Assembly (NCBI GenBank): GCA_964578835.1 | Contig: CAZOEL010000018.1 | Span: 5,088 to 69,087, forward strand | Direction of reading: 5' to 3' | DNA length: 64,000 nt | Source: an uncultured Syntrophobacteraceae bacterium | GTDB lineage: Bacteria; Desulfobacterota; Syntrophobacteria; Syntrophobacterales; Syntrophobacteraceae | Shown: positions 1 to 64,000 of the stretch, piece by piece | How the letters are laid out: each line of letters begins with the position of its first letter | Position numbering within the stretch: the first letter of the stretch is position 1 | The notes under the pieces: model-generated | Database searches by the model: none | Told to the model about the DNA's origin: nothing | What the model saw: only the letters and a program-made list of their open reading frames with translations | Program-made: the position numbers and the translations under genes

Positions 1-75
1 AAGAAGCCCAAGAAGCAGAGCCTGTTGAGCCCCTGGTGGAAAATTCCAAAGATGCCGGACGATAGAAAAGAAGAA

Positions 76-849
76 ATGTCGGATGACAAGATGCCCTTTA
101 CGCAGCACCTGGAGGAGCTTCGCAAACGCCTCGTAATAAGCGCTGCTGCTATCGGAGTGGGCTTTCTCATTAGCTACGCCTTCAAGGAAAAGCTCTTTGA
201 GCTGCTCATGAGGCCCTGGCTTGCGGCGCTTCCCCAGGGGCATGAAGCGAAGCTCATCTATACCGCGCCGCACGAAGCCTTCTTTACCTATCTCAAGGTT
301 TCTTTTATCGCCGGCTTCGCCATCGCAATTCCTGTTATTTTTTACCAATTGTGGAAGTTCATCGCTCCAGGGCTCTATGAAAACGAGAAACGCTACATCA
401 TCCCCATCGTATTCTTCTCGAGCCTGTTCTTTCTGGGTGGCGCGTTGTTCGGCTATTTCCTGGTTTTTCCCATCGGATTTAGCTTTTTTACTTCTTTTGC
501 AACCGATTTTATCACTCCCATGGTGAGCACCAGAGAATTTCTCAAGTTCTCTACACGTTTGCTTTTGGGATTCGGACTGGTTTTCGAGCTGCCTATTTTT
601 GCTTTCTTTCTCGGCAGATTAGGCCTGATAAGCGCGGCATTCCTAAGACGCCAGCGCAGGGTGGCGATTGTCATCATCTTCATTATTGCGGCTGCTCTCA
701 CTCCGGGTCCTGACGTTTTTTCACAGTTGATGATGGCCGGACCGCTTCTTATACTGTACGAGCTCAGCGTCTGGATCGTGCACTTCTTCGGACGCAAGCC
801 CGTGACCGCTGAGTCAAGCGAAGAGGAACAGCCCCATTCAGTCTCATAG
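76..849 (+). CDS. tatC: Twin-arginine translocase subunit TatC
   Basis: ORF 25..849. It has a TatC-type N-terminus (MPFTQHLEELRKRL) and multiple hydrophobic segments. ATG 76 (alternative ATG 52) lies just after the stop (63..65) of an acidic-tailed frame that runs off the 5' edge, possibly a tatA/B 3' end. Confidence 0.9.
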   Translation: MSDDKMPFTQHLEELRKRLVISAAAIGVGFLISYAFKEKLFELLMRPWLAALPQGHEAKLIYTAPHEAFFTYLKVSFIAGFAIAIPVIFYQLWKFIAPGLYENEKRYIIPIVFFSSLFFLGGALFGYFLVFPIGFSFFTSFATDFITPMVSTREFLKFSTRLLLGFGLVFELPIFAFFLGRLGLISAAFLRRQRRVAIVIIFIIAAALTPGPDVFSQLMMAGPLLILYELSVWIVHFFGRKPVTAESSEEEQPHSVS

Positions 850-890
850 ACTCCTTAATATTGGCTTAAAGCTGAAAGGCGTATTGATCG

Positions 891-1556
891 ATGGATAGAA
901 TCACTATCGTTCTGGCGACTAGAAACAGCGGGAAATTAAGGGAAATTCGCAAATTTCTCGAGGGATTTCCCGTTGAGATCATGGACTTGAACAGTTTCGG
1001 CCCCATTCCGGAAGTGAAAGAAGACGGATCGACCTTTGAAGAAAACGCCTACAAGAAAGCGAGCTTTACGGCGAAGGTTCTAGGGTTTCCCGCTCTTGCC
1101 GACGATTCCGGGCTTGAAGTGGCTGCGCTTGACGGCGCCCCTGGCGTTCGGTCGGCTCGTTATGCAGGGCCGGATGCAAGCGATGCGCAGAACAACGAGA
1201 AGCTCTTGAAAGAGCTCTCAGCAGCGGCAAATCGAGAGGCGCGCTTCTGCTGCGTACTTTCTCTCGCCGTACCCAGCGGACCGGCGCTCACTTATGAGGC
1301 GACCTGCGAAGGCTTAATATTGGAGGCGCCAAAGGGCAAGAACGGCTTCGGTTACGATCCGCTTTTCTTCTATCCTCCGCTTGAAAAAACCTTCGGCGAG
1401 ATGACCATCGAAGAAAAAGCTCGGGTCAGCCATCGAGGCAAAGCGTTGGAGGAGCTCAAGAGCGAATTTGGCAAGATTTTGAAATGGCTTGACAAGAGGC
1501 TCGAGGAAGAAAAGCTCTTTCGCGGAAGGCATGAATGCGTCACAGCCGATAGATGA
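891..1556 (+). CDS. rdgB: Non-canonical purine NTP pyrophosphatase (RdgB/HAM1 family)
   Basis: 221-aa ORF with family-typical motifs: ATRNSGKLREI at the N-terminus, then DDSGLEV..LDGAPGV.SARYAG and GFGYDPLF. A C-terminal extension of about 25 aa is present. Confidence 0.9.
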   Translation: MDRITIVLATRNSGKLREIRKFLEGFPVEIMDLNSFGPIPEVKEDGSTFEENAYKKASFTAKVLGFPALADDSGLEVAALDGAPGVRSARYAGPDASDAQNNEKLLKELSAAANREARFCCVLSLAVPSGPALTYEATCEGLILEAPKGKNGFGYDPLFFYPPLEKTFGEMTIEEKARVSHRGKALEELKSEFGKILKWLDKRLEEEKLFRGRHECVTADR

Positions 1557-1603
1557 TCTGACTGGATGCGTTCCAAAGGGATTTATAGAGAGAATCTGTA
1601 CGG

Positions 1604-2149
1604 ATGGTGAATCGGGAAAGCACAAGCGACATAATAACCAGTCTGGGCGATGGAATAAGAGAGAAAGTCGAAGCTCTCGTAGAAAACTGGAGCAGAGAAG
1701 GACTTCCAAGCCGTTCAACGCTTGCGAGCATTCTTCAAGATCTCATCGACTGGAGAGAGACGACGGGGTCTCCGGGACTGTGGGGCTCCTCGCCTCTCAT
1801 GCTCACCGCAACGCTCGACGACGGCTGGGGCCACGGAATCCAGCTGATCGAGCTGTGTGGAAAAGCGGCAGGATTGCGCATTCATTCACTGGGACTGCTG
1901 CAGACCCCGGAAAGGATAGTCTCCGCATGCCATGGGCTTCTCCCTCGGGTGTTGGGGCTCACAATGCTGCAGTTTGATTCGGAAGAGGACTGCATTCATA
2001 TCCGTAAGAATTTGCCTTCCGAGACGCAAATGGTTATCGGAGGTCCGCTGTTCCGCATCGATCCCGATCTCGCCTCGCGCATAGGAGCTCACTTCACAGC
2101 GCGGAACGCAACGGACTTCATGTCTTTTCTGTTGAAGCTCGAAGTTTGA
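1604..2149 (+). CDS. Cobalamin(B12)-binding-domain-like protein
   Basis: 181-aa ORF whose C-terminal half resembles a Rossmann-like B12-binding module (MLTATLDDGWGHGIQLI...GLTMLQF...VIGGPLF). The canonical DxHxxG is not intact. Confidence 0.45.
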   Translation: MVNRESTSDIITSLGDGIREKVEALVENWSREGLPSRSTLASILQDLIDWRETTGSPGLWGSSPLMLTATLDDGWGHGIQLIELCGKAAGLRIHSLGLLQTPERIVSACHGLLPRVLGLTMLQFDSEEDCIHIRKNLPSETQMVIGGPLFRIDPDLASRIGAHFTARNATDFMSFLLKLEV

Positions 2150-2167
2150 AACCGACTTCCATCAACA

Positions 2168-2659
2168 TTACTTCATACCATAGAGCTTCTTCCAAGGATT
2201 TCGGCGGGTTTCATTGGCGCTGACGAGAGCCCGGCCCAACGCCTTTACCGCTAATTGGGCGCAGTGCCGTTCAGCTTCAGGCAGAGTCTCGAGGTAGTCG
2301 ACAATCGCCTGCTCCGTTATTTCCCACACGTCGCTAAGCGGCTTTCCTTCAGCCAGGTGGACAGCGGTATTGGCGCACGCCACCGAATACATGCATCCGT
2401 TTGTTTCAAACGCCGCGGAACGAACAACTCCGTCACGGATCAGCAGAAAAATTTCTATCGTGTCGCCACATTCACGGGTGCACTTCCCATAACCATCCGG
2501 TTGCTCCAGCATCTCTCGTTTTTCTGTCCGGAAGGCCATGGTAAGAAATCGCCGCGAATGGTGCTGCAAAAAGTCCTTGTTTATCTGGTTCATTTTGATC
2601 CTTTTGTTTGAAGAGTCGGTAGACGGAGCTAAGTATAACGCATCCATTCTCTCGCTCAA
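2168..2659 (-). CDS. IscU/NifU-N-terminal-like Fe-S cluster scaffold protein
   Basis: Carries the three-cysteine pattern CGDTIEIFL ... NGCMYSVACAN ... ERHCAQLAV, typical of IscU/NifU-N. Its ATG overlaps the upstream gene's stop by 4 nt (ATGA). Confidence 0.75.
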   Translation of the reverse strand: MSERMDALYLAPSTDSSNKRIKMNQINKDFLQHHSRRFLTMAFRTEKREMLEQPDGYGKCTRECGDTIEIFLLIRDGVVRSAAFETNGCMYSVACANTAVHLAEGKPLSDVWEITEQAIVDYLETLPEAERHCAQLAVKALGRALVSANETRRNPWKKLYGMK

Positions 2660-2964
2660 ACATCAAGATCAAGGATTTCCTCAAGCATTTCATCAGATGC
2701 GACAACAGCCTTGGCATTCGCTTCGTAAGCTCTCTTGGCAACGTTCATATTTACCATTTCCCTGCCAATGTCCACGTCGAGCAAAAAAGTCCCAGCGGCG
2801 GGTCCATCAGTCACGGCAGAAGAGGCGCCCACTTGTGAGGAATTCCCTTCCGATGGAGAATCATTGCTTTTTGGAGCTCCTCCAGCAATCTTTCTCGCCG
2901 ACTCCTCGAACAACGACTCCTGTCTGACCATACCGCCATACGCATGCTTAATGCTCTCTATCAC
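2656..2964 (-). CDS. Small protein with flagellar basal-body-rod-like termini
   Basis: 102-aa ORF. The C-terminus (DIGREMVNMNVAKRAYEANAKAVVASDEMLEEILDL) resembles the conserved FlgB/FlgC/FlgG rod C-terminal motif. The middle is low-complexity Ser/Gly/Ala. Confidence 0.5.
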   Translation of the reverse strand: MIESIKHAYGGMVRQESLFEESARKIAGGAPKSNDSPSEGNSSQVGASSAVTDGPAAGTFLLDVDIGREMVNMNVAKRAYEANAKAVVASDEMLEEILDLDV

Positions 2965-3406
2965 AATCAGATTTCCTCTTCAAACAACGTCATCTTTCTG
3001 TTTACACTCACCCATATTCTGGAATAACATCGGTTCATCCCCCTCACTACTTTAGCCCCTCCCATTCGTAAAGAGAAAACAGCCGCTAAAAAGAGCATGG
3101 GGAAAGGAAACGTCTTGACTGTTACGACTCGGTTAGATTACTACTCAGTTGGCCTCGACAGCAGCTTTGGGGAGAACCTGCAATAGAAAAGATGCGCGCT
3201 TTCTCAATAATTTACAGGTCTTTCGGGGGCAAAAGGGTTGAATGCGGCTTGGTGCGCGTATTGAAGTAGACGAAGGCCCCGACAGAGGCGACAATGAAGT
3301 TCAACAGCTTAAGGCGGCAAGCGGAATAGGCTCATCTATTCTAATCGCCCAGACCCTAAGTTCAGCTTCTTCCATATGGGGCGTCACACGCCTTCAAGGA
3401 GGTTAT

Positions 3407-3847
3407 ATGCTCTTAGCGCAAGGATGCAGATCGATCATTAGAGCTCTGGCCGTTTGCCTTATCATGACATTTGTTCTTTCCTGCTCCAGTCTGCGAGGCG
3501 GCAGTAAGAACAGTGAAGGCCTTCTCGCCGCTGCGCAGGATTTGAATAACGCCATCCGCTGGCAAGATTACAAGACGGCTTCTGTCATAGTCGCCCCTAC
3601 CCTTCAAGATGATTTCTGGGATCTGGCCGATGAGCTCCACAAGAGTGTTCGCATAATGGATTTTGAGACAAGAAATTCATCGGTAGACGAATCAGGTCAG
3701 TCAGGCGTAGTCGTTTTGCACTATCGTTTGTATTATACCAATTCTCCGCAAGTCTATACAAAAACGATCCACCAGCGCTACTGCTATTCGTCAAAAGATC
3801 AAGGCTGGCAGCTCGTGGAGCACGACCTACAGGGTCTTTTGCCTTGA
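3407..3847 (+). CDS. Putative lipoprotein, unknown function
   Basis: ATG 3407 is preceded by AAGGAGG. The N-terminus MLLAQGCRSIIRALAVCLIMTFVLSCSS looks like a signal peptide with a lipobox-like VLSC. The longer ORF from 3242 has no signal or RBS support. Confidence 0.6.
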   Translation: MLLAQGCRSIIRALAVCLIMTFVLSCSSLRGGSKNSEGLLAAAQDLNNAIRWQDYKTASVIVAPTLQDDFWDLADELHKSVRIMDFETRNSSVDESGQSGVVVLHYRLYYTNSPQVYTKTIHQRYCYSSKDQGWQLVEHDLQGLLP

Positions 3848-4254
3848 AACCCCCTCATCCAGGGAGCATTTTTTTCGATCGTTTTGGAAACTGCATTTTG
3901 TCGAACCCGTCCGCCGACTTTCCGAACAATTGCTCATCTTCTTTTTCTTGCTCATCCTTTGGGCACTGGAAATCGAGCCGCATTATAGTTAGAATTATCT
4001 TTCAAAGTATTTAATGCCCTCTCCAAGGCTTTTTGGTTTATCTGCTGGCTGCGGGTGCTTATCTTCACCATGATCAATGTTTTGGAGCGGTTTTATGCGG
4101 CGCTCAGCCCTCTTTTGGGATGCGGAAAAGGCCAGACTGGGGACAAAGCTGATAATGGTGCGTAAGTTGGTGTTGGCGAATTGATTTTTTGCGAGCAAAT
4201 AGTAATTTGGTATGGAATGTATCAAGGAATAAAAATATATTGCTCTTGAATGTT

Positions 4255-4283
4255 TTGACGACGACTCTAATGAGAACTCAAAT
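4255..4283 (+). promoter_or_regulatory. Possible sigma70-type promoter upstream of ftsH
   Basis: TTGACG, a 17-nt spacer, then TCAAAT, about 70 nt upstream of the ftsH start. Pattern match only. Confidence 0.25.
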
Positions 4284-4351
4284 CGGAACAGGAGCCGCCC
4301 GGGCATTCCCTGCTATTCCACGAAAACTATAAGTGTAAGGAGGCTTTTCTC

Positions 4352-6307
4352 TTGAGTCCGTTTTACAAAAATCTTGCCCTCTGGTTGGTCATCAGCCTAA
4401 TGGTGATTCTACTCTTCAACATGTTTCATCAACCGCAGCAGACAAACAACGAAGCCACCTACAGTCAGTTTCTTACATCTGTGCAGAAGGGCGAAGTATC
4501 TCAGGTAACGATTCAGGGAGATCGAGTCATCGGCGCTTATTCGAACGGCAAGCTGTTTCGGACGTTTGTGCCGAGGGATTCCGATCTCATAAGGATACTG
4601 CGCGAGAACGGAGTCGATATTCAGGCAAAGCCGGAAGAGGAATCCCCGTGGTACATGACGATATTGATCAGTTGGTTCCCCATGCTGCTCTTGATCGGCG
4701 TCTGGATCTTCTTCATGCGCCAGATGCAGATGGGAGGCGGGAAAGCTATGAGCTTCGGCAAAAGCCGCGCTCGTCTACTCAATGAGAGCTCCAAGAAGAT
4801 TCTCTTTGAAGACGTAGCAGGTGTTGACGAAGCCAAGGAGGAGCTTCAGGAAATTGTCGAATTCCTGAAGGATCCCAGAAAGTTCACCCGCCTCGGCGGG
4901 CGGATTCCCAAGGGAGTCCTTTTAGTGGGGGCTCCAGGAACGGGAAAAACGCTTCTTGCGCGCGCAATTGCCGGGGAAGCCGGAGTTCCTTTCTTTACCA
5001 TCAGCGGTTCCGATTTTGTTGAAATGTTTGTTGGAGTCGGAGCTTCACGCGTCCGGGATCTTTTCATGCAGGGCAAAAAGAACGCGCCGTGCATCATATT
5101 TATCGATGAAATCGACGCGGTTGGACGTCACCGCGGCGCAGGGCTCGGCGGTGGTCATGACGAGCGAGAACAAACGCTCAATCAGCTGCTTGTTGAAATG
5201 GATGGATTCGAGTCGAACGAAGGCGTGATTCTGATTGCCGCCACAAACCGACCGGACGTGCTCGATCCGGCTCTTTTGCGCCCAGGGCGTTTCGATCGCC
5301 AGGTGGTCGTGCCGGTCCCGGACATTCGCGGACGAGAAGGAATACTGAAGGTTCATCTACGCAAGAAGCCGCTCTCTCCCGATGTGGACGTCAAAACGCT
5401 CGCGAAGGGCACACCCGGTTTTTCGGGAGCCGATCTCGAAAACCTGGTCAACGAGGCTGCGTTGCTTGCCGCCCGTAAGAACAAAGACCTGATCGGCATG
5501 GCGGATTTCGAATCCGCGAAAGATAAGGTCATGATGGGGCTCGAGCGCAAGAGCATGATTCTGAGCGAGGAGGAGAAGCGGACCACGGCTTTTCACGAGG
5601 CCGGCCACGCGCTGGTGGCGAGAATTCTCCCTGGAGCCGATCCGCTCCACAAAGTGACGATAATTCCTCGAGGAAGAGCCCTCGGGCTTACCCAGCAGCT
5701 TCCCCAGGACGATCGGCACACTTACTCGCGCGACTATCTGCAGTGCAGTATTTCAATCCTGATGGGAGGCCGCGTCGCGGAAGAGATTATTCTGAAGCAG
5801 CAAACCACGGGCGCCTCCAACGACATCGAGCGAGCCTCGCATATCGCCCGTCGCATGGTATGCGAATGGGGGATGAGCGAAGAATTGGGTCCTCTCGCAT
5901 TCGGCAAGAGAGAGGAACAGGTGTTCCTCGGGCGCGACATCGCTCAGCACCGCGATTACAGCGAGCAGACGGCCATCAACATAGATAAGGAAGTTCGCCG
6001 GATAATCGAAGAAAACTACCGTCGCGCCAAAGATATACTCACCGAGCAGCAGGAACTGCTCTTCAAAGTCGCCAGCGCTCTTCTTGAAAGGGAGACTTTG
6101 GAGCTTAAAGACGTGGATAAAATTATCTCCGAAGTCAATCCCGAGCTCATGTCGAAGCTCCTCAACGAGGACAAGGCCAAATCCGAGACCGCAGCGGCGA
6201 GGCCGCCTATCGACATCCACAATGAAAATCCCATGCCTGAAGCAACGACGGCAAATCCTGAAGCCAAGCTGCCCTCCGGTGACGAGAGCGGCGGTTCTCA
6301 GGAATAA
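4352..6307 (+). CDS. ftsH: ATP-dependent zinc metalloprotease FtsH
   Basis: 651 aa with a TTG start after AAGGAGG. Motifs present: Walker A GPPGTGKT-type (GAPGTGKT), Walker B IIFIDEID, the SRH region, and zinc motif HEAGHA. Confidence 0.97.
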
Positions 6308-6568
6308 CACGACTCCTTACCAGGCGCCGCAATCACAGCTCTTGGCCGGGGAAAAGTCCTCGCCGAGAGCTGTTTTGTTTTCACTCTTTCCAGTTTCACA
6401 AGCATCATCCGTTCTCTCCCCATCCAGATCCCATGAAAATGCATCTTTGTTCGAAATACACGCAAGCTTTGTGTCTTTAGAGCCTTTATGATAATAATCG
6501 TTGCGCCTGTCGACAGAATGGTGAGCGCAAAAGGAAAAACACTGTATTCCGAGGGGGGTTGCAAAAAG

Positions 6569-7450
6569 ATGAGCGTCGTCACTCGCAAAAGTTACAAACT
6601 GCGCCTGAAATCGAGAACATTGGAGCTTGGACTCAAGACTTTGGTAATGGGTATTGTGAACGTGACCCCCGACTCCTTTTCCGACGGGGGCAAGCATTTT
6701 GAATTCGATCGAGCTATCGAGCAAGCCCGGCGCATGGTCGATGAAGGGGTGGATATCCTCGACATTGGAGGAGAGTCCACCCGGCCCGACTCCGAGCCGG
6801 TCCCTCTCGATGTGGAGCTGAAAAGAGTAATTCCGTTGATTGAAGCCATTCGGAGCTTCACGGATACACCCATTTCGATCGATACGACAAAAGCCGAAGT
6901 GGCGCAACAAGCGCTGGATCTCGGAGCGGATATCATTAATGACGTGAGCTCCCTGCGATTCGATTCTCACATGGCCGATGTAGCATCCTCTTCCGGAGCC
7001 CCGCTTATTCTCATGCATATGCAGGGAATCCCGAAAACCATGCAGCAGGACCCGCACTATGCTTCTCTGTTTTCCGAAATGATCTCATTTCTCGAGGAGC
7101 GCATCCAGTATGCTGTTGCTCATGGGGTCGACCGCAACCAGATTATCGTCGATCCCGGCATTGGCTTTGGCAAGACTGTAACCCATAACTCGCTCATCAT
7201 CCGCAACCTCGAAATGTTCCAAGCTCTGGACAGGCCGCTGCTTTTGGCTGCGTCGAGGAAGAGATTCATCGGAGCGATTCTGGATCGCCCGGTAGAAGAG
7301 AGGGAAATTGGAACCGCGGTCGTGAACAGCTTTGGCATTGCCGCGGGCGCGCACATCATACGCGTCCACGATGTCGGCTTTCACCGGCAGGCAGCACTTA
7401 TGGCCGACGCCTTGCGCAATTCCGGTCTCAATAATGATTCTCCTATTTGA
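6569..7450 (+). CDS. folP: Dihydropteroate synthase
   Basis: Pterin-binding domain motifs are present: MGIVNVTPDSFSDGG, DIGGESTRP and INDVS. The start is set at ATG 6569 (MSVVTRK...) rather than the ORF-track 6488. The ftsH-folP-glmM order is conserved in many bacteria. Confidence 0.9.
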   Translation: MSVVTRKSYKLRLKSRTLELGLKTLVMGIVNVTPDSFSDGGKHFEFDRAIEQARRMVDEGVDILDIGGESTRPDSEPVPLDVELKRVIPLIEAIRSFTDTPISIDTTKAEVAQQALDLGADIINDVSSLRFDSHMADVASSSGAPLILMHMQGIPKTMQQDPHYASLFSEMISFLEERIQYAVAHGVDRNQIIVDPGIGFGKTVTHNSLIIRNLEMFQALDRPLLLAASRKRFIGAILDRPVEEREIGTAVVNSFGIAAGAHIIRVHDVGFHRQAALMADALRNSGLNNDSPI

Positions 7451-7561
7451 TATTGACAACCATATCCATTCGTGTGATGAAGTGTCATTCTTTCGATCAG
7501 GCTCCCGTGATGTTCGATGAGGGCCTGTTGATTCACTTTTTCTTTTTTTAGGAGCGCGCAG

Positions 7562-8914
7562 ATGGAGAAACTGTTCGGGACTGACGGGATTCGCGGCCTC
7601 GCCAATGTATCCCCCATGACGACAGACATTGCAATGAAGGTCGGCTGCAGCACGGCCCATATTTTCAAGAGCAGCCACAGACGCCCCAAGATCATCATCG
7701 GCAAAGACACCCGGTTGTCCGGATACATGATCGAATACGCCATCACTTCCGGCATATGCTCGATGGGAGTAGACGCTCTTCTGGTAGGCCCCATGCCCAC
7801 GCCCGGAATTGCTTTCCTTACATGCAGCATGCGCGCCGACGCCGGCATAGTCATCTCGGCATCGCACAATCCTCACGAATACAACGGCATAAAGATCTTT
7901 GCCTCCGATGGATACAAGCTGCCCGATGAGATGGAAAGATTCATGGAGCAGCTCATCCTGAGCGGAGAAATAGAGAATCTGCCGCGTCCAGAGCCGAACG
8001 AAATCGGCCGCGCCCGTCGAATCGATGACGCGGAAGGCCGTTATATCGTTTACCTGAAGAATACCTTTCCCCGCTCTTTGACGCTCGAAGGAATCAAAAT
8101 CGTCATCGACTGCGCCCACGGCGCCGCATACAAGGTGGCGCCTCTGGTCTTCGAAGAGCTTGGCGCCGACGTGATCGTTACGGGCGACAGGCCTTCGGGA
8201 AAAAACATCAATAAGGACTGCGGCGCTCTCCACCCCGAGCATATGGCTGCGCTCGTGCGCGAGAACGGCGCCGACGTGGGCTTCGCGCTGGACGGAGACG
8301 CAGACAGGGTCATTTTTGCGGATGAAAAAGGGCAAGTTCTAGACGGAGATCAATTGATGGCGCTTTGCGCTACCCATTATATGAAGAATGGATCTCTCAA
8401 AGAAAACACGGTCGTGGCTACAATCATGAGCAACCTCGGCCTTGAGGTCGCCCTCAAAAGACAGGGCGTCTCCCTTTTGAGGACTCCCGTCGGAGACCGC
8501 TACGTAGTGGAAAGAATGCGTGAAGGGAGCTACAACTTGGGTGGAGAACAATCCGGCCACCTGGTATTTCTTGATTACAGCACCACTGGAGACGGGACTC
8601 TCTCAGCCCTCCAGGTTTTGGCGGTCATGTTGCGAGAAGGAAAGCCTCTCTCGGAATTGAAGAGCATCATGGATCGCTATCCGCAGAAGTTGGTGAATGT
8701 TCCGGTCTGCCGGCCCAGGCGCCTGGATGATATTCCAGAACTGGTGAAGCTCAGGGAAGACATTGAGAAGAGGCTCGGAGATGAAGGCCGTCTGGTAATA
8801 AGGCCCTCCGGCACGGAGCCGGTCATCCGAGTCATGGTGGAAGGCGCCGATCAGAAGACCATCGATGAGACTGCCCAGGAAATGGCGCATAGCATAAAAG
8901 CGCACATGGCGTGA
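7562..8914 (+). CDS. glmM: Phosphoglucosamine mutase
   Basis: 450 aa. It begins [12 protein letters not shown], has the active-site SASHNP, the metal loop DGDADR and GEQSGH. Confidence 0.96.
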
Positions 8915-8954
8915 GACGAGCGGAAGCTTCTGAAGGCAAAAGTAAGGAAAAAAC

Positions 8955-9731
8955 ATGCTCTTAGCTATGGATATCGGCAACACGAATACGGTGCTGGGCC
9001 TCTTCAGGGAAGACCAGCTTCTTTATGACTGGCGCATCAGGACAGAGGTAAACACCACGGTAGACGAGTATGGGATATTGCTTCGCAGTCTTTTTGCCGC
9101 AAGCGGGATTTCTCCAGAAGACGTCCAAGATGTGATCATCTCCTGCGTTGTGCCGCCGGTTCTCAATGCCGTTGAAAGGTTCTGCACGAAGTATTTTAAA
9201 GTTGCTCCCCTGATAGTCGGCCCGGGCATCAAGACAGGCATGCCAATTTTCTACGACAACCCGAAAGAGGTCGGCGCGGACCGAATCGTGAACGCGGTTG
9301 CAGCCTACGAGGCTTTCAGGACCGCAATCATCGTTGTGGATTTCGGCACGGCGACCACTTTCGATTACATCTCCGAGCGCGGGGAATACATGGGAGGAGT
9401 GATAAGCCCGGGCATCATGATTTCTTGTGAAGCTCTCTTCCAAAAAGCCTCCAAGCTGCCGAGAGTGGAAATCTTTGCAAAGCCCCTCTCCATTTTAGCC
9501 AAAAATACGATAGCCTCCATGAACGCCGGCATCGTATATGGCTTTGCGGGATCGGTAGAGGGCATCATCACGCGGATGAAGCGCGAAGTGAATATGGATC
9601 TCAAAGTTGTGGCCACGGGAGGGCTTGCGCCCCTAATCGCCAGTGAATGCTCGGTAATCGATGAGGTGGACGACTTTCTCACGCTCAAAGGACTGCGCAT
9701 CATATTTGAACGCAATCGAAAGCCGCTGTGA
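8955..9731 (+). CDS. coaX: Type III pantothenate kinase
   Basis: 258 aa with MLLAMDIGNTNTVLG, GADR and DFGTATTFD motifs characteristic of CoaX. Confidence 0.92.
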   Translation: MLLAMDIGNTNTVLGLFREDQLLYDWRIRTEVNTTVDEYGILLRSLFAASGISPEDVQDVIISCVVPPVLNAVERFCTKYFKVAPLIVGPGIKTGMPIFYDNPKEVGADRIVNAVAAYEAFRTAIIVVDFGTATTFDYISERGEYMGGVISPGIMISCEALFQKASKLPRVEIFAKPLSILAKNTIASMNAGIVYGFAGSVEGIITRMKREVNMDLKVVATGGLAPLIASECSVIDEVDDFLTLKGLRIIFERNRKPL

Positions 9732-10621
9732 TGCTGAAGCCTTTGAGCTCCGGAGACACAATCGCTCTGGTCGCTCCGTCAAGCCCTTTTGAGGAAGAAA
9801 AATTCGAGAAGGCGCGCGCTTCGATCGAAGCGTGCGGTTACAAGCTTTCCGCAGGCGCTCATGTTTTCAACCGCAAGAACTATCTTGCCGGAACCGAAGC
9901 AGAACGCGCTGCCGACCTCATCGAAGCGATTTGCAGCCCTGACATATCCGCCATCATGTGCGTCAGAGGCGGATACGGCAGTGGAAGACTGCTTCCATGG
10001 CTTCCTTTCTCGAAGCTCGAGAGCAAGGCAAAGATTCTTTTAGGCTTCAGCGACATAACGTTTCTTCATCTTGCCTTTGCAAGCCGCATGGAATGGGTCA
10101 CCTTCCATGGTCCGAATTTCCTGGACCTTGGCGAGGACTCCAAACGTTGTGAAAGGGTCTTGAAAGCGCTGGAAGACGAAGCCTCTTTTTCCTGGGCGAT
10201 CCAGGATAATGATATTTGGCGAGAAGGCTCCGTGAGAGGTCGAATTATCGGAGGCAACCTGACCTGTCTCACCCATCTTATAGGCTCGCCTTATTTTCCG
10301 GACCTTCGCGGAGCCTTGCTTTTGATCGAAGACTGCAACGAAGCGCCTTACCGCCTCGACCGCATGTTCACTCATCTCAAGCTCGCAGGAATCCTGGATC
10401 AAATCGGCGGAATGATCCTTGGAAGATTTAAGGATTGCGGCGAAGACGCGATCCTTCGGGATATGGTTATGGATTTGTTGAGCTCTTACAGATTTCCCAT
10501 CGTCGCCGGTCTTCCTTTTGGCCACATACCTGAAAATGAAACGGTTCCTTTCGGGATACCCTTCGAACTGAATACATATGACTGCCGGTTACGAGCTCTC
10601 AAGAGCCCTTTTCGTCGATAA
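9728..10621 (+). CDS. ldcA: LD-carboxypeptidase (peptidase S66, muramoyltetrapeptide carboxypeptidase-like)
   Basis: 297 aa. Has the GFSDITFLH nucleophile motif, an IGGNL segment and a C-terminal GH. Its start overlaps the coaX stop by 4 nt. Confidence 0.8.
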   Translation: MMLKPLSSGDTIALVAPSSPFEEEKFEKARASIEACGYKLSAGAHVFNRKNYLAGTEAERAADLIEAICSPDISAIMCVRGGYGSGRLLPWLPFSKLESKAKILLGFSDITFLHLAFASRMEWVTFHGPNFLDLGEDSKRCERVLKALEDEASFSWAIQDNDIWREGSVRGRIIGGNLTCLTHLIGSPYFPDLRGALLLIEDCNEAPYRLDRMFTHLKLAGILDQIGGMILGRFKDCGEDAILRDMVMDLLSSYRFPIVAGLPFGHIPENETVPFGIPFELNTYDCRLRALKSPFRR

Positions 10622-11759
10622 AGCAGGCGACTTTCATCGACTTGGCGAGCTTTTCGATGAGGCTCTCGGCCAAAGGATATTTTCTGCCGCAAGCCTGCTG
10701 CTTGCATCGCCGGAAGGCGTATTGCACCATTCGACTTGGGGATACACGAGCCATGAAGACGGAAATGCAGCGGGAAAGGACGCCCGGTTCGACCTCGCAT
10801 CTCTCACAAAGCCGCTCATCACGGCGCCGCTTTGGATGAGGGCAATAAGCCTTGGAGCGCTCTCACTCGACGATCCACTCTCCCGTTTTATACCCGCAAC
10901 ACTTCTTCCCGCGGAAAAGAAGGAAATCACAGTAAGGCTCCTTCTCAACCACTCCTCGGGACTGCCGCCGCACAAGCCTTTTTATCTGGAGCTTATCGGC
11001 TTGCCTCAGCAAGAAAGACGCAACGCGCTTCTTTCTCGCATACTTAATACGCCGCTACTCGATAAGCCGGGAAAAGCTTCTCATTACAGCGACCTTGGCT
11101 TCCTGCTCCTCGGAATGATCCTTGAGGACGCCTTCGACAGCCCCTTGGAACGGCTTGCCGACGAAGCGCTTATCGGCCCTATCTGTCAGGGAGAGCTTAA
11201 CTTTCGTCCCCTTTCGACCTCAGACGATCCGACGTCGCTTCCATCGCAGCTTTCTTCGGATGACTTTTCCTACGTCGCCACGGAGCGCTGCCCCTGGCGC
11301 AAACGATTGCTCCGAGGGGAAGTCCATGATGAAAACGCTTATACGCTGGGCGGAACGGCAGGCCATGCGGGTCTTTTCGGAACGGCTTTCGGCGTTTACC
11401 TGCTGCTCAAATTTCTATGGGATCTTCACCGCGACGCAGGCCAGTCCCTCGGGTGGTCATCCGATACGGTAAGAACCTTCTGGACAAGGACCGAAGTCGC
11501 TCCAAACGGCGCCTGGGCTCTGGGCTTCGATTCGCCAAGCGCTACCGGATCGAGCGCCGGAAGGTATTTTTCGCGCCAAAGCATTGGGCACCTGGGCTTT
11601 ACGGGCGTTTCTTTCTGGCTTGACCCGGAACAGGAAATTCTGGTGATTCTTCTAACCAACCGAGTGCATCCGACGCGGGAGAACCTCAAAATTAGAGATT
11701 TTCGTCCACTTCTGCACAATCGGGTGATGAAGGCGTACTATGAATTCAAAAGACATTAA
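10578..11759 (+). CDS. Serine hydrolase, beta-lactamase/PBP-like family
   Basis: 393 aa with the SxxK motif (ASLTKPL), a YSD(L) segment and HLGFTG near the C-terminus. It sits between ldcA and mpl. The start is uncertain because it overlaps ldcA by 44 nt. Confidence 0.75.
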   Translation: MTAGYELSRALFVDKAGDFHRLGELFDEALGQRIFSAASLLLASPEGVLHHSTWGYTSHEDGNAAGKDARFDLASLTKPLITAPLWMRAISLGALSLDDPLSRFIPATLLPAEKKEITVRLLLNHSSGLPPHKPFYLELIGLPQQERRNALLSRILNTPLLDKPGKASHYSDLGFLLLGMILEDAFDSPLERLADEALIGPICQGELNFRPLSTSDDPTSLPSQLSSDDFSYVATERCPWRKRLLRGEVHDENAYTLGGTAGHAGLFGTAFGVYLLLKFLWDLHRDAGQSLGWSSDTVRTFWTRTEVAPNGAWALGFDSPSATGSSAGRYFSRQSIGHLGFTGVSFWLDPEQEILVILLTNRVHPTRENLKIRDFRPLLHNRVMKAYYEFKRH

Positions 11760-13161
11760 GTCGGTTTACATGATGGGAATCGGCGGCATCGCCATGGGAA
11801 CTCTGGCCACGATGCTGAAAGAAAAAGGTCTTCAGGTGCTGGGCTCGGACCAAAATCTCTATCCCCCCATGAGCACCCATCTGGAAGCATTACAGATTCC
11901 CGTATTTCAAGGCTACAGCGCGGAGAACCTGCGGAAGTGCTCCCCCGATGCGGTAATCATCGGCAATGTCATACGAAGGGATAACCCGGAGGCGCAGCAC
12001 ACGCTCAAAAGCGGGCTCCCTTATTTGTCCATGCCTCAGGCCATCGACCGTTTCTTCCTCACCCGCCACAAGAGCATCGTTGTTGCCGGCACGCACGGGA
12101 AAAGCACCACATCTTCTCTGATGGCGCATACGCTCGCTCATGCAGGCCTGGACCCGAGCGCCTTCATAGGCGCATTCCTCAAAGAGTGGCGGCAAAGCTA
12201 CAGGATCGGGAATGGGCCTTACATGGTTCTCGAAGGCGATGAATACGATACCGCATTCTTCGACAAAGGCCCAAAATTTCTCCATTACCGTCCTCACATA
12301 GGCATTCTTACAAGCATTGAATTCGACCATGCCGATATTTTTGATGATTTTGAAGCCGTGCTTGATGCGTTCCGCCGCTACGTGGAGTTGATTCCCTCCG
12401 ACGGATGCCTCATTGTGAACGCCGATGACGAGCATTGCAGGGCGCTGAGCGACAAGTGCAAAGGCAGGGTCATCGCTTATGGAGCTTCGGAGCATGCGGA
12501 CTGGAGACTCCTAGACATTGCTTATAAGTCCGAGGAGGTTCAATTCGAATACTGGAATCCAGAAGCAAAACGAAAAGAGCTCATGATCTCCAAGATTCCC
12601 GGGAGACACAATGCTTTCAACACGCTGGCGGTCGCCGCGGCATGCTCGGTTGCGGGGCTGTCCGTCGATCGTGTTCAGGCCGCGGTTCTCGCTTTTAAAG
12701 GCGTGACGCGAAGGCAGGATATCGTTGGAGAAAGCCGCGGCGTAATCGTTATGGATGATTTTGCGCACCACCCGACCGCAGTGGTTGAGACAATCGGCGC
12801 CTTGCGGCGTTTTTATCCCAACAGGAGAATCATTGCAGCCTTCGAGCCCAGGACCAATTCCAGCCGTAGAAGCATATTCCAGGATTCCTACGCAACTGCT
12901 TTTGATGAAGCGGATTGCACCTGCATAAAAGAGCCGCCCGGCATGGACGCTATTCCACGGGAGGAGCGGCTGGACACCAGGCGCCTGGCGAAGGAGATCA
13001 AGAACAGAAAGAACGAGGCGCATTATTTCGAGAATATCGAAAATCTTGTGAGCTTTCTCGTTGAATATTGCCGCGCCGGGGATCTGGTGTTATGCATGAG
13101 TAACGGAAGCTTTGACGGGCTCCATCAGAAGCTGTTGAACGCATTGAATGATCTGCCATGA
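11740..13161 (+). CDS. mpl: UDP-N-acetylmuramate:L-alanyl-gamma-D-glutamyl-meso-diaminopimelate ligase
   Basis: 473 aa Mur-ligase architecture. The N-terminus is MGIGGIAMGTLA..GSD and the P-loop is GTHGKSTT. It resembles Mpl more closely than MurC. Confidence 0.88.
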   Translation: MNSKDIKSVYMMGIGGIAMGTLATMLKEKGLQVLGSDQNLYPPMSTHLEALQIPVFQGYSAENLRKCSPDAVIIGNVIRRDNPEAQHTLKSGLPYLSMPQAIDRFFLTRHKSIVVAGTHGKSTTSSLMAHTLAHAGLDPSAFIGAFLKEWRQSYRIGNGPYMVLEGDEYDTAFFDKGPKFLHYRPHIGILTSIEFDHADIFDDFEAVLDAFRRYVELIPSDGCLIVNADDEHCRALSDKCKGRVIAYGASEHADWRLLDIAYKSEEVQFEYWNPEAKRKELMISKIPGRHNAFNTLAVAAACSVAGLSVDRVQAAVLAFKGVTRRQDIVGESRGVIVMDDFAHHPTAVVETIGALRRFYPNRRIIAAFEPRTNSSRRSIFQDSYATAFDEADCTCIKEPPGMDAIPREERLDTRRLAKEIKNRKNEAHYFENIENLVSFLVEYCRAGDLVLCMSNGSFDGLHQKLLNALNDLP

Positions 13162-13174
13162 AGTTGACAAAGAT

Positions 13175-13714
13175 ATGTCCAGGATTCTTCTCCATTGCTG
13201 TTGCGGCCCCTGCGCCATTTACCCTTTTGAAGCCCTTCGGCTCAAAGAATGGGCTGTGCATGGTTTTTTCTATAACCCCAATATTCAGCCCTATCAGGAA
13301 CTGGAGAAAAGGCTTGAAGCGTTTCGCGCCATAGCAGGGCTCGAAAACCTGGAGATCATTGTAAGGCCGGATTATGATCTGGAAAGCTTTCTAAGGAATA
13401 CGGCATTCCGCGAGCATCAGCGCTGCATTTACTGCTATGCGACCCGATTGGAGGCGACGGCGCGTCTGGCCAAGAAGAGCCGTTTTGACGCCTTCACGAC
13501 CACGCTCCTTTACAGCAAGCAGCAAAAACACGATCTGATCCGCTCCATCGCCTCCGAAGCGTCTCGAAAGTATGACGTTCCCTTTTACTACGAGGATTTC
13601 CGCGCGGGATGGAAGCAAGGCCAGGAGCGCGCAAAGGCTGCCGGAATCTATCGACAGCAGTACTGCGGCTGCATCTATAGCGAAAAAGAACGTTTTCATA
13701 AACCTGTGCGTTGA
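13175..13714 (+). CDS. queH: Epoxyqueuosine reductase QueH (DUF208)
   Basis: Cysteine pattern LLHCCCGPC ... CIYCY ... YCGCIYS is typical of QueH. The start is set at ATG 13175. Confidence 0.85.
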   Translation: MSRILLHCCCGPCAIYPFEALRLKEWAVHGFFYNPNIQPYQELEKRLEAFRAIAGLENLEIIVRPDYDLESFLRNTAFREHQRCIYCYATRLEATARLAKKSRFDAFTTTLLYSKQQKHDLIRSIASEASRKYDVPFYYEDFRAGWKQGQERAKAAGIYRQQYCGCIYSEKERFHKPVR

Positions 13715-13720
13715 GCGGAA

Positions 13721-14491
13721 ATGAGCTCTCCAGATATCAAGAGCCACATTCGGGAATACTACGGAAGACTCCATCAAAGAGAGGCTGGAGTTGCCGGCGC
13801 TTCTCTTCCGGTCAAAACTGGCAGAGAGCTCGCAAAGTCGCTCGGATACAACCGGCAACTGTTTGATATCCTACCGGAAGACTATTGGCGAAGCTTCCTG
13901 CCGTGCGGAAATCTTTCCCCATACTTGCAGGCTTCGCCCGGGGACCGAATGTTGAATCTAGGCTGCGGCGTTGGCGTCGACACCTTCTCTATTCTACTCG
14001 ACTATGGGGCTTCTATTGAGGTTATAAGTCTTGACGTAGTGTTCGAAGCTCTCAAAAAGGCGTCGCTCATCGACTCATCTCAGTTCCTTTCCGGGATGGC
14101 GAGGTTTCCCGCGGCTTCATGGATTTGTGGCGATGCGGAAGCTTTGCCCTTTCAGGAAGACTCGTTCGATTGGGTTATAATGAATGGGGTCTTCAATCTC
14201 TTCACTTGGGGGATTACTGCCTCTGGAAGCTTACCCTTTCTCAAGGAGGCGCGCAGAGTGGTAAAGCCGGGCGGATCTTTGATAGTTGCGGATCTATGCT
14301 CCTCAGCTCCGCTGCCTGACTATTTTCACGAGAATAGAGACGCCTGGGCATGGTGCATGAGCGGAGCGCTTACAGAAGAGAAGCTATCAGACCTTCTTCG
14401 AATATCGGGATTTCAAAGGATCCGGATAATCCCTCAGGAGGAGCCGGATATTCTTTACAGGATAGTTTTTTCCTGCCGCAAGGCAGCCTGA
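13721..14491 (+). CDS. Class I SAM-dependent methyltransferase (ArsM-like N-terminal layout)
   Basis: SAM motif I (MLNLGCGVGVD), an acidic loop and a KPGG post-I motif. The N-terminal region resembles arsenite-methyltransferase-type proteins but lacks their cysteine pairs. Confidence 0.8.
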   Translation: MSSPDIKSHIREYYGRLHQREAGVAGASLPVKTGRELAKSLGYNRQLFDILPEDYWRSFLPCGNLSPYLQASPGDRMLNLGCGVGVDTFSILLDYGASIEVISLDVVFEALKKASLIDSSQFLSGMARFPAASWICGDAEALPFQEDSFDWVIMNGVFNLFTWGITASGSLPFLKEARRVVKPGGSLIVADLCSSAPLPDYFHENRDAWAWCMSGALTEEKLSDLLRISGFQRIRIIPQEEPDILYRIVFSCRKAA

Positions 14492-14567
14492 ACAACCAGG
14501 CAAACGTGACTCGTACTTATCCAACGGAACGCACAGCGCGGTTCTTTGAATGCAAAGGAAAGCATAG

Positions 14568-15011
14568 GTGAATTGTATGATGACGAAGCCGGAAGGACAC
14601 ATTCTCGATGAGATGAAACTGGAAAATGGGCTCACAATATACTTTTTCGATGAATCGAAGCGGATTGTCGGCGACCGATGGCAGGTGCAGCTTTCGGTTC
14701 ACGCTCCATTGGCGGTCAAGGAGAATTATTTTCTTGGGTGCGAAGATTCCGGAAGAGCGTATGAAGATTTCACGGCTGAATTCGGACGTACTATCGTCTT
14801 CAAGCAAACAAAGACCCGGAACTTCATTGCGGATGAAGAGATGAAATCTCTTCTGGATACGATGAAAGAGGACATGCTCAAATCAAATGTCCCATATCTC
14901 TCCAACCCGAGCTTTGCGGAAAAGTATGTTCTCAAGCGCTACGAAGAATGGCGCAAGGAGCAGCAGTATCGGAGGGCCCATTTTGAAGCTATTAGCCGTG
15001 TAGATCAGTAG
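14568..15011 (+). CDS. Hypothetical protein
   Basis: 147-aa ORF with a GTG start after AAAGGAAAG. Composition is protein-like. No motif was recognised. Confidence 0.5.
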   Translation: MNCMMTKPEGHILDEMKLENGLTIYFFDESKRIVGDRWQVQLSVHAPLAVKENYFLGCEDSGRAYEDFTAEFGRTIVFKQTKTRNFIADEEMKSLLDTMKEDMLKSNVPYLSNPSFAEKYVLKRYEEWRKEQQYRRAHFEAISRVDQ

Positions 15012-15040
15012 GGCTCATGACTCTGGCGCCGCATTTTCTA

Positions 15041-15331
15041 TCAAGATTCGACGAATCTCAGATCTCCGGCGCATGAGTATTTCCGGCAAGCTTCCGGCCT
15101 GACGTCGTAAATAGAGCATCTCCCGCAGGCGGAAAGGTACACGCATTTGCCGTTCTCCCTCTTCAGGGTATACATCCACAAAGGTTCCTCATCGACGAGG
15201 TAAAACCCTGTCTCATACTCCTCGTCGGTGAGAAGAACCTTGAATTTTCGGCAGCACAAGTTGTGCCCGCATGTGCTGCATTGGAGAACGGCAAGCATTT
15301 TTCTCTCATCCATGCTTCCTCGATTATTCAA
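15041..15331 (-). CDS. YkgJ-family cysteine-cluster protein (UPF0153)
   Basis: Has CSTCGHNLCC near the N-terminus and CVYLSACGRCSIYDVRPEACRKYSC, the CxxCxxCC / C-rich pattern of the family. Confidence 0.7.
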   Translation of the reverse strand: MNNRGSMDERKMLAVLQCSTCGHNLCCRKFKVLLTDEEYETGFYLVDEEPLWMYTLKRENGKCVYLSACGRCSIYDVRPEACRKYSCAGDLRFVES

Positions 15332-15362
15332 GAATCAGGATGGTGGATTTTTTTCAACTCAG

Positions 15363-15809
15363 TCAGGCGCCCAGCTTTTTTCTCACCAGATCGTTCACCA
15401 CTTTTCCCTCGGCGCGTCCTGCAATCTTGGGCATGAGGCATTTCATCACCTTCCCCATTTCTTTAGCTGTACTGGCCCCGGTTTCAGCGAGCGCTTCGTC
15501 GATCAGTCTCTCAAGTTCCTCAGATCCAAGAGCTTCGGGAAGAAACTCTTGAAGAATGCGGATCTCGTCTTCCTCTTTGTCGGCAAGATCCTGCCTTCCA
15601 CCCTTCTTGTACTGCTCGGACGAATCGCGCCGTTGCTTGATCTGTGACGAAATCAGCTGCTGTATCTCAGTTTCGTCAGGCTTCCGTTTGAGCTCCTTTT
15701 CTTTGACTTTCAGCACAGTGAGAAGCAGTCGAATGGCGTTCCGCTTATTTTCATTCTTTTCTCGAATGGCGTCCTTCAACGCCAGATCTATACGCTCCTG
15801 CAATTCCAT
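15363..15809 (-). CDS. yqeY: GatB/YqeY domain-containing protein
   Basis: 148 aa, starting MELQERIDLALKDAIREKNENKRNAIRLLL and ending ...GRAEGKVVNDLVRKKL, matching the YqeY pattern. Confidence 0.85.
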   Translation of the reverse strand: MELQERIDLALKDAIREKNENKRNAIRLLLTVLKVKEKELKRKPDETEIQQLISSQIKQRRDSSEQYKKGGRQDLADKEEDEIRILQEFLPEALGSEELERLIDEALAETGASTAKEMGKVMKCLMPKIAGRAEGKVVNDLVRKKLGA

Positions 15810-15827
15810 AGCATCTCCCGTCTTGCT

Positions 15828-16580
15828 TTATCCCTCCGATTTGGAACGATCCATGAAGCTCTTGACTGCGCCCAATGCTTCGCTCAGCTTCAGAGAGCCG
15901 TTATAGAGAGCCTTTCCCGTGATGACGCCCAAAAGCCCCTTGGAAGCCAGGGGGAAGAGAGCCTCGATGTCAGCCAGGGAAGCAACTCCTCCCGAAGCAA
16001 TAACGGGAATCGAGGTAGCTTCCATGAGCTTTTGCGTCGCCTCGACATTGACGCCCGACTGCATGCCGTCCCGATGAATGTCGGTGTAGATAACGGCTTC
16101 GATCGGCAGTCCTTCGAACTTGCGCACGAAGGAAAGCACATCCGTGCTGGAAGTCTCTTTCCATCCCTCGACGGCGACTTGCCCATTTCGAGCATCTATG
16201 CCCAGAGCAATGCGCATCGGGTGCGAAGAGCACGCCCGGCTTACAAACTCCGGCTCCCGAAGAGCCATTGTTCCGATAATCACCCGCCGGACGCCAATTC
16301 GCATATATTCATCAACGGATTCAATATTGCGGATGCCGCCTCCGACCTGCACGGGAATAGGAACCGCTTTCACAATCGAAGCAATAACATCCCGGTTCTT
16401 GGGAGCTTTAGTGAATGCGCCGTCCAGATCCACCACGTGCAGCCACTGAGCGCCCTCTTCCAGCCAACGGCGGGCTACGGCTACGGGGTCGTTCCCATAT
16501 ACGGTCATACGGTCCGGGTCGCCCTGCATGAGGCGAACGCATTGACCGTCCTTCAGATCAATTGCAGGAAATACAATCAT
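15828..16580 (-). CDS. hisA: ProFAR isomerase HisA (1-(5-phosphoribosyl)-5-[(5-phosphoribosylamino)methylideneamino]imidazole-4-carboxamide isomerase)
   Basis: 250 aa with MIVFPAIDLKDGQCVRL, VVDLDGA, VQVGGGIR and ASGGV motifs. Confidence 0.92.
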   Translation of the reverse strand: MIVFPAIDLKDGQCVRLMQGDPDRMTVYGNDPVAVARRWLEEGAQWLHVVDLDGAFTKAPKNRDVIASIVKAVPIPVQVGGGIRNIESVDEYMRIGVRRVIIGTMALREPEFVSRACSSHPMRIALGIDARNGQVAVEGWKETSSTDVLSFVRKFEGLPIEAVIYTDIHRDGMQSGVNVEATQKLMEATSIPVIASGGVASLADIEALFPLASKGLLGVITGKALYNGSLKLSEALGAVKSFMDRSKSEG

Positions 16581-16620
16581 TTATTCTCTCTAGCGTAAGA
16601 AGTTGCGTTGAACATCGAAA

Positions 16621-17037
16621 TTACGAGACATGCTCAGGCCGGCGATGCTTTGGCTCAAGGATATTTCGCAGAAACTCCGGAGGCTTGAGCACTTTGCGCT
16701 CCCTGTTGACACAGACATGTATAGTGTAGCCGGAAGCGAGAATCTCCTCCCCACGAATGATCTCGTAATCAAACCTTAGCCGCGCCATTCCATCGAATTT
16801 GAAGATAGTCACTATGGTGAGGGCGTCATCGTAAAAAGCGGGTTTTTTATAGGAGCAATGGGCCTCGATGACAGGAAGATAGACTCCTTCTTTTTCTACT
16901 TGTAGATAGGTCGATCCACATGAACGGAACAACTCGCCTCGACCAAGCTCGAACCATTTCAGATAGTTCCCGTAATAAGCCTGTCCCATCGCATCGGTAT
17001 CGCCGTATAGAACCCTGAACTGAGCTTTATTAATCAT
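16621..17037 (-). CDS. Acyl-CoA thioesterase, YbgC/4HBT hotdog family
   Basis: 138 aa. The N-terminus VLYGDTDAMGQAYYGNYLKWFELGR is typical of the YbgC-type hotdog fold. Confidence 0.85.
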   Translation of the reverse strand: MINKAQFRVLYGDTDAMGQAYYGNYLKWFELGRGELFRSCGSTYLQVEKEGVYLPVIEAHCSYKKPAFYDDALTIVTIFKFDGMARLRFDYEIIRGEEILASGYTIHVCVNRERKVLKPPEFLRNILEPKHRRPEHVS

Positions 17038-17064
17038 GAGGAATATTTCTCGAGAAGATTGGAG

Positions 17065-18306
17065 CTAATTGCCTGTGAAGAAATCGAAGAGCTCCACTCC
17101 GTCTCGCAGCCTCAACTCTCGGGCGCGAGCAGCGCGCTCGCAAAAGGTATCCTCAGGACCGGAGGAATTCAGCCCCGACGCCAAAAGATCCACCATTAGA
17201 AAGGGCACGGGATCGCTCACGTGCGTACGCACATGAACGGGCGTGAGATGATCCATTATGACAAGGAGCCGCACTTTATCGAAGCGCCTGGCGCCTTCGA
17301 CAATCGGCCCGACAACTTTTTCGTCGAAGGCTTCTATGGCCTCCAGTTTTTTGCTCAAACTGCCTTCGTGGGACGCCTCGTCGGGGGCCTCGATATGAAC
17401 GTAGACAAATTCGCCTGTTTCAAGCGCCTTCAAAGAAGCGGCCACTTTACCGGCATAATTGGTGTCCAGGTACCCTGTTGCGCCCGGAACGGAGATGGGA
17501 TCGAGCCCGGCGTAGACGCCAAGGCCTTTGAGAAGATCCACCGCCGAGATCATGGCGCCCGTGAGCCCGGCTTTCTCTTTAAGGGTCGGCATGGAGGGCG
17601 CTCTCCCCTGCCCCCAGAGCCAGACGGCGTTCGGTCCGTTCTTCCCGGCAGCCATGCGGTTTCGATTCACGGGATGATCGGCCAGTATGACGCCGGCCTT
17701 TTCCATGAAGGACAAAAGGGCGGGCTCGCTTTCGTACACTTTGCCGTAGGACTCGATGGGCTGACCCGATATGTCGTGCGGAGGAGTGGTCTTCAAATCG
17801 GATCGTCCTCCCGGCCACACGAGCAAATGACGGTAGCTCACGCCGGGATAGAGCTTCAGCGGGCTCTCCTTTACGGCTTCTTGCAGGGAGGCGATGACTT
17901 CATGGGCTTCGCCGGTAGATATATGGCCCGCAGAATAATCGAGCATTCTGGTAACGCCTTCTCCATCTTTTTCGAGCGTCACCAGATTGCATCGGAAGGC
18001 GACATCATGAGGCTCGAGCCGGACGCCCATGCTGGCCGCCTCGAGAGGCGCCCTTCCCGTGTGGAATCTCGCAGGATCATAGCCCAGAAGGCTCATGTTT
18101 GCGACATCGCTCCCAGGCTCCATCCCTTCCGGAATGGTCTGCACCATTCCCATTAGGCCTGCCTGGACAAGACCGTCGATATTAGGAGTTCGAGCAACTT
18201 CCAGAGGCGTCTTCCCGCCAAGCTCTTCAAGTGGATAATCCCCCATCCCGTCGCCTACCAGGATGATATATTTCCAGTCGGTTTCTCTATCCGTTGTCAT
18301 GGACAT
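17065..18306 (-). CDS. Cofactor-independent phosphoglycerate mutase-like (ApgM/alkaline-phosphatase superfamily) protein
   Basis: 413 aa. Has ILVGDGMGD near the N-terminus, then HIEAPDEASHEG and MDHLTP metal-site motifs of archaeal-type iPGM-like enzymes. It lies immediately downstream of hom. Confidence 0.85.
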   Translation of the reverse strand: MSMTTDRETDWKYIILVGDGMGDYPLEELGGKTPLEVARTPNIDGLVQAGLMGMVQTIPEGMEPGSDVANMSLLGYDPARFHTGRAPLEAASMGVRLEPHDVAFRCNLVTLEKDGEGVTRMLDYSAGHISTGEAHEVIASLQEAVKESPLKLYPGVSYRHLLVWPGGRSDLKTTPPHDISGQPIESYGKVYESEPALLSFMEKAGVILADHPVNRNRMAAGKNGPNAVWLWGQGRAPSMPTLKEKAGLTGAMISAVDLLKGLGVYAGLDPISVPGATGYLDTNYAGKVAASLKALETGEFVYVHIEAPDEASHEGSLSKKLEAIEAFDEKVVGPIVEGARRFDKVRLLVIMDHLTPVHVRTHVSDPVPFLMVDLLASGLNSSGPEDTFCERAARARELRLRDGVELFDFFTGN

Positions 18307-18309
18307 AAC

Positions 18310-19635
18310 TTAATAAATGCTTTCCGTTTCCTGATTTTCGATACGTATGAGCTGAGTCTGACCCGATAGCACCACATCCAGGCTCTCGATTTCTGACATC
18401 GCTCTTCTCACATTCCTTTCGAGGGCTTCATGCGTGAGCATCACTATGGGAACGGCTCCTTCCACCTCGCGTCCCTTTTGTATGACAGCCGCTATGCTGA
18501 TCTGGTTTTCGCCGAGTATTCCGGAAATTTTCGAGAGCACGCCTGGACGATCCAGGGCGGCAAAGCGAAAATAGTAGCAGGTATTCACATCGGCAATGGG
18601 CTTTACCGGAAGATCCTCGAGGCGATCACATCGGAAGCCGAGATGAGGGACCCGGTCCGGAGTATTCCCGATAATGTCTCGCGCAAGATCCATCAGATCG
18701 CTCACTACGGCGCTCCCGGTAGGCAACATTCCTGCGCCGAGGCCGTAGAGCATGATATTGCCGACAGCGTTTCCGCGAATATGAACGGCGTTGTAAGCCC
18801 CTTTTACACCGGCAAGGACATGATTGCTCGGGATCAGAGTCGGGTGGACGCGCATTTCGACGCGGCCGTCGGTATTTCTGGCGATGGCCAGGAGCTTCAG
18901 CTGATAGCCGAATTCCTCGCCGAATTGGATATCGACCGGATCGATTCGGGTGATGCCTTCTGTGTAGACGGAGTCCAGCCGGATGGGCGCCCCGAAGGCG
19001 ATCGATGCGGCAATGGCGAGCTTGTGCGCGGCGTCTCCGCCTCCCACGTCCAAAGTAGGATCGGCTTCGGCGTAGCCTTTGGCCTGAGCCTCCCGGAGGG
19101 CTTCCTCAAAGGAGATTCCCTGCTCGGTCATGCGGGTCAGGATATAGTTGGAGGTGCCGTTGAGTATCCCGAAAATGGTCTCGATCTTATTTGCGGCGAG
19201 TCCTTCCCTCAACGATTTTATGAGCGGGATTCCTCCGGCGACGGAAGCTTCGAAAGCAATCGAGCGATTATTGCGCCTGGCTATCTGAAAAAGCTCGTTG
19301 CCGTCATGAGCCAAAAGAGCCTTGTTTGCGGTGACGACATGCTTTTTGTTCTCGAGGGCTTTGCAGACTACGCTCTTGGCTGCGGTCAACCCTCCGATGA
19401 GCTCGACAACTATGTCAATCTCCGGATCCTCTAAAATGTCGTCGGCCCTGGTTGTGAGCATCTCACGAGGCGGAGAGACAGGTCTTTGCCGTTCAAGGTC
19501 GATATCCGCGACACGCTTCAGATGTATTGGAACGCCCAGGCGCTTTTCTATGATTTCCGCATTTTCCCGAAGCACCTGTATCACGCCGCAGCCTACGGTT
19601 CCCCAGCCGATCAATCCAACTCCAATGGAACGCAT
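18310..19635 (-). CDS. hom: Homoserine dehydrogenase
   Basis: Start at ATG 19635 (MRSIGVGLIGWGTVG). Rossmann N-terminus, a catalytic domain (GILNGTSNYIL) and a C-terminal ACT domain. The longer ORF-track start would overlap the upstream gene. Confidence 0.92.
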   Translation of the reverse strand: MRSIGVGLIGWGTVGCGVIQVLRENAEIIEKRLGVPIHLKRVADIDLERQRPVSPPREMLTTRADDILEDPEIDIVVELIGGLTAAKSVVCKALENKKHVVTANKALLAHDGNELFQIARRNNRSIAFEASVAGGIPLIKSLREGLAANKIETIFGILNGTSNYILTRMTEQGISFEEALREAQAKGYAEADPTLDVGGGDAAHKLAIAASIAFGAPIRLDSVYTEGITRIDPVDIQFGEEFGYQLKLLAIARNTDGRVEMRVHPTLIPSNHVLAGVKGAYNAVHIRGNAVGNIMLYGLGAGMLPTGSAVVSDLMDLARDIIGNTPDRVPHLGFRCDRLEDLPVKPIADVNTCYYFRFAALDRPGVLSKISGILGENQISIAAVIQKGREVEGAVPIVMLTHEALERNVRRAMSEIESLDVVLSGQTQLIRIENQETESIY

Positions 19636-19651
19636 CTTGTCCTCTTTTTTC

Positions 19652-20836
19652 TTATTTTTCAAGCGCCCGCCGCATTCCACGGATGGCTTGCCGGATACGC
19701 ATTTCATTTTCAACGAGAGCAAAGCGCACGTACTCGTCTCCGTATTCTCCGAAGCCAAGGCCGGGAGACACCGCCACCTTCGCCTCCTCGATCAAGAATT
19801 TCGAAAACTCGACCGATCCCATCTTGCGGAATCGCTCGGGAATGCGGGACCAGACAAACATCGTGCCTTTGGGCTTTTCCTGACTCCAGCCGATCCGGTT
19901 CATGCCATCCACCAAAACGTCCCGGCGCGACTTGTAAATCGACACGATCTCATCGACACAGGACTGGTCGGAATTCAGGGCTATGGTTGCAGCTATCTGG
20001 ATGGGCTGAAAGACGCCGTAATCGAGATAGCTCTTGATGCGGGTAAGAGCGCCCACCATTTCGCTGTTCCCGACACAGAAGCCGACTCGCCATCCCGCCA
20101 TGCTGTAACTCTTGGACATCGAAAAGAATTCAACTCCAACGTCTCTGGCCCCCGGCACTTGAAGGAAGCTCGGAGCTTCGTAGCCATCGAAGGTGAGATC
20201 GGCGTACGCCAGATCGTGAATGACCATCAGGCTGTTTTCTTTTGCGAAATCAACTATCTTTCGAAAGAAGTCCAGATCCACTACCGCAGACGTGGGATTA
20301 TGCGGATAAGAGATGATGAGGAGCTTCGGTCTCGGCCATGTCTGCTTCATGGCGCGCTCCAGATCCTCCAGGAAATTCCTGTCCGTCCCGATCGGTATCG
20401 AACGAACATCTCCACCCGCTATGATCGCCGAATAAGGATGAATGGGATAGGTCGGATTGGGGGCAAACACAACGTCTCCCGGGCTGATCAGGACGAGCAC
20501 GAGATGAGAAAGTCCCTCCTTCGCCCCAATAGTCACCACTGCTTCACTCTCGGGGTCGATGTCCACGTCGTAGCGTCTCTTATACCACTTGGCGATTCCC
20601 TCCCGAAGCTTGGTAATGCCGCGAGAAGCCGAATAGCGGTGATTGTGCGGCTTTTGCACCGCCTCAACAAGCTTGTCGATGATGTGCGGCGGGGTCGCGA
20701 GGTCGGGGTTCCCCATTCCCAAATCGATTATGTCCTCGCCTGCGCGTCGCTTTTCCATTTTCAAAGCGTTCACCTGGGCGAAGACATAGGGCGGCAATCG
20801 ATACATGCGGCTGCATTGAGTGATATTCAAATTCAT
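19652..20836 (-). CDS. Pyridoxal-phosphate aminotransferase, class I (AlaC/aspartate-alanine type)
   Basis: 394 aa with [18 protein letters not shown] and the [14 protein letters not shown] lysine motif. Confidence 0.9.
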
Positions 20837-21119
20837 GACTTCTCCCCTTTTAGGCTCCTCGTAAATGAAGATTGAGAAAAAATATCTTAGTGATTCCAGG
20901 ATGTCAAAACATTCTTCGATAAAGCTTTCCCCTCTTCCGCCATCATGAAAACAGGTTGCCGGCTCAGAAGAATTTCTATCCCAGATCCGGGCGCAACCTC
21001 ACAAGTGGGAAAGACCTTGAACTCCGGCCAATCGTTCTGTAAATTTAGTTTTACAGGACGATGTCCCCAGCTAGACGGATGTTTTGAGAACACCCAATAA
21101 TAAGGAAGAAGGCAAACTG

Positions 21120-23045
21120 ATGAAGCAAGTAGTCTTAGGCACTGCCGGTCACATCGATCACGGAAAAACTTCGCTCATCAGGGCTCTGACGGGCATCGAC
21201 ACGGACCGGCTCAAGGAGGAGAAGCTTCGGGGCATCACCATCGAGCTCGGCTTCGCTCATATGGAGCTGCCCAATGGTGAGCGGCTTGGCATCGTAGACG
21301 TCCCGGGCCATGAGCGCTTTGTGCGCCATATGGTGGCCGGCGCAACCGGAATCGATCTCGTGGCGCTCGTCATTGCCGCCGATGAAGGCGTCATGCCCCA
21401 AACCCGCGAGCACATGGAAATATGCCAGCTTTTGCAGGTCAAGAAAGGACTCGTAGTCCTTACGAAAATAGATATGGTGGAAGATCCCGAGTGGGTGGAA
21501 ATGGTGCGGGACGATGTGGCGGAGTTCATGAAGGGAACCTTCCTTGAGGGAGCGCCCATCATTCCGGTCTCCGCCATCACGAAGGAAGGCATGGATGAGC
21601 TGCGTCAGGCCTTGACCGCTCTGGTGGATGAAGTGGAGCCTCGCAGTGCGGACGGACCATTCAGGCTCTCCGTGGATCGAGTGTTCAGCATGCGCGGCTT
21701 CGGTACGGTCGTGACCGGCACCAGCCTCTCCGGCACGGTGCGCATAGGAGACCCCGTAACCGTTTACCCATCCGAGCACAAGACCAAGGTGCGAGGACTC
21801 CAAGTCCACAATGACGAAGTCGAAACGGTGCTGCCAGGACAGCGCACGGCCATAAACCTTCAGAGCATCGAGCGCATTCTCATCGAGCGCGGCAACGTGA
21901 TAGCAACCCCCGGCGCCCTGGTTGCCACCCATATGATAGATGTTTATCTGACGCTTCTCGAGAGCGCTCCGCGGCCGCTCAAGAACCGCGCAAAGATAAG
22001 GTTTCATACGGGAACCGCCGAGCACCTGGGAACAGCCGTGCTTCTAGACGCTGAAGAGCTTGCCCCGGGAAAAGCGGGCTTTATCCAGATACGCCTCGAT
22101 CAGCCCATCGCCGCTCTGCGGGGAGACCGCTTTGTCATCCGCTCTTATTCTCCCGTTCAGACCATAGGCGGCGGCAGCATTCTGCACCCGCTTCCGGGAA
22201 AGCACAAAGGGCACGGCAAGCTCGAGGCGGCGACAGCCCTAAGAACTCTTCTCGAAGGGGACGAGCCAAGCATCATCTTGTGGCACATTCGGGACGCCGG
22301 TCCGGCGGGCTTGAGCGAAGAAGACCTGCGCGTGAGGGCGAATGTTCCTCCAAAGCTTTTGGAAAAAACCCTTCAGCTTTTCATAAGCCAGAAGAAAGCC
22401 ATCCTCTACGACAAAGACAATCGACGCCTGCTTCATCCCGATACGTTGGAGAGCCTCAAGGAGACCGTTGTTGAAGCGCTGGACGACTATCACAAGCGTT
22501 TCCCTCTAAAAACCGGCATGCCCAAAGAAGAGCTTTCCGCGCAACTCCCAAAGCAAGCGGACGCCAAGCTCTACAACTTCGTTCTGCGCAGACTGGCGGA
22601 AGAGGAAAAGATAGTCCAGGAAATGGAATGGGTGCGCCTTGCTTCACATAAGATCGACCTCACAAAAGATGAGCAGGCGATTCGCCAAAAGATAGAAAAG
22701 GCGTTTCAAGATGCGGGACTTCAGCCGCCGTTCATGAAAGATGTGACGGCGAAGCTTCCGGGAACGCCCCGCCAGCATCAGGACGTCATCGAATGGATGC
22801 TCACGCAGGGGATTCTCATAAAAGCCAAAGAGGATATCTACTTTCACTCCACCGCCCTCAATGAGCTGCAGAGCCGCCTCATCGGCTTTCTCAAAGAGCA
22901 TGGAGAGATCACAACCCCCCAGTTCAAGGAAATGACTCAGGTGAGCCGCAAATACACCATCCCTCTGCTGGAATACTTCGATTCGCAGCGCATCACGATC
23001 CGCATTGGAGACACGCGCAGGCTGCGCGAGAGCAGGGTTGGTTGA
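21120..23045 (+). CDS. selB: Selenocysteine-specific translation elongation factor SelB
   Basis: ATG 21120 after AAGGAAG. GTPase motifs [16 protein letters not shown] and TKID are followed by about 300 aa of winged-helix C-terminal domains, as in bacterial SelB. Confidence 0.92.
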
Positions 23046-23110
23046 TTGGCGGAGGCGCGCGCCGGGCCCAATCAGGAAGTTGGAAGCTGAACCAGGAAAG
23101 GAATTCCTTC

Positions 23111-23401
23111 ATGTTGAAACATATAGTCTTTTTCAAGTTCAAGCAGGATGTCCCGGATGCGGATATTTCCAATCTCGAGCAAAAGCTTGCCGCGCTCCCG
23201 GCGCTCATCCCCGAGATAAAAGGATATGAATTCGGTCGCGACATCATCCACTCGGAAAGGTCCTTCGACTTTGCGCTGGTTTCGGCTTTTGACGATCTCG
23301 ATGCATTGAAGCGCTACCAGATGCATCCAGCCCATGTCGAAGTGCTCAACAAGGTCCGAACGATGTGCGAAAGGATTCATGCGGTGGATTTCGAATACTA
23401 G
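23111..23401 (+). CDS. Dabb (stress-responsive alpha/beta barrel) domain protein
   Basis: 96 aa, with MLKHIVFFKFK ... YEFG ... HPAH, typical of Dabb domains. Confidence 0.8.
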   Translation: MLKHIVFFKFKQDVPDADISNLEQKLAALPALIPEIKGYEFGRDIIHSERSFDFALVSAFDDLDALKRYQMHPAHVEVLNKVRTMCERIHAVDFEY

Positions 23402-23411
23402 GCCCTGCGAT

Positions 23412-23885
23412 ATGCCGCCAAAGCAAACGCACATTTACGACTACTACATTGACGAGCGCGGCGATTGGCTCTGCGAGGGAAACCCGGTAACCGATCCCGA
23501 CCTTTTTCGCCTGCTCAGCCGCTCCCTCTTCCAGGATAAGAGCGGGTACTTCGTCCGCTGCGAAGGCGAAGTCCATCCCGTGCGAGTTTCGGATGCGCCG
23601 CTTTGGATTCGCTACATTCATGCGCAACAGAGCTGCGACGGGAAATTGCTCGGCGTTGAAATCGAGCTTCAAGACGGGCGCAGGGAACCGCTCGCACCGG
23701 AGACGCTCACGATCTCAAACAACGACGCTCTTTACTGCCTCGCAACGGCCAGACGCATGAAAGCCCGGTTTGGAAAAGTGGCCTATTATGAGCTCACGCG
23801 CCATGTGGAAATGGAGGAGAATGAAGAGAAATTTCACCTTTCCATCGACGGGCGCAGGTATGACATTCAAATGCTTGATTTATGA
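23412..23885 (+). CDS. DUF1285-like protein
   Basis: 157 aa. YYIDERGDWLCEGNPVTDPDLFRLL ... VSDAPLWI resembles the DUF1285 family. The assignment is from memory. Confidence 0.65.
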   Translation: MPPKQTHIYDYYIDERGDWLCEGNPVTDPDLFRLLSRSLFQDKSGYFVRCEGEVHPVRVSDAPLWIRYIHAQQSCDGKLLGVEIELQDGRREPLAPETLTISNNDALYCLATARRMKARFGKVAYYELTRHVEMEENEEKFHLSIDGRRYDIQMLDL

Positions 23886-23978
23886 AACATAGGATTTGGC
23901 GACAGCTTGGCATAGCCATTAAGGTCGGCATCGACAGGCATTCTCGGTGCAAGTCCACGCGAACAAGAGAACAAAATG

Positions 23979-24004
23979 TCCCCGCTCCACAGACAAAGCG
24001 GGGA
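23979..24004 (-). terminator. Hairpin downstream of the DUF2145-like gene
   Basis: 8-bp stem TCCCCGCT/AGCGGGGA with a 10-nt loop. On the minus strand it is followed by CATTTTG. It lies between convergent genes. Confidence 0.35.
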
Positions 24005-24089
24005 GAGTGGGGAATCATGCCAGGCGGTCAAGTTGAATCGCTTGTTGGCCCACCGTTTTCACATAGCCACGGCGGCCAACAAGGGTCTA

Positions 24090-24896
24090 TTATTCTGGCA
24101 TGACGATCAGTTTTTCGACGCCAGTATCATATTTTTCCAGGTATTGCCCTATCGTCTCGAAAGTGGCGGTAACGGGTGGACCAGGCTGATCAGATGTTGA
24201 CACTTCCGCACTAAACATGGAACCGAGCATTAGCTTGAACGGATTAACGTTAACCTTTTGTGCGAGGAAATACTCCTTCTCATTTGCCTTGATTTTCTTG
24301 ATATCACCGGTCTGGTAGATAGCCGCGTTGGTCACGTCCAGTACAAACTCGGTACAATTCTGTCTGCCCAGCGTGTACGGGTTGGCAATGACCGAGTAGT
24401 GCGGATCGTGCAGTGTCTTGTAAGTCGGGGAGGCAATTACTTCCAACAGGCGTTTCTGCAGTTCAGCAGAAGGGATTATAACTCCGGCTTCCAGCACGGC
24501 CACTCCGGCAAAAAAGTCCACTGGAAAATCCTGCACTAGATGGCTAACATCAGGATTTTTTTCTTGCTGATACAAATTGTAGATCGCATAGCCCAGTAAT
24601 TTGCGACCATCGCTAGTGGTTATTTCCGAATATACGGCAAATGCCGTGTGGGTGAAATTCATCCCTTCCGGCATTTCGGACATTGGACGTCCCTTACGCG
24701 CCAAAATGGCGACGCGCGCCCCTTTGGCAGCGAGCGTCTTTTCCACCTTTTTGGAAAACTTAAGGATCTGTTCGGTAGAAAAATGTATCTTCTCACCGGC
24801 TTGGCTGCTGGCGGAACTGAAGCCGACAGCATGGGCGCAAATGGTGCTGGTGAAGGAAAAGATCAAAAGGAAGAAGGTGTGAATTAGATATCTCAT
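24090..24896 (-). CDS. Secreted DUF2145-like protein
   Basis: 268 aa with an N-terminal signal peptide (MRYLIHTFFLLIFSFTSTICAHA). The body resembles DUF2145 (VAILARKGRP...THTAFAVY...NCTEF). The family assignment is from memory. Confidence 0.6.
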   Translation of the reverse strand: MRYLIHTFFLLIFSFTSTICAHAVGFSSASSQAGEKIHFSTEQILKFSKKVEKTLAAKGARVAILARKGRPMSEMPEGMNFTHTAFAVYSEITTSDGRKLLGYAIYNLYQQEKNPDVSHLVQDFPVDFFAGVAVLEAGVIIPSAELQKRLLEVIASPTYKTLHDPHYSVIANPYTLGRQNCTEFVLDVTNAAIYQTGDIKKIKANEKEYFLAQKVNVNPFKLMLGSMFSAEVSTSDQPGPPVTATFETIGQYLEKYDTGVEKLIVMPE

Positions 24897-24939
24897 AGCG
24901 GCTTCCCTAACAGATTAAATTTCTTTATTGGATTCTTTA

Positions 24940-25305
24940 TCACTCTTGCTTGGTCTTTAGCGCCTCATTGGGCGGCATGGTGGTAATAGACTCATCGGTG
25001 ACTTCCAAGGGCGCGCCAATAGGTGCGGTTGCAGCATTCATGGAATCATATGCGGCGCCTACGCTGACTGCCCCGGCAGAACCCAGTACGGCGCCGCCGA
25101 CGGATAGTGGTACAGCCGTAGCCGCCGATGTCACCTGCCCAGATGCGACGATGGAATGAGCGGCGCTGGCGCTGGCGTTGCCACTGGCCTGAGCTGATTC
25201 CTGGACCGCCTGCTCGACTGGTGTTTTGTCTGCCGCAAACAGCGGGCCGCCGGTCGTAGTAACTAACAAGACAAGGATAGATGAAACAAGACTGGTGATA
25301 CGCAT
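24940..25305 (-). CDS. Small secreted Ala/Ser/Gly-rich protein
   Basis: 121 aa. AAGGAG RBS, a signal peptide (…LLVTTTGGPLFA/AD) and a low-complexity mature part. Confidence 0.5.
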   Translation of the reverse strand: MRITSLVSSILVLLVTTTGGPLFAADKTPVEQAVQESAQASGNASASAAHSIVASGQVTSAATAVPLSVGGAVLGSAGAVSVGAAYDSMNAATAPIGAPLEVTDESITTMPPNEALKTKQE

Positions 25306-25680
25306 TCTAATTCTCCTTTTACTGTAATGAGGGATCTTACGTCAAAAACCCGGCGGCTCTAACAGCCATCCGGTGACAAACCATCGTTTAGGTGACATTA
25401 CAAAATACGATAGATATGCTGGTTAGTAAAACAATAGACGCCTCCCATCTCGTTTAGAGGTTTTTGATATAGAGTTTTCCGTTCAACTTCTTTTCTTCTC
25501 TTCACCTGGGGCCGCAAGGAGGCTGTCCAAAATAGCTAAATTTTGGTCAGCCTACGGCAACCTGACTCATTCGTTATCGTCATGCCCACATGCTTATTAC
25601 CGGAAATGACGGGAAGGAGCCTGATTGGAAGTCTTATTCTAAGCCGTTCATTGTATGGCAACCGAGATTGAGCTCTTCTC

Positions 25681-26991
25681 TCATTTCGATATGTCGAGCG
25701 CCTCCACGGTCTCCTGAACCTTTCCCTCATAGAGCTCCTTGCCCGAAGGAAGGAAGGCATTGATCTGCTCCCTATCCTTATAGGCTCCCTTATCCGTTCC
25801 CCCTATGGCGTAGATCCTGCCGTCGGGCGTGGCCACCGCGGCAAGATCACCCCGGCGGGTGTTCATCTTGGGACCCCTCTCCCACTCATCCTTGAGCGGA
25901 TCGTAGATGAAGACATCGGCAAGGGGACCAGTCTCCTCGCTCTTCACCCCTCCCATGACATAAATTTTCCCGTTGGACGCCTGAGCGCACGCATGTCCGC
26001 TCCTAGGCTCGGGCATGGGCTTGCGGTTCGACCAGGCATCGGCTTTGGGATCATACACCTCTGTCACATCGAGGATTGGCGTCTCCTTTCGGGTCGTCAT
26101 TCCAGCCGAGCCGCCAAAAAGATAGATCTTATCGTCCGCTCCCATGACTGCGGCAAAACCCATCCTCTTCGAGCTGAGGGGCTTCTTGTACTCCCACCTC
26201 CCCGTTTGCGGATCAAAGCATTCCATCGTATCCGACACAATCTCGACGGTCTTGCCATCGCGCGGAAATTCAGGCTCTCTTCTGAATCCTCCCATGACGT
26301 ATATCTTCCCGTCCGAGGCCACAACAGCCCTGTGCTCCATGCGTCTCTCTAGCATTCGCGGAAGGTCTGAATACTTGACGTTCATCAGGTGGGTTCCCTC
26401 CCTGGGCGTTACTACAACCTCAGGCCATTTGTCCTTGATCGGATCATAGGGAATGACGACGCTCTCTCCTGTTCCAGTCCACTTCCCCATGCCTCCCAGC
26501 CACCAGATCCCGCCATCTTTTGCAGCCACAATCGCAACACCGTTTCCCTGCCTCTCAAAGCCCGTATTCCTCAGCCTCTCTCGACTCACCTCCCGGTACT
26601 CCACCTTCGTACCATCCCAGCCGCCCATCCTGAGCAGCAGAATATCCTTTTTCTGATTGGGAGGTTGAGTCATATCGAAAAGCAATTCCCATTTTCTGCT
26701 TTCCTCGTTGTAGAAAAGGTACTTGCCAAACAACGCCCACCCAGGAACCGAAGCTAGATAATTCCAGCGGTCCGTCTCCCGATCATAGGCAAGGTTGGAA
26801 TAGTTGCCAGCTGGAATAGCTGGAATATACAAGACTAATCCTCCCATTACATAGATCTTCCCATCAGGCCCAAGAGTGGCCGCATGGCCATATCTTGGAT
26901 GCGGCATGGGGGCGACGAACCGCCAGACGGACTCTCCCCATGCAAATACGGGCAAAAGTAACAAGAACAATGTCATGACTAGCTTTTTCAT
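25681..26991 (-). CDS. Secreted Kelch-repeat beta-propeller protein
   Basis: 436 aa. Signal peptide MKKLVMTLFLLLLPVFAWG. About seven repeats of the DGKIYVMGG type with a W/Y spacing typical of Kelch blades. Confidence 0.85.
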   Translation of the reverse strand: MKKLVMTLFLLLLPVFAWGESVWRFVAPMPHPRYGHAATLGPDGKIYVMGGLVLYIPAIPAGNYSNLAYDRETDRWNYLASVPGWALFGKYLFYNEESRKWELLFDMTQPPNQKKDILLLRMGGWDGTKVEYREVSRERLRNTGFERQGNGVAIVAAKDGGIWWLGGMGKWTGTGESVVIPYDPIKDKWPEVVVTPREGTHLMNVKYSDLPRMLERRMEHRAVVASDGKIYVMGGFRREPEFPRDGKTVEIVSDTMECFDPQTGRWEYKKPLSSKRMGFAAVMGADDKIYLFGGSAGMTTRKETPILDVTEVYDPKADAWSNRKPMPEPRSGHACAQASNGKIYVMGGVKSEETGPLADVFIYDPLKDEWERGPKMNTRRGDLAAVATPDGRIYAIGGTDKGAYKDREQINAFLPSGKELYEGKVQETVEALDISK

Positions 26992-27027
26992 CTGGATGCC
27001 CTTTCCTTTGCGAGCTAAGGGATGCGC

Positions 27028-30000
27028 CTACTCTGGTTTTGGCACAGCAAAGTTGGCTTCCTCCGGTCGCAACGGGACCTCGTTTGCTCCCGGCTTCAGC
27101 ATGATGACGCGAGCGGTTATCTCCGAGGCGTACGTGTCCGGGCAGCCCCCTATGGGCATTGGAAAATCACACGTTGCCGTAAGATAAAGACCCGGATCTT
27201 GAGTATCACGGTCTGAGGAATTGCCATTTACCTTTTTGACCTTATCCGGGTTTACGGTTCCATCGGGAAAGGCGCCGTTGTCGTTTCCTTCCACGATGCG
27301 CCAGTGGCCAAGACCATCCATAGCATAGACAACGAGAACTACCCTGTCAAAATCACGCGCGTAGCAGTTGTACTCGACCCTGACGCTGTACTCGGCATGC
27401 CTCGGCTCATGGGTGTTTGGCCACAGCAGCGTTTCATTTCTCGTGTATGGCGCATAAGGACTCTTTTCTGAAGTCGATACCGTCCAGTCTGAAAGCCCTT
27501 TGAAGATCTCTGTTCTAAGCTTCTCATTGTCTTTGATTCTATATGTCATTGATCCAAAATTGAAATGATCGAAATCGTAGGTGAGACGATCACGGACTTT
27601 CGCTGCATCGAAAAGGCTCTTGCTTCCATCCGATGAACCGGACTTGTAGCAGAATACGCTCGATACCGGAACAACCTTATCATTGGGCTCCCCGAACCAG
27701 GGAGCCCCGTCGGTTCCAGCTATAAGAGTCATCTGCCCATTGGGAACAGAGTAGCCATTTTTATTCAACCGGCAGAGTTGGGGATTCTCGCTGATCAAGC
27801 ACGGCTGCTTGTCGTCATATGCAAGGAGATCGGCCGTTCCCGGAGAGCGGAGGATTTGTAAAAGAAGACTGAACGGCAAGTTACCGCTCAGCGGCAACAC
27901 TTTGGGAAGGAGATTGAAGTTCTCCAAGAAATAGAGAAGCCCGAAGGTGCCGTGATTGGGCGTTCCCGCTATCACCATATCTTTGACGTTTTTCGCACTC
28001 GCCTGATAGGCTCGCGATATAAGCCCACCCATGGAAAAGCCGAAGGTGTTCACATAAGGAAAGTAACCCGATCCCGGATTTTGCGGATCGGCGGGAAGCC
28101 CCTTGAACTTACATGGCTCCTGCATAAATTTGTCGCGCAGTTGCATGGCCAAGTTTCCTCCGATGTCCATCATGTCAGCCCGGCTGTTTGAGCTCACAAA
28201 AACAGGCCGATAGACTCCATTGGAATGGAGCGCCAGATCTCTCAAAATGTAGTAATACCTGCCGCCCTGGTCATTGGGATCCCCTCCTCCGTCATTCATC
28301 AATATGGTTTTAGGATCCCATCCATGGATGACAAGAAGAGGGAGCGCATTAGGATTGGGCGCTTTTAGCGGATGAAGAATGGAGTTCGTCGTTACGGCAT
28401 CCAGTTCGTCTTTGTCCATGACTTTGACATTGGCGGGGGGAAGAATGACATTTTTGAGGCGTCCAGCGGGAACGAAGAAAAACTTCCTGGCAAAGCTAAA
28501 ATTCGGGACATGCCCCTGGGACGCCAGCAAGACCGGCTTCCTCGCACCCAAGCGAGCTATGACGGGACTTCCGGTCTGGGTCGTTGAAAAGTCGACCACT
28601 GCCGCAGAAAGGTTGTTGATTGTGTCCACAAAGATCTCGTATGGCTTTATACGCATAGCTGTCCAGCGGGTCCCGTCAAAATAATACGGAAAGACGGAGG
28701 CTTCATCAATTCCGACGGTATCCGCGCGGGACTCGGAATATCGAGAGAGGATCAAGACCCATCCCGAAAGGGTTGGGATCTCTTCGCCCTGCACCGCAGG
28801 CTCCAGGACCACTTCTGTAATGCGCCCTATGGCTTTGATCCCACTAACCCCCAAACCGGGGTCCAAATCGAGATCGTCTCCGGGCGAAATCGTCGGACCA
28901 TCGGAAGGCGGCATAAGAGTCACCACGGCATCGCCACTCAGCCCTCCTGGAGGTATAACCAAAGTGAACCTTCCGTCTGGCGACTCGATGCTTCCGCCTT
29001 GTGCGGTTAAAATGAGGCCGGAAACCGACTCCGGTGGAGTGGGATCGGTGAGATCCAACGCAAAGTCCGCTGTGGTGACCGTAGCTGTAGTCCCGTCCTC
29101 ATCCGCAAAGACCAGCACGGTTCTTGTCGTTGCGGGGTAGCCCGGAGCATCGATGGAAATACTGACAAGTCCTGCGGGAAGGCCGCTTAGGCTGTAATGT
29201 CCACTCTGGTCGGTTGTGGCGGTTGCTCCGGTTTCAAGCGCGGTGAGAAGCGCGCCCGAAACAGCCGCCTCCGTCTGATCATCCGTAACAGTCCCTTGAA
29301 TGGAGCCCGTTTCGGGTCTTCGCGTCAGAGTAAAATTAAGCGTTGTGGAAGACATGTCGGCCACAACAACATTTGCGACTGACTGTGAGAGATATTCCGA
29401 ATGGTTTATCACAATGCTGTACGTTCCCACCGGAACACTCACAAGATTATAGGTTCCATCGGCTTCGGTGCTCGCAACCAGAAGACCGTCTCCCGCCACT
29501 TCAATATTTGCATGCCGGATGGGCAAACCTGTCGCCGCGTCCGTAACCGTTCCGGTTACCAATCCTATTGTCAACGGGGGAAGAGCAAAGTCTCCTCCGT
29601 TGGAGTCCCCGTCTACAACCACTGTAGGATATATCGAGACGGCTTCGTGATCGAGCGCCATGGCAATGAGCTGGATCGATCCCAGAGGGAGTCCGGATAG
29701 GACATATTTACCGTCCGCGTCGGCAACGGTCTGAATGTCGGAGCCACTCACCTTGACGACGGCTCCATTCAAGGGAAGGCCGCTCATGGCGTCCAAAACA
29801 AAGCCGGCAACCTCCGTCCCGATCTCTTCCGGATTGGCCACACCGGTTATGACGGGCTCAACGATATCCAGAACAAAGGGGGTTCGATCAACGGTAACGC
29901 TTATGGTGGCGTCTATGAAACCATCTTTCACTAACCGGAATGTTTGGGGCCCGAAGGGAACATCGACCAACGCAAAGCCGCCGTTGGAGTCCGTCTCATC

Positions 30001-32622
30001 CGAACTTTCCGCTCCCTGCAAAGTGATTAGAACGCCCGGTTCCGGAAGGAGTGTCCCGGCATTTGTCAGAGTCCCAATAACCTCAGCAACGGCATTCGCA
30101 TCAAATAGAGCAAAGTCCAGCACATACGTTTGACGGGCGCTCACAGCCATGATGGTGGTCTGGGTGTGATAGCCCCCGTGTGAGACTGCGATCTGTGCGG
30201 AACCCAAAGGAATGTTGCTCAAAAGATAAGTCCCGTCATCAAGCGTTTGCACTGCAGAAGTCCCGGCGGCATGAGCAACAGAAATTGCGGCTCCCGCAAG
30301 GGGAAGACCCGTTATAGCATCGGTTATGACTCCCTTTAGGCTTGCGGCGCTTCGAAGAGAAAAATCCAGAGAATATGTCTGTGCGCTCGGCATACTGATC
30401 TGCTGATTTGCCGAGAGGCCCCCATAAGAGGCGCCCGCCTGCGCTTCACCCGGCACAATCTCTGAGATCGTATAAGATCCGTCGGCCCCGGTCAAAACGG
30501 ACTGGGTCCTGCTGGAATCCGTCACTATAACCGTGGCTCCTGCAACCAACTGACCGGTCTCCTCGATTGTCACCTTCCCCGTCAAGACAGCCCCTGTAAG
30601 GATTTTTACCAGAGGCGCATTCACGACAAGCGTCTCTCCTTGTCCTATGCTGGCCGTCGAAGAAAGGGGGTGGTATGCATCTTTAAGAAAGGCGATGGTT
30701 ATAGGGCCGGGAGAAACGTCCTCAATCCTGAACTCTCCCGATAGCCCGGTTTGGACACTTTGAGTCTTGTATGCGTCGTTTACTGTGACCGTCGCCCCGG
30801 CAATGGGCTCAGAGGATGAAGAGTCTGTGACGACGCCAGTGACAATAGCGGTAGGAATGATGATCGTAACCGTGACATGCGCCGTCGCCGCGCCCCCAGG
30901 CCCGGTCGCCGTGATGGTGTAGTCTGTCGTCTGAGTAGGTGAGACACTCAAAATGCCAGTTGTGCTTACGGCGCCGATCCCGGGTTGAATTACGCACGAC
31001 GTTGCATCCGTTGAGGTCCACGATAAAGAGGAGAATTCCCCGGATGCGATGCTTGCCGGACTAGCAGTGATGCTAACGGTTGGCGCGGGATGCGTCACCA
31101 TGATTGTTATGCTTGAGAAGACCGTTCCTCCGGGTCCTGAAGCCTCGATAGTATATGTGGTAGTCTCCGTAGGCGAGACCGAGAGGAATCCATTGGGGGC
31201 CACGCTGCCGATGCCCTGATCGAAGCTCACGCTGCTCGCATCACTCGATGTCCATATGAGCGTGGCTGACTGCCCGGCCATGATCGTTTGCGGGTTTGCA
31301 AATAAGGAGACAGAGGGATCCGGATGGATTACCACTACGGTCGCTTTGGCTGTAGCCGTTCCACCATCTCCCGTTGCCGTAATCGTATAGGTCGTGTTCT
31401 GAGGTGGCGAAATCGAGATCGATCCATTGCAGTCAACAACGCCAATACCTTGATCAATGCTGCACGAATCCGCATTGGTGGAATTCCAGGAGAGCGTACA
31501 TGCGGCTCCCGGCATGATCGATGTTGGGTCTGCACTCATGGCAACCGTCGGAGGAAGTCCTTGAACATGGATAAGGACTTCGGCTGGAACACTGAATGAT
31601 TCGCTGTCATTTACGAATAGCTGAATAAAGTAGTTTCCTGGAAGATCCGGCACAAAAGTTGACGTCGCAGAATGCGCGTCCGAAAAGAAAACATTGCTTC
31701 CAGCCGGACTATCATAGAAATACCATAGGTAATGAAGGGTGTCCCCATCCGGGTCGCTCGATCCGCTGCCATCAAGATTCACGGTTTCACCAACCATTGC
31801 AGATTGTATGAATTCTCCAGAAATTCGAGCCGTAGGAGGCAGTCCGGCAACGTCGACAGTGAACTCCTGGGTCGCCTTCCCTCCTGCCCCGTCAGATACT
31901 TCCACCTTGACGGGAAAAACCCCTCGACCTAGGGGCGTCCAGGTAATTGTCCCGCTTGCAGCATCGATCGCCATTCCGTCAGGCGCTGCCGCAAGACTGT
32001 AGCTCAGAGTGTTCAAATTGGGGTCCGTCGCCCGCACCTGATAACTATAGAAGGATGTGGCCATGCCATCAGCCACAGGCTCAGAATAGATCACTGGATT
32101 ATAGTTTTGGACAATTCTTGTCGTCAGAGGCGTATGGGCGCTTACAACCTCTGAATAATAGGTCTTGTCCGGGAAAACGGTATCGATCCTATAAAGATAT
32201 GTGATCTCATTTGAAACCGTGTAATCTATGTAGACCGAATAAGTTGAGGTGGTTTCAGCGATTTTTTGAAAAGAAAAGGGGGACGATTCCGTTGCCCTGA
32301 GAACGTCGTAACGCACCATGCCGACTTGGTTGGTCCATTGAAGCTGCATCTTGCCCGGTTTGCCTCTTGCAGAGAGGCCAAGCAAGAGCTCCTCCGGTTC
32401 AATAGCCACGAAAGCCGAGCATTCTTTTACGGTACCCGGAATATCCACCGCACGCCCGACCATCTGCCGAAGCTTCCCATCATTCCATTTATGCGCCTGG
32501 GTGAATTCCGGGAGAGGAGAAGTCTGCAGCAACATGAAGAAAACCATAAACTTCAGAATCCTACTGAGGAAAGGATTCAAAATACCTTTCTGTATACCTA
32601 CGACCGGATGCTTTCTTAACAT
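27028..32622 (-). CDS. Giant (1864 aa) secreted multi-domain protein with C-terminal alpha/beta-hydrolase (lipase/esterase-like) domain
   Basis: AGGAG RBS before ATG 32622 and a hydrophobic N-terminus. Domains in order: an FN3-like segment; a cadherin-like/putative-Ig segment (SYSLAAAPDGMAIDAASGTITWTP); a PKD-like segment (VNLDGSGSSDPDGDTLHY); 3 Ig-like modules; 7 CarboxypepD_reg-like modules. The C-terminal hydrolase has LLVIHGW and GFSMGG (28024..28041). Confidence 0.9.
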   Translation of the reverse strand: MLRKHPVVGIQKGILNPFLSRILKFMVFFMLLQTSPLPEFTQAHKWNDGKLRQMVGRAVDIPGTVKECSAFVAIEPEELLLGLSARGKPGKMQLQWTNQVGMVRYDVLRATESSPFSFQKIAETTSTYSVYIDYTVSNEITYLYRIDTVFPDKTYYSEVVSAHTPLTTRIVQNYNPVIYSEPVADGMATSFYSYQVRATDPNLNTLSYSLAAAPDGMAIDAASGTITWTPLGRGVFPVKVEVSDGAGGKATQEFTVDVAGLPPTARISGEFIQSAMVGETVNLDGSGSSDPDGDTLHYLWYFYDSPAGSNVFFSDAHSATSTFVPDLPGNYFIQLFVNDSESFSVPAEVLIHVQGLPPTVAMSADPTSIMPGAACTLSWNSTNADSCSIDQGIGVVDCNGSISISPPQNTTYTITATGDGGTATAKATVVVIHPDPSVSLFANPQTIMAGQSATLIWTSSDASSVSFDQGIGSVAPNGFLSVSPTETTTYTIEASGPGGTVFSSITIMVTHPAPTVSITASPASIASGEFSSLSWTSTDATSCVIQPGIGAVSTTGILSVSPTQTTDYTITATGPGGAATAHVTVTIIIPTAIVTGVVTDSSSSEPIAGATVTVNDAYKTQSVQTGLSGEFRIEDVSPGPITIAFLKDAYHPLSSTASIGQGETLVVNAPLVKILTGAVLTGKVTIEETGQLVAGATVIVTDSSRTQSVLTGADGSYTISEIVPGEAQAGASYGGLSANQQISMPSAQTYSLDFSLRSAASLKGVITDAITGLPLAGAAISVAHAAGTSAVQTLDDGTYLLSNIPLGSAQIAVSHGGYHTQTTIMAVSARQTYVLDFALFDANAVAEVIGTLTNAGTLLPEPGVLITLQGAESSDETDSNGGFALVDVPFGPQTFRLVKDGFIDATISVTVDRTPFVLDIVEPVITGVANPEEIGTEVAGFVLDAMSGLPLNGAVVKVSGSDIQTVADADGKYVLSGLPLGSIQLIAMALDHEAVSIYPTVVVDGDSNGGDFALPPLTIGLVTGTVTDAATGLPIRHANIEVAGDGLLVASTEADGTYNLVSVPVGTYSIVINHSEYLSQSVANVVVADMSSTTLNFTLTRRPETGSIQGTVTDDQTEAAVSGALLTALETGATATTDQSGHYSLSGLPAGLVSISIDAPGYPATTRTVLVFADEDGTTATVTTADFALDLTDPTPPESVSGLILTAQGGSIESPDGRFTLVIPPGGLSGDAVVTLMPPSDGPTISPGDDLDLDPGLGVSGIKAIGRITEVVLEPAVQGEEIPTLSGWVLILSRYSESRADTVGIDEASVFPYYFDGTRWTAMRIKPYEIFVDTINNLSAAVVDFSTTQTGSPVIARLGARKPVLLASQGHVPNFSFARKFFFVPAGRLKNVILPPANVKVMDKDELDAVTTNSILHPLKAPNPNALPLLVIHGWDPKTILMNDGGGDPNDQGGRYYYILRDLALHSNGVYRPVFVSSNSRADMMDIGGNLAMQLRDKFMQEPCKFKGLPADPQNPGSGYFPYVNTFGFSMGGLISRAYQASAKNVKDMVIAGTPNHGTFGLLYFLENFNLLPKVLPLSGNLPFSLLLQILRSPGTADLLAYDDKQPCLISENPQLCRLNKNGYSVPNGQMTLIAGTDGAPWFGEPNDKVVPVSSVFCYKSGSSDGSKSLFDAAKVRDRLTYDFDHFNFGSMTYRIKDNEKLRTEIFKGLSDWTVSTSEKSPYAPYTRNETLLWPNTHEPRHAEYSVRVEYNCYARDFDRVVLVVYAMDGLGHWRIVEGNDNGAFPDGTVNPDKVKKVNGNSSDRDTQDPGLYLTATCDFPMPIGGCPDTYASEITARVIMLKPGANEVPLRPEEANFAVPKPE
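29053..30846 (-). repeat. Seven tandem ~80-aa carboxypeptidase-regulatory-like modules inside the giant CDS
   Basis: The pattern G.V.D..TG.P(L/I)AGA.V.V....T..T..DG.Y.L..(V/I)P.G recurs seven times between about aa 593 and 1190. Confidence 0.75.
30862..31551 (-). repeat. Three tandem ~76-aa Ig-like modules inside the giant CDS
   Basis: Recurring P(T/S)V(S/A)..A.P.SI..G....L.W.S.(D/N)A.S..(I/F)(D/Q).GIG.V...G...VSP...T.YTI.A.G.GG. Three copies lie between aa 358 and 587. Confidence 0.8.
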
Positions 32623-32767
32623 TATGCGCTCCTAACTCGACTTAGGTGGAAATTCTCGCCATAGTCCGGACCCAAAAGGCTCTTAAGAGAAGAGCATCCT
32701 GAACCCGTTTCTAAAATTCCCAGATGGATTTGTTCTTTCTTCTGATACGGTTACGGTCGGAGATAAT

Positions 32768-33478
32768 TCAAAACCTGCAAAAGACTATTATCTGCTTTAA
32801 CGCCAGGCAGGCCAAACCCGCACACAGTAAAACAATAGTTGACGGCTCGGGAACGGGTGTCGGGACAATGTCCAGCGCCTCCAAGAAGCAAACCTGCGAA
32901 AAGGGAACTGAAGGAAAAGAATCTGGATCACTTTGTGTAAGATAAAACGGAGCAGATGGAAGCATTGTGTCGCTAAGAATAAACGTGATGACAGCAGTCT
33001 GTCCCTGGCTCAGAACGAAGTCCCATCCCAAAGCCATGGATACATCATCCGCCTCACTGTTTTCGTTATTGTTATTAAGGATGTTATTCAAGAAATTGTT
33101 GTATACCGTTCCATGAGTATATCCTGGTTCGCCGATCTGCCAAGATTGGCCTGGAGCAAGGGAACCGGCGGGCGATCCAATTTCATTGACAAAGCCATTC
33201 ACATCTTGATCTATCTCATGGTCGAAGAAAGATAAAACATGGTGGGAACCAGGAGAGCTGATGGTTATGGCAATTATGCCAAGACCCGCATTCCAGTCGA
33301 AGCCCGATGTATCAATGCTTGTTGGCAATTGCCCGGATAGGGGAGCCTGAAAGGCGTTATATACGCTTCCATCGACATTAAAACCCCACTCGAGAAGGCT
33401 GATGGCAGCAGCTGAAGCTCTTGAAATCCAAAATGCCATTAGCGACAAAGCCAACAATACTCCAGCAAAGATCTTCAT
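32768..33478 (-). CDS. PEP-CTERM sorting-domain protein
   Basis: 236 aa with a strong RBS (GAAGGAGG) and a signal peptide (…WISRASA/AA). The C-terminus is VPEPSTIVLLCAGLACLALKQIIVFCRF: a PEP motif, a TM helix and a basic tail. Confidence 0.82.
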   Translation of the reverse strand: MKIFAGVLLALSLMAFWISRASAAAISLLEWGFNVDGSVYNAFQAPLSGQLPTSIDTSGFDWNAGLGIIAITISSPGSHHVLSFFDHEIDQDVNGFVNEIGSPAGSLAPGQSWQIGEPGYTHGTVYNNFLNNILNNNNENSEADDVSMALGWDFVLSQGQTAVITFILSDTMLPSAPFYLTQSDPDSFPSVPFSQVCFLEALDIVPTPVPEPSTIVLLCAGLACLALKQIIVFCRF

Positions 33479-33633
33479 TCTGTTCCCCTCCTTCTGTCCG
33501 TACGAGTTTATGTGACAGCAATACAGTTACCCCACGTTGGGAAATATCCACACCTTATCGTCCCATGCTCACTAAAAGATTGGCTTTTGCCAAATTAGCA
33601 CCTCACTCAGCATCTCCAAATTGCCTTCGATGC

Positions 33634-33659
33634 TAATTGCCTGCCGATACAGGCAATTA
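33634..33659. promoter_or_regulatory. Perfect 10-6-10 palindrome TAATTGCCTG-N6-CAGGCAATTA upstream of the PEP-CTERM operon
   Basis: Read directly. A third AATTGCC half-site lies at 33619..33625. The palindrome is about 155-180 nt upstream of ATG 33478. Confidence 0.3.
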
Positions 33660-34669
33660 CGTCCCATGCTTCAGGGCCAACGATTTCACTGGTATTTTGA
33701 AAAGCTTGATCCGGTGAGTAGCCATGGTTGAAGGCTCATAATGTAGCAGCAGGTTTCCGGTCGCTCCTAGAGTGCTGAACCACTCATGTCAGCAAAACCC
33801 AACCTGACAATGCTGTACGGTGCGCAAGATCTGATATTTTTCAGTCAAGAGCAATTCTTTGACACTAGCATTCTTGCTTTCCGATGCAAAAAGGTCGGAC
33901 CTCGAACTGCTATTTCCCTTCTTAAAAAACCCGAGATCGATGGTCAGGACCGATATAGGCGCAGGTGGCAAGCGATAATATCGGCTTCCCAAAAAAATGA
34001 GTCAGTGAAAGACTTCATGCACTGGCTTCCAGGAACTCGCATGCAACGCATAGGGATTAGAATGCAGAACATTTGTGTGATTGCAAGGTAATGCAAGATA
34101 TGGGCCTACATATTCAATAACATCCAGAGAAGGGACTTCCTTATTTATTCTAATAGCTTAAGATCCATCTAGAATGCGATCATCCTCTTTTCTCTATGCC
34201 TATTCCAATACAATTTGTAAATATCTCCGACACTGAGCTAACATTCTTGATCTTAGACACTGTCCAAGTAACCATTTAGGCATAAGTTTATGGGTTGTAA
34301 AGAAATTCGACACATCATAGGTGTGGCTTCACATGTGAGTGGTAAAGTAAACCTGACGTCGGTTGGAATTCGCGCTTCCTACGGCAGTATAGCCCTTGGC
34401 TCGTGTTCTATCGGCGATGCGCTCCCCTAATATTGAAGTCTAAGAAACCGATTGCCAAGCCAATGGCGATAGCGAAAAAACAACCGAGTATGCCCACAAT
34501 TCGAACCGCTGTTCGCCGATGAAGAGTGAAGTGCTTAGAGCTATGACGTAAAAGAGAATCGTCTCCGGCTGGAGGGGATCATGGCAAGATATTGAATATT
34601 CAGCCACATCGGAATGGAGGATCGATGAAGCGAGGATGAGCAATGTCAGGGATTCTAAAAGGAAGCCCG

Positions 34670-35869
34670 CTACGCGTAAGAGGTGATGACTTCCGAGGGA
34701 CGTCTCCTTTCGTATCGCGACAGGAGCCGGGTAAAAAGCCGCACCCCGACATCGAGCGCCCTTTCATCGAAATCGAAGAAAGGGGAATGTAGACCGTATT
34801 GGAATCCCTTTTCAGGATCATGGCAGCCCAGGCGAATCATCACTCCGGGGCATTTTTGTAGGAAATAGGCAAAGTCTTCCGCTCCCATTCTGGGAGAGCC
34901 CTCATGAACGCAATCTTTTCCCAGCAATTCTCCAGCGCATTCCCGCACATAGTCGACAAGCGCCAGGTCATTTTCAAGGAGCGGGTATCCGGGCGTGATC
35001 TTTAGCTCGGCTCTGACCTGATGGGCTTTCTCTAGCCCATTCAGCAGATCATCGATCCGGCTCAAGATTTTATCCCGCACGGCGGGCTTGAGAGTGCGGA
35101 CCGTACCGTGCAGAATCGCTTCGTGGGGAATGATGTTGGAGGCCGTTCCGGCATGGAAGCGGCCGATGGTGACAACGGCGCTTTCGGTGGGCGAGATGCT
35201 GCGGCTTACAATGGTCTGCAGCTGCGTAACGAGATATGCCCCGGCTACGAGTGGATCCGTGCAGAGGTGAGGATGAGCGCCATGGCCGCCATCGCCGGTC
35301 AGACGGATTCTGATGCTGTCGGAAGCGGCATGACACACGCCGCGGGCGATGCCGATGCGCCCGGCCGGAAGCTCGGGATGCATGTGAGCGGCAAAAATCG
35401 CTTCAATGGGCTCTCTATCGAATATGCCCGTTTCGATCATGGCCTGAGCGCCGGCCCCGCCTTCCTCGGCAGGCTGAAAAAAGAACAGGATCTTGCCCCG
35501 CCCCGTTTCCGGCCATTTTTCCTCGAGGAGGGAGCGAGCCGTTCCGAGCGCCATGGCCACGTGGCCGTCATGGCCGCAGGCATGCATGATTCCGGGATGC
35601 GTGGACTTATACGGAACATCGTTCTGCTCCGTCAGGGGCAGCGCATCCATATCCGCCCTCATGGCGACGACAGGCCCCGGACGTTTTGCCGAAAGAGACG
35701 CGACCACGCCGGTCTTCCCGACTCCTGTCTCAAAGGGAATTCCGAGATCTTTCAGCACTTCGGCAATCTTTGAGGCCGTTTTTTCTTCCCGGTATGAAAG
35801 CTCGGGAATCTGGTGGAAGCAGCGCCGCAGTTGGATAAGCCATTCATTAAAGGAGAGCATGACGAGCAC
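34670..35869 (-). CDS. M20-family amidohydrolase (N-acyl-L-amino-acid amidohydrolase/hippurate-hydrolase type)
   Basis: 399 aa with FHQIPELSYRE, MHACGHDGH and FQPAEEGGAGA motifs of the M20D subfamily. Confidence 0.9.
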   Translation of the reverse strand: MLVMLSFNEWLIQLRRCFHQIPELSYREEKTASKIAEVLKDLGIPFETGVGKTGVVASLSAKRPGPVVAMRADMDALPLTEQNDVPYKSTHPGIMHACGHDGHVAMALGTARSLLEEKWPETGRGKILFFFQPAEEGGAGAQAMIETGIFDREPIEAIFAAHMHPELPAGRIGIARGVCHAASDSIRIRLTGDGGHGAHPHLCTDPLVAGAYLVTQLQTIVSRSISPTESAVVTIGRFHAGTASNIIPHEAILHGTVRTLKPAVRDKILSRIDDLLNGLEKAHQVRAELKITPGYPLLENDLALVDYVRECAGELLGKDCVHEGSPRMGAEDFAYFLQKCPGVMIRLGCHDPEKGFQYGLHSPFFDFDERALDVGVRLFTRLLSRYERRRPSEVITSYA

Positions 35870-35991
35870 TCGGATGATGGTTAGTTACAGCCCCAAAGAG
35901 CGGCCGGGCGAATTCTCGCTCCCCAGGACGCTCTTTGGAGCCTTTTGCAGGTCAGACGATCAGGGCCGCGGAAGAAATCCGCTGGCGTTTC

Positions 35992-37545
35992 TTATACCGG
36001 TATATTGCCGTGCTTTTTCGGCGGCAGCGCAATACGCTTGTTGGCCAACATTTCGAACGCTTCTATGAGCCTTGGCCTTGTTTCAGAGGGAACGATCACA
36101 GCATCGATGTAGGCCCTCGACGCAGCAATATAGGGGTTGCAGAGGAGGTTGTGATACTCTTCGATCTTTTCCTTGCGCTTGGCGGCGGGATCAGCCGCCT
36201 CCTTGATATCCTTCCTGAAGATGATGTTGGCCGCTCCATCGGCGCCCATGACTGCAATTTCGGCAGTTGGCCATGCAAGAGCGATATCCGATCCGAGGTC
36301 CTTGGAGCACATGGCGAGATAAGAGCCGCCATAGGCCTTTCGAACGATCAATGTCACCTTGGGAACAGTCGCTTCGGAGTAGCACCAGAGAAGCTTCGCG
36401 CCATGACGGATAATTCCGCCCCACTCCTGCTTTTTGCCAGGCAGATACCCGGGGACGTCGGCTATGGTGAGCAGAGGAATATTGAAAGCGTCACAGAATC
36501 GAATGAAGCGGGTGGCTTTATCGGAAGCATCGATATTGAGGCAGCCTGCAATAATTTTTGGCTGATTGGCGATAATGCCTATGGATCGTCCCTTCAAGCG
36601 GGCAAAGCCTACGATTATGTTCTGAGCGTAGTATTCATGAACCTCGTAGAAGGTTCCTTTATCCACAACCGCGCGGATGAGATCTTTCATATCGTAGCCA
36701 CGCATGGGATTTTCGGGAATGAGGGAATCCAGGGCTGGTTCAATTCGTCCAGGGTCGTCCGTTGTGCGCGCAAGAGGAGGATCGTCCATGTTATTATCGG
36801 GAAGGAAGCTCAAGAGAAGTTTTATCCGGTCGATAGCGTCTGCGTCGTTCTCGCACGCAAAATGAGCCACACCGCTCGTGGAGTTGTGAGTCATAGCGCC
36901 TCCCAACTCCTCCTGGGTGATTACCTCGCCTAAAACAGACTTGATCACATCGGGACCGGTAATGAACATGTAGCTGGTGTTTTTGACCATGAAGACGAAA
37001 TCGGTCATGGCGGGCGAATAAACCGCTCCACCCGCGCAAGGCCCCATGATGGCCGATATCTGTGGAATAACGCCGGAGGAGACGGCGTTTCGATAGAATA
37101 TCTGTCCATAGCCGGAAAGAGAATCCACCCCTTCTTGGATGCGAGCGCCGCCCGAGTCGTTGAATCCGATCAAAGGTTTTCCCGCCTTCAGGGCCAAGTC
37201 CATGACCTTGCAGATCTTCTTCGAATGCATCTCGCCAAGCGTTCCGGCTCTCGCCGTGAAGTCCTGCGAGAAAGCAAAAACCTGCCTCCCGTTCACGAGG
37301 CCGTAGCCGGTTATGACTCCATCAGCCGGGATGTCCACCTTGTCGATGCCGAACAATGTCCCACGATGCTTCACGAAGATGTCCAGCTCACGAAAACTGC
37401 CGGGATCGAAGAAATACTCGATCCTTTCGCGAGCAGTCATTTTGCCTCTTTCATGCTGCTGAGCTACAGCTTTTTCTCCCCCCATTTTTTTGATCTCCGC
37501 CTCACGCTCGCGGAGCTCTTTGATCTTATCCTCAACAGTTCCCAT
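35992..37545 (-). CDS. Acyl-CoA carboxyltransferase (methylmalonyl-CoA carboxyltransferase 12S / propionyl-CoA carboxylase beta type)
   Basis: 517 aa with two crotonase-like carboxyltransferase halves (FTARAGTLGEMHSKK, GPCAGGAVYSPAMTDF, GIIRHGAKLL). Confidence 0.92.
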   Translation of the reverse strand: MGTVEDKIKELREREAEIKKMGGEKAVAQQHERGKMTARERIEYFFDPGSFRELDIFVKHRGTLFGIDKVDIPADGVITGYGLVNGRQVFAFSQDFTARAGTLGEMHSKKICKVMDLALKAGKPLIGFNDSGGARIQEGVDSLSGYGQIFYRNAVSSGVIPQISAIMGPCAGGAVYSPAMTDFVFMVKNTSYMFITGPDVIKSVLGEVITQEELGGAMTHNSTSGVAHFACENDADAIDRIKLLLSFLPDNNMDDPPLARTTDDPGRIEPALDSLIPENPMRGYDMKDLIRAVVDKGTFYEVHEYYAQNIIVGFARLKGRSIGIIANQPKIIAGCLNIDASDKATRFIRFCDAFNIPLLTIADVPGYLPGKKQEWGGIIRHGAKLLWCYSEATVPKVTLIVRKAYGGSYLAMCSKDLGSDIALAWPTAEIAVMGADGAANIIFRKDIKEAADPAAKRKEKIEEYHNLLCNPYIAASRAYIDAVIVPSETRPRLIEAFEMLANKRIALPPKKHGNIPV

Positions 37546-37705
37546 ATACGCTTCTCCTCCCTGGTTTTTGGACGTTACGATTCTTCCCCGGCCTTGCTCA
37601 CGCTATATAAAAAGTATATGCGGCCATTCTAATGGCTCCAGGAGGCTTGTCAAGCGCTTTCCCAGCTCGCCCCGGTTAGCGGAATAACGAAATATCATAG
37701 CTTTT

Positions 37706-38248
37706 CTATGGGCCTACAGCCGAGCGTCCCAGATCGATGAGCACCTGCTCGGCTCCCGGAGAGGACATTCTGCTTTGCACCAGCTTTGTTGCCCGTTTGA
37801 TGTCGGCCTCTAGTTGAGGACTCGCAAGCGATTCAATCTCTCCAAACAGGAGCATCGCTCTCGAGAAGGCGTCCTTCTCGATATGAAGCTTTCCGCCCTC
37901 CTTGTTCAGATTGCGAAAAGCGGGCAGAATATCATAGACTACTTCGAAGGCCTCCCAAACCAGCTCGGGATTATCCACGAAAAGCCTGTTGATCTCTGCG
38001 GAATTGCGATCGTAGAGCATATTGAATTCCCCGGCGATCTCGGGATCGACCTGTAGGTCGCTCAGCATGCCGCCAACAGCATCGAAAAGCAGATTCGTCC
38101 CTCCGCCGCTCTTCGTCGTCGCAGTTTCGATAGAGATTCGAGGCTGAAAGGACGCATGCTCCTTCCCGGAACACGCCGCGGGGATGGAAAAGAACACGAC
38201 AACCGCGGGAATCATAAAGAAAACGGAACAGATCGGCATTCTCTTCAT
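37706..38248 (-). CDS. Secreted hypothetical protein
   Basis: 180 aa with a signal peptide (MKRMPICSVFFMIPAVVVFFSIPAACSG). No motif was recognised. Confidence 0.5.
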   Translation of the reverse strand: MKRMPICSVFFMIPAVVVFFSIPAACSGKEHASFQPRISIETATTKSGGGTNLLFDAVGGMLSDLQVDPEIAGEFNMLYDRNSAEINRLFVDNPELVWEAFEVVYDILPAFRNLNKEGGKLHIEKDAFSRAMLLFGEIESLASPQLEADIKRATKLVQSRMSSPGAEQVLIDLGRSAVGP

Positions 38249-38517
38249 GGTCGCTTCTCCTTCATTTCAAAAACATAATACTATAGAAGCTCGTCTTTCG
38301 ACGGCCTTCATTCCGGCAAAGAGGCCGAATCCAAAGTTGGGCAGTATATCTGGAAAGAGTTAAAATATTAAAGTGGAATCGTGAAAACGACTGGCGCAGA
38401 GTCTAAAAACTTCACTTTCCAGAATGGTTTTGCTATTTTCCCCAGCGTTGAGACTGTCAGAGACTGCAAACACGCACGGTGGAAATATCATCCTTCCACC
38501 GAGTGGACAAGGACCGG

Positions 38518-39567
38518 ATGAGCGCAATGATTCGAAAAAAGCGACTCTGGCTTGCCGCGGGGCTGGGCCTGGCTGTATTGATCTACACCCTGAACCACGC
38601 CGACTTGGGTAAGCTTGCGCAAAGCATCCACGACCTCAATATTTTCTGGGGCGCGATGACTTTGGCTGCCGGCGCGCTAAGCTATCTCTGCATAGCCGCC
38701 GTGCTGCATCTGTTGCTCAGAGGCATGGGGCATGAGGTTTCCTTTTCAGCCTCGTTTCGAATCTCTCTTATCTCCACCACCTTGAATTACATCATGGCGA
38801 TGGGTGGATTGAGCGGCATGGCGGCCAAAGTCTATCTCCTGGCAAGGGAAAAAGTCCCTCCGAGCAGCACGCTCTCCATCTCCATGGTTCACGGCTTTCT
38901 TACCAATACCGTCGCGATTGTGTTCATCTATCTCGGCTTCTTTTTTCTCTATAGCGATTACCAGATGAGCAGAAAGCAGGTCGAAGCCGGAATCGTCGTT
39001 TTGCTCATAGCTTTCGCGCTCACATGGATTACGGTGCAGGCGATAGTCCACGAATCTTTCAGAAGAAGGCTTTGGGATTTGGCGTATCGCGCAGGCTCGG
39101 CGCTCTGCCGGAAGCTGCGCCACCCGCGCTTGCTCCATCGGGAGCGCGCCGAGTCGTTTTTTGAAAAGTTCAACGACAGCATGAATATGCTCGTTAAGAG
39201 CTCGGGAATTTTGTGGAAGCCTGCCTTATTCGCTGCAATAGACTGGCTGATGATGTTCCTGTGCTTGAAGTGGGCTTTCTCTGCAGTGAACTATCCCGTG
39301 GATAATCAGACGATCATGGTGGGCTTTTCCATCGGCATCTTTACGGCTCTCTTCTCCATAACTCCCGCTTCCATCGGCGTAATGGAAGGCTCCATGGCCG
39401 GATCATTTTATCTCATGGGCCTGGATTACGACCATGCCCTCATAGCAGTGCTTGTCTACAGATTTGTTTATTTCCTGCTGCCGATGCTCTTGAGCCTCTT
39501 TTACTCTTCTCTCATTATTTCCCTTTCGAAAGCTGAGGTAACAATCGAAGATCCGCCTCATAATTGA
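38518..39567 (+). CDS. Flippase-like (LPG-synthase TM region / UPF0104) membrane protein
   Basis: About 8 predicted TM segments. The N-terminus RKKRLWLAAGLGLAVLIYTLNHADLGKL is typical of the family. The start is chosen at ATG 38518. Confidence 0.7.
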   Translation: MSAMIRKKRLWLAAGLGLAVLIYTLNHADLGKLAQSIHDLNIFWGAMTLAAGALSYLCIAAVLHLLLRGMGHEVSFSASFRISLISTTLNYIMAMGGLSGMAAKVYLLAREKVPPSSTLSISMVHGFLTNTVAIVFIYLGFFFLYSDYQMSRKQVEAGIVVLLIAFALTWITVQAIVHESFRRRLWDLAYRAGSALCRKLRHPRLLHRERAESFFEKFNDSMNMLVKSSGILWKPALFAAIDWLMMFLCLKWAFSAVNYPVDNQTIMVGFSIGIFTALFSITPASIGVMEGSMAGSFYLMGLDYDHALIAVLVYRFVYFLLPMLLSLFYSSLIISLSKAEVTIEDPPHN

Positions 39568-39646
39568 GAGAATACGCGGCGCATGGTCCGCTCACAAGCC
39601 GCTTCCCCTGACCATGCGATCTCTCCGATGGAGCGTGTCAGGAGAT

Positions 39647-40153
39647 TTATCCGGAGCTATTTCGGCCTTCCCCCTCAGCCTTGTACAAATCTCTCGTTCC
39701 CAAAACCATCTTTATCGGCCAAAGCAAGAGAGGCTGCCAAAAGGTCTCCACTCTCAAGAGATCCCCTTCATAGAAGATCTCTGAGAGCGCTTTTTCAGGC
39801 GAATTCTGCCACCTCAGAATCGGAGGATGCGTGGATTTGAGCGACAAGGTGAGAGGCGTCTGAATGCTCCCGTCCTCTATTTCCCCCTTCCAGGTAAATC
39901 GATAGACTTCTTCAACCGCATTCCCCTCGGGAAATGAAAGATAGCATATTCGAAAATGGCTCCAGGGCATTATGAGATGCTCCGAAATCACTCGGTCCGC
40001 CGGCCACGCCTTGATGCGAGCAAAAGGAAAGGGAAAGACGAGAACGAGCGCGAGCACGCCGGTAATCGCTTTGTCCCAGAACCTGGCTTTCTTTTCATAG
40101 ATGCTTGCGTCTTCGATTTGGTGGCTCAATTTGTACAACGCGCGCTCCTCCAA
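39647..40153 (-). CDS. Hypothetical membrane-anchored protein
   Basis: 168-aa ORF with one N-terminal TM segment (AITGVLALVLVFPFPF). No secure family call. Confidence 0.45.
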   Translation of the reverse strand: MEERALYKLSHQIEDASIYEKKARFWDKAITGVLALVLVFPFPFARIKAWPADRVISEHLIMPWSHFRICYLSFPEGNAVEEVYRFTWKGEIEDGSIQTPLTLSLKSTHPPILRWQNSPEKALSEIFYEGDLLRVETFWQPLLLWPIKMVLGTRDLYKAEGEGRNSSG

Positions 40154-40545
40154 GGTTTGAAATAGTCAAGAAACATTTGTAGCTATGCGACGTCCCTCTT
40201 CGATGATACCCCATCAAGTGAAAAAAATATCAACAGAATCTGCATTGGACAACAAAGAGCTTTGCTGGCGCTTTCCAATTTTGCTAAAAGTCATGTGTTT
40301 GCGCCGAATATTTACCGGAAATAAGATTCTAAACAATATCATCCGATATGCAGAGCCTTATTTTCGCTGGAGTGATTGGTTAAAATAATCCAAAACGCCT
40401 TTGGATTCTTCCTTTGAAATTTGCTCATTTTGTTTGGCGCATCACTGATGCGCTTGGTAGGATGGAAGCTCTATCGTCAAGTTGTTGAACCCTCTATCTG
40501 ATGCGGGAGAGAGCACATCATCGCATTCAATCTGGTGAGAACATA

Positions 40546-42420
40546 ATGGATCACATCGATTGGCTCCATAATTATTGCCCCGGCAGGGTTATCGCCACTC
40601 CGCAAGCTATCAAGCAGATCAAGAACGGAAGCCGCGTTTTCATCGGCTCCGGATGCGGGGAGCCTCAGCACCTTATCAGATCCATGGCGGCGGATATGGA
40701 TCTTCGAGATATCCTCATCTATCAGATGCTTTCAATCACTCTCGCTGAATATATTGAAGACGATTCTTTTTTCGATCGTTTTTCAATGAAGCTTTTCTTC
40801 ATCAGCAAACCGATTCGCAAAGCTGCTTTTGAAGGAAAAATCGACTATATACCGGCCTATTTCTCTCAGATACCGCTTCTCTTTTCGAGTAAGCGCATAG
40901 GCCTGGATGTCGCCCTCATACAGGTAAGCCCACCCGACCAGCATGGATTCTGCAGCCTTGGCGCCTCCGTGGACATCACCCGGGCCGGCATGGAGAACGC
41001 CAAGCTCGTCATCGCACAGGTGAATTCGAAAATGCCCCGGACTTTGGGGGACAGCTTCGTTCATGTGGATTCAATAGACTATTTCGTTCTGCATGACGAG
41101 CCGCTGGCAACGCATTTCCCGACTATTCCGGACGAGGAAACAGCTCGAAGAATCGGCCTTTACGTCGCACAGCTCGTCGAAGACGGGGCGACCCTCCAGA
41201 TAGGTCTTGGCCATCTGCCTTACGCCATTGTTCAGTATCTTGACTCCAAGGAGCATCTCGGGCTCCACACCCCACTCATAAGGGACTGTTTTCTGCCCCT
41301 TTTCAAGAATAAGGTGATCACGAACAAGAAGAAGACTCTTCTTCCCGGACGAGTCGTGACCTCGATGTGCGCAGGATCGGAAGAGCTCTATGACTACATC
41401 GACAACAATCCCATGTTCTATTTCCGAAGCTCCGACTTCGTGAACAATCCGGCTGAAATCGCCCGGAACGACAATCTCATTTCCATTACGTCGGCGCTCG
41501 AGGTTGACCTTACCGGTCAGATTTCCTCGGACTCTCTCGGGTACCGCTTCTACAGCGGCATAGGCGAGCAGGTTGATTTCCTGAGAGGCAGCGCCATGTC
41601 CAGGAACGGCTTTTCCATTATTCTTCTGCCTTCGACGGCGCAGAACGGAAAAGTCTCCCGCATTGTCTCCCACTTGAGCGAAGGCGCGGGCATTGCCGCC
41701 ACCCGGGGCGACGTCAACTTCGTCGTTACGGAGTATGGCATTGCCGAGCTACAGGGAAAGAGCATCTATCAACGGGTCATGGAGCTTGCGCAGATCGCCC
41801 ATCCGCGGTTTAGAGAAGAGCTGATTGATTTCGCCAAAGCGCGTCACTATATATTTGCAGACCAGTTGCCGCCGCATCAGGATGACCTGATCTTCCTGGA
41901 AGGCTACAAGAGCTCGGTCCAGCTGAAGGACGGGGGGGCTATCGAATTCAGACCTCTTTTGCCTTCGGATGAGCTTGCTTACAGGAATTTTTATTATTCG
42001 CTTCAGAATGAGACAATCTATTCGAGGTTTTTTTACTATAAGGAGGTCTTCTCGCACCAGTCGGTGCAGGAGCATTGGGCAAGCGTCGATTACCGGAAGA
42101 ACATGTCCATCATAGGCATCAAGTCCAAGGGTGGGCAGAAAGAAATCGTGGCGATCGGCTCTTACGCTCTGTTCGACAAAGATACGGCGGAAGTCGCGCT
42201 CGTCATTCGCGAAGACTTGCAAGGCATGGGCCTCGGCTCTCATCTTCTCACTGTTCTGGAAAAGATTGCGAAGGAAAATCAATACAAGAAATTCATGGCA
42301 AGCGTCTTAAAAGAGAATTCTGCGATGATCAGCGCCTTCAAAAAGAAATACCCTCATGCAATAATCTCGGAGGGAGTAGAGGAAGATGTAACGATCCTCA
42401 TGGACTTCGATGAGCCTTGA
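40546..42420 (+). CDS. Acetyl-CoA hydrolase/transferase-family domain fused to a C-terminal GNAT acetyltransferase domain
   Basis: The N-terminal ~460 aa resemble 4-hydroxybutyrate/acetyl-CoA transferase (GSGCGEPQ, EVDLTGQI, GIGEQVDF). The C-terminal ~160 aa (about 41932..42417) form a GNAT fold (IREDLQGMGLGSHLL) of the type found in Pat-like protein acetyltransferases. Confidence 0.85.
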   Translation: MDHIDWLHNYCPGRVIATPQAIKQIKNGSRVFIGSGCGEPQHLIRSMAADMDLRDILIYQMLSITLAEYIEDDSFFDRFSMKLFFISKPIRKAAFEGKIDYIPAYFSQIPLLFSSKRIGLDVALIQVSPPDQHGFCSLGASVDITRAGMENAKLVIAQVNSKMPRTLGDSFVHVDSIDYFVLHDEPLATHFPTIPDEETARRIGLYVAQLVEDGATLQIGLGHLPYAIVQYLDSKEHLGLHTPLIRDCFLPLFKNKVITNKKKTLLPGRVVTSMCAGSEELYDYIDNNPMFYFRSSDFVNNPAEIARNDNLISITSALEVDLTGQISSDSLGYRFYSGIGEQVDFLRGSAMSRNGFSIILLPSTAQNGKVSRIVSHLSEGAGIAATRGDVNFVVTEYGIAELQGKSIYQRVMELAQIAHPRFREELIDFAKARHYIFADQLPPHQDDLIFLEGYKSSVQLKDGGAIEFRPLLPSDELAYRNFYYSLQNETIYSRFFYYKEVFSHQSVQEHWASVDYRKNMSIIGIKSKGGQKEIVAIGSYALFDKDTAEVALVIREDLQGMGLGSHLLTVLEKIAKENQYKKFMASVLKENSAMISAFKKKYPHAIISEGVEEDVTILMDFDEP

Positions 42421-42543
42421 GACGAAATCCAGCATTGAGGGGGCAGGGGCTAAGGCCGGGAGGGTCGGGCGCCTCTAGTTGGAAAGCTAATGATATCGTG
42501 GTTATGAATTTTATAACCATCGACAGGGTAGGAGGAAAGTTCA

Positions 42544-44709
42544 ATGCACAGACTCGACGCCATTTTCGCACCCCGGTCGGTCGCCGTAATCGGGGCCTCC
42601 ACCACACAGGGAAAAGTTGGACACGATATTTTCTTTAACATATTGAAGAGCGGGTACACGGGGGTGCTTTACCCCGTAAATCCAAACGCCCTCGCAGTTG
42701 CGAGCGTCAAAGCCTATCCCACGATAACCGACATTCCGGATGAAGTCGATCTCTCCATCATCATTCTCCCGCCTCGATTGTCGCTCAAAGCCGTTGAGGA
42801 GTCAGTCGCAAAGGGTGTGAAGGGCATTGTGATCGTTTCGGCCGGCTTTAAGGAAGTGGGACAAGAGGGCTTGGAAATTGAAAACCGAATCGTCGCCATC
42901 TGCAAAGAAGCCGAAGTGCGTCTTGTTGGGCCCAACTGCCTCGGTGTGATAAACCCGATGCCCTCCGTCAGGCTCAACGCCAGCTTCTCGAGCCGCATGC
43001 CGGCGCCCGGGAAGATATCGTTCATTTCTCAGAGCGGAGCGCTTTGCACGGCGGTTCTCGATTTTGCGGCCGATCGGGACTTCGGCTTTTCAAAATTCAT
43101 CTCCATCGGCAACAAGGCCGACGTCGATGAGCTCGATCTCCTCCAGTACCTTCACGAAGACCAGGATACGGAAGTCATTATGCTCTACCTGGAAGAGCTT
43201 CGCAGGGGAGCGGAGTTCATACAGATCGTCAAGGAAATTACTTCCGGGAGAAGAAGAACGCCGGTAATCGTGATAAAGTCGGGCAGAACGATCGCCGGGG
43301 CGCGCGCCGCGGCCTCCCACACGGGCGCGCTCGCGGGCTCCGAAGCGGTCTACGATTCCATTTTCGAACAATCCGGAATCATAAGAGCGGATTCCATCGA
43401 CGAGCTCTTCGACTTCGCCAGCGCCTTCGCCTATAAGACCGAATCGGCGCTTGGAAAGGTGAGAAGGAAGCTCCCCACCGGAAACCGCGTGGCTATTGTC
43501 ACCAACGCGGGCGGCCCCGGCATAGTCGCTACCGACATGACCATATCCTCGGGACTCGAGCTCGCCACTTTCAGCGAGGAGACCATAGAAGCTCTGGCGG
43601 AGCATCTTCCCGCCACAGCCAACATCCACAATCCGGTCGACGTCATAGGAGACGCCAGCTACGACCGCTACGAGAGCGCCCTTGCGGCGGTCACGAGAGA
43701 TGACGGAGTGGACGGGACGCTGGTCATACTCACGCCTCAGTCGATGACGAACGCTCTCGGCACGGCCGAGGCCATCGTGCGCATAGCGAGAACCTCTCCC
43801 AAGCCCATTCTCTCCTGCTTCATGGGCATTGTCGACGTCTCGAAGGGTGTGGAATACCTCCAGGCCCATGGATACCCGGTTTTCAGGTTTCCCGAAAGCG
43901 CGGCGAAAGCTTTCGGAGCCATTTATAGATACTCCAAGTGGCTGGCTCGACCGATGCTCGATCAGTTCACGTTCGAGCACGATCGGGAGCGCGCGGAAAA
44001 AATCATCCAAAAATCTCTCGCCGCCGGCAAGACCCGCCTCGGCGAAACAGTCGGGCTCGACATTCTCAAGTGCTACGGCTTCAAAGTGCTGCCCACGGAG
44101 CTGGCCCACAGTCCCGAGGAGGCGGCGAACATTGCGGAGCGCATCGGCTTTCCAGTCGTCATGAAGATCGTATCCGAGCAGATTCTCCACAAATCGGACG
44201 CGGGCGGGGTCATGGTGAAGCTGCGAAGCAGGGAGGAAGCCGCGCGCGCTTTCACGACCATTATCGAGAGTGTGAAGAAGTTCGACCCCAAGGCCATAAT
44301 TGACGGCGTTCTGGTTCAACAGATGGCTGCCCGGGGAGAGGAGCTGATACTCGGGATGAACCGCTACCCGGTATTCGGGCCGTTGGTCATGTTCGGCACG
44401 GGAGGCATATTCGTCGAAGTCTTTAAGGACGTCAAATTCGGGCTTGCTCCACTCGGCAGAAACGTGGCCATACGCATGATCCGCGGAATCAAGGGATACA
44501 GGCTTCTCACGGGATTTCGCGGAAGACCGAGGACGGATATCGAAACTGTGGAAAAAGCCATCGTGAGCTTTTCGGATCTCGTGATCAACCATCCCGAGAT
44601 TCAGGAAGTAGACATTAATCCTCTCATAGCGCACGAGGAAGGAAAAGGCGCCTCCGTAGCCGATTGTAGAATCATCCTGAAAAGCGCCGACAAAGCAAAA
44701 GAATCGTAG
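42544..44709 (+). CDS. ADP-forming acetyl-CoA synthetase family protein (CoA-binding + CoA-ligase + ATP-grasp)
   Basis: 721 aa with SVAVIGAS.....VG, GPNCLG, SQSGA and a C-terminal ATP-grasp domain (VVMKIVS..ILHKSDAGGV). Confidence 0.9.
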   Translation: MHRLDAIFAPRSVAVIGASTTQGKVGHDIFFNILKSGYTGVLYPVNPNALAVASVKAYPTITDIPDEVDLSIIILPPRLSLKAVEESVAKGVKGIVIVSAGFKEVGQEGLEIENRIVAICKEAEVRLVGPNCLGVINPMPSVRLNASFSSRMPAPGKISFISQSGALCTAVLDFAADRDFGFSKFISIGNKADVDELDLLQYLHEDQDTEVIMLYLEELRRGAEFIQIVKEITSGRRRTPVIVIKSGRTIAGARAAASHTGALAGSEAVYDSIFEQSGIIRADSIDELFDFASAFAYKTESALGKVRRKLPTGNRVAIVTNAGGPGIVATDMTISSGLELATFSEETIEALAEHLPATANIHNPVDVIGDASYDRYESALAAVTRDDGVDGTLVILTPQSMTNALGTAEAIVRIARTSPKPILSCFMGIVDVSKGVEYLQAHGYPVFRFPESAAKAFGAIYRYSKWLARPMLDQFTFEHDRERAEKIIQKSLAAGKTRLGETVGLDILKCYGFKVLPTELAHSPEEAANIAERIGFPVVMKIVSEQILHKSDAGGVMVKLRSREEAARAFTTIIESVKKFDPKAIIDGVLVQQMAARGEELILGMNRYPVFGPLVMFGTGGIFVEVFKDVKFGLAPLGRNVAIRMIRGIKGYRLLTGFRGRPRTDIETVEKAIVSFSDLVINHPEIQEVDINPLIAHEEGKGASVADCRIILKSADKAKES

Positions 44710-44845
44710 CAGCGCCTCTGAAGCGCATTATCTGCGACTGCGGCCTCAAGTGATTACAATTAGATGAGTCAGGCAATCCAAGCATCGAGATAAACGAGGG
44801 AATAAGCCATTCATCTATTTTAGCGCTTTGTTGGAGGAGAAATAA

Positions 44846-46360
44846 ATGCCAAAGTTGTCCGGATTCCCCCTTCTCACTGCAGAAGAGGCCGCCTCTCAGA
44901 TTCCCGATGGCGCGATGGTCGCCTTCAGCGGCTTCACCAATGCCGGCGCGGTAAAAGCTATTCCACGGGCGATAGCAGCCCGAGCGCGCGAACTGCACGA
45001 TAAGGGCGAGCCTTATAAGATCCGAGTTCTTACGGGCGCTTCGAGCGGCGCCAGCATTGACGGCGCCCTGGCCGAGGCGGACGCTATTTCCTGGCGCGCC
45101 CCGTACCAGAGCGGCCCCGTTCTACGAAAGCAGATAAACAATCAGGAAGTGGAATATGTGGACATGCATCTATCGCATGTCCCGCAGGCGGTGCTCTTCG
45201 GTTTTTTCGGAAAGTTGGACGTCGCGGTGGTCGAAGCCACTGAAGTCCTGCCGGATGGAAGAGTCTATCTTACAGCCTCCATCGGAGCGTCTCCTACATA
45301 CCTCAAATATGCGGACCGCGTCATAATCGAGCTGAATCATTTCCATTCCGTGAGACTGCGCGAGATGTCGGACATTCTCGTTCTGCCTCCGCCGCCGCAC
45401 AGAAGCCCCATCGCCATTCACGACCCTTTGACCAAAGTCGGCTCGCCTCACGCCATGGTCGATCCGAAAAGAATCATCGGAATTGTCGAAAACAACGAGT
45501 CGGACCATGTCCCTCTGTTTACCGCCGAGGATGAAGCCAGCCACAAAATTGCGGAGCATGTGGTGCGGTTTCTGATCGAAGAAAAGAGGGCTGGCCACAT
45601 TCCCGAAGAATTTCTGCCTCTTCAGGCCGGAGTCGGCAATGTGGCGAACAGCGTCATGGCCGCCCTGGGCAGGAACCCCGACATTCCCAACTTTACGATG
45701 TACTCGGAAGTATTTCAGGAGTCGCTTGTGGAGCTTATGGAACAAGGGCGGCTCACGGCCGTGAGCTCTTGCGCCCTCACCATTACGACGCCATCTCTCA
45801 AGCGCATCTATGACAACATGGATTTCTTTGCTCCCAAGATCGTGCTGCGCCCCCAGGAGCTTTCGAATCACCCCGGAGTCGTGCGCCGACTCGGCGTCAT
45901 TGCGCTCAACACCGCTCTGGAAGTTGATATTTACGGAAACGTCAATTCGTCCCATGTTTTCGGAACGGATATCATGAACGGAGTGGGAGGCAGCGGAGAA
46001 TTCACTCGCAACAGTTATCTCTCGGTCTTCATGTGTCCTTCCATCGCGAAGGGAGGCCGGATATCAGCCATCGTTCCCATGTGCCCCCATATCGACAACA
46101 ACGAGCACTCGGTCCAGATAGTCGTAACGGAGCAGGGACTCGCCGATTTGCGTGGACTCGGGCCCATGCAGCGTGCGAAAGCAATCATCGAAAACTGCGC
46201 CCACCCCGCCTATCGGGATTATCTCTATCGCTACATCGAGAATTCAAGGCTCGGGCATATTCGTCATAACCTTGCGAATTGTTTCGAACTGCATCGAAAC
46301 CTCATCGAGTCGGGCGCCATGCTGCCCGATCTTGATCTATCGGCTATAGGCAACGTTTAA
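44846..46360 (+). CDS. Succinate/acetate CoA-transferase (acetyl-CoA hydrolase/transferase family, AarC/Cat1/ScpC-like)
   Basis: 504 aa. The N-terminus is AFSGFTNAGAVKAIPRAIA, with GVGNVANSV, EVDIYGNVNS and GVGGSGEF segments typical of this family. Confidence 0.85.
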   Translation: MPKLSGFPLLTAEEAASQIPDGAMVAFSGFTNAGAVKAIPRAIAARARELHDKGEPYKIRVLTGASSGASIDGALAEADAISWRAPYQSGPVLRKQINNQEVEYVDMHLSHVPQAVLFGFFGKLDVAVVEATEVLPDGRVYLTASIGASPTYLKYADRVIIELNHFHSVRLREMSDILVLPPPPHRSPIAIHDPLTKVGSPHAMVDPKRIIGIVENNESDHVPLFTAEDEASHKIAEHVVRFLIEEKRAGHIPEEFLPLQAGVGNVANSVMAALGRNPDIPNFTMYSEVFQESLVELMEQGRLTAVSSCALTITTPSLKRIYDNMDFFAPKIVLRPQELSNHPGVVRRLGVIALNTALEVDIYGNVNSSHVFGTDIMNGVGGSGEFTRNSYLSVFMCPSIAKGGRISAIVPMCPHIDNNEHSVQIVVTEQGLADLRGLGPMQRAKAIIENCAHPAYRDYLYRYIENSRLGHIRHNLANCFELHRNLIESGAMLPDLDLSAIGNV

Positions 46361-46397
46361 TATTGAAATCCAAAACAACAGGACCGACATCAATTCA

Positions 46398-47369
46398 ATG
46401 GACAATTACGCGCTATCTTCTCTCAACGGGTTTGCTGCGCAAGGCATCGACAGGGCGACAGCCAGAAGAAAAGACGAAAGATGGATTGCAGACCGACTGA
46501 AAGATCCAACCACTCGATTCCTGCCTCTCTGGAATTTGAAGAACCTGGTTACGGACGCTTCGGAGCTTCATCCGGTCCTATTTTCGATAAGCGAGATTGA
46601 AGATTTTTTATCGACTGCGGATTCAATCACCTTCCTGGGAGAAGATGAGGAGCATGCATACTTCTCCTTTGCTCTTCCGCTTGGCGGCCCCACGCCTGAG
46701 GCAGTGTTCGAGCGATACGGCAAATTTGAAGATTTGAGAAAAGTAGCGGGTCTGTTGAAGAGCGGGGATGCGGGGCTTCTCGCTCACGCCAGAGGAATGG
46801 CTCACTGGCATGTCCGCCACAGGTTCTGCGGCGATTGCGGAAGTCCCACCAAGAGCATCGAAGCGGGTTATCAGCGCATCTGCACAAATAAAGAATGCGG
46901 GCAGCTTCACTTTCCACGCACCGACCCCGCCATAATAGTGATGGTGACTCGTGGCGAGAAGTGCCTTCTCGGTCGTCAGCCGATATGGCCGAAGGGGATG
47001 TATTCAACCATCGCAGGCTTTGTCGAACCGGGCGAATCCCTTGAAGAAGCCGTAGCCCGCGAAGTTCTCGAGGAAACCGGAATTGAAGCGGCCTCCATAT
47101 CCTATCGATCGTCGCAGCCGTGGCCGTTTCCAAGCTCTCTGATGCTCGGGTTCAACGCCAAAACGGAAACGGAAGAAATTCGGCTCGATGACAAGGAGTT
47201 AGAGGACGCCAGGTGGTTTAGCAGGGAAGAGATTCAAAAGACCATCCTGGAAAAAAGCCTGAAGCTTCCGCCTTCGATCTCCATCGCTTACCGTTTGATT
47301 GAAGACTGGTTTGACTCGGTTCGGCCCTGGCGGTTGAAGGAAGTATTGAGCAACGCGCGCAACGCTTGA
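46398..47369 (+). CDS. nudC: NAD(+) diphosphatase / NADH pyrophosphatase NudC
   Basis: Zinc-ribbon CGDCG...C..C followed by the Nudix box GFVEPGESLEEAVAREVLEETGI and the SQPWPFPSSLM motif. Confidence 0.9.
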   Translation: MDNYALSSLNGFAAQGIDRATARRKDERWIADRLKDPTTRFLPLWNLKNLVTDASELHPVLFSISEIEDFLSTADSITFLGEDEEHAYFSFALPLGGPTPEAVFERYGKFEDLRKVAGLLKSGDAGLLAHARGMAHWHVRHRFCGDCGSPTKSIEAGYQRICTNKECGQLHFPRTDPAIIVMVTRGEKCLLGRQPIWPKGMYSTIAGFVEPGESLEEAVAREVLEETGIEAASISYRSSQPWPFPSSLMLGFNAKTETEEIRLDDKELEDARWFSREEIQKTILEKSLKLPPSISIAYRLIEDWFDSVRPWRLKEVLSNARNA

Positions 47370-47423
47370 GAAACTGTCTGATAAAAGGGTTATTGTCTCT
47401 TTGCCTACACCTATTTCGTCGTT

Positions 47424-47496
47424 CCGGCATGTTTCTAGCCGGAATCCAAGTTTTGCGCTGAGCTGGATTCCGGCTTAAAGACTGCCGGAATGACGG
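47424..47496 (+). repeat. Structured 73-nt interspersed repeat, copy A
   Basis: CCGGCATGT..TAGCCGG.ATCCAA-[13-nt variable loop]-CTGGATTCCGGCTT.AAGACTGCCGGAATGACGG. The internal inverted repeat GCCGGAATCCA/TGGATTCCGGC can fold as a hairpin. The same element recurs at 49260..49332. Confidence 0.8.
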
Positions 47497-47572
47497 GAAA
47501 GGGAATTTTTTGACAGTTTCTGAAGCGCGCGACGCACGTTGAAGAACTGCGCTCCAGGCGCTTCGCCCTCCG

Positions 47573-48880
47573 TCATTTTCCCGAAGATGCGGCAATGTCC
47601 TTTATGGCCCCTGCAATTTTGCTCAGGGCGCCGAGGCGCTCCTTGGCTTTCTCGAGATAGGGCAGCGCCTCCGGGTTCTTCAGCTTCCCCAGAGCCTGCG
47701 CTGTCCAGTTGACGATGTACGGGCTTTCATGATCCGTAAGCCTTGTCAAAATAGCAAAGCTCTCGGGGGTCTCGATATTTCCTAATACGGATATGAGCCC
47801 GACCTTCAAATCATCAAAGGCCGCGTCTTTTTGCAGTATCTCGTCAATGACGCCCACTGCGCGCCCACCGAAGCTCTCAAGGCTCACCAGGCATTTCTGC
47901 GCAAAGAAAGGAAGGCGAAACATGGAAAGCTCGGCAAGCAGCCTCACGCTTTCATCCGTTCCATAAGCGCGAAGAAGATCCGGAACAAAAAGGCTCGCCC
48001 ACGAAAAACTGTAGGTCAGGGGCAGCAGATAGGGAATAGCGGCCGGACCTTCCGCCTCGATGCCGGAAAGCACGGGCTCGAGCGCCTGTCGGCGGACTTC
48101 ATAGCCATCCGCATCCTTGTCCGAAAAACGCTTCAAGTCATTTGCCGCCTTTAGCTTCTCGACTTCCTTTGCAATAGGAGAGCCCTTCAGGACAGGATAC
48201 ATCTCGCTGTAAGCCCGGGCCTGTTTGGATATCCAAAATTTGTCGAGCCAGGTGGAAGGAGAATAAAAGTGCACAACGTTCTTGCGGTCCACTCCCTCCC
48301 GCTTGTGAAAACCGTTCTCCTGATAGAATTCCTTCTCTTCCTTGGATACCTGCCAGCGGCGGCGGCAGGTAAAAAAGGCGTTCTGATAGTCGCCCATGGC
48401 GAGCATGGCGCTTACAGCGATATCGTGAAGCCGGTCATCTTCTGGAAAAGTCTCGAGCAACCGTTTGGCCAGACGATCCGCTTTGACGAAATCCTGAGAG
48501 AATAGGAAGTCGAAGCCTTTCCTGACCTCCTTTTCGAGAGTCTCACTCGCTCTCGACCGCTCTTCCATCTGTTGCAGATAGTGAGCAGGAACATTCTTTC
48601 TGGCTTCTTCATGCCTTGGAAGACAACACTTCTTATATTTTTTGCCAGACCCGCAAGGGCAAGGCTCATTGCGTCCCGTCTTCCGCACGATCAGATCATC
48701 GGCCTGGGCCGCTTGTTTTATAGAGCCCTGGTAGGCGGCCACCCGTTTATCCAGTTCCTCGCGGGAAATGCCGTATCGGGCGCAAATAGCTTCAGGATCG
48801 CCGCCCTTAAGGAATTCGACGACAGGTTGCATAGGGTTTACGGGGGAGGAGATTCCTCCCGAGGGTTGAGAGCTTTCCAT
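47573..48880 (-). CDS. SEC-C metal-binding-motif protein with HEAT-like C-terminal repeats
   Basis: 435 aa. GRNEPCPCGSGKKYKKCC is a SEC-C motif. The C-terminal third has HEAT/PBS-lyase-like repeats (…LGNIETPESFAILTRLTDHESPYIVNWTAQALGKLKNPEALPYL). Confidence 0.75.
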   Translation of the reverse strand: MESSQPSGGISSPVNPMQPVVEFLKGGDPEAICARYGISREELDKRVAAYQGSIKQAAQADDLIVRKTGRNEPCPCGSGKKYKKCCLPRHEEARKNVPAHYLQQMEERSRASETLEKEVRKGFDFLFSQDFVKADRLAKRLLETFPEDDRLHDIAVSAMLAMGDYQNAFFTCRRRWQVSKEEKEFYQENGFHKREGVDRKNVVHFYSPSTWLDKFWISKQARAYSEMYPVLKGSPIAKEVEKLKAANDLKRFSDKDADGYEVRRQALEPVLSGIEAEGPAAIPYLLPLTYSFSWASLFVPDLLRAYGTDESVRLLAELSMFRLPFFAQKCLVSLESFGGRAVGVIDEILQKDAAFDDLKVGLISVLGNIETPESFAILTRLTDHESPYIVNWTAQALGKLKNPEALPYLEKAKERLGALSKIAGAIKDIAASSGK

Positions 48881-49218
48881 ACAGTTTCCTTTCCAGATGA
48901 TTTAGCGAGAGAATGCAAGCTGTGAAATCCTCTCGCATAGCAGCGCATAAAACATTAGATTATTATCAACTTTCCATTCTCATGTCAAAATTATCGACTA
49001 GAGAAGTGGAAAAATGGAAGATTCTATTTTACGTTTTGGCTTTCTGACGAACGGGTTTAGGATTATTATTCATTCGGAGCCTCACAGCGCTTCTTGCGAA
49101 AACGGGTCCAGGCGATGGAAAGACAGGGCGTCTCCGTCGCAAAGGTGAGGGGAGTTTCCGAAGCTTTTGAAGCTCCAGAAACAAATGGTCAAGATGATGG
49201 AAGAAACGTGTAAGGCGA

Positions 49219-49373
49219 CTCACAACAAATAACCTACCAGGAAGAGGGATTTTGTCATACCGGCATGTCTTTAGCCGGTATCCAACCCAGCGTAAGACCT
49301 GGATTCCGGCTTGAAGACTGCCGGAATGACGGTGGGTGTTTCTGAACCACTTTGGCAGGTTATTTGTTGTGAG
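49219..49373. mobile_element. MITE-like 155-bp unit: 20-bp terminal inverted repeats enclosing repeat copy B
   Basis: CTCACAACAAATAACCTACC (49219..49238) versus the reverse complement of GGCAGGTTATTTGTTGTGAG (49354..49373) matches at 19 of 20 positions by eye. No transposase is present. Confidence 0.35.
49260..49332 (+). repeat. Structured 73-nt interspersed repeat, copy B
   Basis: Same orientation as copy A. Outside the 13-nt central loop about 56 of 60 positions are identical by eye. Confidence 0.8.
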
Positions 49374-49391
49374 CGGCCTAATAGAAAGGTG

Positions 49392-49925
49392 ATGGATATG
49401 CCCTCTGAAACGGTGGAAGGGCTTTCAGCCAGTCTGGAAGACTATCTCGAAGTCATTTACCACCTGGAACAGTCAAACCGGGTTGCTCGGGCCAAAGACA
49501 TAGCCGATCAAATGAATGTTCAGCGCGCCTCTGTAACCGGAGCGCTCAAATCTTTGGCGGGAAGAGGACTGATAAATTACAGTCCCTACAGCTTCATCAC
49601 CCTTACCAGCGAGGGTCGAACCATTGCGCGGGATATTATTCATCGCCACGATACTTTGAAGCGCTTCTTCATGAATACGCTGCAACTGGACCCGGAACAG
49701 GCGGAAGCAAACGCCTGCCGCATCGAGCACGCCATCGACCTCATGGCCATCGACAGGCTGGTTCGCTTCCTGGAGTTTCTTCAGATCTGCCCACGCACGG
49801 GCATAGACTGGTTCGACGCCTTCGCCAGGTTTTGCAAAAAAGGAGCCCAAACTTCCAGTTGCGAGAAGTGCCTCAAAGAATGCCTCCAGCAGGTCTTGGA
49901 GTCGGAAGCCAAAAGCAAGGAATGA
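49392..49925 (+). CDS. DtxR/MntR-family metal-dependent transcriptional regulator with Cys-rich C-terminal tail
   Basis: LEDYLEVIYHLEQ...ARAKDIADQMNVQRASVTGALKSLAGRGLI (wHTH) followed by the dimerisation/metal domain (HRHDTLKRFF...EHAID). The start is ATG 49392 or 49398. The C-terminus carries five extra cysteines. Confidence 0.85.
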   Translation: MDMPSETVEGLSASLEDYLEVIYHLEQSNRVARAKDIADQMNVQRASVTGALKSLAGRGLINYSPYSFITLTSEGRTIARDIIHRHDTLKRFFMNTLQLDPEQAEANACRIEHAIDLMAIDRLVRFLEFLQICPRTGIDWFDAFARFCKKGAQTSSCEKCLKECLQQVLESEAKSKE

Positions 49926-49929
49926 TTTT

Positions 49930-50808
49930 CTATGCTTTTTCGTCCGGCGGCCCTCCCTTAACGGAGGAACGCACAACGAAATCCAAAAAGGCGGAGCTTT
50001 CCTCATACGCGCCGCCGCAGAAGTCTTTTCCTAAATGCTTGGAGCTTTGCTCGAAGTCTTTGATGAAAGCATCCAAATCTGCATCATCATACCATTTGTC
50101 GTAAGATTCCAACCCTTGTTTGAGCTGATCCAGGATTTCCCTCGTATATGGATTCATCTTGGCGATGGCGGAATAGAGCTCGGGACTCTGGGAAAACATT
50201 CTTCCGACCAAGTTTATTTCCATCCTGTAAATGGGGCTGGTGTAAGCCATGGTCTCCGCAATATCAACCCCGAGCTCCCTCAGAACCCTGCCCTTCAGCA
50301 TTGTCAGCATATGGAAAAGCACCTGAATGATGCTCATCATGCGGTCATGCTCCTCGGGGGCGCATTCTTTGACCCGGATTCCGGCATCGGTAAAGAGCCT
50401 CGCGATGCGCCGCCACATCGAAGGCTCGATGCGCACGGGACAAGCCACCATGCTCTGTCCCGCAAAGGTCTCTATCCTTCCGCCAAACATCGGGTGCAGC
50501 CCCAGCACGGATGCTCTGGAAGCAAGCATTTCCTTAACGGTCGCAACTTTGAGGCTCGTCAGATCGATAAGCAGTTGATCGGGACGCGTATGCGGGACAA
50601 GCTCCCGAATAATGTCCACCGAGAGGTGGAGAGGGACCGCGAACACTACGATATCCGACGCCTCCACGGCTTGGCGGCTACTGAGCCCCGTTTGTAGGTC
50701 GGCTACTTCAACCCGATACCCGCGTTCCCGGAAAAAGGCGGAAAAAAGCCGTCCCATCTCTCCCAAGCCTCCGATTACTCCCACAGCAGAACCAGGCCCC
50801 CACTGCAT
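49930..50808 (-). CDS. tyrA: Prephenate dehydrogenase
   Basis: VGVIGGLGEMG Rossmann motif, DLTSLK, GLHPMFG, EEHDRMMSIIQVLFH and SPIYRMEINLVGR. ATG 50808 has the best RBS (GAGGA, 7-nt spacing). In-frame alternatives are 50868, 50931 and 50949. Confidence 0.85.
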   Translation of the reverse strand: MQWGPGSAVGVIGGLGEMGRLFSAFFRERGYRVEVADLQTGLSSRQAVEASDIVVFAVPLHLSVDIIRELVPHTRPDQLLIDLTSLKVATVKEMLASRASVLGLHPMFGGRIETFAGQSMVACPVRIEPSMWRRIARLFTDAGIRVKECAPEEHDRMMSIIQVLFHMLTMLKGRVLRELGVDIAETMAYTSPIYRMEINLVGRMFSQSPELYSAIAKMNPYTREILDQLKQGLESYDKWYDDADLDAFIKDFEQSSKHLGKDFCGGAYEESSAFLDFVVRSSVKGGPPDEKA

Positions 50809-51028
50809 TGGTTTGTCCTCGCCATTCTCCCGGCGCTCGCGATCGGACACAAAGCTTTCTTCTCTCATAGGATTCCAACGCCTCGCTTGGACCTTCTTTT
50901 GATAATATCCATGATCTTCTTCGCCTCTCATTCCGCTAGTTCGAATCAACTCTCATTGTAGAACAACAAAACGCTGTCTCACTCCTTACAACCGGCTCAT
51001 GGGCAGACATCGCCCACAAAATAAAAAA

Positions 51029-51056
51029 GCCGTGGAAGCTTTGAGGCATCCACGGC
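51029..51056 (-). terminator. Rho-independent terminator (candidate attenuator) between the leader ORF and tyrA
   Basis: 8-bp GC-rich stem GCCGTGGA/TCCACGGC with a 12-nt loop. It is flanked by an A-run and a T-run. On the minus strand the stem is followed by TTTTTTAT. Confidence 0.6.
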
Positions 51057-51082
51057 TTTTGGCAACAATCTTCGCACAGCTA

Positions 51083-51157
51083 TCAGCAGCGCACGCCTCC
51101 GTCATCACGGTAAAAACCGCTCCAGTAATAGCAATAATAATAACACGGGCTGTTCAT
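51083..51157 (-). CDS. 24-codon Tyr/aromatic-rich leader-type micro-ORF (MNSPCYYYCYYWSGFYRDDGGVRC)
   Basis: Hand translation; the ORF is below the ORF-track length cut-off. GGGAG lies 8 nt upstream of ATG 51157. There are 6 Tyr, 1 Trp and 1 Phe codons. A terminator follows 27 nt after the stop, and tyrA is next on the same strand. Confidence 0.45.
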   Translation of the reverse strand: MNSPCYYYCYYWSGFYRDDGGVRC

Positions 51158-51193
51158 GGCTCTCGCTCCCATCTGCTTTTAGCGTGAGCGATC

Positions 51194-51223
51194 ACCATAG
51201 TTCAAGGCAAAGCGGAGTGTCAA
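51194..51223 (-). promoter_or_regulatory. Sigma70-like promoter for the leader ORF/tyrA unit
   Basis: On the minus strand: TTGACA (51223..51218), an 18-nt spacer, then TATGGT (51199..51194). The -10 is about 37 nt upstream of the leader ATG. Confidence 0.4.
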
Positions 51224-51277
51224 GGCTTTTGGCCAAACGCTCACGCAGCAACTCTTCAAAAGGCGAAAGACAGACGA

Positions 51278-51574
51278 TCAACCAAGATATACAAACACGT
51301 ATTCCCGATCGTTGATGTCAACGACGATCCTGCCGCCTCTCGATTCAGCATAGACAAGCCATCCAGGCTTTTTGCCATTGCATCACTCAACTCTTGGCGA
51401 AAATTCGCCGGATTTCTTATCGAACCACGCCAACAGCATGGCGTCGGGATTAACCTCCAGAGCTTTACCATCGGCCAGCGTCCTGGCGGCCGAGAAGGTG
51501 AGATCCCGATCGGGCGCATTCACGCACACAGGAGAATTCAACATTTCACGGGTAAGCTCGACGCAGGGAGACAT
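51278..51574 (-). CDS. Candidate selenoprotein (98 codons) with in-frame TGA-TGC (U-C) motif
   Basis: ATG 51574 follows AAAGGA with 6-nt spacing. The frame is open except for TGA at 51385..51383 and ends at TGA 51280..51278. Product: MSPCVELTREMLNSPVCVNAPDRDLTFSAARTLADGKALEVNPDAMLLAWFDKKSGEFSPRVE-U-CNGKKPGWLVYAESRGGRIVVDINDREYVFVYLG. Confidence 0.55.
51356..51370 (-). promoter_or_regulatory. SECIS-like hairpin downstream of the in-frame TGA
   Basis: In the mRNA, AAGCC-UGGAU-GGCUU starts 13 nt after the UGA. The apical loop contains GG. Flanking A/U pairs could extend the stem with bulges. Confidence 0.35.
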
Positions 51575-52027
51575 AGATTTTCCTTTCCATGTTGAGTATA
51601 GATGACTTGAGCTTCCATAAAAGAGCATCTTGCCGATCCGCCTCTTTTATCTTTACTCACAAAATACATTATCCATTAGTGCCAAAATACTCTCTTGACC
51701 GTATATCATCACACTGCACTCATGATGTAAAGTGGCTCCCAGATACCCCCATATGCTTCAACCGCCCTTTGCACCATCGAGTAAAACCACAGCGCCAGGA
51801 GGCCGGGTCCCCCTCCCCGGCCTCTCGCCCGCCCCTGAGCGCGAGCCTTCACTTGATCGAAATGCCGCATTTTCACAGGCATTCTCCTTTGAAGCATTCT
51901 CTTTCATAGGCGGCAAGACGCTGCCCAACAACAACATTCTTATTCCTCAATATGAGAACTACTGATTATTGACTCGTCAATCTGGTTAGTACATGTTATT
52001 TGCATTAGTAACGGTTGACCGGCGGGG

Positions 52028-52052
52028 ATTGGTTCGATCCCAATGGCCGATG
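52028..52052 (+). other. tRNA 3'-portion-like fragment (canonical T-arm plus acceptor-like tail), no complete tRNA
   Basis: ATTGG-TTCGATC-CCAAT (5-bp stem, 7-nt GTTCGATCC-type loop) followed by GGCCGATG. No complementary 5' acceptor strand, D-arm or anticodon arm was found upstream. Confidence 0.4.
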
Positions 52053-52163
52053 AATTAGCGGCCACCATGAACGAGACACTGCAGTAAGACGCGAAGTGAG
52101 CAAAAAGGGAGCTTCCCCCTGGCATCAAGCTCAGGTGGAACAGGTTGAATAGGAGAGGACATA

Positions 52164-52592
52164 TTGAAGACGAATACAACACCCTTGGTAGTAATGGCAG
52201 ACGATGACGACGACGATTGTATGCTTGCCAAGGACGCCTTTGCAGAAAGTCTCGCCCCGGGCGCCATTCACTGTGTTGAGGATGGCATAGAGCTTTTGGA
52301 TTATCTCGAAGGCATCGAAGAGGATGGAATCAACGACCGAAAAGATCTTCCAGCCCTGATTCTGCTCGATCTGAACATGCCAAGAAAGGATGGACGTCAG
52401 GCTCTCAAGGAAATCAAGTCGACTCCCGCTTTTCAGGGCATCCCGATTGTTGTGCTCACCACATCCAGAGAGGAAAGAGACATCATCTTCAGTCGCGAGA
52501 TGGGCGCCAACAGCTTCATAACCAAGCCCGCAACCTTTGACGAGTGGGTGGATATGATGAAATCTCTAGTGGAAAAATGGCTCCTCTATTAA
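52164..52592 (+). CDS. Stand-alone response-regulator receiver protein (CheY/Rcp1-like)
   Basis: 142 aa with a TTG start after AGGAGAGG. Has the acidic pocket DDDDDD, the phospho-acceptor context LILLDLNMP, plus LTTS and KP. Confidence 0.85.
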   Translation: MKTNTTPLVVMADDDDDDCMLAKDAFAESLAPGAIHCVEDGIELLDYLEGIEEDGINDRKDLPALILLDLNMPRKDGRQALKEIKSTPAFQGIPIVVLTTSREERDIIFSREMGANSFITKPATFDEWVDMMKSLVEKWLLY

Positions 52593-52610
52593 CTTTTTGT
52601 CCTTCATTCA

Positions 52611-54125
52611 TCAGTTTGGATCGTCGCAGTCATTATACCCGCATGATTTGAAAATATTGAGGATAGTATTGATCACATATGATTCTTCTTCATATCGGAA
52701 AGCTTGGTTGAGGGCCTTCGTCACTTCCGCTATTCTTTCATAAGCGCTGGCGACGCCGTCCGCGAAAAAGCGCATATTTTTCAAGGTCATCTGGATTTGA
52801 GATATGGCTTCATGCGGGCTGCGCCCCAGAGCAAGCTCTTCGACCAATTCGTCGAGAAACGCCATCTCTTCCATAACGCCGTCTTTAGAGCCAAGAAGGT
52901 GCATGAGGTGCGTATTGAGGTAATGACACATACTTCCCGCCGCATTACGCAGGACTCTGTTCCGTTGCTCCTCCAGGGCTCTCGAGATATTCTGCGCAAT
53001 TCCTTCATGGTAAAGGAAGCCGCCCCCGTCGTCGGTCTTGACCCGCGCTGTAATGGCAACTTCGATCGCTTCTCCGGTCTTGTCTCGAAATCTAACGTGC
53101 TTCCCTTCGATGCGACCTTTACCGTAAAGCTCCTGGATCAAATCCTCCCTTTCCGCAAGGTCCACGTAGAAATCTTTTACATTGCTCGCAAGCGCAATTT
53201 CTTTATTCTCGAAGCCTAGAAGCTTCATACCGGCGTTGTTGATATCGAGAAATCTCCCGTCGGCAGACAGCGTAAACGCCATATCGCTCGTTGATTCGAA
53301 AAAATCTCTGTACTTCGCTTCGTTCTGCCTGAGAGCTTCAATGGCTTTCCTCTCCTCTGTGATGTCCTTGATGACATGATCAATCCTCCGAATGGCTCCC
53401 CTGGAGGTATAAACCACATGCCCTTCATCGCGCACCCATTTCACCCTTTTGTCGCTGCTGATGATTCTATACTGCGTCTCATCAAATTCGGCTTCGGGCA
53501 AATTGTCGTAGAATTGCTTCACTTTTACCAGGTCGTCGGGATGCACGAAGCTCATGATGTGGCTTTCCCCACTGGTAAAATCCCTGGCGGGGACGCCATA
53601 GAGAGCTTCGGCTGCGGGATTGATCGCAAGTATCCAGTAACCGTTCGGCGATATGGAGACAACGACTTCACTCATGGACTGAAGTATGCTTTCGAACCGG
53701 TCCTTGATCCTTTCCAATTCTATTCGGGTCTTGCGCCGCTCCGTGATGTCCGTCAGCGCGCCGAGAATCGCAGGGGCGCCTCCGCATTCGATGACGCTTA
53801 CTTTCATCTCGATGATCGCGTCCCCATCCTCTCTCGGCATGGAGAACTCGATCCGATCAGAAAGACGGTCAGTAAAGAGCCGCTCGGTGCAGTATCGGGC
53901 GACTCTCTCCCGATCCACCGCCGACAGAAAACTCGAAAAGTCCGCCTTGAAGACCTGTTCCGGGCTTCTTCGCGAGATTTCGCAAAAACTGTTGTTTGCA
54001 AAGACTATTTTGCCTTCCCTTATGATGACGACGCCCTCGTTGATATGCTCCACAACACCCCGGTAATCGATGTCCCCCTGGCATATCCTTATCTCTTGAG
54101 CATCCTCGAATGTATTACGCCTCAT
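52611..54125 (-). CDS. Multi-PAS-domain sensor protein without recognisable output domain
   Basis: 504 aa with an AGAGGA RBS. Three PAS-like units are present (…VVIIREGKIVFANNSF…, …WILAINPAAEALYG…, …RFLDINNAGMKLLG…). The C-terminal ~120 aa has no HisKA/HATPase, GGDEF or HTH motif that I can see. Confidence 0.8.
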   Translation of the reverse strand: MRRNTFEDAQEIRICQGDIDYRGVVEHINEGVVIIREGKIVFANNSFCEISRRSPEQVFKADFSSFLSAVDRERVARYCTERLFTDRLSDRIEFSMPREDGDAIIEMKVSVIECGGAPAILGALTDITERRKTRIELERIKDRFESILQSMSEVVVSISPNGYWILAINPAAEALYGVPARDFTSGESHIMSFVHPDDLVKVKQFYDNLPEAEFDETQYRIISSDKRVKWVRDEGHVVYTSRGAIRRIDHVIKDITEERKAIEALRQNEAKYRDFFESTSDMAFTLSADGRFLDINNAGMKLLGFENKEIALASNVKDFYVDLAEREDLIQELYGKGRIEGKHVRFRDKTGEAIEVAITARVKTDDGGGFLYHEGIAQNISRALEEQRNRVLRNAAGSMCHYLNTHLMHLLGSKDGVMEEMAFLDELVEELALGRSPHEAISQIQMTLKNMRFFADGVASAYERIAEVTKALNQAFRYEEESYVINTILNIFKSCGYNDCDDPN

Positions 54126-54212
54126 TGGTTTCCTCTATGCTTCCGCTGGCTCCGCCGCCTCTTCAGCACACGGGTCAGCCGCTGTGAGTCAGCGTCACAA
54201 ATGTCAAAGGGC

Positions 54213-55694
54213 TCATCCCCTCGCAATCCATTCGGCCAAAATCGGTATTGAAGCGACGGGCTCCAAAAAGGAAGTCCACTCACACTGGGCGGTCAGCTCC
54301 ACACCGTCCCGGATAACGGATACGGGCCTATCGGAAGATACCACAATAACCACCACATTTGCATGCTTTGCGGTGAATCTCAGAGCGGAGTTGAAGCGCG
54401 CCCCTCGAGCCCTGTTCTCGCCGGGAACCGCAGCGCCGTCCATAAGACAGGCGAAGGCGTACAGATGCAGATCCGCTCGGATATGGAGCGAGCCGTCGAG
54501 CTTCGCCAGCGATGTAGCCAGCTCCAGGAACCGCGGCTCCCGGAGATCCAGCGGCGCTTCAATCTGCTGCCCGGAGATCGGAGTGCAGGAGTCGTTCAGG
54601 TCTATCACAATCGAGCAGCCGTACTGATTGTCGCAAGCCTCGCAGACAATCTGGGAGATGATTTTGAAGAGGATATGGATAACGGAGGGGTCGACGTTGA
54701 GCTCGATCAGAGTCTCCTCGAGGACGACCAGGTTCGGCTTGCGCGTGGATGAATGATATCTCCCTTCCGAGAAGCTGCAGACCATTTTTTCGGCAAACCG
54801 CAGGAATCCATATCCGCCCATGTAATCGGCCGTGATATTGCACTCGGGAATGGGATCGGCGGCGATTCCCACAACGTTCTCCCCGTCTGAGACGACTCTC
54901 CTGTCAGAGTGCTCCACAGCCAGCAGGAGCTTTCTGACATATTTATAATTCTTGAGACTCGGCCTCTCGTATGGAGGAAAACGTGTCAGAAAATCCATCT
55001 CTTCCAGAGATCCCGGCTCCACAAAAACCAGCATCCCACGGGGCCATGAGCCTTCCTCCTGGGTCTTGGAAATCCCCAGAATCGCATCGAGGATCGGGTA
55101 GACTTCCAGATGGACATCCCACCCGAAACGGATGTTCATTTCATCTCGAATATAATCCCTAACCGCATGAGTTGCATACTCTCGTAAAACGTAACTGGAA
55201 GTTCCGATATAGCTCCCCTGATTGGCGAAGTCATGGGCGAGGAGACAGACGGCGTGCTCGAGCCATCTTTCGATGGGTCCAATGGAGCACATGTCCGGGT
55301 GGTGCTCGGTAAACCACATCTGATAGAAAAAGGAGCGAGTCCTTCCTCCGTATGAAATCAGGCCGGCAAGCTGCAGATTCTTCTCCGGATCGATTATGCC
55401 GCAGAAACGGTCGCCAATGTATCGAGCCGGGATTTTTCGCCAATGGTCGGAATCGAGGTAGAGCTCTTTTAGCTTCGGCTCGTGGCCTCTGAGCAGGTCT
55501 TGGGGATCGTAGATGGATATCGGGTCCTCAGGCTTTTCCGCAAACAGCAGAGCTGCGCGGCTGGGTCCAGAGAAGTGAGAGATGCCTTCGCAAAGGCCGT
55601 CCAACACATGGTACATGCACAATTTCTTGGAAGGATCGTTGATTATCAACCAGTCTCTCCATAACGCAGAAAAATGAGGGCAGCCTCCGGACAT
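54213..55694 (-). CDS. DisA_N (diadenylate cyclase)-like domain protein with degenerate catalytic motifs
   Basis: 493 aa. The C-terminal ~130 aa align by eye with the DAC fold: GCSIVID / LDGSLHI / GARFNSALRFTAKHANVVVIVVSSDRPVSV versus GALIVIE / HDGAVI / GTRHRAA..VSEETG. DGA is replaced by DGS and RHR by RFN. The N-terminal ~330 aa are unassigned. Confidence 0.6.
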   Translation of the reverse strand: MSGGCPHFSALWRDWLIINDPSKKLCMYHVLDGLCEGISHFSGPSRAALLFAEKPEDPISIYDPQDLLRGHEPKLKELYLDSDHWRKIPARYIGDRFCGIIDPEKNLQLAGLISYGGRTRSFFYQMWFTEHHPDMCSIGPIERWLEHAVCLLAHDFANQGSYIGTSSYVLREYATHAVRDYIRDEMNIRFGWDVHLEVYPILDAILGISKTQEEGSWPRGMLVFVEPGSLEEMDFLTRFPPYERPSLKNYKYVRKLLLAVEHSDRRVVSDGENVVGIAADPIPECNITADYMGGYGFLRFAEKMVCSFSEGRYHSSTRKPNLVVLEETLIELNVDPSVIHILFKIISQIVCEACDNQYGCSIVIDLNDSCTPISGQQIEAPLDLREPRFLELATSLAKLDGSLHIRADLHLYAFACLMDGAAVPGENRARGARFNSALRFTAKHANVVVIVVSSDRPVSVIRDGVELTAQCEWTSFLEPVASIPILAEWIARG

Positions 55695-55726
55695 TTCGGA
55701 TCGTCGATCGACATGAGCAGCATCTC

Positions 55727-56683
55727 CTATTCCGGCGGCAAGAGCTCGATCCGAAGGCGGATAATGCCGTCATCGGCCGGCGGCTCGCTTTGGGTCGTCT
55801 CTATCTTTCCAAAGCGGCCAAGCTCTTTGAGGAGCGCTCCATACGCAGAAGCCGGCGCCTCAGCATCAAGCGCCAGAGCCGTTCCTGCGCCGCTCCCGGG
55901 TTGTGGCTGCAAGACTTTGCCATCTATGAGCAGAATGATCTGCCTTATCTCATCTAAGATTCGATCCCTCGCCGGCGTGTAGGCATCAAGAGAAAATTTT
56001 TCTATTTTCCCCTCCCCGCGCCGAGCAGAGCCTTTTGCCCGTTCCTTGCCTTCCTCAACAAGAGCGGCGCGCTCCCTCAATTGCATATCCGATTCGCTTT
56101 CGACCGGCTTCGATGGCGCGGATGCTTTCCCGCCAAGCGAGGCTCTCGGCAGCGCAAGAGTGATGAGGACCCTTTCCTGCCGACTCTCCGGGCTTGGAGC
56201 CGCTGACCTTGGAACAGCCGAGAGGACCGGTTCTTCCTGGCCCGCGTCTTGCGGGCTCATTCGCTCAGGGGCGGCAGGTTGCAGTCTGTCCATTCCGATG
56301 ATTGGCGCGGGAGAAACATGCTCTCTTTCCTCGAGAGCTCCTTTCTGAACCGTCTGATAAGTCACAATTACAAGGAGCAAGGCGGCGGCGACTCCCGCCC
56401 AGTGAAAAAATCTCCATCCTTCCCAAAAGGCTGCAACCTTCCCTTCATTCTTCTTTGAAATGGAAGGCTCTTCCATGCGTCGACGAAGTCGGTCGAGAAA
56501 GTCGTCCGGAGGCTTCACCTCGGGTAAAGTCCTCAACGCTTCGAGTTGCTCTCTCAGAATCGCCAGGCGCATCGCGCAAGGCTGACAAGCGTCCACATGC
56601 GCCTCGACGCTCTGGCGAATTTCTTCCGGCATGTCGATGTCCGGATCTTCCAGAATGATCTGTCTTATCCTAGAGCAGTCCAA
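55727..56683 (-). CDS. Anti-sigma factor (zf-HC2 type), single-pass membrane protein
   Basis: The N-terminal H-x3-C-x2-C motif is present (AHVDACQPC). There is one TM segment (FFHWAGVAAALLLVIVTY). It starts 11 nt downstream of the ECF sigma gene. Confidence 0.78.
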   Translation of the reverse strand: MDCSRIRQIILEDPDIDMPEEIRQSVEAHVDACQPCAMRLAILREQLEALRTLPEVKPPDDFLDRLRRRMEEPSISKKNEGKVAAFWEGWRFFHWAGVAAALLLVIVTYQTVQKGALEEREHVSPAPIIGMDRLQPAAPERMSPQDAGQEEPVLSAVPRSAAPSPESRQERVLITLALPRASLGGKASAPSKPVESESDMQLRERAALVEEGKERAKGSARRGEGKIEKFSLDAYTPARDRILDEIRQIILLIDGKVLQPQPGSGAGTALALDAEAPASAYGALLKELGRFGKIETTQSEPPADDGIIRLRIELLPPE

Positions 56684-56694
56684 TCAGTTCCCCG

Positions 56695-57306
56695 TCACGC
56701 TCCTTGGAGCTTGTTTTGAAGCTGCAGCCTTGCCCGCGCGAGCTTCGATCTTAACGTTCCAGGATTATAATTGGTTATGCGGCATATTTCCTCATACGAA
56801 AGTCCTTCGATGTGCCGCAGCACTATGACGGTCCTGTGATCGAGAGAAAGCGAGTTGATAGCCGATTGCAGGATAGCTTCCCGCTCTTTTTCCGTCATAA
56901 TGGCCAAGGGAGATGGAGCAGGGTCCTCGAAGTCACAATCCAGACTTCCCTCCTCCTCTTTGGAATCCGTCCCGAACCGCAGTATTTTACGCCAAAAACG
57001 ACGCTCGGCGGAACAGCGCTTGTTCCTGCAGGTATTCACCGCAATGGCGTAAAGCCAAGTAGAAAAGCTCGATTGGAGCTTGAAGTTTTTAAGCGATCTG
57101 AAAACCTTGATGAAAATTTCCTGAGCGCAGTCGTCAGCATCCTCATGATCTCCAAGCAGTCTGTAACACAGGTTGAAGGTGCGGTCTTTATGCCGCAGCA
57201 CAAGCCTTTCGAACGCCTCCCGATCTCCTGACAAGAAGGCCCCGATATCTTTGATGTCGTCATCTGGCAAACAGTCCGGCATGCGCCTCACATCCACACA
57301 AATCAT
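56695..57306 (-). CDS. ECF-subfamily RNA polymerase sigma-70 factor
   Basis: Region 2 (FERLVLRHKDRTFNLCYRLLGDHEDADDCAQEIFIKVF...STWLYAIAVN) and region 4 (VIVLRHIEGLSYEEICRITNYNPGTLRSKLARAR). The start is ATG 57306 or GTG 57309. Confidence 0.9.
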   Translation of the reverse strand: MICVDVRRMPDCLPDDDIKDIGAFLSGDREAFERLVLRHKDRTFNLCYRLLGDHEDADDCAQEIFIKVFRSLKNFKLQSSFSTWLYAIAVNTCRNKRCSAERRFWRKILRFGTDSKEEEGSLDCDFEDPAPSPLAIMTEKEREAILQSAINSLSLDHRTVIVLRHIEGLSYEEICRITNYNPGTLRSKLARARLQLQNKLQGA

Positions 57307-57525
57307 CACGACCCTGCAGATCGCGCCAAAGCCTAAAAGCGCCTCCCCGTTTCATAGTCTCATAATGCAAGGAGTTGATTTTCCGCAGATAAAGCCAACA
57401 GCATCGCGCATAACGCCTCGAAGCCTTGCTTCACAAGCTCGGTCTTGAGCCTGATTCCATTACATTTAGCATGAAAAAGCATTGAAGGGCAGAGAGATGA
57501 AGATGCGCACAAGGAAGAAATTTTG

Positions 57526-57551
57526 CGTCGGCGGCAAACGCGCCGCCGACG
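57526..57551. terminator. GC-rich perfect 10-bp hairpin between the secreted-protein gene and the ECF sigma gene
   Basis: CGTCGGCGGC-AAACGC-GCCGCCGACG, 39 nt downstream of stop 57590. The flanking T/A runs are short, so intrinsic terminator function is uncertain. Confidence 0.4.
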
Positions 57552-57589
57552 TTTGAGGAATTGCCCTTGTCTATATTCGACGAAAGCAA

Positions 57590-59131
57590 TCAACGGAAGG
57601 TCGGCTCAACTGAAGGAAGCGTAGCGCCACCAACAGAGCGCACACTGACCGTATCACCCGGAGCAAAATCTACTTTGCCGTTGAATTTCCAGGCCCCGCG
57701 CCTATTGACTCGCGCAACTCCAATCAGATTGTCAAGGCTCGGAGATCCCTTGAATACAGCGATCACCTCCCCGGCCCCCTGAACTGTAGCAGTTCCGGAG
57801 AGCACAAGCCTTCCACGACGCTGTTGAAATACTGATCTATCCACCGTAATGGCGCCATCCGTCGGAGGAGCCGAGGCTGAAGCAACAACAACCGTGGCGC
57901 TGTTTTCGCCTCCAGCCGATGATGTCACTTTCACGACAGCGGGCGGAACAACAAGATTGGGAACGCTCAAGCTTCCGCTAACCAGCGGGCCGAACCCTTC
58001 AGCGGTGAGCGTAGGCGGGGTGAGTCCCTGATCGCTGGAAGAGGCCGAAATATCCAGGGTCTGGGATGCCGGATTGTATACCGCCGAAGAGATGCTCACT
58101 ACATCTTTGAGCTGTGCATTGACAGAGTTGGGCGTTCCAAGCGGGTCAACCGTCACGGTAAGGGTCAAGGGCAAAACGGAAGCGTCTGTTAAGGGAATCG
58201 TGGCGAAGAACTCGCCTGCGGCATTCCCGACCATGGGAACAGGAGCGCTCGGCAAGTTCGGAGCCCCGGACACTTCAACTACCGAGCCCACGGGGGCGGT
58301 GGCGAAAACGTCGACCTGTCCGTCGGTCGTCGTTCTGGCGAAGGTCGCTCGAGCCACGCTGGCCGGGGCCTGCGGCGTTGCGCCGGTAAATATCTTACCC
58401 TGCACCACGAATAGATTCTGCGTCAAATCGATCCCTCCGGGCCCCCTGATCCGGAACGCAGCGCCATTTGGCCCTGGCTGAATTGTGGCTTCGGTGAGGC
58501 CGTTTCCGATGAAGCCTTCAGGCGGAGGAGGGTCGACAGCCGCCAGGAATGGTCCGACGCCGCTAGTCAAAGCGAGCGAGAAGTCACATGGCGCAGCAAA
58601 GCAGCCGATATCCGAGGTGTCGTTGATCTCGTTTCCCGCTCCCACAGCCGCCACATCAAACACCTCCTGTCCATAGGGATGATCCACCGTCCATACGCCG
58701 GCTACAGGAACGTCTATGCGAATGCGGATTCTCCCGAATACAATTTGCTCCCCTATAGCCGGCTCTTCGTTCAAGAACGCCCCTTCCAGCGCCATCACCA
58801 GTAACCCGTCCACTCCGGAGGCAGGGTCCGTAATAGCTGAATCGGCTGACCAATAGAAGGACTCGCCGCCGACCCCGAGCACTACGGAATCCGGGTTAGC
58901 AGGGTCAACCGGATCAGCAATGCAGTTTGCGGGGTCAAGACACAACTCCAGCGCCAGACCATTGTTGTCCTGGTACCATAATGGATAGCCCGCCGCGTTC
59001 AAATCCGGCGAAACGGCGGCCAGCTCAGCATTTGCGCTTCCCACAAACACAAAGCCCGACAAGAGGACGAAAGCGCCAACCGCAATCAGACCTGCTCTTA
59101 TCATTCTTGTATAAATGTTGTATTTAGCCAT
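57590..59131 (-). CDS. Secreted protein of unknown function
   Basis: ATG 59131 is preceded by AGGAGG with 7-nt spacing. The signal peptide is …FVLLSGFVFVGSANA/EL. The mature protein is about 470 aa, rich in Gly/Ala/Val/Pro and beta-rich in character. No motif was recognised. Confidence 0.7.
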   Translation of the reverse strand: MAKYNIYTRMIRAGLIAVGAFVLLSGFVFVGSANAELAAVSPDLNAAGYPLWYQDNNGLALELCLDPANCIADPVDPANPDSVVLGVGGESFYWSADSAITDPASGVDGLLVMALEGAFLNEEPAIGEQIVFGRIRIRIDVPVAGVWTVDHPYGQEVFDVAAVGAGNEINDTSDIGCFAAPCDFSLALTSGVGPFLAAVDPPPPEGFIGNGLTEATIQPGPNGAAFRIRGPGGIDLTQNLFVVQGKIFTGATPQAPASVARATFARTTTDGQVDVFATAPVGSVVEVSGAPNLPSAPVPMVGNAAGEFFATIPLTDASVLPLTLTVTVDPLGTPNSVNAQLKDVVSISSAVYNPASQTLDISASSSDQGLTPPTLTAEGFGPLVSGSLSVPNLVVPPAVVKVTSSAGGENSATVVVASASAPPTDGAITVDRSVFQQRRGRLVLSGTATVQGAGEVIAVFKGSPSLDNLIGVARVNRRGAWKFNGKVDFAPGDTVSVRSVGGATLPSVEPTFR

Positions 59132-59426
59132 CTTAATGCCTCCTAAAGTCTTCATCGGATTACCGGGAAGAGATCCCGACAGCCCTCTTGGCTTGCATCG
59201 ATTTGTTATTCGATGCCGACGACAGCGCCGGCCTTCAGTTATTCATGTATGACGTCTTAACAAGCAGGTCCTAAAGGTCAACTCCTGCTTGCGGGGTATA
59301 ACGACTCCGAAGATATGCCAGTCCTTATCTTGGCTATTAATACTCTAAAAATATCAAGGAAGTACTCATACAATCACATCAGAGAGTTAATAACATAAAT
59401 ACATAAAGTCAATTATTACCAATTAT

Positions 59427-59453
59427 TTTATACTTGCTGCAAATAAGTATAAA
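59427..59453. promoter_or_regulatory. AT-rich palindrome TTTATACTT-N9-AAGTATAAA in the divergent intergenic region
   Basis: Read directly. A third TACTTAT half-site follows at 59454..59460. The site lies between the divergently transcribed secreted-protein gene and the alkaline phosphatase gene. Confidence 0.3.
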
Positions 59454-59591
59454 TACTTATATTATCAGCGATAGGCTCAGCAAAAAAAGCTCTCCGCACA
59501 AGCGGCGGCTTTTTCATAGAGCTTGTCTCAGAGTGATTGTTTCTGCTAAACACAAAATCGATAGAAGCTGCAGACAACCGAGGAGGCGGAA

Positions 59592-61154
59592 ATGTTCGAC
59601 AGGCACAGGATCTACATTTTTTTGGCGGCTTTATTGTTGCTCATGGGGCATGGCCCTGCTTCTGCACAACAAACGGCCAAGTATATTTTTATTTTCATCG
59701 GCGATGGAATGGGCGTCGCTCAGCGAAGGGCAGCCGAGCTTTTTCTGGCAAGCGCGCAGAAAGGTTCCGGAGAGGCAAAGCTTCTGATGAACAGCTTCCC
59801 GGCGCAGGGGATAAACACGACCCACGATTTGAGCAGCTTCATACCGGATTCGGCAGCCGCCGGCACTGCGATAGCAACAGGCTTCAAGACAGCATCCGGC
59901 GTGATCGGCATGGATGCTCATAAAAAGCTCAATTATGAAAGCATTGCGGAAACCGCGAAAAAAAGAGGCTGGAAGGTTGGCATCCTGACGACGGTTTCTC
60001 TCAATAACGCTACGCCCGCCGCATTCTACGCCCATGTTCCGAGCCGGAAGCAACTAAACGAAATCAGCCAGCAGCTTGCAGACTCGGGGTTCGATTACTT
60101 CGCGGGCGGACAACTGGAAGGGACCGCGGACAATAAAGAGCAACACAAGCCGAATGCTCTGCATAGAGCAAAAGCAAACGGGTACATCATCGCCATGGGA
60201 CGAGCGCAGCTTGAAGCCCTGAAGCCCGGCTCGGGAAAGGCGATAGCAATGAATGATCTGGTGGATGATAAGGCCGCCATGTACTACACGCTGGATCAAG
60301 ACAAGGGAAGAGACCACATCGCCCTTGCCGAATATCTCGCCAAAGGGATCGAAATGCTCGAGAATCCAGACGGTTTCCTCATCATGGCGGAGGGGGGCAA
60401 GATCGACTGGGCATGCCATGCAAATGACGCAGCCTCGGCAATCCATGACACCTTGGCTCTTGATGCCGCAATTGCTGAAGCCGTGAAATTCTACGAACGC
60501 CACCCCCGGGAGACGCTCCTCGTGGTGACGGGCGATCATGAAACCGGCGGGATGGCGCTGGGGTTCGCCGAGACGAAATATTCCACTTATATGCACAAGC
60601 TCCAGCATCAGAAGATGAGCCACATCGAATTCAAAAAGAAGCTCGATGAGTTCAAAAATTCGCGCAGCGCTTCTAAGGCGTCTTTAAAAGAACTGCTGCC
60701 CGTCATCAAAGAAGGCTTCGGTCTGTACGCATTGTCCGGAGCAGAAAGAGACGCGCTCAACAAGACTGTTGAAAAGGGGAAGTCAAATAAAGCCACAGAG
60801 GAGGCGAAGGGAAAAGCCAAGGAAGCTGAGGATCTTCTGAAGAACGGTATGGCCCTGACAGACCTCGAAATGAAGATCCTCGAAGACGCTTTCAAGCAAA
60901 GTATGACGGGCGAGAATCAACGAAAGCGCGACGATCTTTCATACAGGCATTATGGAGGCTATGAACCGCTGGTGGTTAAGCTCACAACAATTCTGGACAA
61001 CAAGGCGGGCATCGGCTGGACGAGCTTTTCGCATACGGCCGCGCCTGTGCAGACTTCCGCATTGGGCGTCGGAGCGGAATTGTTCAACGGCTATTACGAC
61101 CAAACGGACATTCACGCAAAAATAATGAAGATCGCCGGTTTTGAGGGGCAATGA
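59592..61154 (+). CDS. Alkaline phosphatase (PhoA family)
   Basis: 520 aa with a signal peptide, the GDGMG metal/phosphoserine region, DSAAAGTAIATG (nucleophile Ser), DWACHAND and GDHETGG. Confidence 0.9.
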   Translation: MFDRHRIYIFLAALLLLMGHGPASAQQTAKYIFIFIGDGMGVAQRRAAELFLASAQKGSGEAKLLMNSFPAQGINTTHDLSSFIPDSAAAGTAIATGFKTASGVIGMDAHKKLNYESIAETAKKRGWKVGILTTVSLNNATPAAFYAHVPSRKQLNEISQQLADSGFDYFAGGQLEGTADNKEQHKPNALHRAKANGYIIAMGRAQLEALKPGSGKAIAMNDLVDDKAAMYYTLDQDKGRDHIALAEYLAKGIEMLENPDGFLIMAEGGKIDWACHANDAASAIHDTLALDAAIAEAVKFYERHPRETLLVVTGDHETGGMALGFAETKYSTYMHKLQHQKMSHIEFKKKLDEFKNSRSASKASLKELLPVIKEGFGLYALSGAERDALNKTVEKGKSNKATEEAKGKAKEAEDLLKNGMALTDLEMKILEDAFKQSMTGENQRKRDDLSYRHYGGYEPLVVKLTTILDNKAGIGWTSFSHTAAPVQTSALGVGAELFNGYYDQTDIHAKIMKIAGFEGQ

Positions 61155-61555
61155 GGCTTCGACCCGCTCGCTCGACCGCATGGCGTGTCATGAGAATTCT
61201 CGATCGATAATCCAGCATGTCGATTCATAAGGTTAGCCTCTGGAGTAAAGCTTATTCCGATGGGTGGGGCTCTTTTCAGCCTCACTACTTCCTATTTTAT
61301 CGCATGGCGCTTTTCGTTTTTGCCGATTCAGCAAGGGACAACGGAGAAGTTGGCGAGCGTGTCGCCATCATCTTTGGGCTCCGCATAGCCTGTGTTTCTT
61401 CCTGAACCTTCCGATCACTGTCTCCTTTATGTCTTAATCCTCAAAATTGCGATTCCCCACCCAAAGGCAGTCTGATATAGAGGATTCACATTTCACAAAG
61501 CCAACAAATTCTGACGGTAGCTAGAACGGGAACCCCTTAGACGAAAGGACGAGTA

Positions 61556-63271
61556 ATGCCGAAAATCTTTAGAATCGACCTTGAAACGGAAAGCTGGAAG
61601 CTTGAAGAGACGCTTGCCGGTCCATACGCCCATCTCGGAGGTAGGGGACTGACCTCCAAGATCATTCGCACGGAAGTCCCTCCCCGCTGCGACCCTTTGG
61701 GAAAAGAAAACAAGCTCATCTTTGCCGCCGGTTTGCTGGCGGGGACTTCGGTTCCGAACAGCGGCAGACTGTCGGTTGGCGCTAAGAGTCCCCTGACGGG
61801 CACGATAAAGGAGGCAAATTCGGGAGGCACTGCAGCTCACAAGCTCGCGCGCCTTGGCATTCAGGCAATAGTGGTGGAAGGAATTGCGAACAAGCCCGTG
61901 ACGCTCAAGATAGACGAGAGCGGCGTAAGCTTCTCCGACGCCACAAACATGGAGATGCTCGGCAACTACGAGCTGATAAAACGATTTAGGGAGGAAGCCG
62001 GAGACAATATCAGCGTGATCTCAATAGGGCCCGCCGGCGCCATGAGGCTTCTGGCTTCCACGGTCTCCGTAACGACGATGGACTTCCACGTCAGGAGCGC
62101 GGCAAGGGGAGGGTTGGGAGCCGTAATGGGATCTAAGAACCTCAAGGCCATCGTCATAGACGATGCTGGAAGCCAGGCCGTCAAGCCAAAAGACAAGGAG
62201 CTTTTCTCCGCCTCCGTCAAAGCCTTATCAAAGGGCATCACATCCCACCCCTTGATCGGAGGGCTCCGCTTGTTCGGAACTCCCCTGCTGGTAAATCTCA
62301 TCAACGAGGCCGGCGCGCTGGCCACAAAGAATTATTCGCTGGGCAGATTCGATGGCGCCGAGAAGATCTCGGGCGAGCGCATAGCCGAGCTACTCAAGGA
62401 GCGTCCTGAAGCTCAAACGGAACATCGATGCATGCCGGGGTGTGTAGTGGGCTGCTCCAATATATTCACGGACGCAACCGGAAAGATTGTAGCGTCGGGA
62501 CTCGAGTACGAGACCATAGCAATGATGGGCTCCAACTGCATGATCGATGACATCGATGCAGTGGCCGCTATGAACGGCGTCTGCAACGACGTCGGAGTGG
62601 ACACGATGGATGTCGGCGCAGCCATAGCCGTATGCATGGAAGCCGGGGTGATCCCATGGGGCGATGGAGCCGCAGCGCTCAAACTCGTGGAGGAAATCGC
62701 ATCGGGGAGCGATAACGGGAGGATGATCGGAAATGGCTGCAAGTTCGCCGGCGAGAAGCTTAAAGTTAAGCGCATCCCCCACGTCAAAGGCCAATCGCTG
62801 GCCGGCTACGATCCTCGGATTCTCAAAGGAACGGGAGTCACCTACGCCACTTCGCCTATGGGAGCCGACCACACCTGCGGCAACGCCCTCCCCAGTCCCG
62901 CCATGCCTGAATACAATCCTTCGTCTCCCAAAGGGCAGGGAGACATATCGAAGTTCCTCCAAACCTATATTGCGGCTGTCGACTCGTTAGGCCTCTGCCT
63001 TTTTGCTTCGCTTCCAACGCTGGAGATCCCCGAGCTTCAGAAGGAAATCGCAGGTTGCGTTTCCGGGCTGCTCGGCGTATCCATTGAGCCCGACTACCTG
63101 ATGCAGCTCGGCCAGTCCGTGCTTCAAACAGAAACCAGCTTCAATGCGGAAGCCGGCTTCACCAAACTGGACGACCGGCTGCCCGAGTTTTTTCTCGAAG
63201 AAAAGCTTACTCCTTCCGGAAACACCTTCGATGTCTCGGATGAGGATTTAGACGCCGTTCAAGCAAGTTGA
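61556..63271 (+). CDS. aor: Aldehyde:ferredoxin oxidoreductase (tungstopterin AOR family)
   Basis: 571 aa. The N-terminal domain has LGGRGLTSKI...NKLIFAAGLLAGT...GRLSVGAKSPLTG. A Cys-containing 4Fe-4S/pterin region (HRCMPGCVVGC) and DSLGLCLF are present. Confidence 0.9.
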   Translation: MPKIFRIDLETESWKLEETLAGPYAHLGGRGLTSKIIRTEVPPRCDPLGKENKLIFAAGLLAGTSVPNSGRLSVGAKSPLTGTIKEANSGGTAAHKLARLGIQAIVVEGIANKPVTLKIDESGVSFSDATNMEMLGNYELIKRFREEAGDNISVISIGPAGAMRLLASTVSVTTMDFHVRSAARGGLGAVMGSKNLKAIVIDDAGSQAVKPKDKELFSASVKALSKGITSHPLIGGLRLFGTPLLVNLINEAGALATKNYSLGRFDGAEKISGERIAELLKERPEAQTEHRCMPGCVVGCSNIFTDATGKIVASGLEYETIAMMGSNCMIDDIDAVAAMNGVCNDVGVDTMDVGAAIAVCMEAGVIPWGDGAAALKLVEEIASGSDNGRMIGNGCKFAGEKLKVKRIPHVKGQSLAGYDPRILKGTGVTYATSPMGADHTCGNALPSPAMPEYNPSSPKGQGDISKFLQTYIAAVDSLGLCLFASLPTLEIPELQKEIAGCVSGLLGVSIEPDYLMQLGQSVLQTETSFNAEAGFTKLDDRLPEFFLEEKLTPSGNTFDVSDEDLDAVQAS

Positions 63272-63427
63272 CAGCAGGAAGAAGTGGATGGGTGAGCGGG
63301 CGCCTGTTACAAGGCAAGAGCTGAGCTCATCCGCTTCAAAGACAGGGAGAAGGTGAGCGCGGTCCAATCCTATCCTCAATACGACTTCCGGAAAGTACCC
63401 GAAAGGTCTCTCGCCGCGCGTAAACGC

Positions 63428-63520
63428 TCACAGGGAGCCATAGAGGCTGGAATCATGGGCGATGTGCTCGAAGATACCGACCAATTGCTCTATGGCGTTT
63501 TGGGTCCAGAGAACTTTCAT
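63428..63520 (-). pseudogene. ParE/RelE-like toxin remnant, truncated at codon 31 by TGA
   Basis: MKVLWTQNAIEQLVGIFEHIAHDSSLYGSL-stop. Its ATG overlaps the antitoxin stop (ATGA). The N-terminus is ParE/RelE-like, but the expected ~60 further residues are not recoverable in any single frame. Confidence 0.4.
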
Positions 63521-63705
63521 GCAGGCAGCCCGAATCTTTTGCGAACCTCTCTCACATCCACCGTTCGCTCTTCGTCGCTGTCCCGCAAGCCAACCTCAAT
63601 GGCCTGCCTCACATAGATCCTGTACATCAGGTCTTCCCAGGTTGCCGTGTCGGGAAGGCTTTCAAGCAACCGGTAGGCCTGTTCTTTTACGCTTTCAGTT
63701 TGCAT
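63517..63705 (-). CDS. Putative type II antitoxin (partner of ParE/RelE-like toxin)
   Basis: 62 aa with a GAGGAG RBS. …LPDTATWEDLMYRIYVRQAIEVGLRDSDEERTV… resembles small antitoxins commonly found upstream of RelE/ParE genes. The family name is not asserted. Confidence 0.55.
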   Translation of the reverse strand: MQTESVKEQAYRLLESLPDTATWEDLMYRIYVRQAIEVGLRDSDEERTVDVREVRKRFGLPA

Positions 63706-64000
63706 CGTAATACTCCTCTCTCTCTTCCTGGGAAGGACGGCGGTGGGTCAAAGGTGGGACCTGGAGCTTTTCTCTTTGAGAAGCCTTCTCTCTTTTAAAG
63801 GCCTAACGACCGTAGGCTTCCCGCGCCCTGGCATCGCGAACAAGGCTGTCAACCACATAGAGGATGCGCTCTCTATCCTCTGCCGAGAGCTTCTCTATGG
63901 TCTGCCAAACCGGTAAACTTATGCCCAGCATTATCCATTCTCCATAGAAGGATAAGTTCCGTATTAGCATACAAGCGAGGAGGGCTCTTTATTGCTTTCT

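Follow-up and report, generated by a model that had tools for sequence, protein, structure and literature searches.

A lipase-like domain of a giant predicted surface protein and a Kelch propeller form a conserved gene pair that overlaps with a separate PEP-CTERM pair

Operons of family I.1/I.2 lipases carry an accessory gene directly after the lipase gene. Sec-dependent polymorphic toxins can contain ZU5 domains, as can large lipase-carrying surface proteins (PMC3482391). Lipase effectors with periplasmic immunity proteins have been described, as has a beta-propeller immunity protein (10.1101/2023.03.28.534661), and one ankyrin-repeat immunity protein in that work is also required to activate its lipase. 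The locus described here lies in a stretch of DNA of 64,000 nucleotides (the window) and comprises genes for a small PEP-CTERM protein, a giant multidomain protein with a lipase-like head and a Kelch propeller. As the original prediction held, it could not be assigned to a known system; no matching published system was found.

The systems of PMC3482391 are resembled in several respects: a giant repeat-rich secreted protein with a C-terminal enzyme, a ZU5-like domain before the enzyme, a tightly linked downstream gene, patchy phyletic spread and, as in polymorphic toxin systems, 5′-truncated orphan cassettes (here in L014) whose handle is conserved and whose head has diverged. In contrast, that paper describes neither the hydrolase head family nor a Kelch-type partner and never uses the word 'Kelch'; the ZU5-like region of the window is without the CxH motif, alternative toxin folds were not seen on this scaffold, and an immunity role is putative. 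The Tle-Tli pairs of the T6SS likewise consist of a GxSxG alpha/beta-hydrolase gene beside a gene for an exported cognate protein. Here, however, genes for VgrG, Hcp, PAAR or other T6SS components adjoin none of the hydrolase loci, the putative effector combines a predicted Sec signal with a long stalk, and the partner is a Kelch propeller. The family I.1/I.2 lipase-Lif pair (LipA-LipB) shares the accessory gene directly downstream and the enzyme fold, and provides the best PDB sequence match, but the accessory protein here is a beta-propeller and not a helical Lif, and the enzyme is part of a giant stalked protein in which ZU5-like and beta-sandwich domains flank it.

Gene anatomy and base composition

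Three ORFs follow one another on the minus strand, on which all features given below also lie: the PEP-CTERM protein gene (32768..33478, 236 aa), the gene of the giant (27028..32622, 1864 aa) and the Kelch beta-propeller gene (25681..26991, 436 aa). The latter two products are predicted to be secreted. The intergenic gaps are 145 nt between the PEP gene and the giant and 36 nt between the giant and Kelch, and Shine-Dalgarno-like sequences precede each start (GAAGGAGGGG, AGGAG and AAGGAAAGGG, respectively), so that the predicted arrangement is borne out. No exosortase or EPS family was detected among ~40 large ORFs of the window, again as predicted.

An accessory origin of the block had been proposed from its AT-richer, gene-poor flanks and its position between housekeeping genes. 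Compared with the background genes of the window (GC 0.535±0.022, GC3 0.621±0.036), only the PEP gene is atypical (GC 0.467; GC3 0.468, ~4 sd lower). The giant (GC 0.531, GC3 0.562) and Kelch (GC 0.545, GC3 0.641) genes are in line with the background, and an argument from composition thus applies to the PEP gene only. The intergenic flanks are AT-richer, as stated (GC 0.44 and 0.45 vs 0.528 for the whole window), but this is ordinary for intergenic DNA. Better evidence that the hydrolase-Kelch cassette is accessory comes from its rarity and its patchy spread over phyla.

The hydrolase head and its Kelch partner

In the stalk of the giant (29053..32097), He_PIG and PKD domains occupy aa 176-352; three Ig-like repeats come next (aa ~357-590), and then seven CarboxypepD_reg domains (aa ~592-1190). 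Homologues differ widely in how many stalk domains they have and of which kinds. In the window giant, the stalk is followed by a ZU5-like double beta-sandwich (28411..29028, aa ~1199-1404), which Foldseek matches to the ankyrin ZU5A-ZU5B structure (3ud2, 4d8o) with probability 1.0. The sequence of this region opens with GG..(x)..P.G..L.IPPG and holds no Cys, and hence the CxH autopeptidase motif (PMC3482391) is missing from it.

The alpha/beta-hydrolase domain (27466..28350, aa ~1425-1719) has a GFSMGG elbow and a catalytic triad of Ser1530 (nt 28033-28035), Asp1648 (nt 27679-27681) and His1686 (nt 27565-27567), the codons of which were checked. The triad is invariant in 20/20 hydrolase homologues. 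The AlphaFold model of the domain matches alpha/beta hydrolases and lipases; among the Foldseek matches are lipases, a PHB depolymerase and the LipA:LipB complex 9g8u, while the profile matches the lipases 7v3k, 1qge, 1tah and 1cvl. The lipase/esterase domain claimed for the giant is supported by elbow, triad and model, although no Pfam family is reached above its cut-off. From the conserved residues and the modelled fold, the head is predicted to be catalytically competent. A C-terminal beta-sandwich (27031..27402, aa ~1741-1864) is co-conserved with the hydrolase, and the profile match of this C-terminal module reaches the protein end in every case. The hydrolase domain is C-terminal in all homologues, the shortest of which has 632 aa and the longest at least 4236 aa. 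The module of ZU5-like, hydrolase and beta-sandwich domains corresponds to no Pfam or NCBIfam family and is rare (66 clusters at E<=1e-30 among 1.84 billion representatives); the hydrolase family is scattered over distant phyla, and its hosts are sediment and wastewater anaerobes. The head is a rare, previously undescribed lipase-like domain that forms one end of a giant predicted surface protein.

The Kelch assignment of the third protein is strongly supported by its Kelch_1 match (E=7e-40). Seven blades had been predicted; the protein has seven GG motifs, but its best solved relatives are six-bladed. A signal peptide (aa 1-19, judged by eye) is also seen, by the same means, in nearly all homologues, which are large (420-490 aa). 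Several of these are labelled 'N-acetylneuraminic acid mutarotase' by JGI pipelines. NanM/YjhT, the periplasmic mutarotase, is similarly an exported Kelch propeller, but the scores of the window protein are far under the cut-offs for NanM-type enzymes (TIGR03547, 62 vs 256; NF010730, 64 vs 416) and there is no sialic-acid operon context here.

The hydrolase head and Kelch form a conserved two-gene cassette. At all 20 loci with downstream sequence, one to three secreted Kelch genes directly follow the hydrolase; reciprocally, a hydrolase lies directly upstream of four of the five Kelch homologues on long contigs. At some loci the two genes overlap, by 39 nt at most, and HSP-to-HSP distances are 10-249 nt. 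The identity matrices of the two families correlate (r=0.90, Mantel p ~5e-4), with mean pairwise identities of 0.41 for Kelch and 0.40 for the hydrolase. No other conserved neighbour was found among the loci compared. Two or three Kelch genes are present in L004, L010, L022, L114, L116 and L117, and the array of L116 includes an ankyrin-repeat gene. L014 has, after its main giant-Kelch pair, two 5′-truncated orphan hydrolase copies that have no signal peptide and share the same start point within the final stalk domain. Their identity to the main gene is 78-96% in the first ~150 aa but only 42-60% in the head. One orphan is accompanied by a Kelch of its own, which shares 73-75% identity with the first. 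Truncated hydrolase remnants in L003 and L004 retain their Kelch genes. Transposase genes lie near L005, L014 and L115. In L115, a Kelch of the same subfamily is encoded after an unrelated secreted protein of 694 aa.

Possible roles of the cassette

Our tentative reading is that the giant is a stalk-displayed lipase-like effector and that Kelch is its cognate partner, immunity-like or chaperone-like, with a possible tether through the PEP-CTERM protein. The giant would be exported through Sec, and its enzyme head (ZU5-like, alpha/beta-hydrolase and beta-sandwich) would be held at the far end of a variable beta-sandwich stalk. The exported Kelch would be the dedicated partner of the head and would most likely bind it; the binding could amount to cognate inhibition, either immunity-like or in the manner of a holding chaperone, in the periplasm or at the surface. 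The cassette would then act like a Sec-dependent polymorphic effector-immunity module, the effector attacking lipids or esters, whether in neighbouring cells or in the matrix. This reading is supported by the synteny from both sides, the want of a third partner, the co-variation, the invariant triad, the fold and the C-terminal position of the enzyme. The orphan cassettes, the remnants keeping Kelch, the extra Kelch genes, the nearby transposases, the rarity in distant phyla and the ZU5/lipase and immunity precedents argue in the same direction. It is weakened by the lack of conserved T5, T6 or T7 secretion or delivery genes near the hydrolase loci and of the CxH motif, and no otherwise homologous giants that combine the same handle with alternative toxin folds were found. 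Kelch is also large and conserved like the hydrolase, unlike typical immunity proteins, which are small and fast-evolving.

Several of these observations fit a second explanation, which is somewhat less likely. The giant could be a nutritional or matrix-remodelling exoenzyme that degrades an extracellular ester-linked substrate (lipid, polyester or acylated polysaccharide), and Kelch a lectin-like or product-handling protein for that same substrate and not an inhibitor. ZU5/adhesion/lipase surface proteins may degrade or remodel extracellular polymers (PMC3482391), and the lipases and PHB depolymerase among the structural matches, the habitats of the hosts, the equal conservation of Kelch and enzyme and the missing toxin-delivery genes are consistent with such a role. 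The Kelch of L115, found with a different secreted protein, is more easily explained as a substrate-level partner than as a fold-specific inhibitor, and weakens the inhibitor reading. On the other hand, a simple catabolic enzyme would not be expected to have orphan cassettes and repeated Kelch genes, the pair has no conserved transporter or catabolic gene beside it, and the low NanM-type scores of Kelch also speak against it.

It is improbable that Kelch serves, by analogy with LipA-Lif, as a dedicated steric foldase or secretion chaperone for folding or export of the head with no protective function. The order of lipase and accessory gene, the match to 9g8u, the family I lipases as best profile sequence matches and the report of a lipase effector that is activated by its own immunity protein (10.1101/2023.03.28.534661) would agree with this. 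However, the Kelch fold is unrelated to Lif, the family I similarity (elbow and GTPxHG region) is limited to ~40 residues at E ~3e-3, and neither several diverged Kelch copies per locus nor orphan cassettes would be expected for a foldase.

The PEP-CTERM protein and the gN1 domain

In the 236-aa protein, a signal peptide (aa 1-23, judged by eye) is followed by a beta-sandwich domain at aa 24-205, and the PEP-CTERM tail takes up aa 208-236 (nt 32771-32857). The tail clears the cut-offs of Pfam PF07589 (22.6 vs 20.7) and TIGR02595 (23.6 vs 16), in agreement with the initial call; the basic cluster after its helix is weak (K...R only, no strong Arg cluster). The AF2 model is all-beta (pLDDT 87.7), with no significant match in the PDB. 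The family has at least 252 metagenomic relatives, with the motifs FNVDGT, FFDHEID, GQSWEIDEPGY and DDVSMALGWDF. In being a small (~240-260 aa) secreted PEP-CTERM protein it resembles the flocculation protein PepA (NF033554; PMC9850573). Alignments to NF033554 extend beyond the sorting tail in the window protein (aa 84-226) and in the L031 homologue, at 24.9 and 30.2 bits vs a cut-off of 80. Unlike PepA, the window protein has no EPS or prsT context in the window, and its family is tied to partners bearing gN1.

gN1 is an FN3-like candidate docking domain near the N-terminus of the giant (32122..32400, aa 75-167). Its HMM scores the window giant at 110.9 bits, and it has no match in Pfam. PEP-family genes neighbour diverse large secreted proteins, to which gN1 is the common domain; gN1 adjoins a PEP-family gene in 19 of the 36 loci with enough flank, and in L111 it is fused to the PEP-family domain in a single protein. 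Among the ~25 distinct hydrolase loci, gN1 is found, besides the window, in one homologous giant (L015 = L117). The PEP-CTERM protein and its gN1-bearing partner are thus a conserved pair, separate from the hydrolase-Kelch pair, and the two pairs overlap on the giant.

In the effector-partner reading, gN1 would connect the window giant to the upstream PEP-CTERM protein, and this protein, once processed by an exosortase with its gene elsewhere, would tether the giant to the cell surface. The adjacency of gN1 and the PEP family and the L111 fusion support this anchor. Its weak points are the other hydrolase loci, which carry no PEP-family gene, the lack of an exosortase in the window and the lack of a strong Arg cluster in the tail. 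The stronger proposal, made in the original prediction, that the three genes form one interdependent PEP-CTERM/exosortase-dependent matrix module is very improbable: the shared strand, the short gaps, the gN1 tie and a PEP-CTERM-like tail on the protein upstream of the L004 hydrolase remnant speak for it, but it fails because the three families are not co-conserved (a PEP-family gene in 0 of the ~25 hydrolase loci, a hydrolase or Kelch in 0 of 84 PEP-family loci). The PEP gene also differs in composition, and the gap behind it holds a weak terminator-like hairpin, of a kind not above chance level. The exact sequence of the giant recurs on two other contigs, one of 88 kb from NCBI and one from Logan.

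Gene order and setting of the block

The three minus-strand open reading frames of the original prediction were recovered at exactly the coordinates it gave: a 236-aa PEP-CTERM protein (33478..32768), a giant protein of 1864 aa (32622..27028) and a Kelch protein of 436 aa (26991..25681), separated by gaps of 145 nt and 36 nt. A Shine-Dalgarno-like sequence precedes each of the three starts, as had been proposed. All three proteins are also encoded on an 88-kb NCBI contig and on a Logan contig of run ERR3839026, which marks the window as sequence assembled from a metagenome. MAGs of Syntrophobacteraceae and Desulfobacterales supply their best homologues, so that the host is probably a member of the Desulfobacterota. 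Within the block, unusual composition is confined to the PEP-CTERM gene, whose GC and GC3 lie 3-4 sd below background, whereas the giant and Kelch genes are background-like. Counts from a promoter/terminator scan of the block did not rise above the level of shuffled sequence, and the scan is therefore uninformative on co-transcription.

Scanning of about 40 large ORFs of the window revealed neither an exosortase nor an EPS gene, in agreement with the original prediction. No EPS or floc locus surrounds the PEP-CTERM gene; its flanks are made up of housekeeping genes, including those for SelB, a DUF2145 protein, an M20 peptidase and a carboxyltransferase. The remaining scanned ORFs, among them TatC, FtsH, FolP, GlmM, Mpl, HisF, homoserine dehydrogenase and acetyl-CoA enzymes, are likewise housekeeping or unrelated. 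Scans of the whole window for tRNA genes and Rfam families gave zero matches. The gene for SelB, the selenocysteine-specific elongation factor, lies at 21084-23045, 2.6 kb from the block, and its presence indicates that the host uses selenoproteins. Upstream of the PEP-CTERM gene, positions 33479-34669 form a gene-poor stretch of 1.19 kb (GC 0.45) with no tRNA, Rfam match or convincing ORF. A sigma-54 promoter upstream of this gene was considered and rejected, as 20 pattern matches were found against 27.7 expected by chance; the sole sigma-54-like match in 33479-34669, at 34107..34092 with two mismatches, does not exceed what chance would give.

A lipase-like C-terminal head

The giant contains He_PIG and PKD domains, three Ig-like repeats and seven CarboxypepD_reg domains, and in its last 675 residues no family of Pfam or NCBIfam reached its cut-off. 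Within these residues the motifs LLVIHGW, VYRPVF, GFSMGG, GTPNHG, NDxVVPV and FxHxNxG were recognised. GFSMGG is the nucleophile elbow of GxSxG type, the order of the Ser-Asp-His triad is canonical, and Ser1530, Asp1648 and His1686 are unchanged in 20/20 homologues. The AlphaFold (AF2) model of the C-terminal region (pLDDT 77.7, pTM 0.80) comprises a ZU5-like double beta-sandwich, an alpha/beta-hydrolase domain and a C-terminal beta-sandwich, together referred to here as the head. In Foldseek searches the first part matched ankyrin ZU5A-ZU5B with a probability of 1.0. The hydrolase part matched many alpha/beta hydrolases and lipases, including lipases of Pseudomonas, Burkholderia and Acinetobacter, with a probability of at least 0.98 and a TM-score on the target of 0.4-0.5. 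When the head-family profile was compared with PDB sequences, the matches were a putative lipase, 7v3k, at E=7.5e-5 and lipases of family I.2 at E about 3e-3; the aligned stretch was in each case limited to the elbow and the segment around GTPxHG. Curated hydrolase families (Abhydrolase_1, PGAP1, Palm_thioest and lipase families) stayed below gathering scores in all 15 members scanned, and NCBIfam gave no match to a hydrolase family. From the model and the conserved triad, the giant is predicted to end in an alpha/beta-hydrolase fold and to be a lipase-like serine hydrolase.

The ZU5-like domain (window 28411-29028) was recognised by its fold and by a GG...IPPG start. It contains no Cys, and the CxH autopeptidase motif, the signature of ZU5 autoproteolysis (PMC3482391), is thus absent.

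A word-indexed search with the C-terminal region of the giant recovered 14 homologues. When 1.84 billion cluster representatives were searched exhaustively with HMMER, 66 passed E<=1e-30 and 109 passed E<=1e-10, so few that the family must be rare, and in every case the match reached the C-terminus of the protein. The proteins that bear the head measure between 632 and at least 4236 aa; short forms have no signal peptide and start within the last stalk domain or the ZU5-like domain. In a scan of one genome per species, 24 head loci were found, every one in a MAG (Desulfobacterales, Syntrophobacteraceae, Aminicenantes, Acidobacteria, Myxococcota, Spirochaetaceae and one Actinomycetota bin). If the prediction is correct, the head defines a new and rare family of lipase-like hydrolases absent from Pfam and NCBIfam models. 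Its hosts are uncultured anaerobes of sediment and wastewater, with Desulfobacterota, Aminicenantes and Myxococcota among them, and little is known of how they build their surfaces or antagonise other cells.

The Kelch gene, conserved neighbour and putative partner of the head

The third protein of the block is a clear Kelch propeller with a predicted signal peptide. A Kelch homologue lies directly 3' of the head gene in all 20 loci with downstream sequence, overlapping it in some pairs and separated by a short gap in others. In the five loci without a Kelch gene the sequence stops at or inside the hydrolase gene; one of these, L015, is the same sequence as the locus L117, where two Kelch genes follow. 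All-against-all clustering of flanking ORFs from about 25 distinct hydrolase loci brought out no third conserved neighbour. In the reciprocal test, made with five Kelch homologues of 33-44% identity on long contigs, a hydrolase was directly upstream in four, the exception being the contig L115. Pairwise identities of the hydrolases and of the Kelch proteins are correlated (r=0.90, Mantel p about 5e-4). Nearly all Kelch homologues have a signal peptide and some a lipobox-like site. In the NCBI record the window Kelch gene is annotated as 383 aa (P0036), with a start 3' of the signal peptide; the 436-aa form is favoured, since homologues, all of them with a signal peptide at the start, align with it over their full length.

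At L115 (ENA ERZ21862326 contig_3, 2572-3693 and 7095-11410) a Kelch protein of the same subfamily, 42% identical, occurs without a hydrolase upstream. It is preceded by a secreted protein of 694 aa and three small ORFs (97, 112 and 42 aa), the 112-aa one having a membrane-spanning appearance, and the whole cassette is present in duplicate among transposase genes and IS elements. The 694-aa protein carries the motifs HFHDP and MHLISDAAVPAHVRND, which we take to resemble those of Zn-phospholipase C or P1 nuclease. Its assignment to such an enzyme was set aside, as the protein gave zero Pfam, NCBIfam or PDB sequence matches.

The pair is repeated in cassettes at some loci. In a Desulfobacterales MAG (L014, JAIPEE010000011.1, 4196-19200) the order is giant, Kelch, orphan hydrolase, Kelch, truncated orphan hydrolase. 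Both orphans are 5'-truncated, with a common start point in the last stalk domain; their first ~150 residues are 78-96% identical to the main gene, but the hydrolase head is only 42-60% identical. The first orphan has its own Kelch gene, whose product is 73-75% identical to the first Kelch protein. The second is curtailed beside a transposase-like gene, the product of which begins MARQWRIEYPGAIYHVMSRGN...HYHLLL and is presumably an IS200/REP-associated tyrosine transposase. Truncated hydrolase remnants occur in two further loci, L003 and L004, and several loci have two or three Kelch genes. At L116 (4419-9875) one hydrolase giant is followed by three Kelch paralogues, between which lie two other coding sequences, one an ORF of 153 aa and the other for an ankyrin-repeat protein of 195 aa. 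Upstream of the remnant in L004 (6038-9472, a Myxococcota MAG) a protein of 1144 aa ends in VPVPEPAS, a hydrophobic stretch and an Arg-rich tail; to judge by its residues, this end looks like a PEP-CTERM signal with an unusually long basic extension, and it is unrelated to the PEP-CTERM family of the window.

The kinds of element found here are already known: a secreted hydrolase with an accessory gene, a polymorphic-toxin-like cassette and a PEP-CTERM surface protein. The likeness to polymorphic toxin systems is one of architecture and adjacency only, with a putative toxin-like domain as the last part of a secreted protein of many domains and the cognate gene directly 3'. The signature of such loci combines a handle that is conserved, a C-terminal head that has diverged and a cognate gene 3' of it. 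Orphans with diverged C-termini are clear in one locus, L014, in addition to the remnants in L003 and L004, and no other toxin fold was found on the same scaffold as the head. ZU5 is listed as a processing domain in Sec-dependent polymorphic toxins and is also found in large lipase-carrying surface proteins (PMC3482391). In the present family a releasing peptidase (ZU5 with CxH, HINT or others) is missing, the fold being ZU5-like and free of Cys. Precedents exist for lipase effectors with exported immunity proteins and for a beta-propeller immunity protein (10.1101/2023.03.28.534661). The T6SS Tle-Tli pairs differ in that VgrG, Hcp, PAAR or T6SS genes are not linked here, Kelch being the sole conserved neighbour in the ~25 distinct hydrolase loci; the Pfam tables of the scanned hydrolase and Kelch loci contain no T6SS genes.

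The reading ranked first, to which we give somewhat less than an even chance, is that the Kelch protein would be a cognate binding partner, immunity-like or chaperone-like, of a lipase-like effector displayed on a stalk. If so, the Kelch beta-propeller would be the obligate partner of a secreted hydrolase, and could serve as an immunity protein, chaperone or targeting subunit. In second place, and rather unlikely, the giant would be a degradative exoenzyme and the Kelch protein its partner at the level of the substrate. A Lif-like foldase function, as in family I lipases with Lif, is improbable, the downstream gene here coding for a Kelch propeller and not for a Lif-type foldase. The window Kelch protein does not qualify as a NanM/YjhT mutarotase, its scores lying far below the cut-offs (TIGR03547, 62.1 against 256; NF010730, 64 against 416). 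The literature searched describes no Kelch partner for such hydrolases, and nothing relevant emerged from it on Kelch with PEP-CTERM or Kelch with CarboxypepD_reg hydrolases.

The PEP-CTERM family and the gN1 domain

The PEP-CTERM call on the 236-aa protein was confirmed (PF07589, 22.6 against a cut-off of 20.7; TIGR02595, 23.6 against 16), and the basic cluster of its tail is weak (K...R). Its family is coherent, has conserved motifs and comprises 20 homologues from a word-indexed search and at least 252 metagenomic relatives. The AF2 model of the family is a confident all-beta sandwich (pLDDT 87.7), for which the best match in a PDB fold search was not significant (E=0.04). The scores do not place the family with the floc protein PepA (NF033554), the window protein reaching 24.9 bits and one homologue 30.2 against a cut-off of 80; the sub-threshold NCBIfam alignments to PepA reach beyond the sorting tail. 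Zinc handling of the ZepA type was discarded, since the H-x(2-9)-H-[FY]-H motif carried by that PEP-CTERM protein (PMC10957091) is missing from the family.

The neighbour of the PEP-CTERM gene is nearly always on the same strand and often encodes a large secreted protein bearing an FN3-like domain, here named gN1. The gN1 HMM was positive in 19 of the 36 PEP-family loci whose flank measures 2.5 kb or more (~14 distinct loci). Its bearers include PKD proteins of ~830-880 aa with a C-terminal gN1, a 1700-aa He_PIG/PKD/propeller protein, a 12-PKD-domain protein, a MopE-motif protein and an RHS-repeat protein. Among the ~25 distinct hydrolase loci, gN1 is present in the window giant (aa 75-167) and in one homologous giant (L015, identical to L117). 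The block is thus a composite, in which the giant joins the gN1 end of one pairing to the hydrolase end of another. That all three genes form a single module, as originally predicted, is very improbable: hydrolase and Kelch are absent from 84/84 PEP-family loci, and the PEP family is absent from all hydrolase loci.

At the locus L111 (918-1925) one protein of 335 aa consists of a signal peptide, a complete gN1, the PEP-family domain and a PEP-CTERM tail. This natural fusion unites two elements that elsewhere have adjacent genes of their own, and it speaks for a functional connection of gN1 with the PEP-family domain; from such arrangements of coding sequence we infer that the two may serve in docking or anchoring. 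If this reading holds, PEP-CTERM proteins may serve to anchor cargo that is not itself of the PEP-CTERM kind and that docks by means of a dedicated FN3-like domain, an idea that bears on the function of exosortase substrates. The PEP-CTERM-FN3 pairing is undescribed in the literature searched.

A broader proposal, which we consider unlikely, is that two undescribed modular surface pieces meet in one protein. In the anchor-and-dock display piece, an exosortase-sorted PEP-CTERM beta-sandwich protein would capture the dedicated gN1, with interchangeable cargo: gN1-bearing PKD proteins, the propeller-bearing giant, the RHS-repeat protein and the window hydrolase. The other piece would be a polymorphic effector-immunity family made up of the lipase-like head and a Kelch-propeller immunity protein, diversifying via orphan cassettes.

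At the locus L080 (2010-9328) a PEP-family gene is followed directly by the gene for a protein that exceeds 2192 aa and combines gN1 with six He_PIG domains, DUF6531 and 19 RHS repeats. This RHS protein is a toxin-type scaffold adjoining a gene of the PEP-CTERM family.

Follow-up and report, generated by a model that had tools for sequence, protein, structure and literature searches.

A Tyr-codon-rich leader upstream of tyrA in an uncultured Syntrophobacteraceae bacterium is a probable ribosome-mediated transcription attenuator and belongs to a conserved family

Upstream of tyrA, the prephenate/arogenate dehydrogenase gene, in an uncultured Syntrophobacteraceae bacterium lies a compact promoter-to-terminator unit that we interpret, with a probability of roughly 85%, as a ribosome-mediated leader-peptide transcription attenuator that would sense charged tRNA-Tyr and control tyrA. 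The unit is located on the minus strand of a 64,000-nt stretch of DNA (hereafter the window; assembly GCA_964578835.1, contig CAZOEL010000018.1, positions 5,088 to 69,087 of the forward strand), and related units were recovered from 65 other genomes. Attenuation by leader peptides is a textbook mechanism with examples for Trp, Phe, His, Leu, Thr, and Ile/Val. For control by tyrosine, bacteria are known to employ TyrR repressors or T-boxes; to our knowledge, Tyr is not the regulatory codon of any known Rfam leader family. The positions of the features are collected in Table 1.

Table 1. Parts of the putative attenuator and its downstream gene in the window
Feature	Position	Strand	Details
Sigma-70-type promoter	51194..51223	minus	TTGACA 51223..51218, 18-nt spacer, TATGGT 51199..51194
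Shine-Dalgarno site GGGAG	51166..51170	minus	8 nt 5' of ATG 51157; aligns with family consensus AGGAG
Leader ORF, 24 codons plus TGA	51083..51157	minus	MNSPCYYYCYYWSGFYRDDGGVRC; TGA 51085..51083
Small hairpin CCGU-GAUG-ACGG	51099..51110	minus	between Tyr run and segment 2; in centroid structure
Segment 2, antiterminator 5' strand	51085..51099	minus	GAGGCGUGCGCUGCU; last five leader codons and stop codon
Segment 3, terminator 5' arm	51043..51057	minus	common to terminator and antiterminator
Intrinsic terminator	51023..51060	minus	stem 51060..51049 / 51036..51025; U-run 51028..51023
tyrA, prephenate/arogenate dehydrogenase	49930..50868	minus	Pfam PDH_N and PDH_C; NCBIfam prephenate dehydrogenase models

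The promoter gave 10 of 12 matches in the promoter scan, and a TTGACA −35 box stands at a comparable distance in the aligned family members; transcription would probably start near position 51187. Across the region as a whole, promoter-like matches occur at a frequency not above that of shuffled sequences. The leader carries six Tyr codons (51142..51134, 51130..51125, and 51112..51110), one Trp codon, and one Phe codon. A second in-frame ATG at 51172 would extend the ORF to 29 aa but lacks a Shine-Dalgarno site, and the family start codon aligns with ATG 51157, not with ATG 51172. Downstream, the tyrA product, starting at 50868, is identical to a 312-aa database protein (P0001). The terminator and tyrA are separated by ~155 nt containing two weak promoter-like sites (promoter scan), and part of tyrA expression could therefore bypass the attenuator. 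On the other side, the nearest same-strand gene is a small DUF5619 ORF (51628..51383), with 320 nt between its stop codon and the terminator and a consensus −35 box in between. The promoter, ribosome site, leader ORF, hairpin, and downstream gene had been named in an initial annotation made from the letters alone, and each claim held: the promoter TTGACA-N18-TATGGT at 51223..51194 in both the sequence and the scan, the GGGAG 8 nt before ATG 51157 in the sequence, the micro-ORF with its six Tyr codons, Trp, Phe, and stop at 51085..51083 in its coordinates, the strong hairpin with a T-run at 51056..51029 in its folding energy (−21.7 kcal/mol, with T6 at 51028..51023), and the downstream gene as tyrA in the Pfam and NCBIfam matches.

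The Tyr content of the leader is 25%, compared to 2.7% in the long ORFs of the window, and a scan of both strands of the 64 kb found the leader to be the sole stretch with at least five Tyr in eight codons. This enrichment is beyond chance, and it recurs in relatives. Among 80 tyrA loci sampled from Syntrophobacteraceae/Syntrophobacterales genomes (one per species, with 3-kb flanks), 63 contained at least four Tyr codons in eight upstream of tyrA on the tyrA strand, and a single locus did so on the opposite strand. Counted as eight-codon spans, the leader position of the 80 loci yielded 63 with at least four Tyr and 56 with at least five, while the background outside the leader position (~1.0 Mb of strand-bases) yielded 7 and 0, respectively. 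Within the Tyr run of the family, the first codon position is almost always T, the second is mostly A and otherwise T or G, and the third varies between T and C only, which argues that selection acts on Tyr codons rather than on an invariant RNA word; Phe and Cys codons are one step away from them. The richness of the leader in Cys and Phe is explained by this T-[A/T/G]-[T/C] codon pattern surrounding the Tyr codons. With Phe, Cys, and Trp codons beside the Tyr codons, the specificity may not be for Tyr alone; the Phe-Tyr-Phe leader aroR of C. glutamicum, for comparison, responded to Phe and not to Tyr (PMC11802643).

The best TyrA homologues belong to Syntrophobacteraceae (Desulfobacterota), and because the nearest of them is just 73% identical, trivial alignment of the intergenic DNA is not expected. 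We defined the family as the 63 loci above plus two members with three Tyr codons (L005, from the cultured Desulfoferrobacter suflitae DRH4, and L012), i.e., 65 relatives, or 66 sequences together with the window. Median values for the 66 leaders are 25 codons and 6 Tyr (range 3–9), mean contents are 26% Tyr and 6% Phe, and the Tyr runs extend to six codons; every leader begins with ATG, GTG, or TTG (TTG once) behind a Shine-Dalgarno-like site. Peptide conservation is confined to the Tyr run, and the N-termini and C-termini vary widely. In all 65 relatives, the leader ORF is followed by a terminator of the form A(A)GCCGUG(R)G…C(Y)CACGGCUUUUUU. With the window excluded, the 65 relatives were used to build an nhmmer profile, which gave one leader-strand match in the window (51184..51020 on the minus strand, 67.5 bits, E=2.8e-20); a minor second match (51021..51060, E=4e-4) lies on the other strand and reflects the palindrome of the terminator stem. 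Since the window had no part in building the profile, this match argues for homology rather than coincidence, and we consider the window element, as judged by sequence comparison, a real and conserved member of the family. Comparison of the regions upstream of tyrA in related genomes had been suggested in the initial annotation, which proposed a Tyr-codon leader-peptide attenuator for tyrA, and the conservation of a Tyr-rich micro-ORF plus terminator in 65 genomes supports that proposal. Known RNA families offered no counterpart: a search of window positions 44000..58000 against Rfam (E≤1) gave no relevant match, with two unrelated chance matches elsewhere, a search of five representative related loci (E≤0.1) gave no match, and the T-box model matched neither the window region nor the five loci in these scans of the whole Rfam library.

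At most loci, the element lies 1.1–1.5 kb upstream of tyrA. The gene in between was identified at two scanned loci as a 337-aa DAHP synthase (NF006421, 494–497 bits against a cutoff of 335), and the intervening ORF at many other loci begins in the same way (MIIVM…), which points to aroF(DAHPS)-tyrA as the usual regulated unit. In the window and six relatives (L001, L005, L006, L011, L012, and L026), the element stands directly before tyrA; a tblastn search found no DAHP synthase in the 64-kb window. Neither of the two scanned loci has upstream genes related to that of the window, so the hairpin is more than a terminator belonging to some conserved upstream gene.

The core stem of the terminator is formed by GCCGTGGA (51056..51049) and TCCACGGC (51036..51029), with a G+C core, and the energy of −21.7 kcal/mol given above refers to the isolated hairpin (51060..51025). 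The hairpin is present in every full-length minimum free energy (MFE) structure of the window RNA; it was missed by a consensus terminator scan because its loop exceeds the 8-nt limit of that scan. RNAalifold returned the terminator as the sole helix of the 66-sequence alignment, with compensatory changes in 4 of 9 pairs, and the GCCG/CGGC core of the stem is invariant in 66/66 sequences.

A second conserved block was found near the end of the ORF, with the consensus GGGUAUGC(A/U)C and the window version GGAGGCGUGCGCUGC, and this block is complementary to the terminator 5' arm. We evaluated it as an antiterminator by folding segment 2 as a duplex with the 5' arm and then counting pairs. In the window, the pairing of 51099..51085 with 51057..51043 reaches −22.2 kcal/mol, comparable to the −21.7 kcal/mol of the terminator. 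When the window transcript was folded as a truncated RNA that ends just before the terminator 3' arm, with the ribosome represented by a 30-nt mask, the antiterminator was the MFE structure if the RNA was free or the mask was placed on the Tyr codons, and it could not form if the mask sat at the stop codon. In the family alignment, 78.4% of cells pair in the window register versus 28–50% when the partner is slid by 1–3 columns, a comparison that is somewhat inflated since the register was taken from the window. Among these phylogenetically related sequences, changes on both sides occur at 7 of 13 pairs of this helix (61 cells), and the observed value was reached in 0 of 500 column shuffles. 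Similarly, cognate duplexes of segment 2 and arm average −15.98 kcal/mol, compared to −14.75±0.27 kcal/mol for permuted partners (p<1e-4, 63 unique pairs of related sequences) and −11.9 kcal/mol for shuffled segment 2 against the arm. A large subgroup with the arm GCCGUGAGCGCC pairs in a slightly shifted register with bulges. The terminator and antiterminator helices are, as computed, mutually exclusive, and covariation is seen in both.

Mutually exclusive structures had also been anticipated in the initial annotation, which suggested folding the region, and they turned out to be the pairing of 51099..51085 with 51057..51043 and the terminator. The antiterminator it offered, 51120..51112 with 51060..51052 (GCGGUUUUU:AAAAGCCGU), does exist as a pairing, but it is weak (−8.9 kcal/mol) and not conserved, its U-run partner being absent from the other members, and it was rejected as the family antiterminator; it entered the MFE structure only when segment 2 was masked.

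The placement of segment 2 relative to the reading frame is also informative. In ~45 members it starts inside the ORF, ~10–30 nt ahead of its end, and in ~17 it starts 1–13 nt past the stop codon; in most members, segment 2 falls either within ~18 nt upstream of that codon or 1–13 nt downstream of it. Because its reading-frame context varies in this way, segment 2 appears to be conserved as RNA and not as peptide; a terminating ribosome would cover it in both placements. In members with the last Tyr codon upstream of the motif, segment 2 starts ~12–30 nt beyond that codon and would clear the footprint of a stalled ribosome. In the window, the distance to the start of segment 2 is 15 nt from the isolated sixth Tyr codon and 25–27 nt from the main YY run.

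Additional helices are less clear. The start-codon region AUGCAUACC can pair with GGGUAUGC in about half of the family, perfectly in L001, L005, L012, and several others, and 66% of cells are paired versus 31–52% with slid partners, with weak covariation; this candidate 1:2 (anti-antiterminator) helix, which would impose termination in the absence of stalling or of translation, does not appear convincingly conserved. A hairpin like the one at 51099..51110 occurs in ~70% of members with a mean z of −0.6, marginally above shuffles, and the hairpin may be a pause hairpin or an element of the 1:2 type. In ~19 members, L003 among them, a second, related hairpin is found, and a second terminator 18–30 nt downstream has a 5' arm complementary to the first terminator's 3' arm. 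We see even odds for the broader proposal of an undescribed, lineage-wide family of Tyr-tRNA attenuators in Syntrophobacteraceae/Syntrophobacterales (66 copies) that includes a two-terminator relay in these ~19 members. If such a relay is real, one ribosome-dependent decision would be passed on to both terminators.

Mechanistically, we infer a transcription start, translation of the ORF, ribosome stalling, and a response to tyrosine that would be connected as follows. RNA polymerase would initiate at the promoter (51223..51194), and a ribosome would load at ATG 51157. When Tyr-tRNA is plentiful, the ribosome would reach the stop codon at 51085..51083 and cover segment 2 (51099..51085), leaving the terminator arm (51057..51043) to pair with its 3' partner, and polymerase would terminate at the U-run 51028..51023, giving a short transcript of ~165 nt. 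When Tyr-tRNA is scarce, the ribosome would stall on the Tyr codons (51142..51125), too far upstream to block segment 2, which would then pair with the terminator 5' arm as the antiterminator and permit read-through into tyrA (or aroF-tyrA). Equilibrium folding of the full-length RNA invariably yields the terminator, even with ribosome masks, and the switch must therefore be kinetic, as in classical attenuators. The truncated RNA forms the antiterminator in folding without translation as well, and untranslated RNA is predicted to read through. Four of the features by which an attenuator of this type can be recognized are found here: a Shine-Dalgarno site, start codon, and short ORF in the 5' leader of aroF-tyrA or tyrA in 66/66 sequences; enrichment of the end-product (Tyr) codon in that leader; an intrinsic terminator that separates leader ORF and structural gene; and, computationally, an antiterminator that is mutually exclusive with the terminator and whose 5' strand is masked by a ribosome at the stop codon but free with the ribosome on the Tyr codons.

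Could the same RNA switch without being translated, e.g., as a tyrosine or tRNA riboswitch, as a leader bound by a TRAP- or PyrR-type protein, or as a terminated leader that serves as a trans-acting sRNA? The UAU repeats would then serve as a binding motif, and such a reading would be in line with the invariant GCCG/CGGC core (66/66) and the highly conserved GGGUAUGC, which exceed the needs of a plain terminator, with the antiterminator that untranslated RNA already forms, and with the second, related hairpin of ~19 members. We nevertheless regard it as unlikely. The repeats are strictly period-3, vary only synonymously (TAT/TAC), and are in frame with a Shine-Dalgarno site and start codon in 66/66 sequences; moreover, the mutual pairing of the conserved blocks is enough to account for them, neither a T-box nor any other Rfam model matched, and no candidate gene for an RNA-binding protein was linked to the element in the flanks examined.

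The initial annotation had also allowed that the micro-ORF encodes a small redox or RiPP-like peptide, and in its fullest form this alternative holds that a Tyr/Cys-rich peptide, redox-active or a RiPP precursor, is the functional product and that the hairpin is merely its terminator. Conservation of the ORF with its Shine-Dalgarno site and start codon and the frequency of Cys and aromatic residues would fit, but the remaining data do not support a peptide product, and we consider it very improbable. Amino-acid conservation is limited to the Tyr run while both termini vary, and conservation outside that run is at the RNA level and independent of frame: GGGUAUGC lies inside the ORF in ~45 members and past its stop in ~17, a sign of RNA constraint, and the block covaries with the terminator arm. 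The element always stands directly before aroF-tyrA or tyrA, and the scanned flanking ORFs (aroF, tyrA, and unrelated genes) included no maturation enzyme. The abundance of Cys and aromatic residues that had suggested a peptide is accounted for by selection on Tyr codons, whose T-[A/T/G]-Y pattern has Phe and Cys as one-step neighbours. Finally, a chance ORF beside a hairpin that terminates the upstream DUF5619 ORF, with no regulatory tie to tyrA, is hardly credible, for although a same-strand gene precedes the hairpin, short ORFs abound in any sequence, and promoter-like matches in the region do not exceed shuffles, the whole promoter-to-terminator unit is kept beside aroF-tyrA in 65 other genomes, the upstream gene differs from that of the window in the two relatives scanned, the profile match has an E value of 2.8e-20, Tyr-run spans are essentially missing elsewhere, and the upstream stop codon is 320 nt from the terminator with a consensus −35 box between them.

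Read as a leader-peptide attenuator, the element resembles enterobacterial pheL-pheA, trpL-trpEDCBA, hisL, leuL, and thrL in its promoter, Shine-Dalgarno site, and short ORF with a run of end-product codons. As in these classical systems, an intrinsic terminator precedes the first structural gene, the antiterminator uses the terminator 5' arm, and the position of the ribosome would decide the fold. It differs from them in its Tyr codon, in its host (Desulfobacterota, Syntrophobacteraceae), in its target (aroF-tyrA or tyrA), in an antiterminator 5' strand that overlaps the end of the ORF, and in a 1:2 helix that is not clearly present; in addition, it has no sequence or covariance-model similarity to any Rfam family, Phe_leader, Trp_leader, His_leader, Leu_leader, and Thr_leader included. 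The Tyr T-box leaders of Firmicutes bind uncharged tRNA directly, are not translated, and choose between terminator and antiterminator; the present element would share the signal of tRNA-Tyr charging with them, but its Tyr codons are predicted to lie in a translated frame. In E. coli, TyrR is a DNA-binding repressor of aroF-tyrA that responds to tyrosine, and the operon it controls has the same composition of DAHP synthase gene and tyrA; we know of no Tyr-run leader of E. coli aroF-tyrA. An old and unconfirmed suggestion of Tyr-tRNA-dependent attenuation of that operon (Camakaris 1980) is relayed through citations in PMC2659441 and PMC8632094.

The closest published parallels concern DAHP synthase genes with other codon signals. 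In C. glutamicum, the aroR leader upstream of aroF (DAHP synthase) contains aromatic codons and acts by ribosome-stalling attenuation (PMC4046766, PMC11802643); its codons are Phe-Tyr-Phe, and it is reported to respond to limitation of Phe, not of Tyr (PMC11802643). The leaders described here, in contrast, carry 3–9 Tyr codons, as many as six of them consecutive, include tyrA in the regulated unit, and come from a different phylum with unrelated sequence. The uORFC-13-1 motif of Acholeplasma, predicted by comparative genomics, likewise combines a uORF and a terminator upstream of aroF, with a Phe signal (U-run) (PMC8632094). Both that motif and most members of the present family precede a DAHP synthase gene, but they differ in phylum, in consensus, and in codon signal (Phe rather than Tyr). 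We found no description of a Tyr-run leader in a full-text literature search that covers few subscription journals. The mechanism itself is known, while its Tyr specificity and the family appear to be undescribed.

If the proposed attenuator is borne out, it would supply the tyrosine member so far lacking from the classical amino-acid attenuators and would indicate that attenuation logic has evolved for tyrosine too, in an anaerobic, syntrophic lineage. The 66 sequences with defined helices provide a basis for an Rfam-type model, and the annotation of these metagenome-assembled genomes would gain an element and a micro-ORF that are in no Rfam family. Beyond annotation, the finding predicts how aromatic amino-acid synthesis may be controlled in bacteria that are difficult to cultivate.

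In most relatives, the unit behind the leader is an operon of a DAHP synthase gene (aroF-type, NF006421) and tyrA, with the former lying between the leader and tyrA. The window and six relatives (tyrA loci L001, L005, L006, L011, L012, and L026) lack a DAHP synthase gene there, and no DAHP synthase was found anywhere in the 64-kb window. Two weak sigma-70-like matches between the window's terminator and the tyrA start are predicted sites that could provide basal tyrA expression independent of the attenuator, with the count of such matches in this region being no greater than in shuffles. As for the flanking genes, the real start of the DUF5619 ORF immediately upstream of the leader is probably an internal Met, giving a product of ~63 aa, while on the other side tyrA and a DtxR/iron-dependent-repressor family gene are convergent, with stop codons only ~5 nt apart, and a terminator-like hairpin was flagged within the latter gene.

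Features at and around the tyrA leader (L numbers, tyrA loci of relatives; A2, family alignment)
Feature	Position	Strand	Remark
DAHP synthase (aroF-type, NF006421)	L016:1923-2936		between leader and tyrA
DAHP synthase (aroF-type, NF006421)	L003:1953-2966		between leader and tyrA
Stretch where most relatives have DAHP synthase	window 51023..50868	minus	
Second hairpin	L003:1821-1861		downstream of first terminator
AUGCAUACC/GGGUAUGC complementary blocks	A2 columns 86-93 and 173-180		
AUGCAUACC/GGGUAUGC complementary blocks	L001:2739-2748 with 2790-2798		example
Weak sigma-70-like match	window 50982..50955	minus	9/12; between terminator and tyrA start
Weak sigma-70-like match	window 50931..50902	minus	9/12; between terminator and tyrA start
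Small ORF, DUF5619 domain	window 51383..51628	minus	E=1e-10; same strand as leader
tyrA	window 49930..50868	minus	
DtxR/iron-dependent-repressor family gene	window 49311..49925	plus	
Terminator-like hairpin	window 49901..49884	minus	

A terminator-like second hairpin (GGCCGUGGG…CGCGGCCUUU; folding energy −16 to −36 kcal/mol) follows the first terminator after a gap of 18–30 nt in ~19 of the 66 family members (L003, L006, L011, L014, L021, L025, L026, L027, L041, L049, L053, L057-L059, L066, L067, L073, L078, and L080); the window has none downstream of its terminator. In these carriers, complementarity between the 5′ arm of this hairpin and the first terminator's 3′ arm suggests a relay in which formation of the first antiterminator would also block the second terminator. 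Separately, the start-codon region AUGCAUACC and the GGGUAUGC motif are perfect complements of each other in about half of the family members, though not evidently in the window's leader, and this predicted pairing, for which family-wide statistics are weak, could sequester the start codon or serve as an anti-antiterminator.

Codon choice within the leader ORFs is skewed to UAU (278 TAT vs 101 TAC across all 66 members); Tyr codons in the window's genes (long ORFs) are about evenly split, at 191 TAT and 181 TAC. Since bacterial tRNA-Tyr, with anticodon GUA, reads UAU by wobble, this bias may tune sensitivity.

Follow-up and report, generated by a model that had tools for sequence, protein, structure and literature searches.

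The window (the whole 64,000-nt stretch of DNA analyzed here) contains on its minus strand an open reading frame, 51383..51628, which in the ORF list and in translation stops at a TGA codon (51385..51383). An earlier reading of the sequence alone (hereafter, the sequence-only reading) had proposed that this TGA is a selenocysteine (Sec) codon inside a longer gene, and the layout it described was recovered when the locus was re-examined. Translation of 51278..51628 keeps the same frame open for 34 further codons, CNGKKPGWLVYAESRGGRIVVDINDREYVFVYLG, up to a TGA at 51280..51278. The codon directly 3′ of the internal TGA is TGC (51382..51380). On the minus-strand sequence, an AAAGGA element (51586..51581) precedes an ATG at 51574 with a 6-nt spacer, and a hairpin, AAGCC-UGGAU-GGCUU (51370..51356), begins with the 13th nucleotide after the UGA. 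Another minus-strand entry of the ORF list, 51256..51519, overlaps the read-through gene in a different frame, also as had been described. The features of the locus are as follows.

51278..51574, minus strand: complete coding sequence of a 98-aa predicted selenoprotein of the AF1514/DUF5619 family, with ATG 51574, the proposed Sec-UGA as codon 64 and a TGA stop at 51280..51278.
51383..51385, minus strand: in-frame UGA, the proposed Sec codon (residue 64), aligned with the first Cys of a CC pair and shared with TGA-bearing orthologues.
51380..51382, minus strand: TGC codon of Cys65, the second position of the CC pair; Ser or Gly in most Sec orthologues.
51563..51565, minus strand: TGC codon of Cys4, candidate partner of Sec64, invariant in bacterial alignments.
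51581..51586, minus strand: Shine-Dalgarno-like AAAGGA, 6 nt upstream of ATG 51574, recognized by sequence.
51356..51370, minus strand: candidate SECIS core AAGCC-UGGAU-GGCUU; with the U of UGA as +1, it covers nt +16..+30 and has G residues of the loop at +22 and +23.
51348..51381, minus strand: possible extended SECIS stem-loop, nt +5..+38, with lower GCA/UGC and middle GGCA/UGUC helices; a tentative RNAalifold assignment.
52164..52592, plus strand: response-regulator gene, with a PAS sensor gene, on one side of the predicted selenoprotein gene.
49930..50949, minus strand: prephenate dehydrogenase gene, with a DtxR-type repressor gene, on the other side.
21084..23045, plus strand: selB, the gene of the selenocysteine-specific elongation factor, intact and 28 kb away, recognized by its Pfam domains.

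Of the two possible starts, ATG 51628 is the one used in a public 81-aa call (P0015). ATG 51574 is favoured over it by the N-termini of homologues (MxxC..LT+EML), those of 98 aa beginning at the equivalent MxxC. The terminator of the gene is itself a TGA, so any recoding has to be specific to the internal site. The gene stands alone in the window, with ca. 330 nt and a promoter-like site separating it from the prephenate dehydrogenase gene. A crude scan of the window for further pairs of ORFs linked by a single TGA, based on the ORFs alone, found none with a Cys-containing redox motif beside the TGA.

When U is written as C, the read-through product matches Pfam PF18505 (DUF5619) with an E-value of 7.5e-28 and a score of 96.8 bits against a cut-off of 25. 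The match covers profile positions 3–85 of 85 (residues 15–96 of the protein) and spans the TGA. The product is thus a member of the AF1514/DUF5619 family, PF18505 being named “AF1514 family protein” by NCBI. NCBIfam release 20.0 returned no match for it at E-values up to 1. The family is small: when 1.84 billion cluster representatives were searched exhaustively by HMM, 333 clusters (at 50% identity) were retrieved with E-values up to 1e-3. The one relative with a solved structure is AF_1514 from Archaeoglobus fulgidus (PDB 3c0f), whose crystal structure dates from 2008 and which reads VYCCGEKPWEVYACNRG at the site aligned with the TGA. The family signature consists of a CC pair followed by KPxW-x-YAESRGG; in the window protein, the corresponding stretch is U-C followed by NGKKPGWLVYAESRGG.

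For structural analysis, we used P0001, a Cys form 77% identical to the window protein. Its AlphaFold model (pLDDT 92.6) is a single compact domain. The CC pair is located on a loop that connects a strand to a helix, and the last helix (71–78) and two strands (81–87 and 92–97) all come after residue 64. Foldseek comparison of this model with the PDB retrieved 3c0f only (E 1.7e-6, TM 0.71/0.81), and no other informative fold relative was found there.

Among 5.8 billion proteins searched, 214 relatives were found; many are 98 aa long and up to 77% identical to the window protein. The sequence-only reading had named termination of homologues at the TGA column as a point to check. They do not terminate there: among the best 120 of the 214 relatives, 116 have Cys-Cys at the U-C columns. 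The four others are P0015, which is a truncated call of the window’s own gene, one S-C form, one C-G form, and P0016, a JGI gene call with “W-G” at these columns. P0016 carries W at the U column and a second W at the position of the normal stop, which suggests, as far as can be judged from the protein alone, that the gene caller read TGA as Trp and that P0016 is a further Sec form. Past the TGA, 30 of the 34 residues encoded in the window are identical to those of P0001, the closest Cys homologue. Together with the PF18505 match across the TGA, this is far more than can be expected by chance.

A DNA pattern with a TGA fixed at this column, relative to the conserved P..WLxYAESRGG codons, was run against 185,579 species, each represented by one genome. 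Eleven genomes were retrieved, all of Syntrophobacteraceae and including the isolate Desulforhabdus sp. TSK. In all 11 the frame passes the TGA into the conserved C-terminal half, and in most the final stop is also TGA. A pattern admitting either TGA or TGY found at least 120 loci in metagenome contigs; among the 120 matches listed, 13 have TGA and 107 have Cys codons, and the downstream half is intact in each of the 13 TGA contigs. In sum, a TGA at the exact column, followed by a conserved downstream half, is present in 25 sequences from at least 11 species, as would be expected of a bacterial selenoprotein gene. Twenty-one of the TGA-bearing sequences (Sec forms below) are unique, and all of these keep the frame and the natural stop.

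At least nine of the best 150 cluster representatives end exactly at profile position 63 or 64. The DNA of five such representatives was examined and revealed TGA forms outside the strict pattern. L139 is a divergent U-S-C form with a stem of 5 + 5 bp, and L141 is a divergent U-S form with an 8-bp hairpin. In L135–L137, found on six contigs, a Cys precedes the TGA (C-U); one extra residue is present before the conserved Pro, which leaves the Sec column ambiguous. L138, from a single 556-nt contig, is a C-U form with a different, 9-bp hairpin. In L140, which has 1.06x coverage, there is no G in the first two loop positions, and its TGA may be a sequencing or assembly error.

The bacterial SECIS (bSECIS) consensus (PMC13188914, Fig. 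2) comprises an upper stem of 4 bp or more and a loop of 3–9 nt that has a G in its first two positions, the usual next base being G or U; the UGA-to-loop distance is 16–37 nt, and the minimum free energy −7.5 kcal/mol or lower. The window element agrees with this description: its loop, UGGAU, has 5 nt, its stem 5 bp, the spacing is 17 nt, and the energy is −12.0 kcal/mol, the latter for a constrained fold that includes the weak lower helices; the hairpin by itself has −1.7 to −4.7 kcal/mol. Its distance from the UGA is within the bacterial SECIS range, as the sequence-only reading had proposed, but as evidence the hairpin carries less weight than was implied there: 20 of the 21 Sec forms agree with the bSECIS description, and so do 46 of 95 Cys forms, so its specificity in this family is low. 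The Cys forms pass because the hairpin is largely dictated by the peptide K-P-G/A-W-L (AAR CCN GSN UGG YUN). Since it thus pre-exists in the family, it is no strong independent proof of Sec.

Several features speak in favour of the hairpin. GG at nt 22–23 together with a stem of 4 bp or more is found in 21/21 Sec forms versus 20/95 Cys forms (Fisher p 4e-12, a value that, like the other contrasts between Sec and Cys forms, ignores kinship among the sequences). As had been asked of a SECIS-like structure in orthologous loci, the hairpin is there in every unique Sec form (21/21), and the loop is always NGGNU in these forms (n = 20–21). Regarding the individual pairs, four of the five stood up to comparison: the inner four hold in all distinct Sec forms (20/20), the fifth in only 5 of 20. 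Pair 18–28 is GC in 13 Sec forms, AU in six and GU in one, and is never broken. Covariation was detected at one of the five core pairs, with a score reached in 4 of 500 shuffles, figures that refer to a short helix and related sequences. Where the Lys codon is AAA, the Leu codon is TTR in 7/7 Sec forms versus 2/30 Cys forms; in the other 28 of these 30 it is CTN, a mismatch. Longer stems are seen in several Sec lineages: 9 bp in L005 and L009, in addition to those of L139 and L141.

Other measures did not separate the two groups or did not recognize the element. Folding of the 66 nt around the UGA was no better than that of shuffled sequence (z −0.58), synonymous sites of the hairpin codons showed no extra constraint in Sec compared to Cys forms, and the folding energy of nt 4–48 did not differ between them. 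The RNAalifold consensus is weak (7 pairs, −5.4 kcal/mol), and the lower helices of the extended stem are not consistently conserved among Sec forms, differing between clades. Rfam searches revealed no SECIS or other RNA family at the gathering threshold in the whole window or at E-values up to 10 around the gene. Taken as a candidate, the hairpin is a plausible SECIS that is always kept in Sec forms.

The statement that the window encodes SelB proved correct: ORF 21084..23045 contains the Pfam domains GTP_EFTU, EF-Tu domain 2, Beta-barrel_SelB, SelB-wing_2 and SelB-wing_3. According to ARAGORN, the window has no tRNA gene and thus no tRNA-Sec; selA and selD are absent from it as well, including the surroundings of selB. 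The Syntrophobacteraceae are known to rely strongly on Sec; their type organism, S. fumaroxidans, has 39 selenoprotein genes (PMC12013277).

By analogy with the established bacterial Sec pathway, SelB with Sec-tRNASec would be recruited to the ribosome by the intragenic stem-loop that lies 12 nt past the UGA, with AAGCC-UGGAU-GGCUU as its core and the weaker lower helices possibly extending it. Sec would then replace the first Cys of the family’s conserved vicinal CC pair, and the ribosome would go on to translate the conserved C-terminal half of the domain before it terminates at the real stop, 51280..51278. We consider it very probable, judging by comparative sequence evidence, that the UGA at 51385..51383 is decoded as selenocysteine and that the gene is a genuine Sec-decoding gene.

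Alternatively, the UGA could be read through as Cys or Trp by near-cognate or suppressor decoding that involves neither SelB nor a SECIS. The weakness of the hairpin and its occurrence in Cys homologues agree with such decoding, and so does P0016, in which W stands both at the TGA column and where the gene usually stops, as if TGA were read as Trp. Yet most orthologues use TGA as the regular terminator of this very gene, which excludes a global reassignment of this codon, and the position is strictly Cys in homologues, a hallmark of Sec. In addition, SelB is present, a G-containing loop at an fdhF-like spacing is kept in all Sec forms, and the genome matches all belong to the Syntrophobacteraceae, a family whose type organism is as rich in selenoprotein genes as stated above. 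Read-through of this kind is therefore unlikely.

A second alternative is that the UGA is a true stop, that only a 63-residue N-terminal fragment is made, and that the downstream part is conserved for another reason. Public gene calls agree with it: as the sequence-only reading had expected of standard gene callers, the gene is cut short in every public record of a Sec form that was checked, to ca. 61–81 residues (e.g., GKT07271.1 of Desulforhabdus sp. TSK with 63 aa, P0015 with 81 aa, P0124 and P0125). Against it speaks the selection acting past the TGA. In 25 Sec forms, pN/pS calculated by the Nei-Gojobori method is 0.22 in the 29 codons after the TGA versus 0.24 in the 20 codons before it; thus, selection on the protein is equally strong on both sides of the TGA, in agreement with the expectation that conservation downstream should be at the level of protein. 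Judging by the P0001 model, a product ending at the TGA would be missing one helix and the two final strands of the compact domain. There is, moreover, no start codon or ribosome-binding site for a separate downstream gene, and the overlapping ORF 51256..51519 is irrelevant, since the DUF5619 match accounts for the coding frame. We regard termination at this UGA as very unlikely. Least probable of all, and hardly to be credited, is that the TGA is a nonsense mutation or a sequencing or assembly error in a Cys-type AF1514 gene (i.e., that the gene is a pseudogene or an artefact): a single base change suffices to turn TGC into TGA, and the low-coverage L140 form without a loop G may be such a case, but TGA is present in 21 unique sequences from 11 species genomes and many metagenomes, the truncated product of the window gene is called both on the NCBI contig and in the Logan assembly of run ERR3839026 (possibly the same sample), purifying selection is equal before and after the TGA, and the frame and natural stop are kept in all TGA forms.

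Given decoding of the UGA as Sec, the neighbourhood of residue 64 can be compared between forms. The sequence-only reading had seen in U-C an adjacent redox pair. This pair turned out not to be conserved: the residue after U in unique Sec forms is Ser in 17 cases, Gly in three and Cys in only three (the window, L012 and L011). The Ser codon is always AGC, which a single step separates from TGC. Among the Cys forms, C-G (13) and C-S (4) also occur. As can be seen, position 64 is always Cys or Sec, which marks it as a functional residue, and position 65 is dispensable; since most Sec forms have no neighbouring Cys, a vicinal selenenylsulfide is not the general mechanism. Cys4, in contrast, is invariant in the bacterial alignment, is retained in 22 of 23 unique Sec forms, and in many Sec forms is the only Cys of the protein. 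The replacement pattern thus points to Cys4, rather than Cys65, as the more likely partner of Sec64. A Sec64/Cys4 couple with a redox or metal-binding role is put forward tentatively, its chances being close to, but rather below, even; instead of forming a couple, the two residues may share a ligand site. We infer that Sec64 itself is a redox-active or metal(loid)-binding selenol.

Analysis of gene context across 134 loci revealed no conserved operon or neighbour. Sensor kinases, an ABC ATPase, a radical-SAM protein and V-ATPase subunits, the top recurrent neighbours, are either generic or encoded on the other strand. A thioredoxin gene adjoins in only four of the 134 loci, three of which are Sec forms; in L011, L013 and L124, the gene that follows directly on the same strand is of the thioredoxin-2 type, with a zinc ribbon and a thioredoxin domain.

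In a neighbour-joining tree of 218 unique sequences, which is built on ca. 98 residues and is indicative only, at least three Sec clades are interleaved with Cys forms. The window sequence groups with L012 and L115, beside the Cys forms P0001, P0002, P0004 and P0005. One can imagine that the K-P-G-W-L codons, located four codons past the Sec site, would intrinsically encode a SECIS-like hairpin at the right spacing, that this latent SECIS would permit repeated Cys-to-Sec switches, and that the neighbouring Cys, made redundant, would subsequently be lost. On balance, though by a modest degree of belief, we lean towards this scheme as a whole: a previously unrecognized prokaryotic Sec family in which, depending on the lineage, Sec can take the place of one or the other Cys of the CC pair, with the latent K-P-G-W-L element having let the switch recur before the neighbouring Cys was lost.

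The criteria for a bacterial selenoprotein gene applied here are those used in PMC1088965 and PMC13188914. By those usual in the field (PMC1088965), AF1514/DUF5619 qualifies as a selenoprotein family, as a high-confidence prediction from sequence comparison. Neither PF18505 nor DUF5619 nor AF1514 appears among the 119 prokaryotic selenoprotein families of Table 1 of PMC13188914 (2026), AF1514/DUF5619 is not one of the nine families added by deep-Sep, and a literature search with the three names retrieved no connection to selenium or selenoproteins. Sec at residue 64 would be the first functional clue for this family, indicating a reactive, probably redox or metal(loid)-binding, center. Inclusion of the family in Sec-aware annotation rules would mend dozens of gene models in Syntrophobacteraceae and related metagenomes. 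Being small, with Sec and Cys clades interleaved and with a hairpin largely dictated by conserved codons, the family may also serve as a compact system for studying the origin of bacterial SECIS elements and Sec codons.

Compared with AF_1514 and PF18505, the window protein has a full-length HMM match, shares the motif VxCC-x3-KP-x-W-x-YAxxRG and, as modelled for its 77%-identical homologue P0001, would have the same fold (TM 0.71/0.81). It differs in having UGA (Sec) where the family has the first Cys, and the bacterial members carry an N-terminal MxxC...EML segment that the crystallized archaeal protein lacks.

The candidate SECIS can be compared with that of E. coli fdhF, whose loop carries G22 G23 U24 (sequence confirmed in 5,419 E. 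coli genomes). In both cases, a stem-loop is located in the coding sequence 3′ of the UGA, with GG of the loop at nt 22–23 and the same spacing, and selB is present together with the window gene. Unlike the fdhF element, the window candidate, which is proposed from sequence only, has a much shorter conserved stem (4 bp) without a bulged U, and its NGGNU pentaloop is determined by a Gly codon plus the U that opens the Trp codon.

The predicted protein resembles thioredoxin-fold selenoproteins with UxxC or CxxU motifs in being small, in having Sec in place of a conserved Cys and in possessing a second conserved Cys as a possible partner. However, the AF1514 fold is not thioredoxin-like (Foldseek retrieved 3c0f only), and there is no CxxC-type spacing, Cys4 being 60 residues away in sequence. 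In mammalian thioredoxin reductase, which ends in GCUG, Cys and Sec are neighbours. The CU-motif families SaoL, SaoC, HgcA, KCU-star and MbdU (PMC13188914) share with the window protein, as predicted, the replacement of one Cys of a CC pair by Sec. Their folds and sequences are unrelated to AF1514, with which no NCBIfam model matched. Compared to these families, AF1514 appears to use both orders, U-C/S/G being common and C-U occurring in L138 and, ambiguously, in L135–L137, and most of its Sec forms have lost the neighbouring Cys.

Selenocysteine (Sec) in the AF1514/DUF5619 family may occupy either position of the vicinal CC pair (columns 64 and 65), depending on lineage, because in some relatives of the 98-aa protein the in-frame TGA lies behind the first Cys. 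Six contigs (L135:1501-1920, also L136 and L137) carry the C-U variant VEC-TGA-GTKKKPGW, though one extra residue before the conserved Pro makes the assignment of the Sec column ambiguous. A further C-U variant, VVC-TGA-GEDKPTW, is present on one 556-nt contig (L138:280-556), where a different, strong 9-bp hairpin spans nucleotides 20-44 past the UGA (MFE -22.2, z -2.5).

In U-S forms, including loci L003-L006, L009, L013 and L037, codon +1 past the UGA is AGC for Ser in 17 out of 17 cases, while TCN or AGT codons for this Ser were found in none of the 17. Exclusive use of AGC is compatible with descent of the codon from TGC by one substitution; alternatively, a lower helix of the candidate SECIS stem-loop (pairs G5-C38 and C6-G37) may constrain it. 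Whole clades of Cys-type proteins have the C-G form (L020, L023, L024, L027, L036, L064, L074 and others) or the C-S form (L032, L091 and L130). Since the second Cys is absent from these C-G and C-S proteins, the vicinal pair is dispensable even without Sec; Cys4, the candidate partner of Sec64, is retained in both forms. The U-C form at L140:430-690 comes from an 828-nt contig with 1.06x coverage, and its TGA could have arisen through a sequencing error instead of marking a true Sec codon.

Truncation of Sec forms in public protein records is systematic. GKT07271.1 of Desulforhabdus sp. TSK (locus L009:4211-4399 region) and protein relatives P0124 and P0125 are deposited as fragments of 61-63 aa with the C-terminal end ...SPRVE, either unnamed or labelled "hypothetical protein". 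Another relative, P0016 (JGI sample 3300075153, 927-nt contig), for which we considered the protein call alone, shows Trp (W) both at the Sec column and where the gene would normally stop, and continues for 17 residues beyond. This is consistent with translation of the contig with TGA as Trp; an in-frame Sec codon may itself have led to the wrong genetic code being chosen.

The surroundings of selB in the window were as follows:
17065..23885, selB region; on the opposite strand, upstream of selB, class I/II aminotransferase, homoserine dehydrogenase and phosphoglycerate mutase genes.
No selA, selD or tRNA-Sec gene flanks selB in this region, and ARAGORN found no tRNA genes in the whole 64-kb window. 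Elsewhere, at 6317..8335 (minus strand), open stretches of 416 and 255 codons share one frame, with a single TGA between them at 7087 (...DALLEK-TGA-DHFGKQ...); these are probably two adjacent genes.

In one clade (L011, L013 and L124), a thioredoxin-2-type gene is located directly 3' of the Sec-form AF1514 gene, on the same strand, +221 to +683 nt from the TGA. Its product, with Zn_ribbon_Thio2 and Thioredoxin domains and a CVYC active site, is a possible redox partner of the Sec-form protein.
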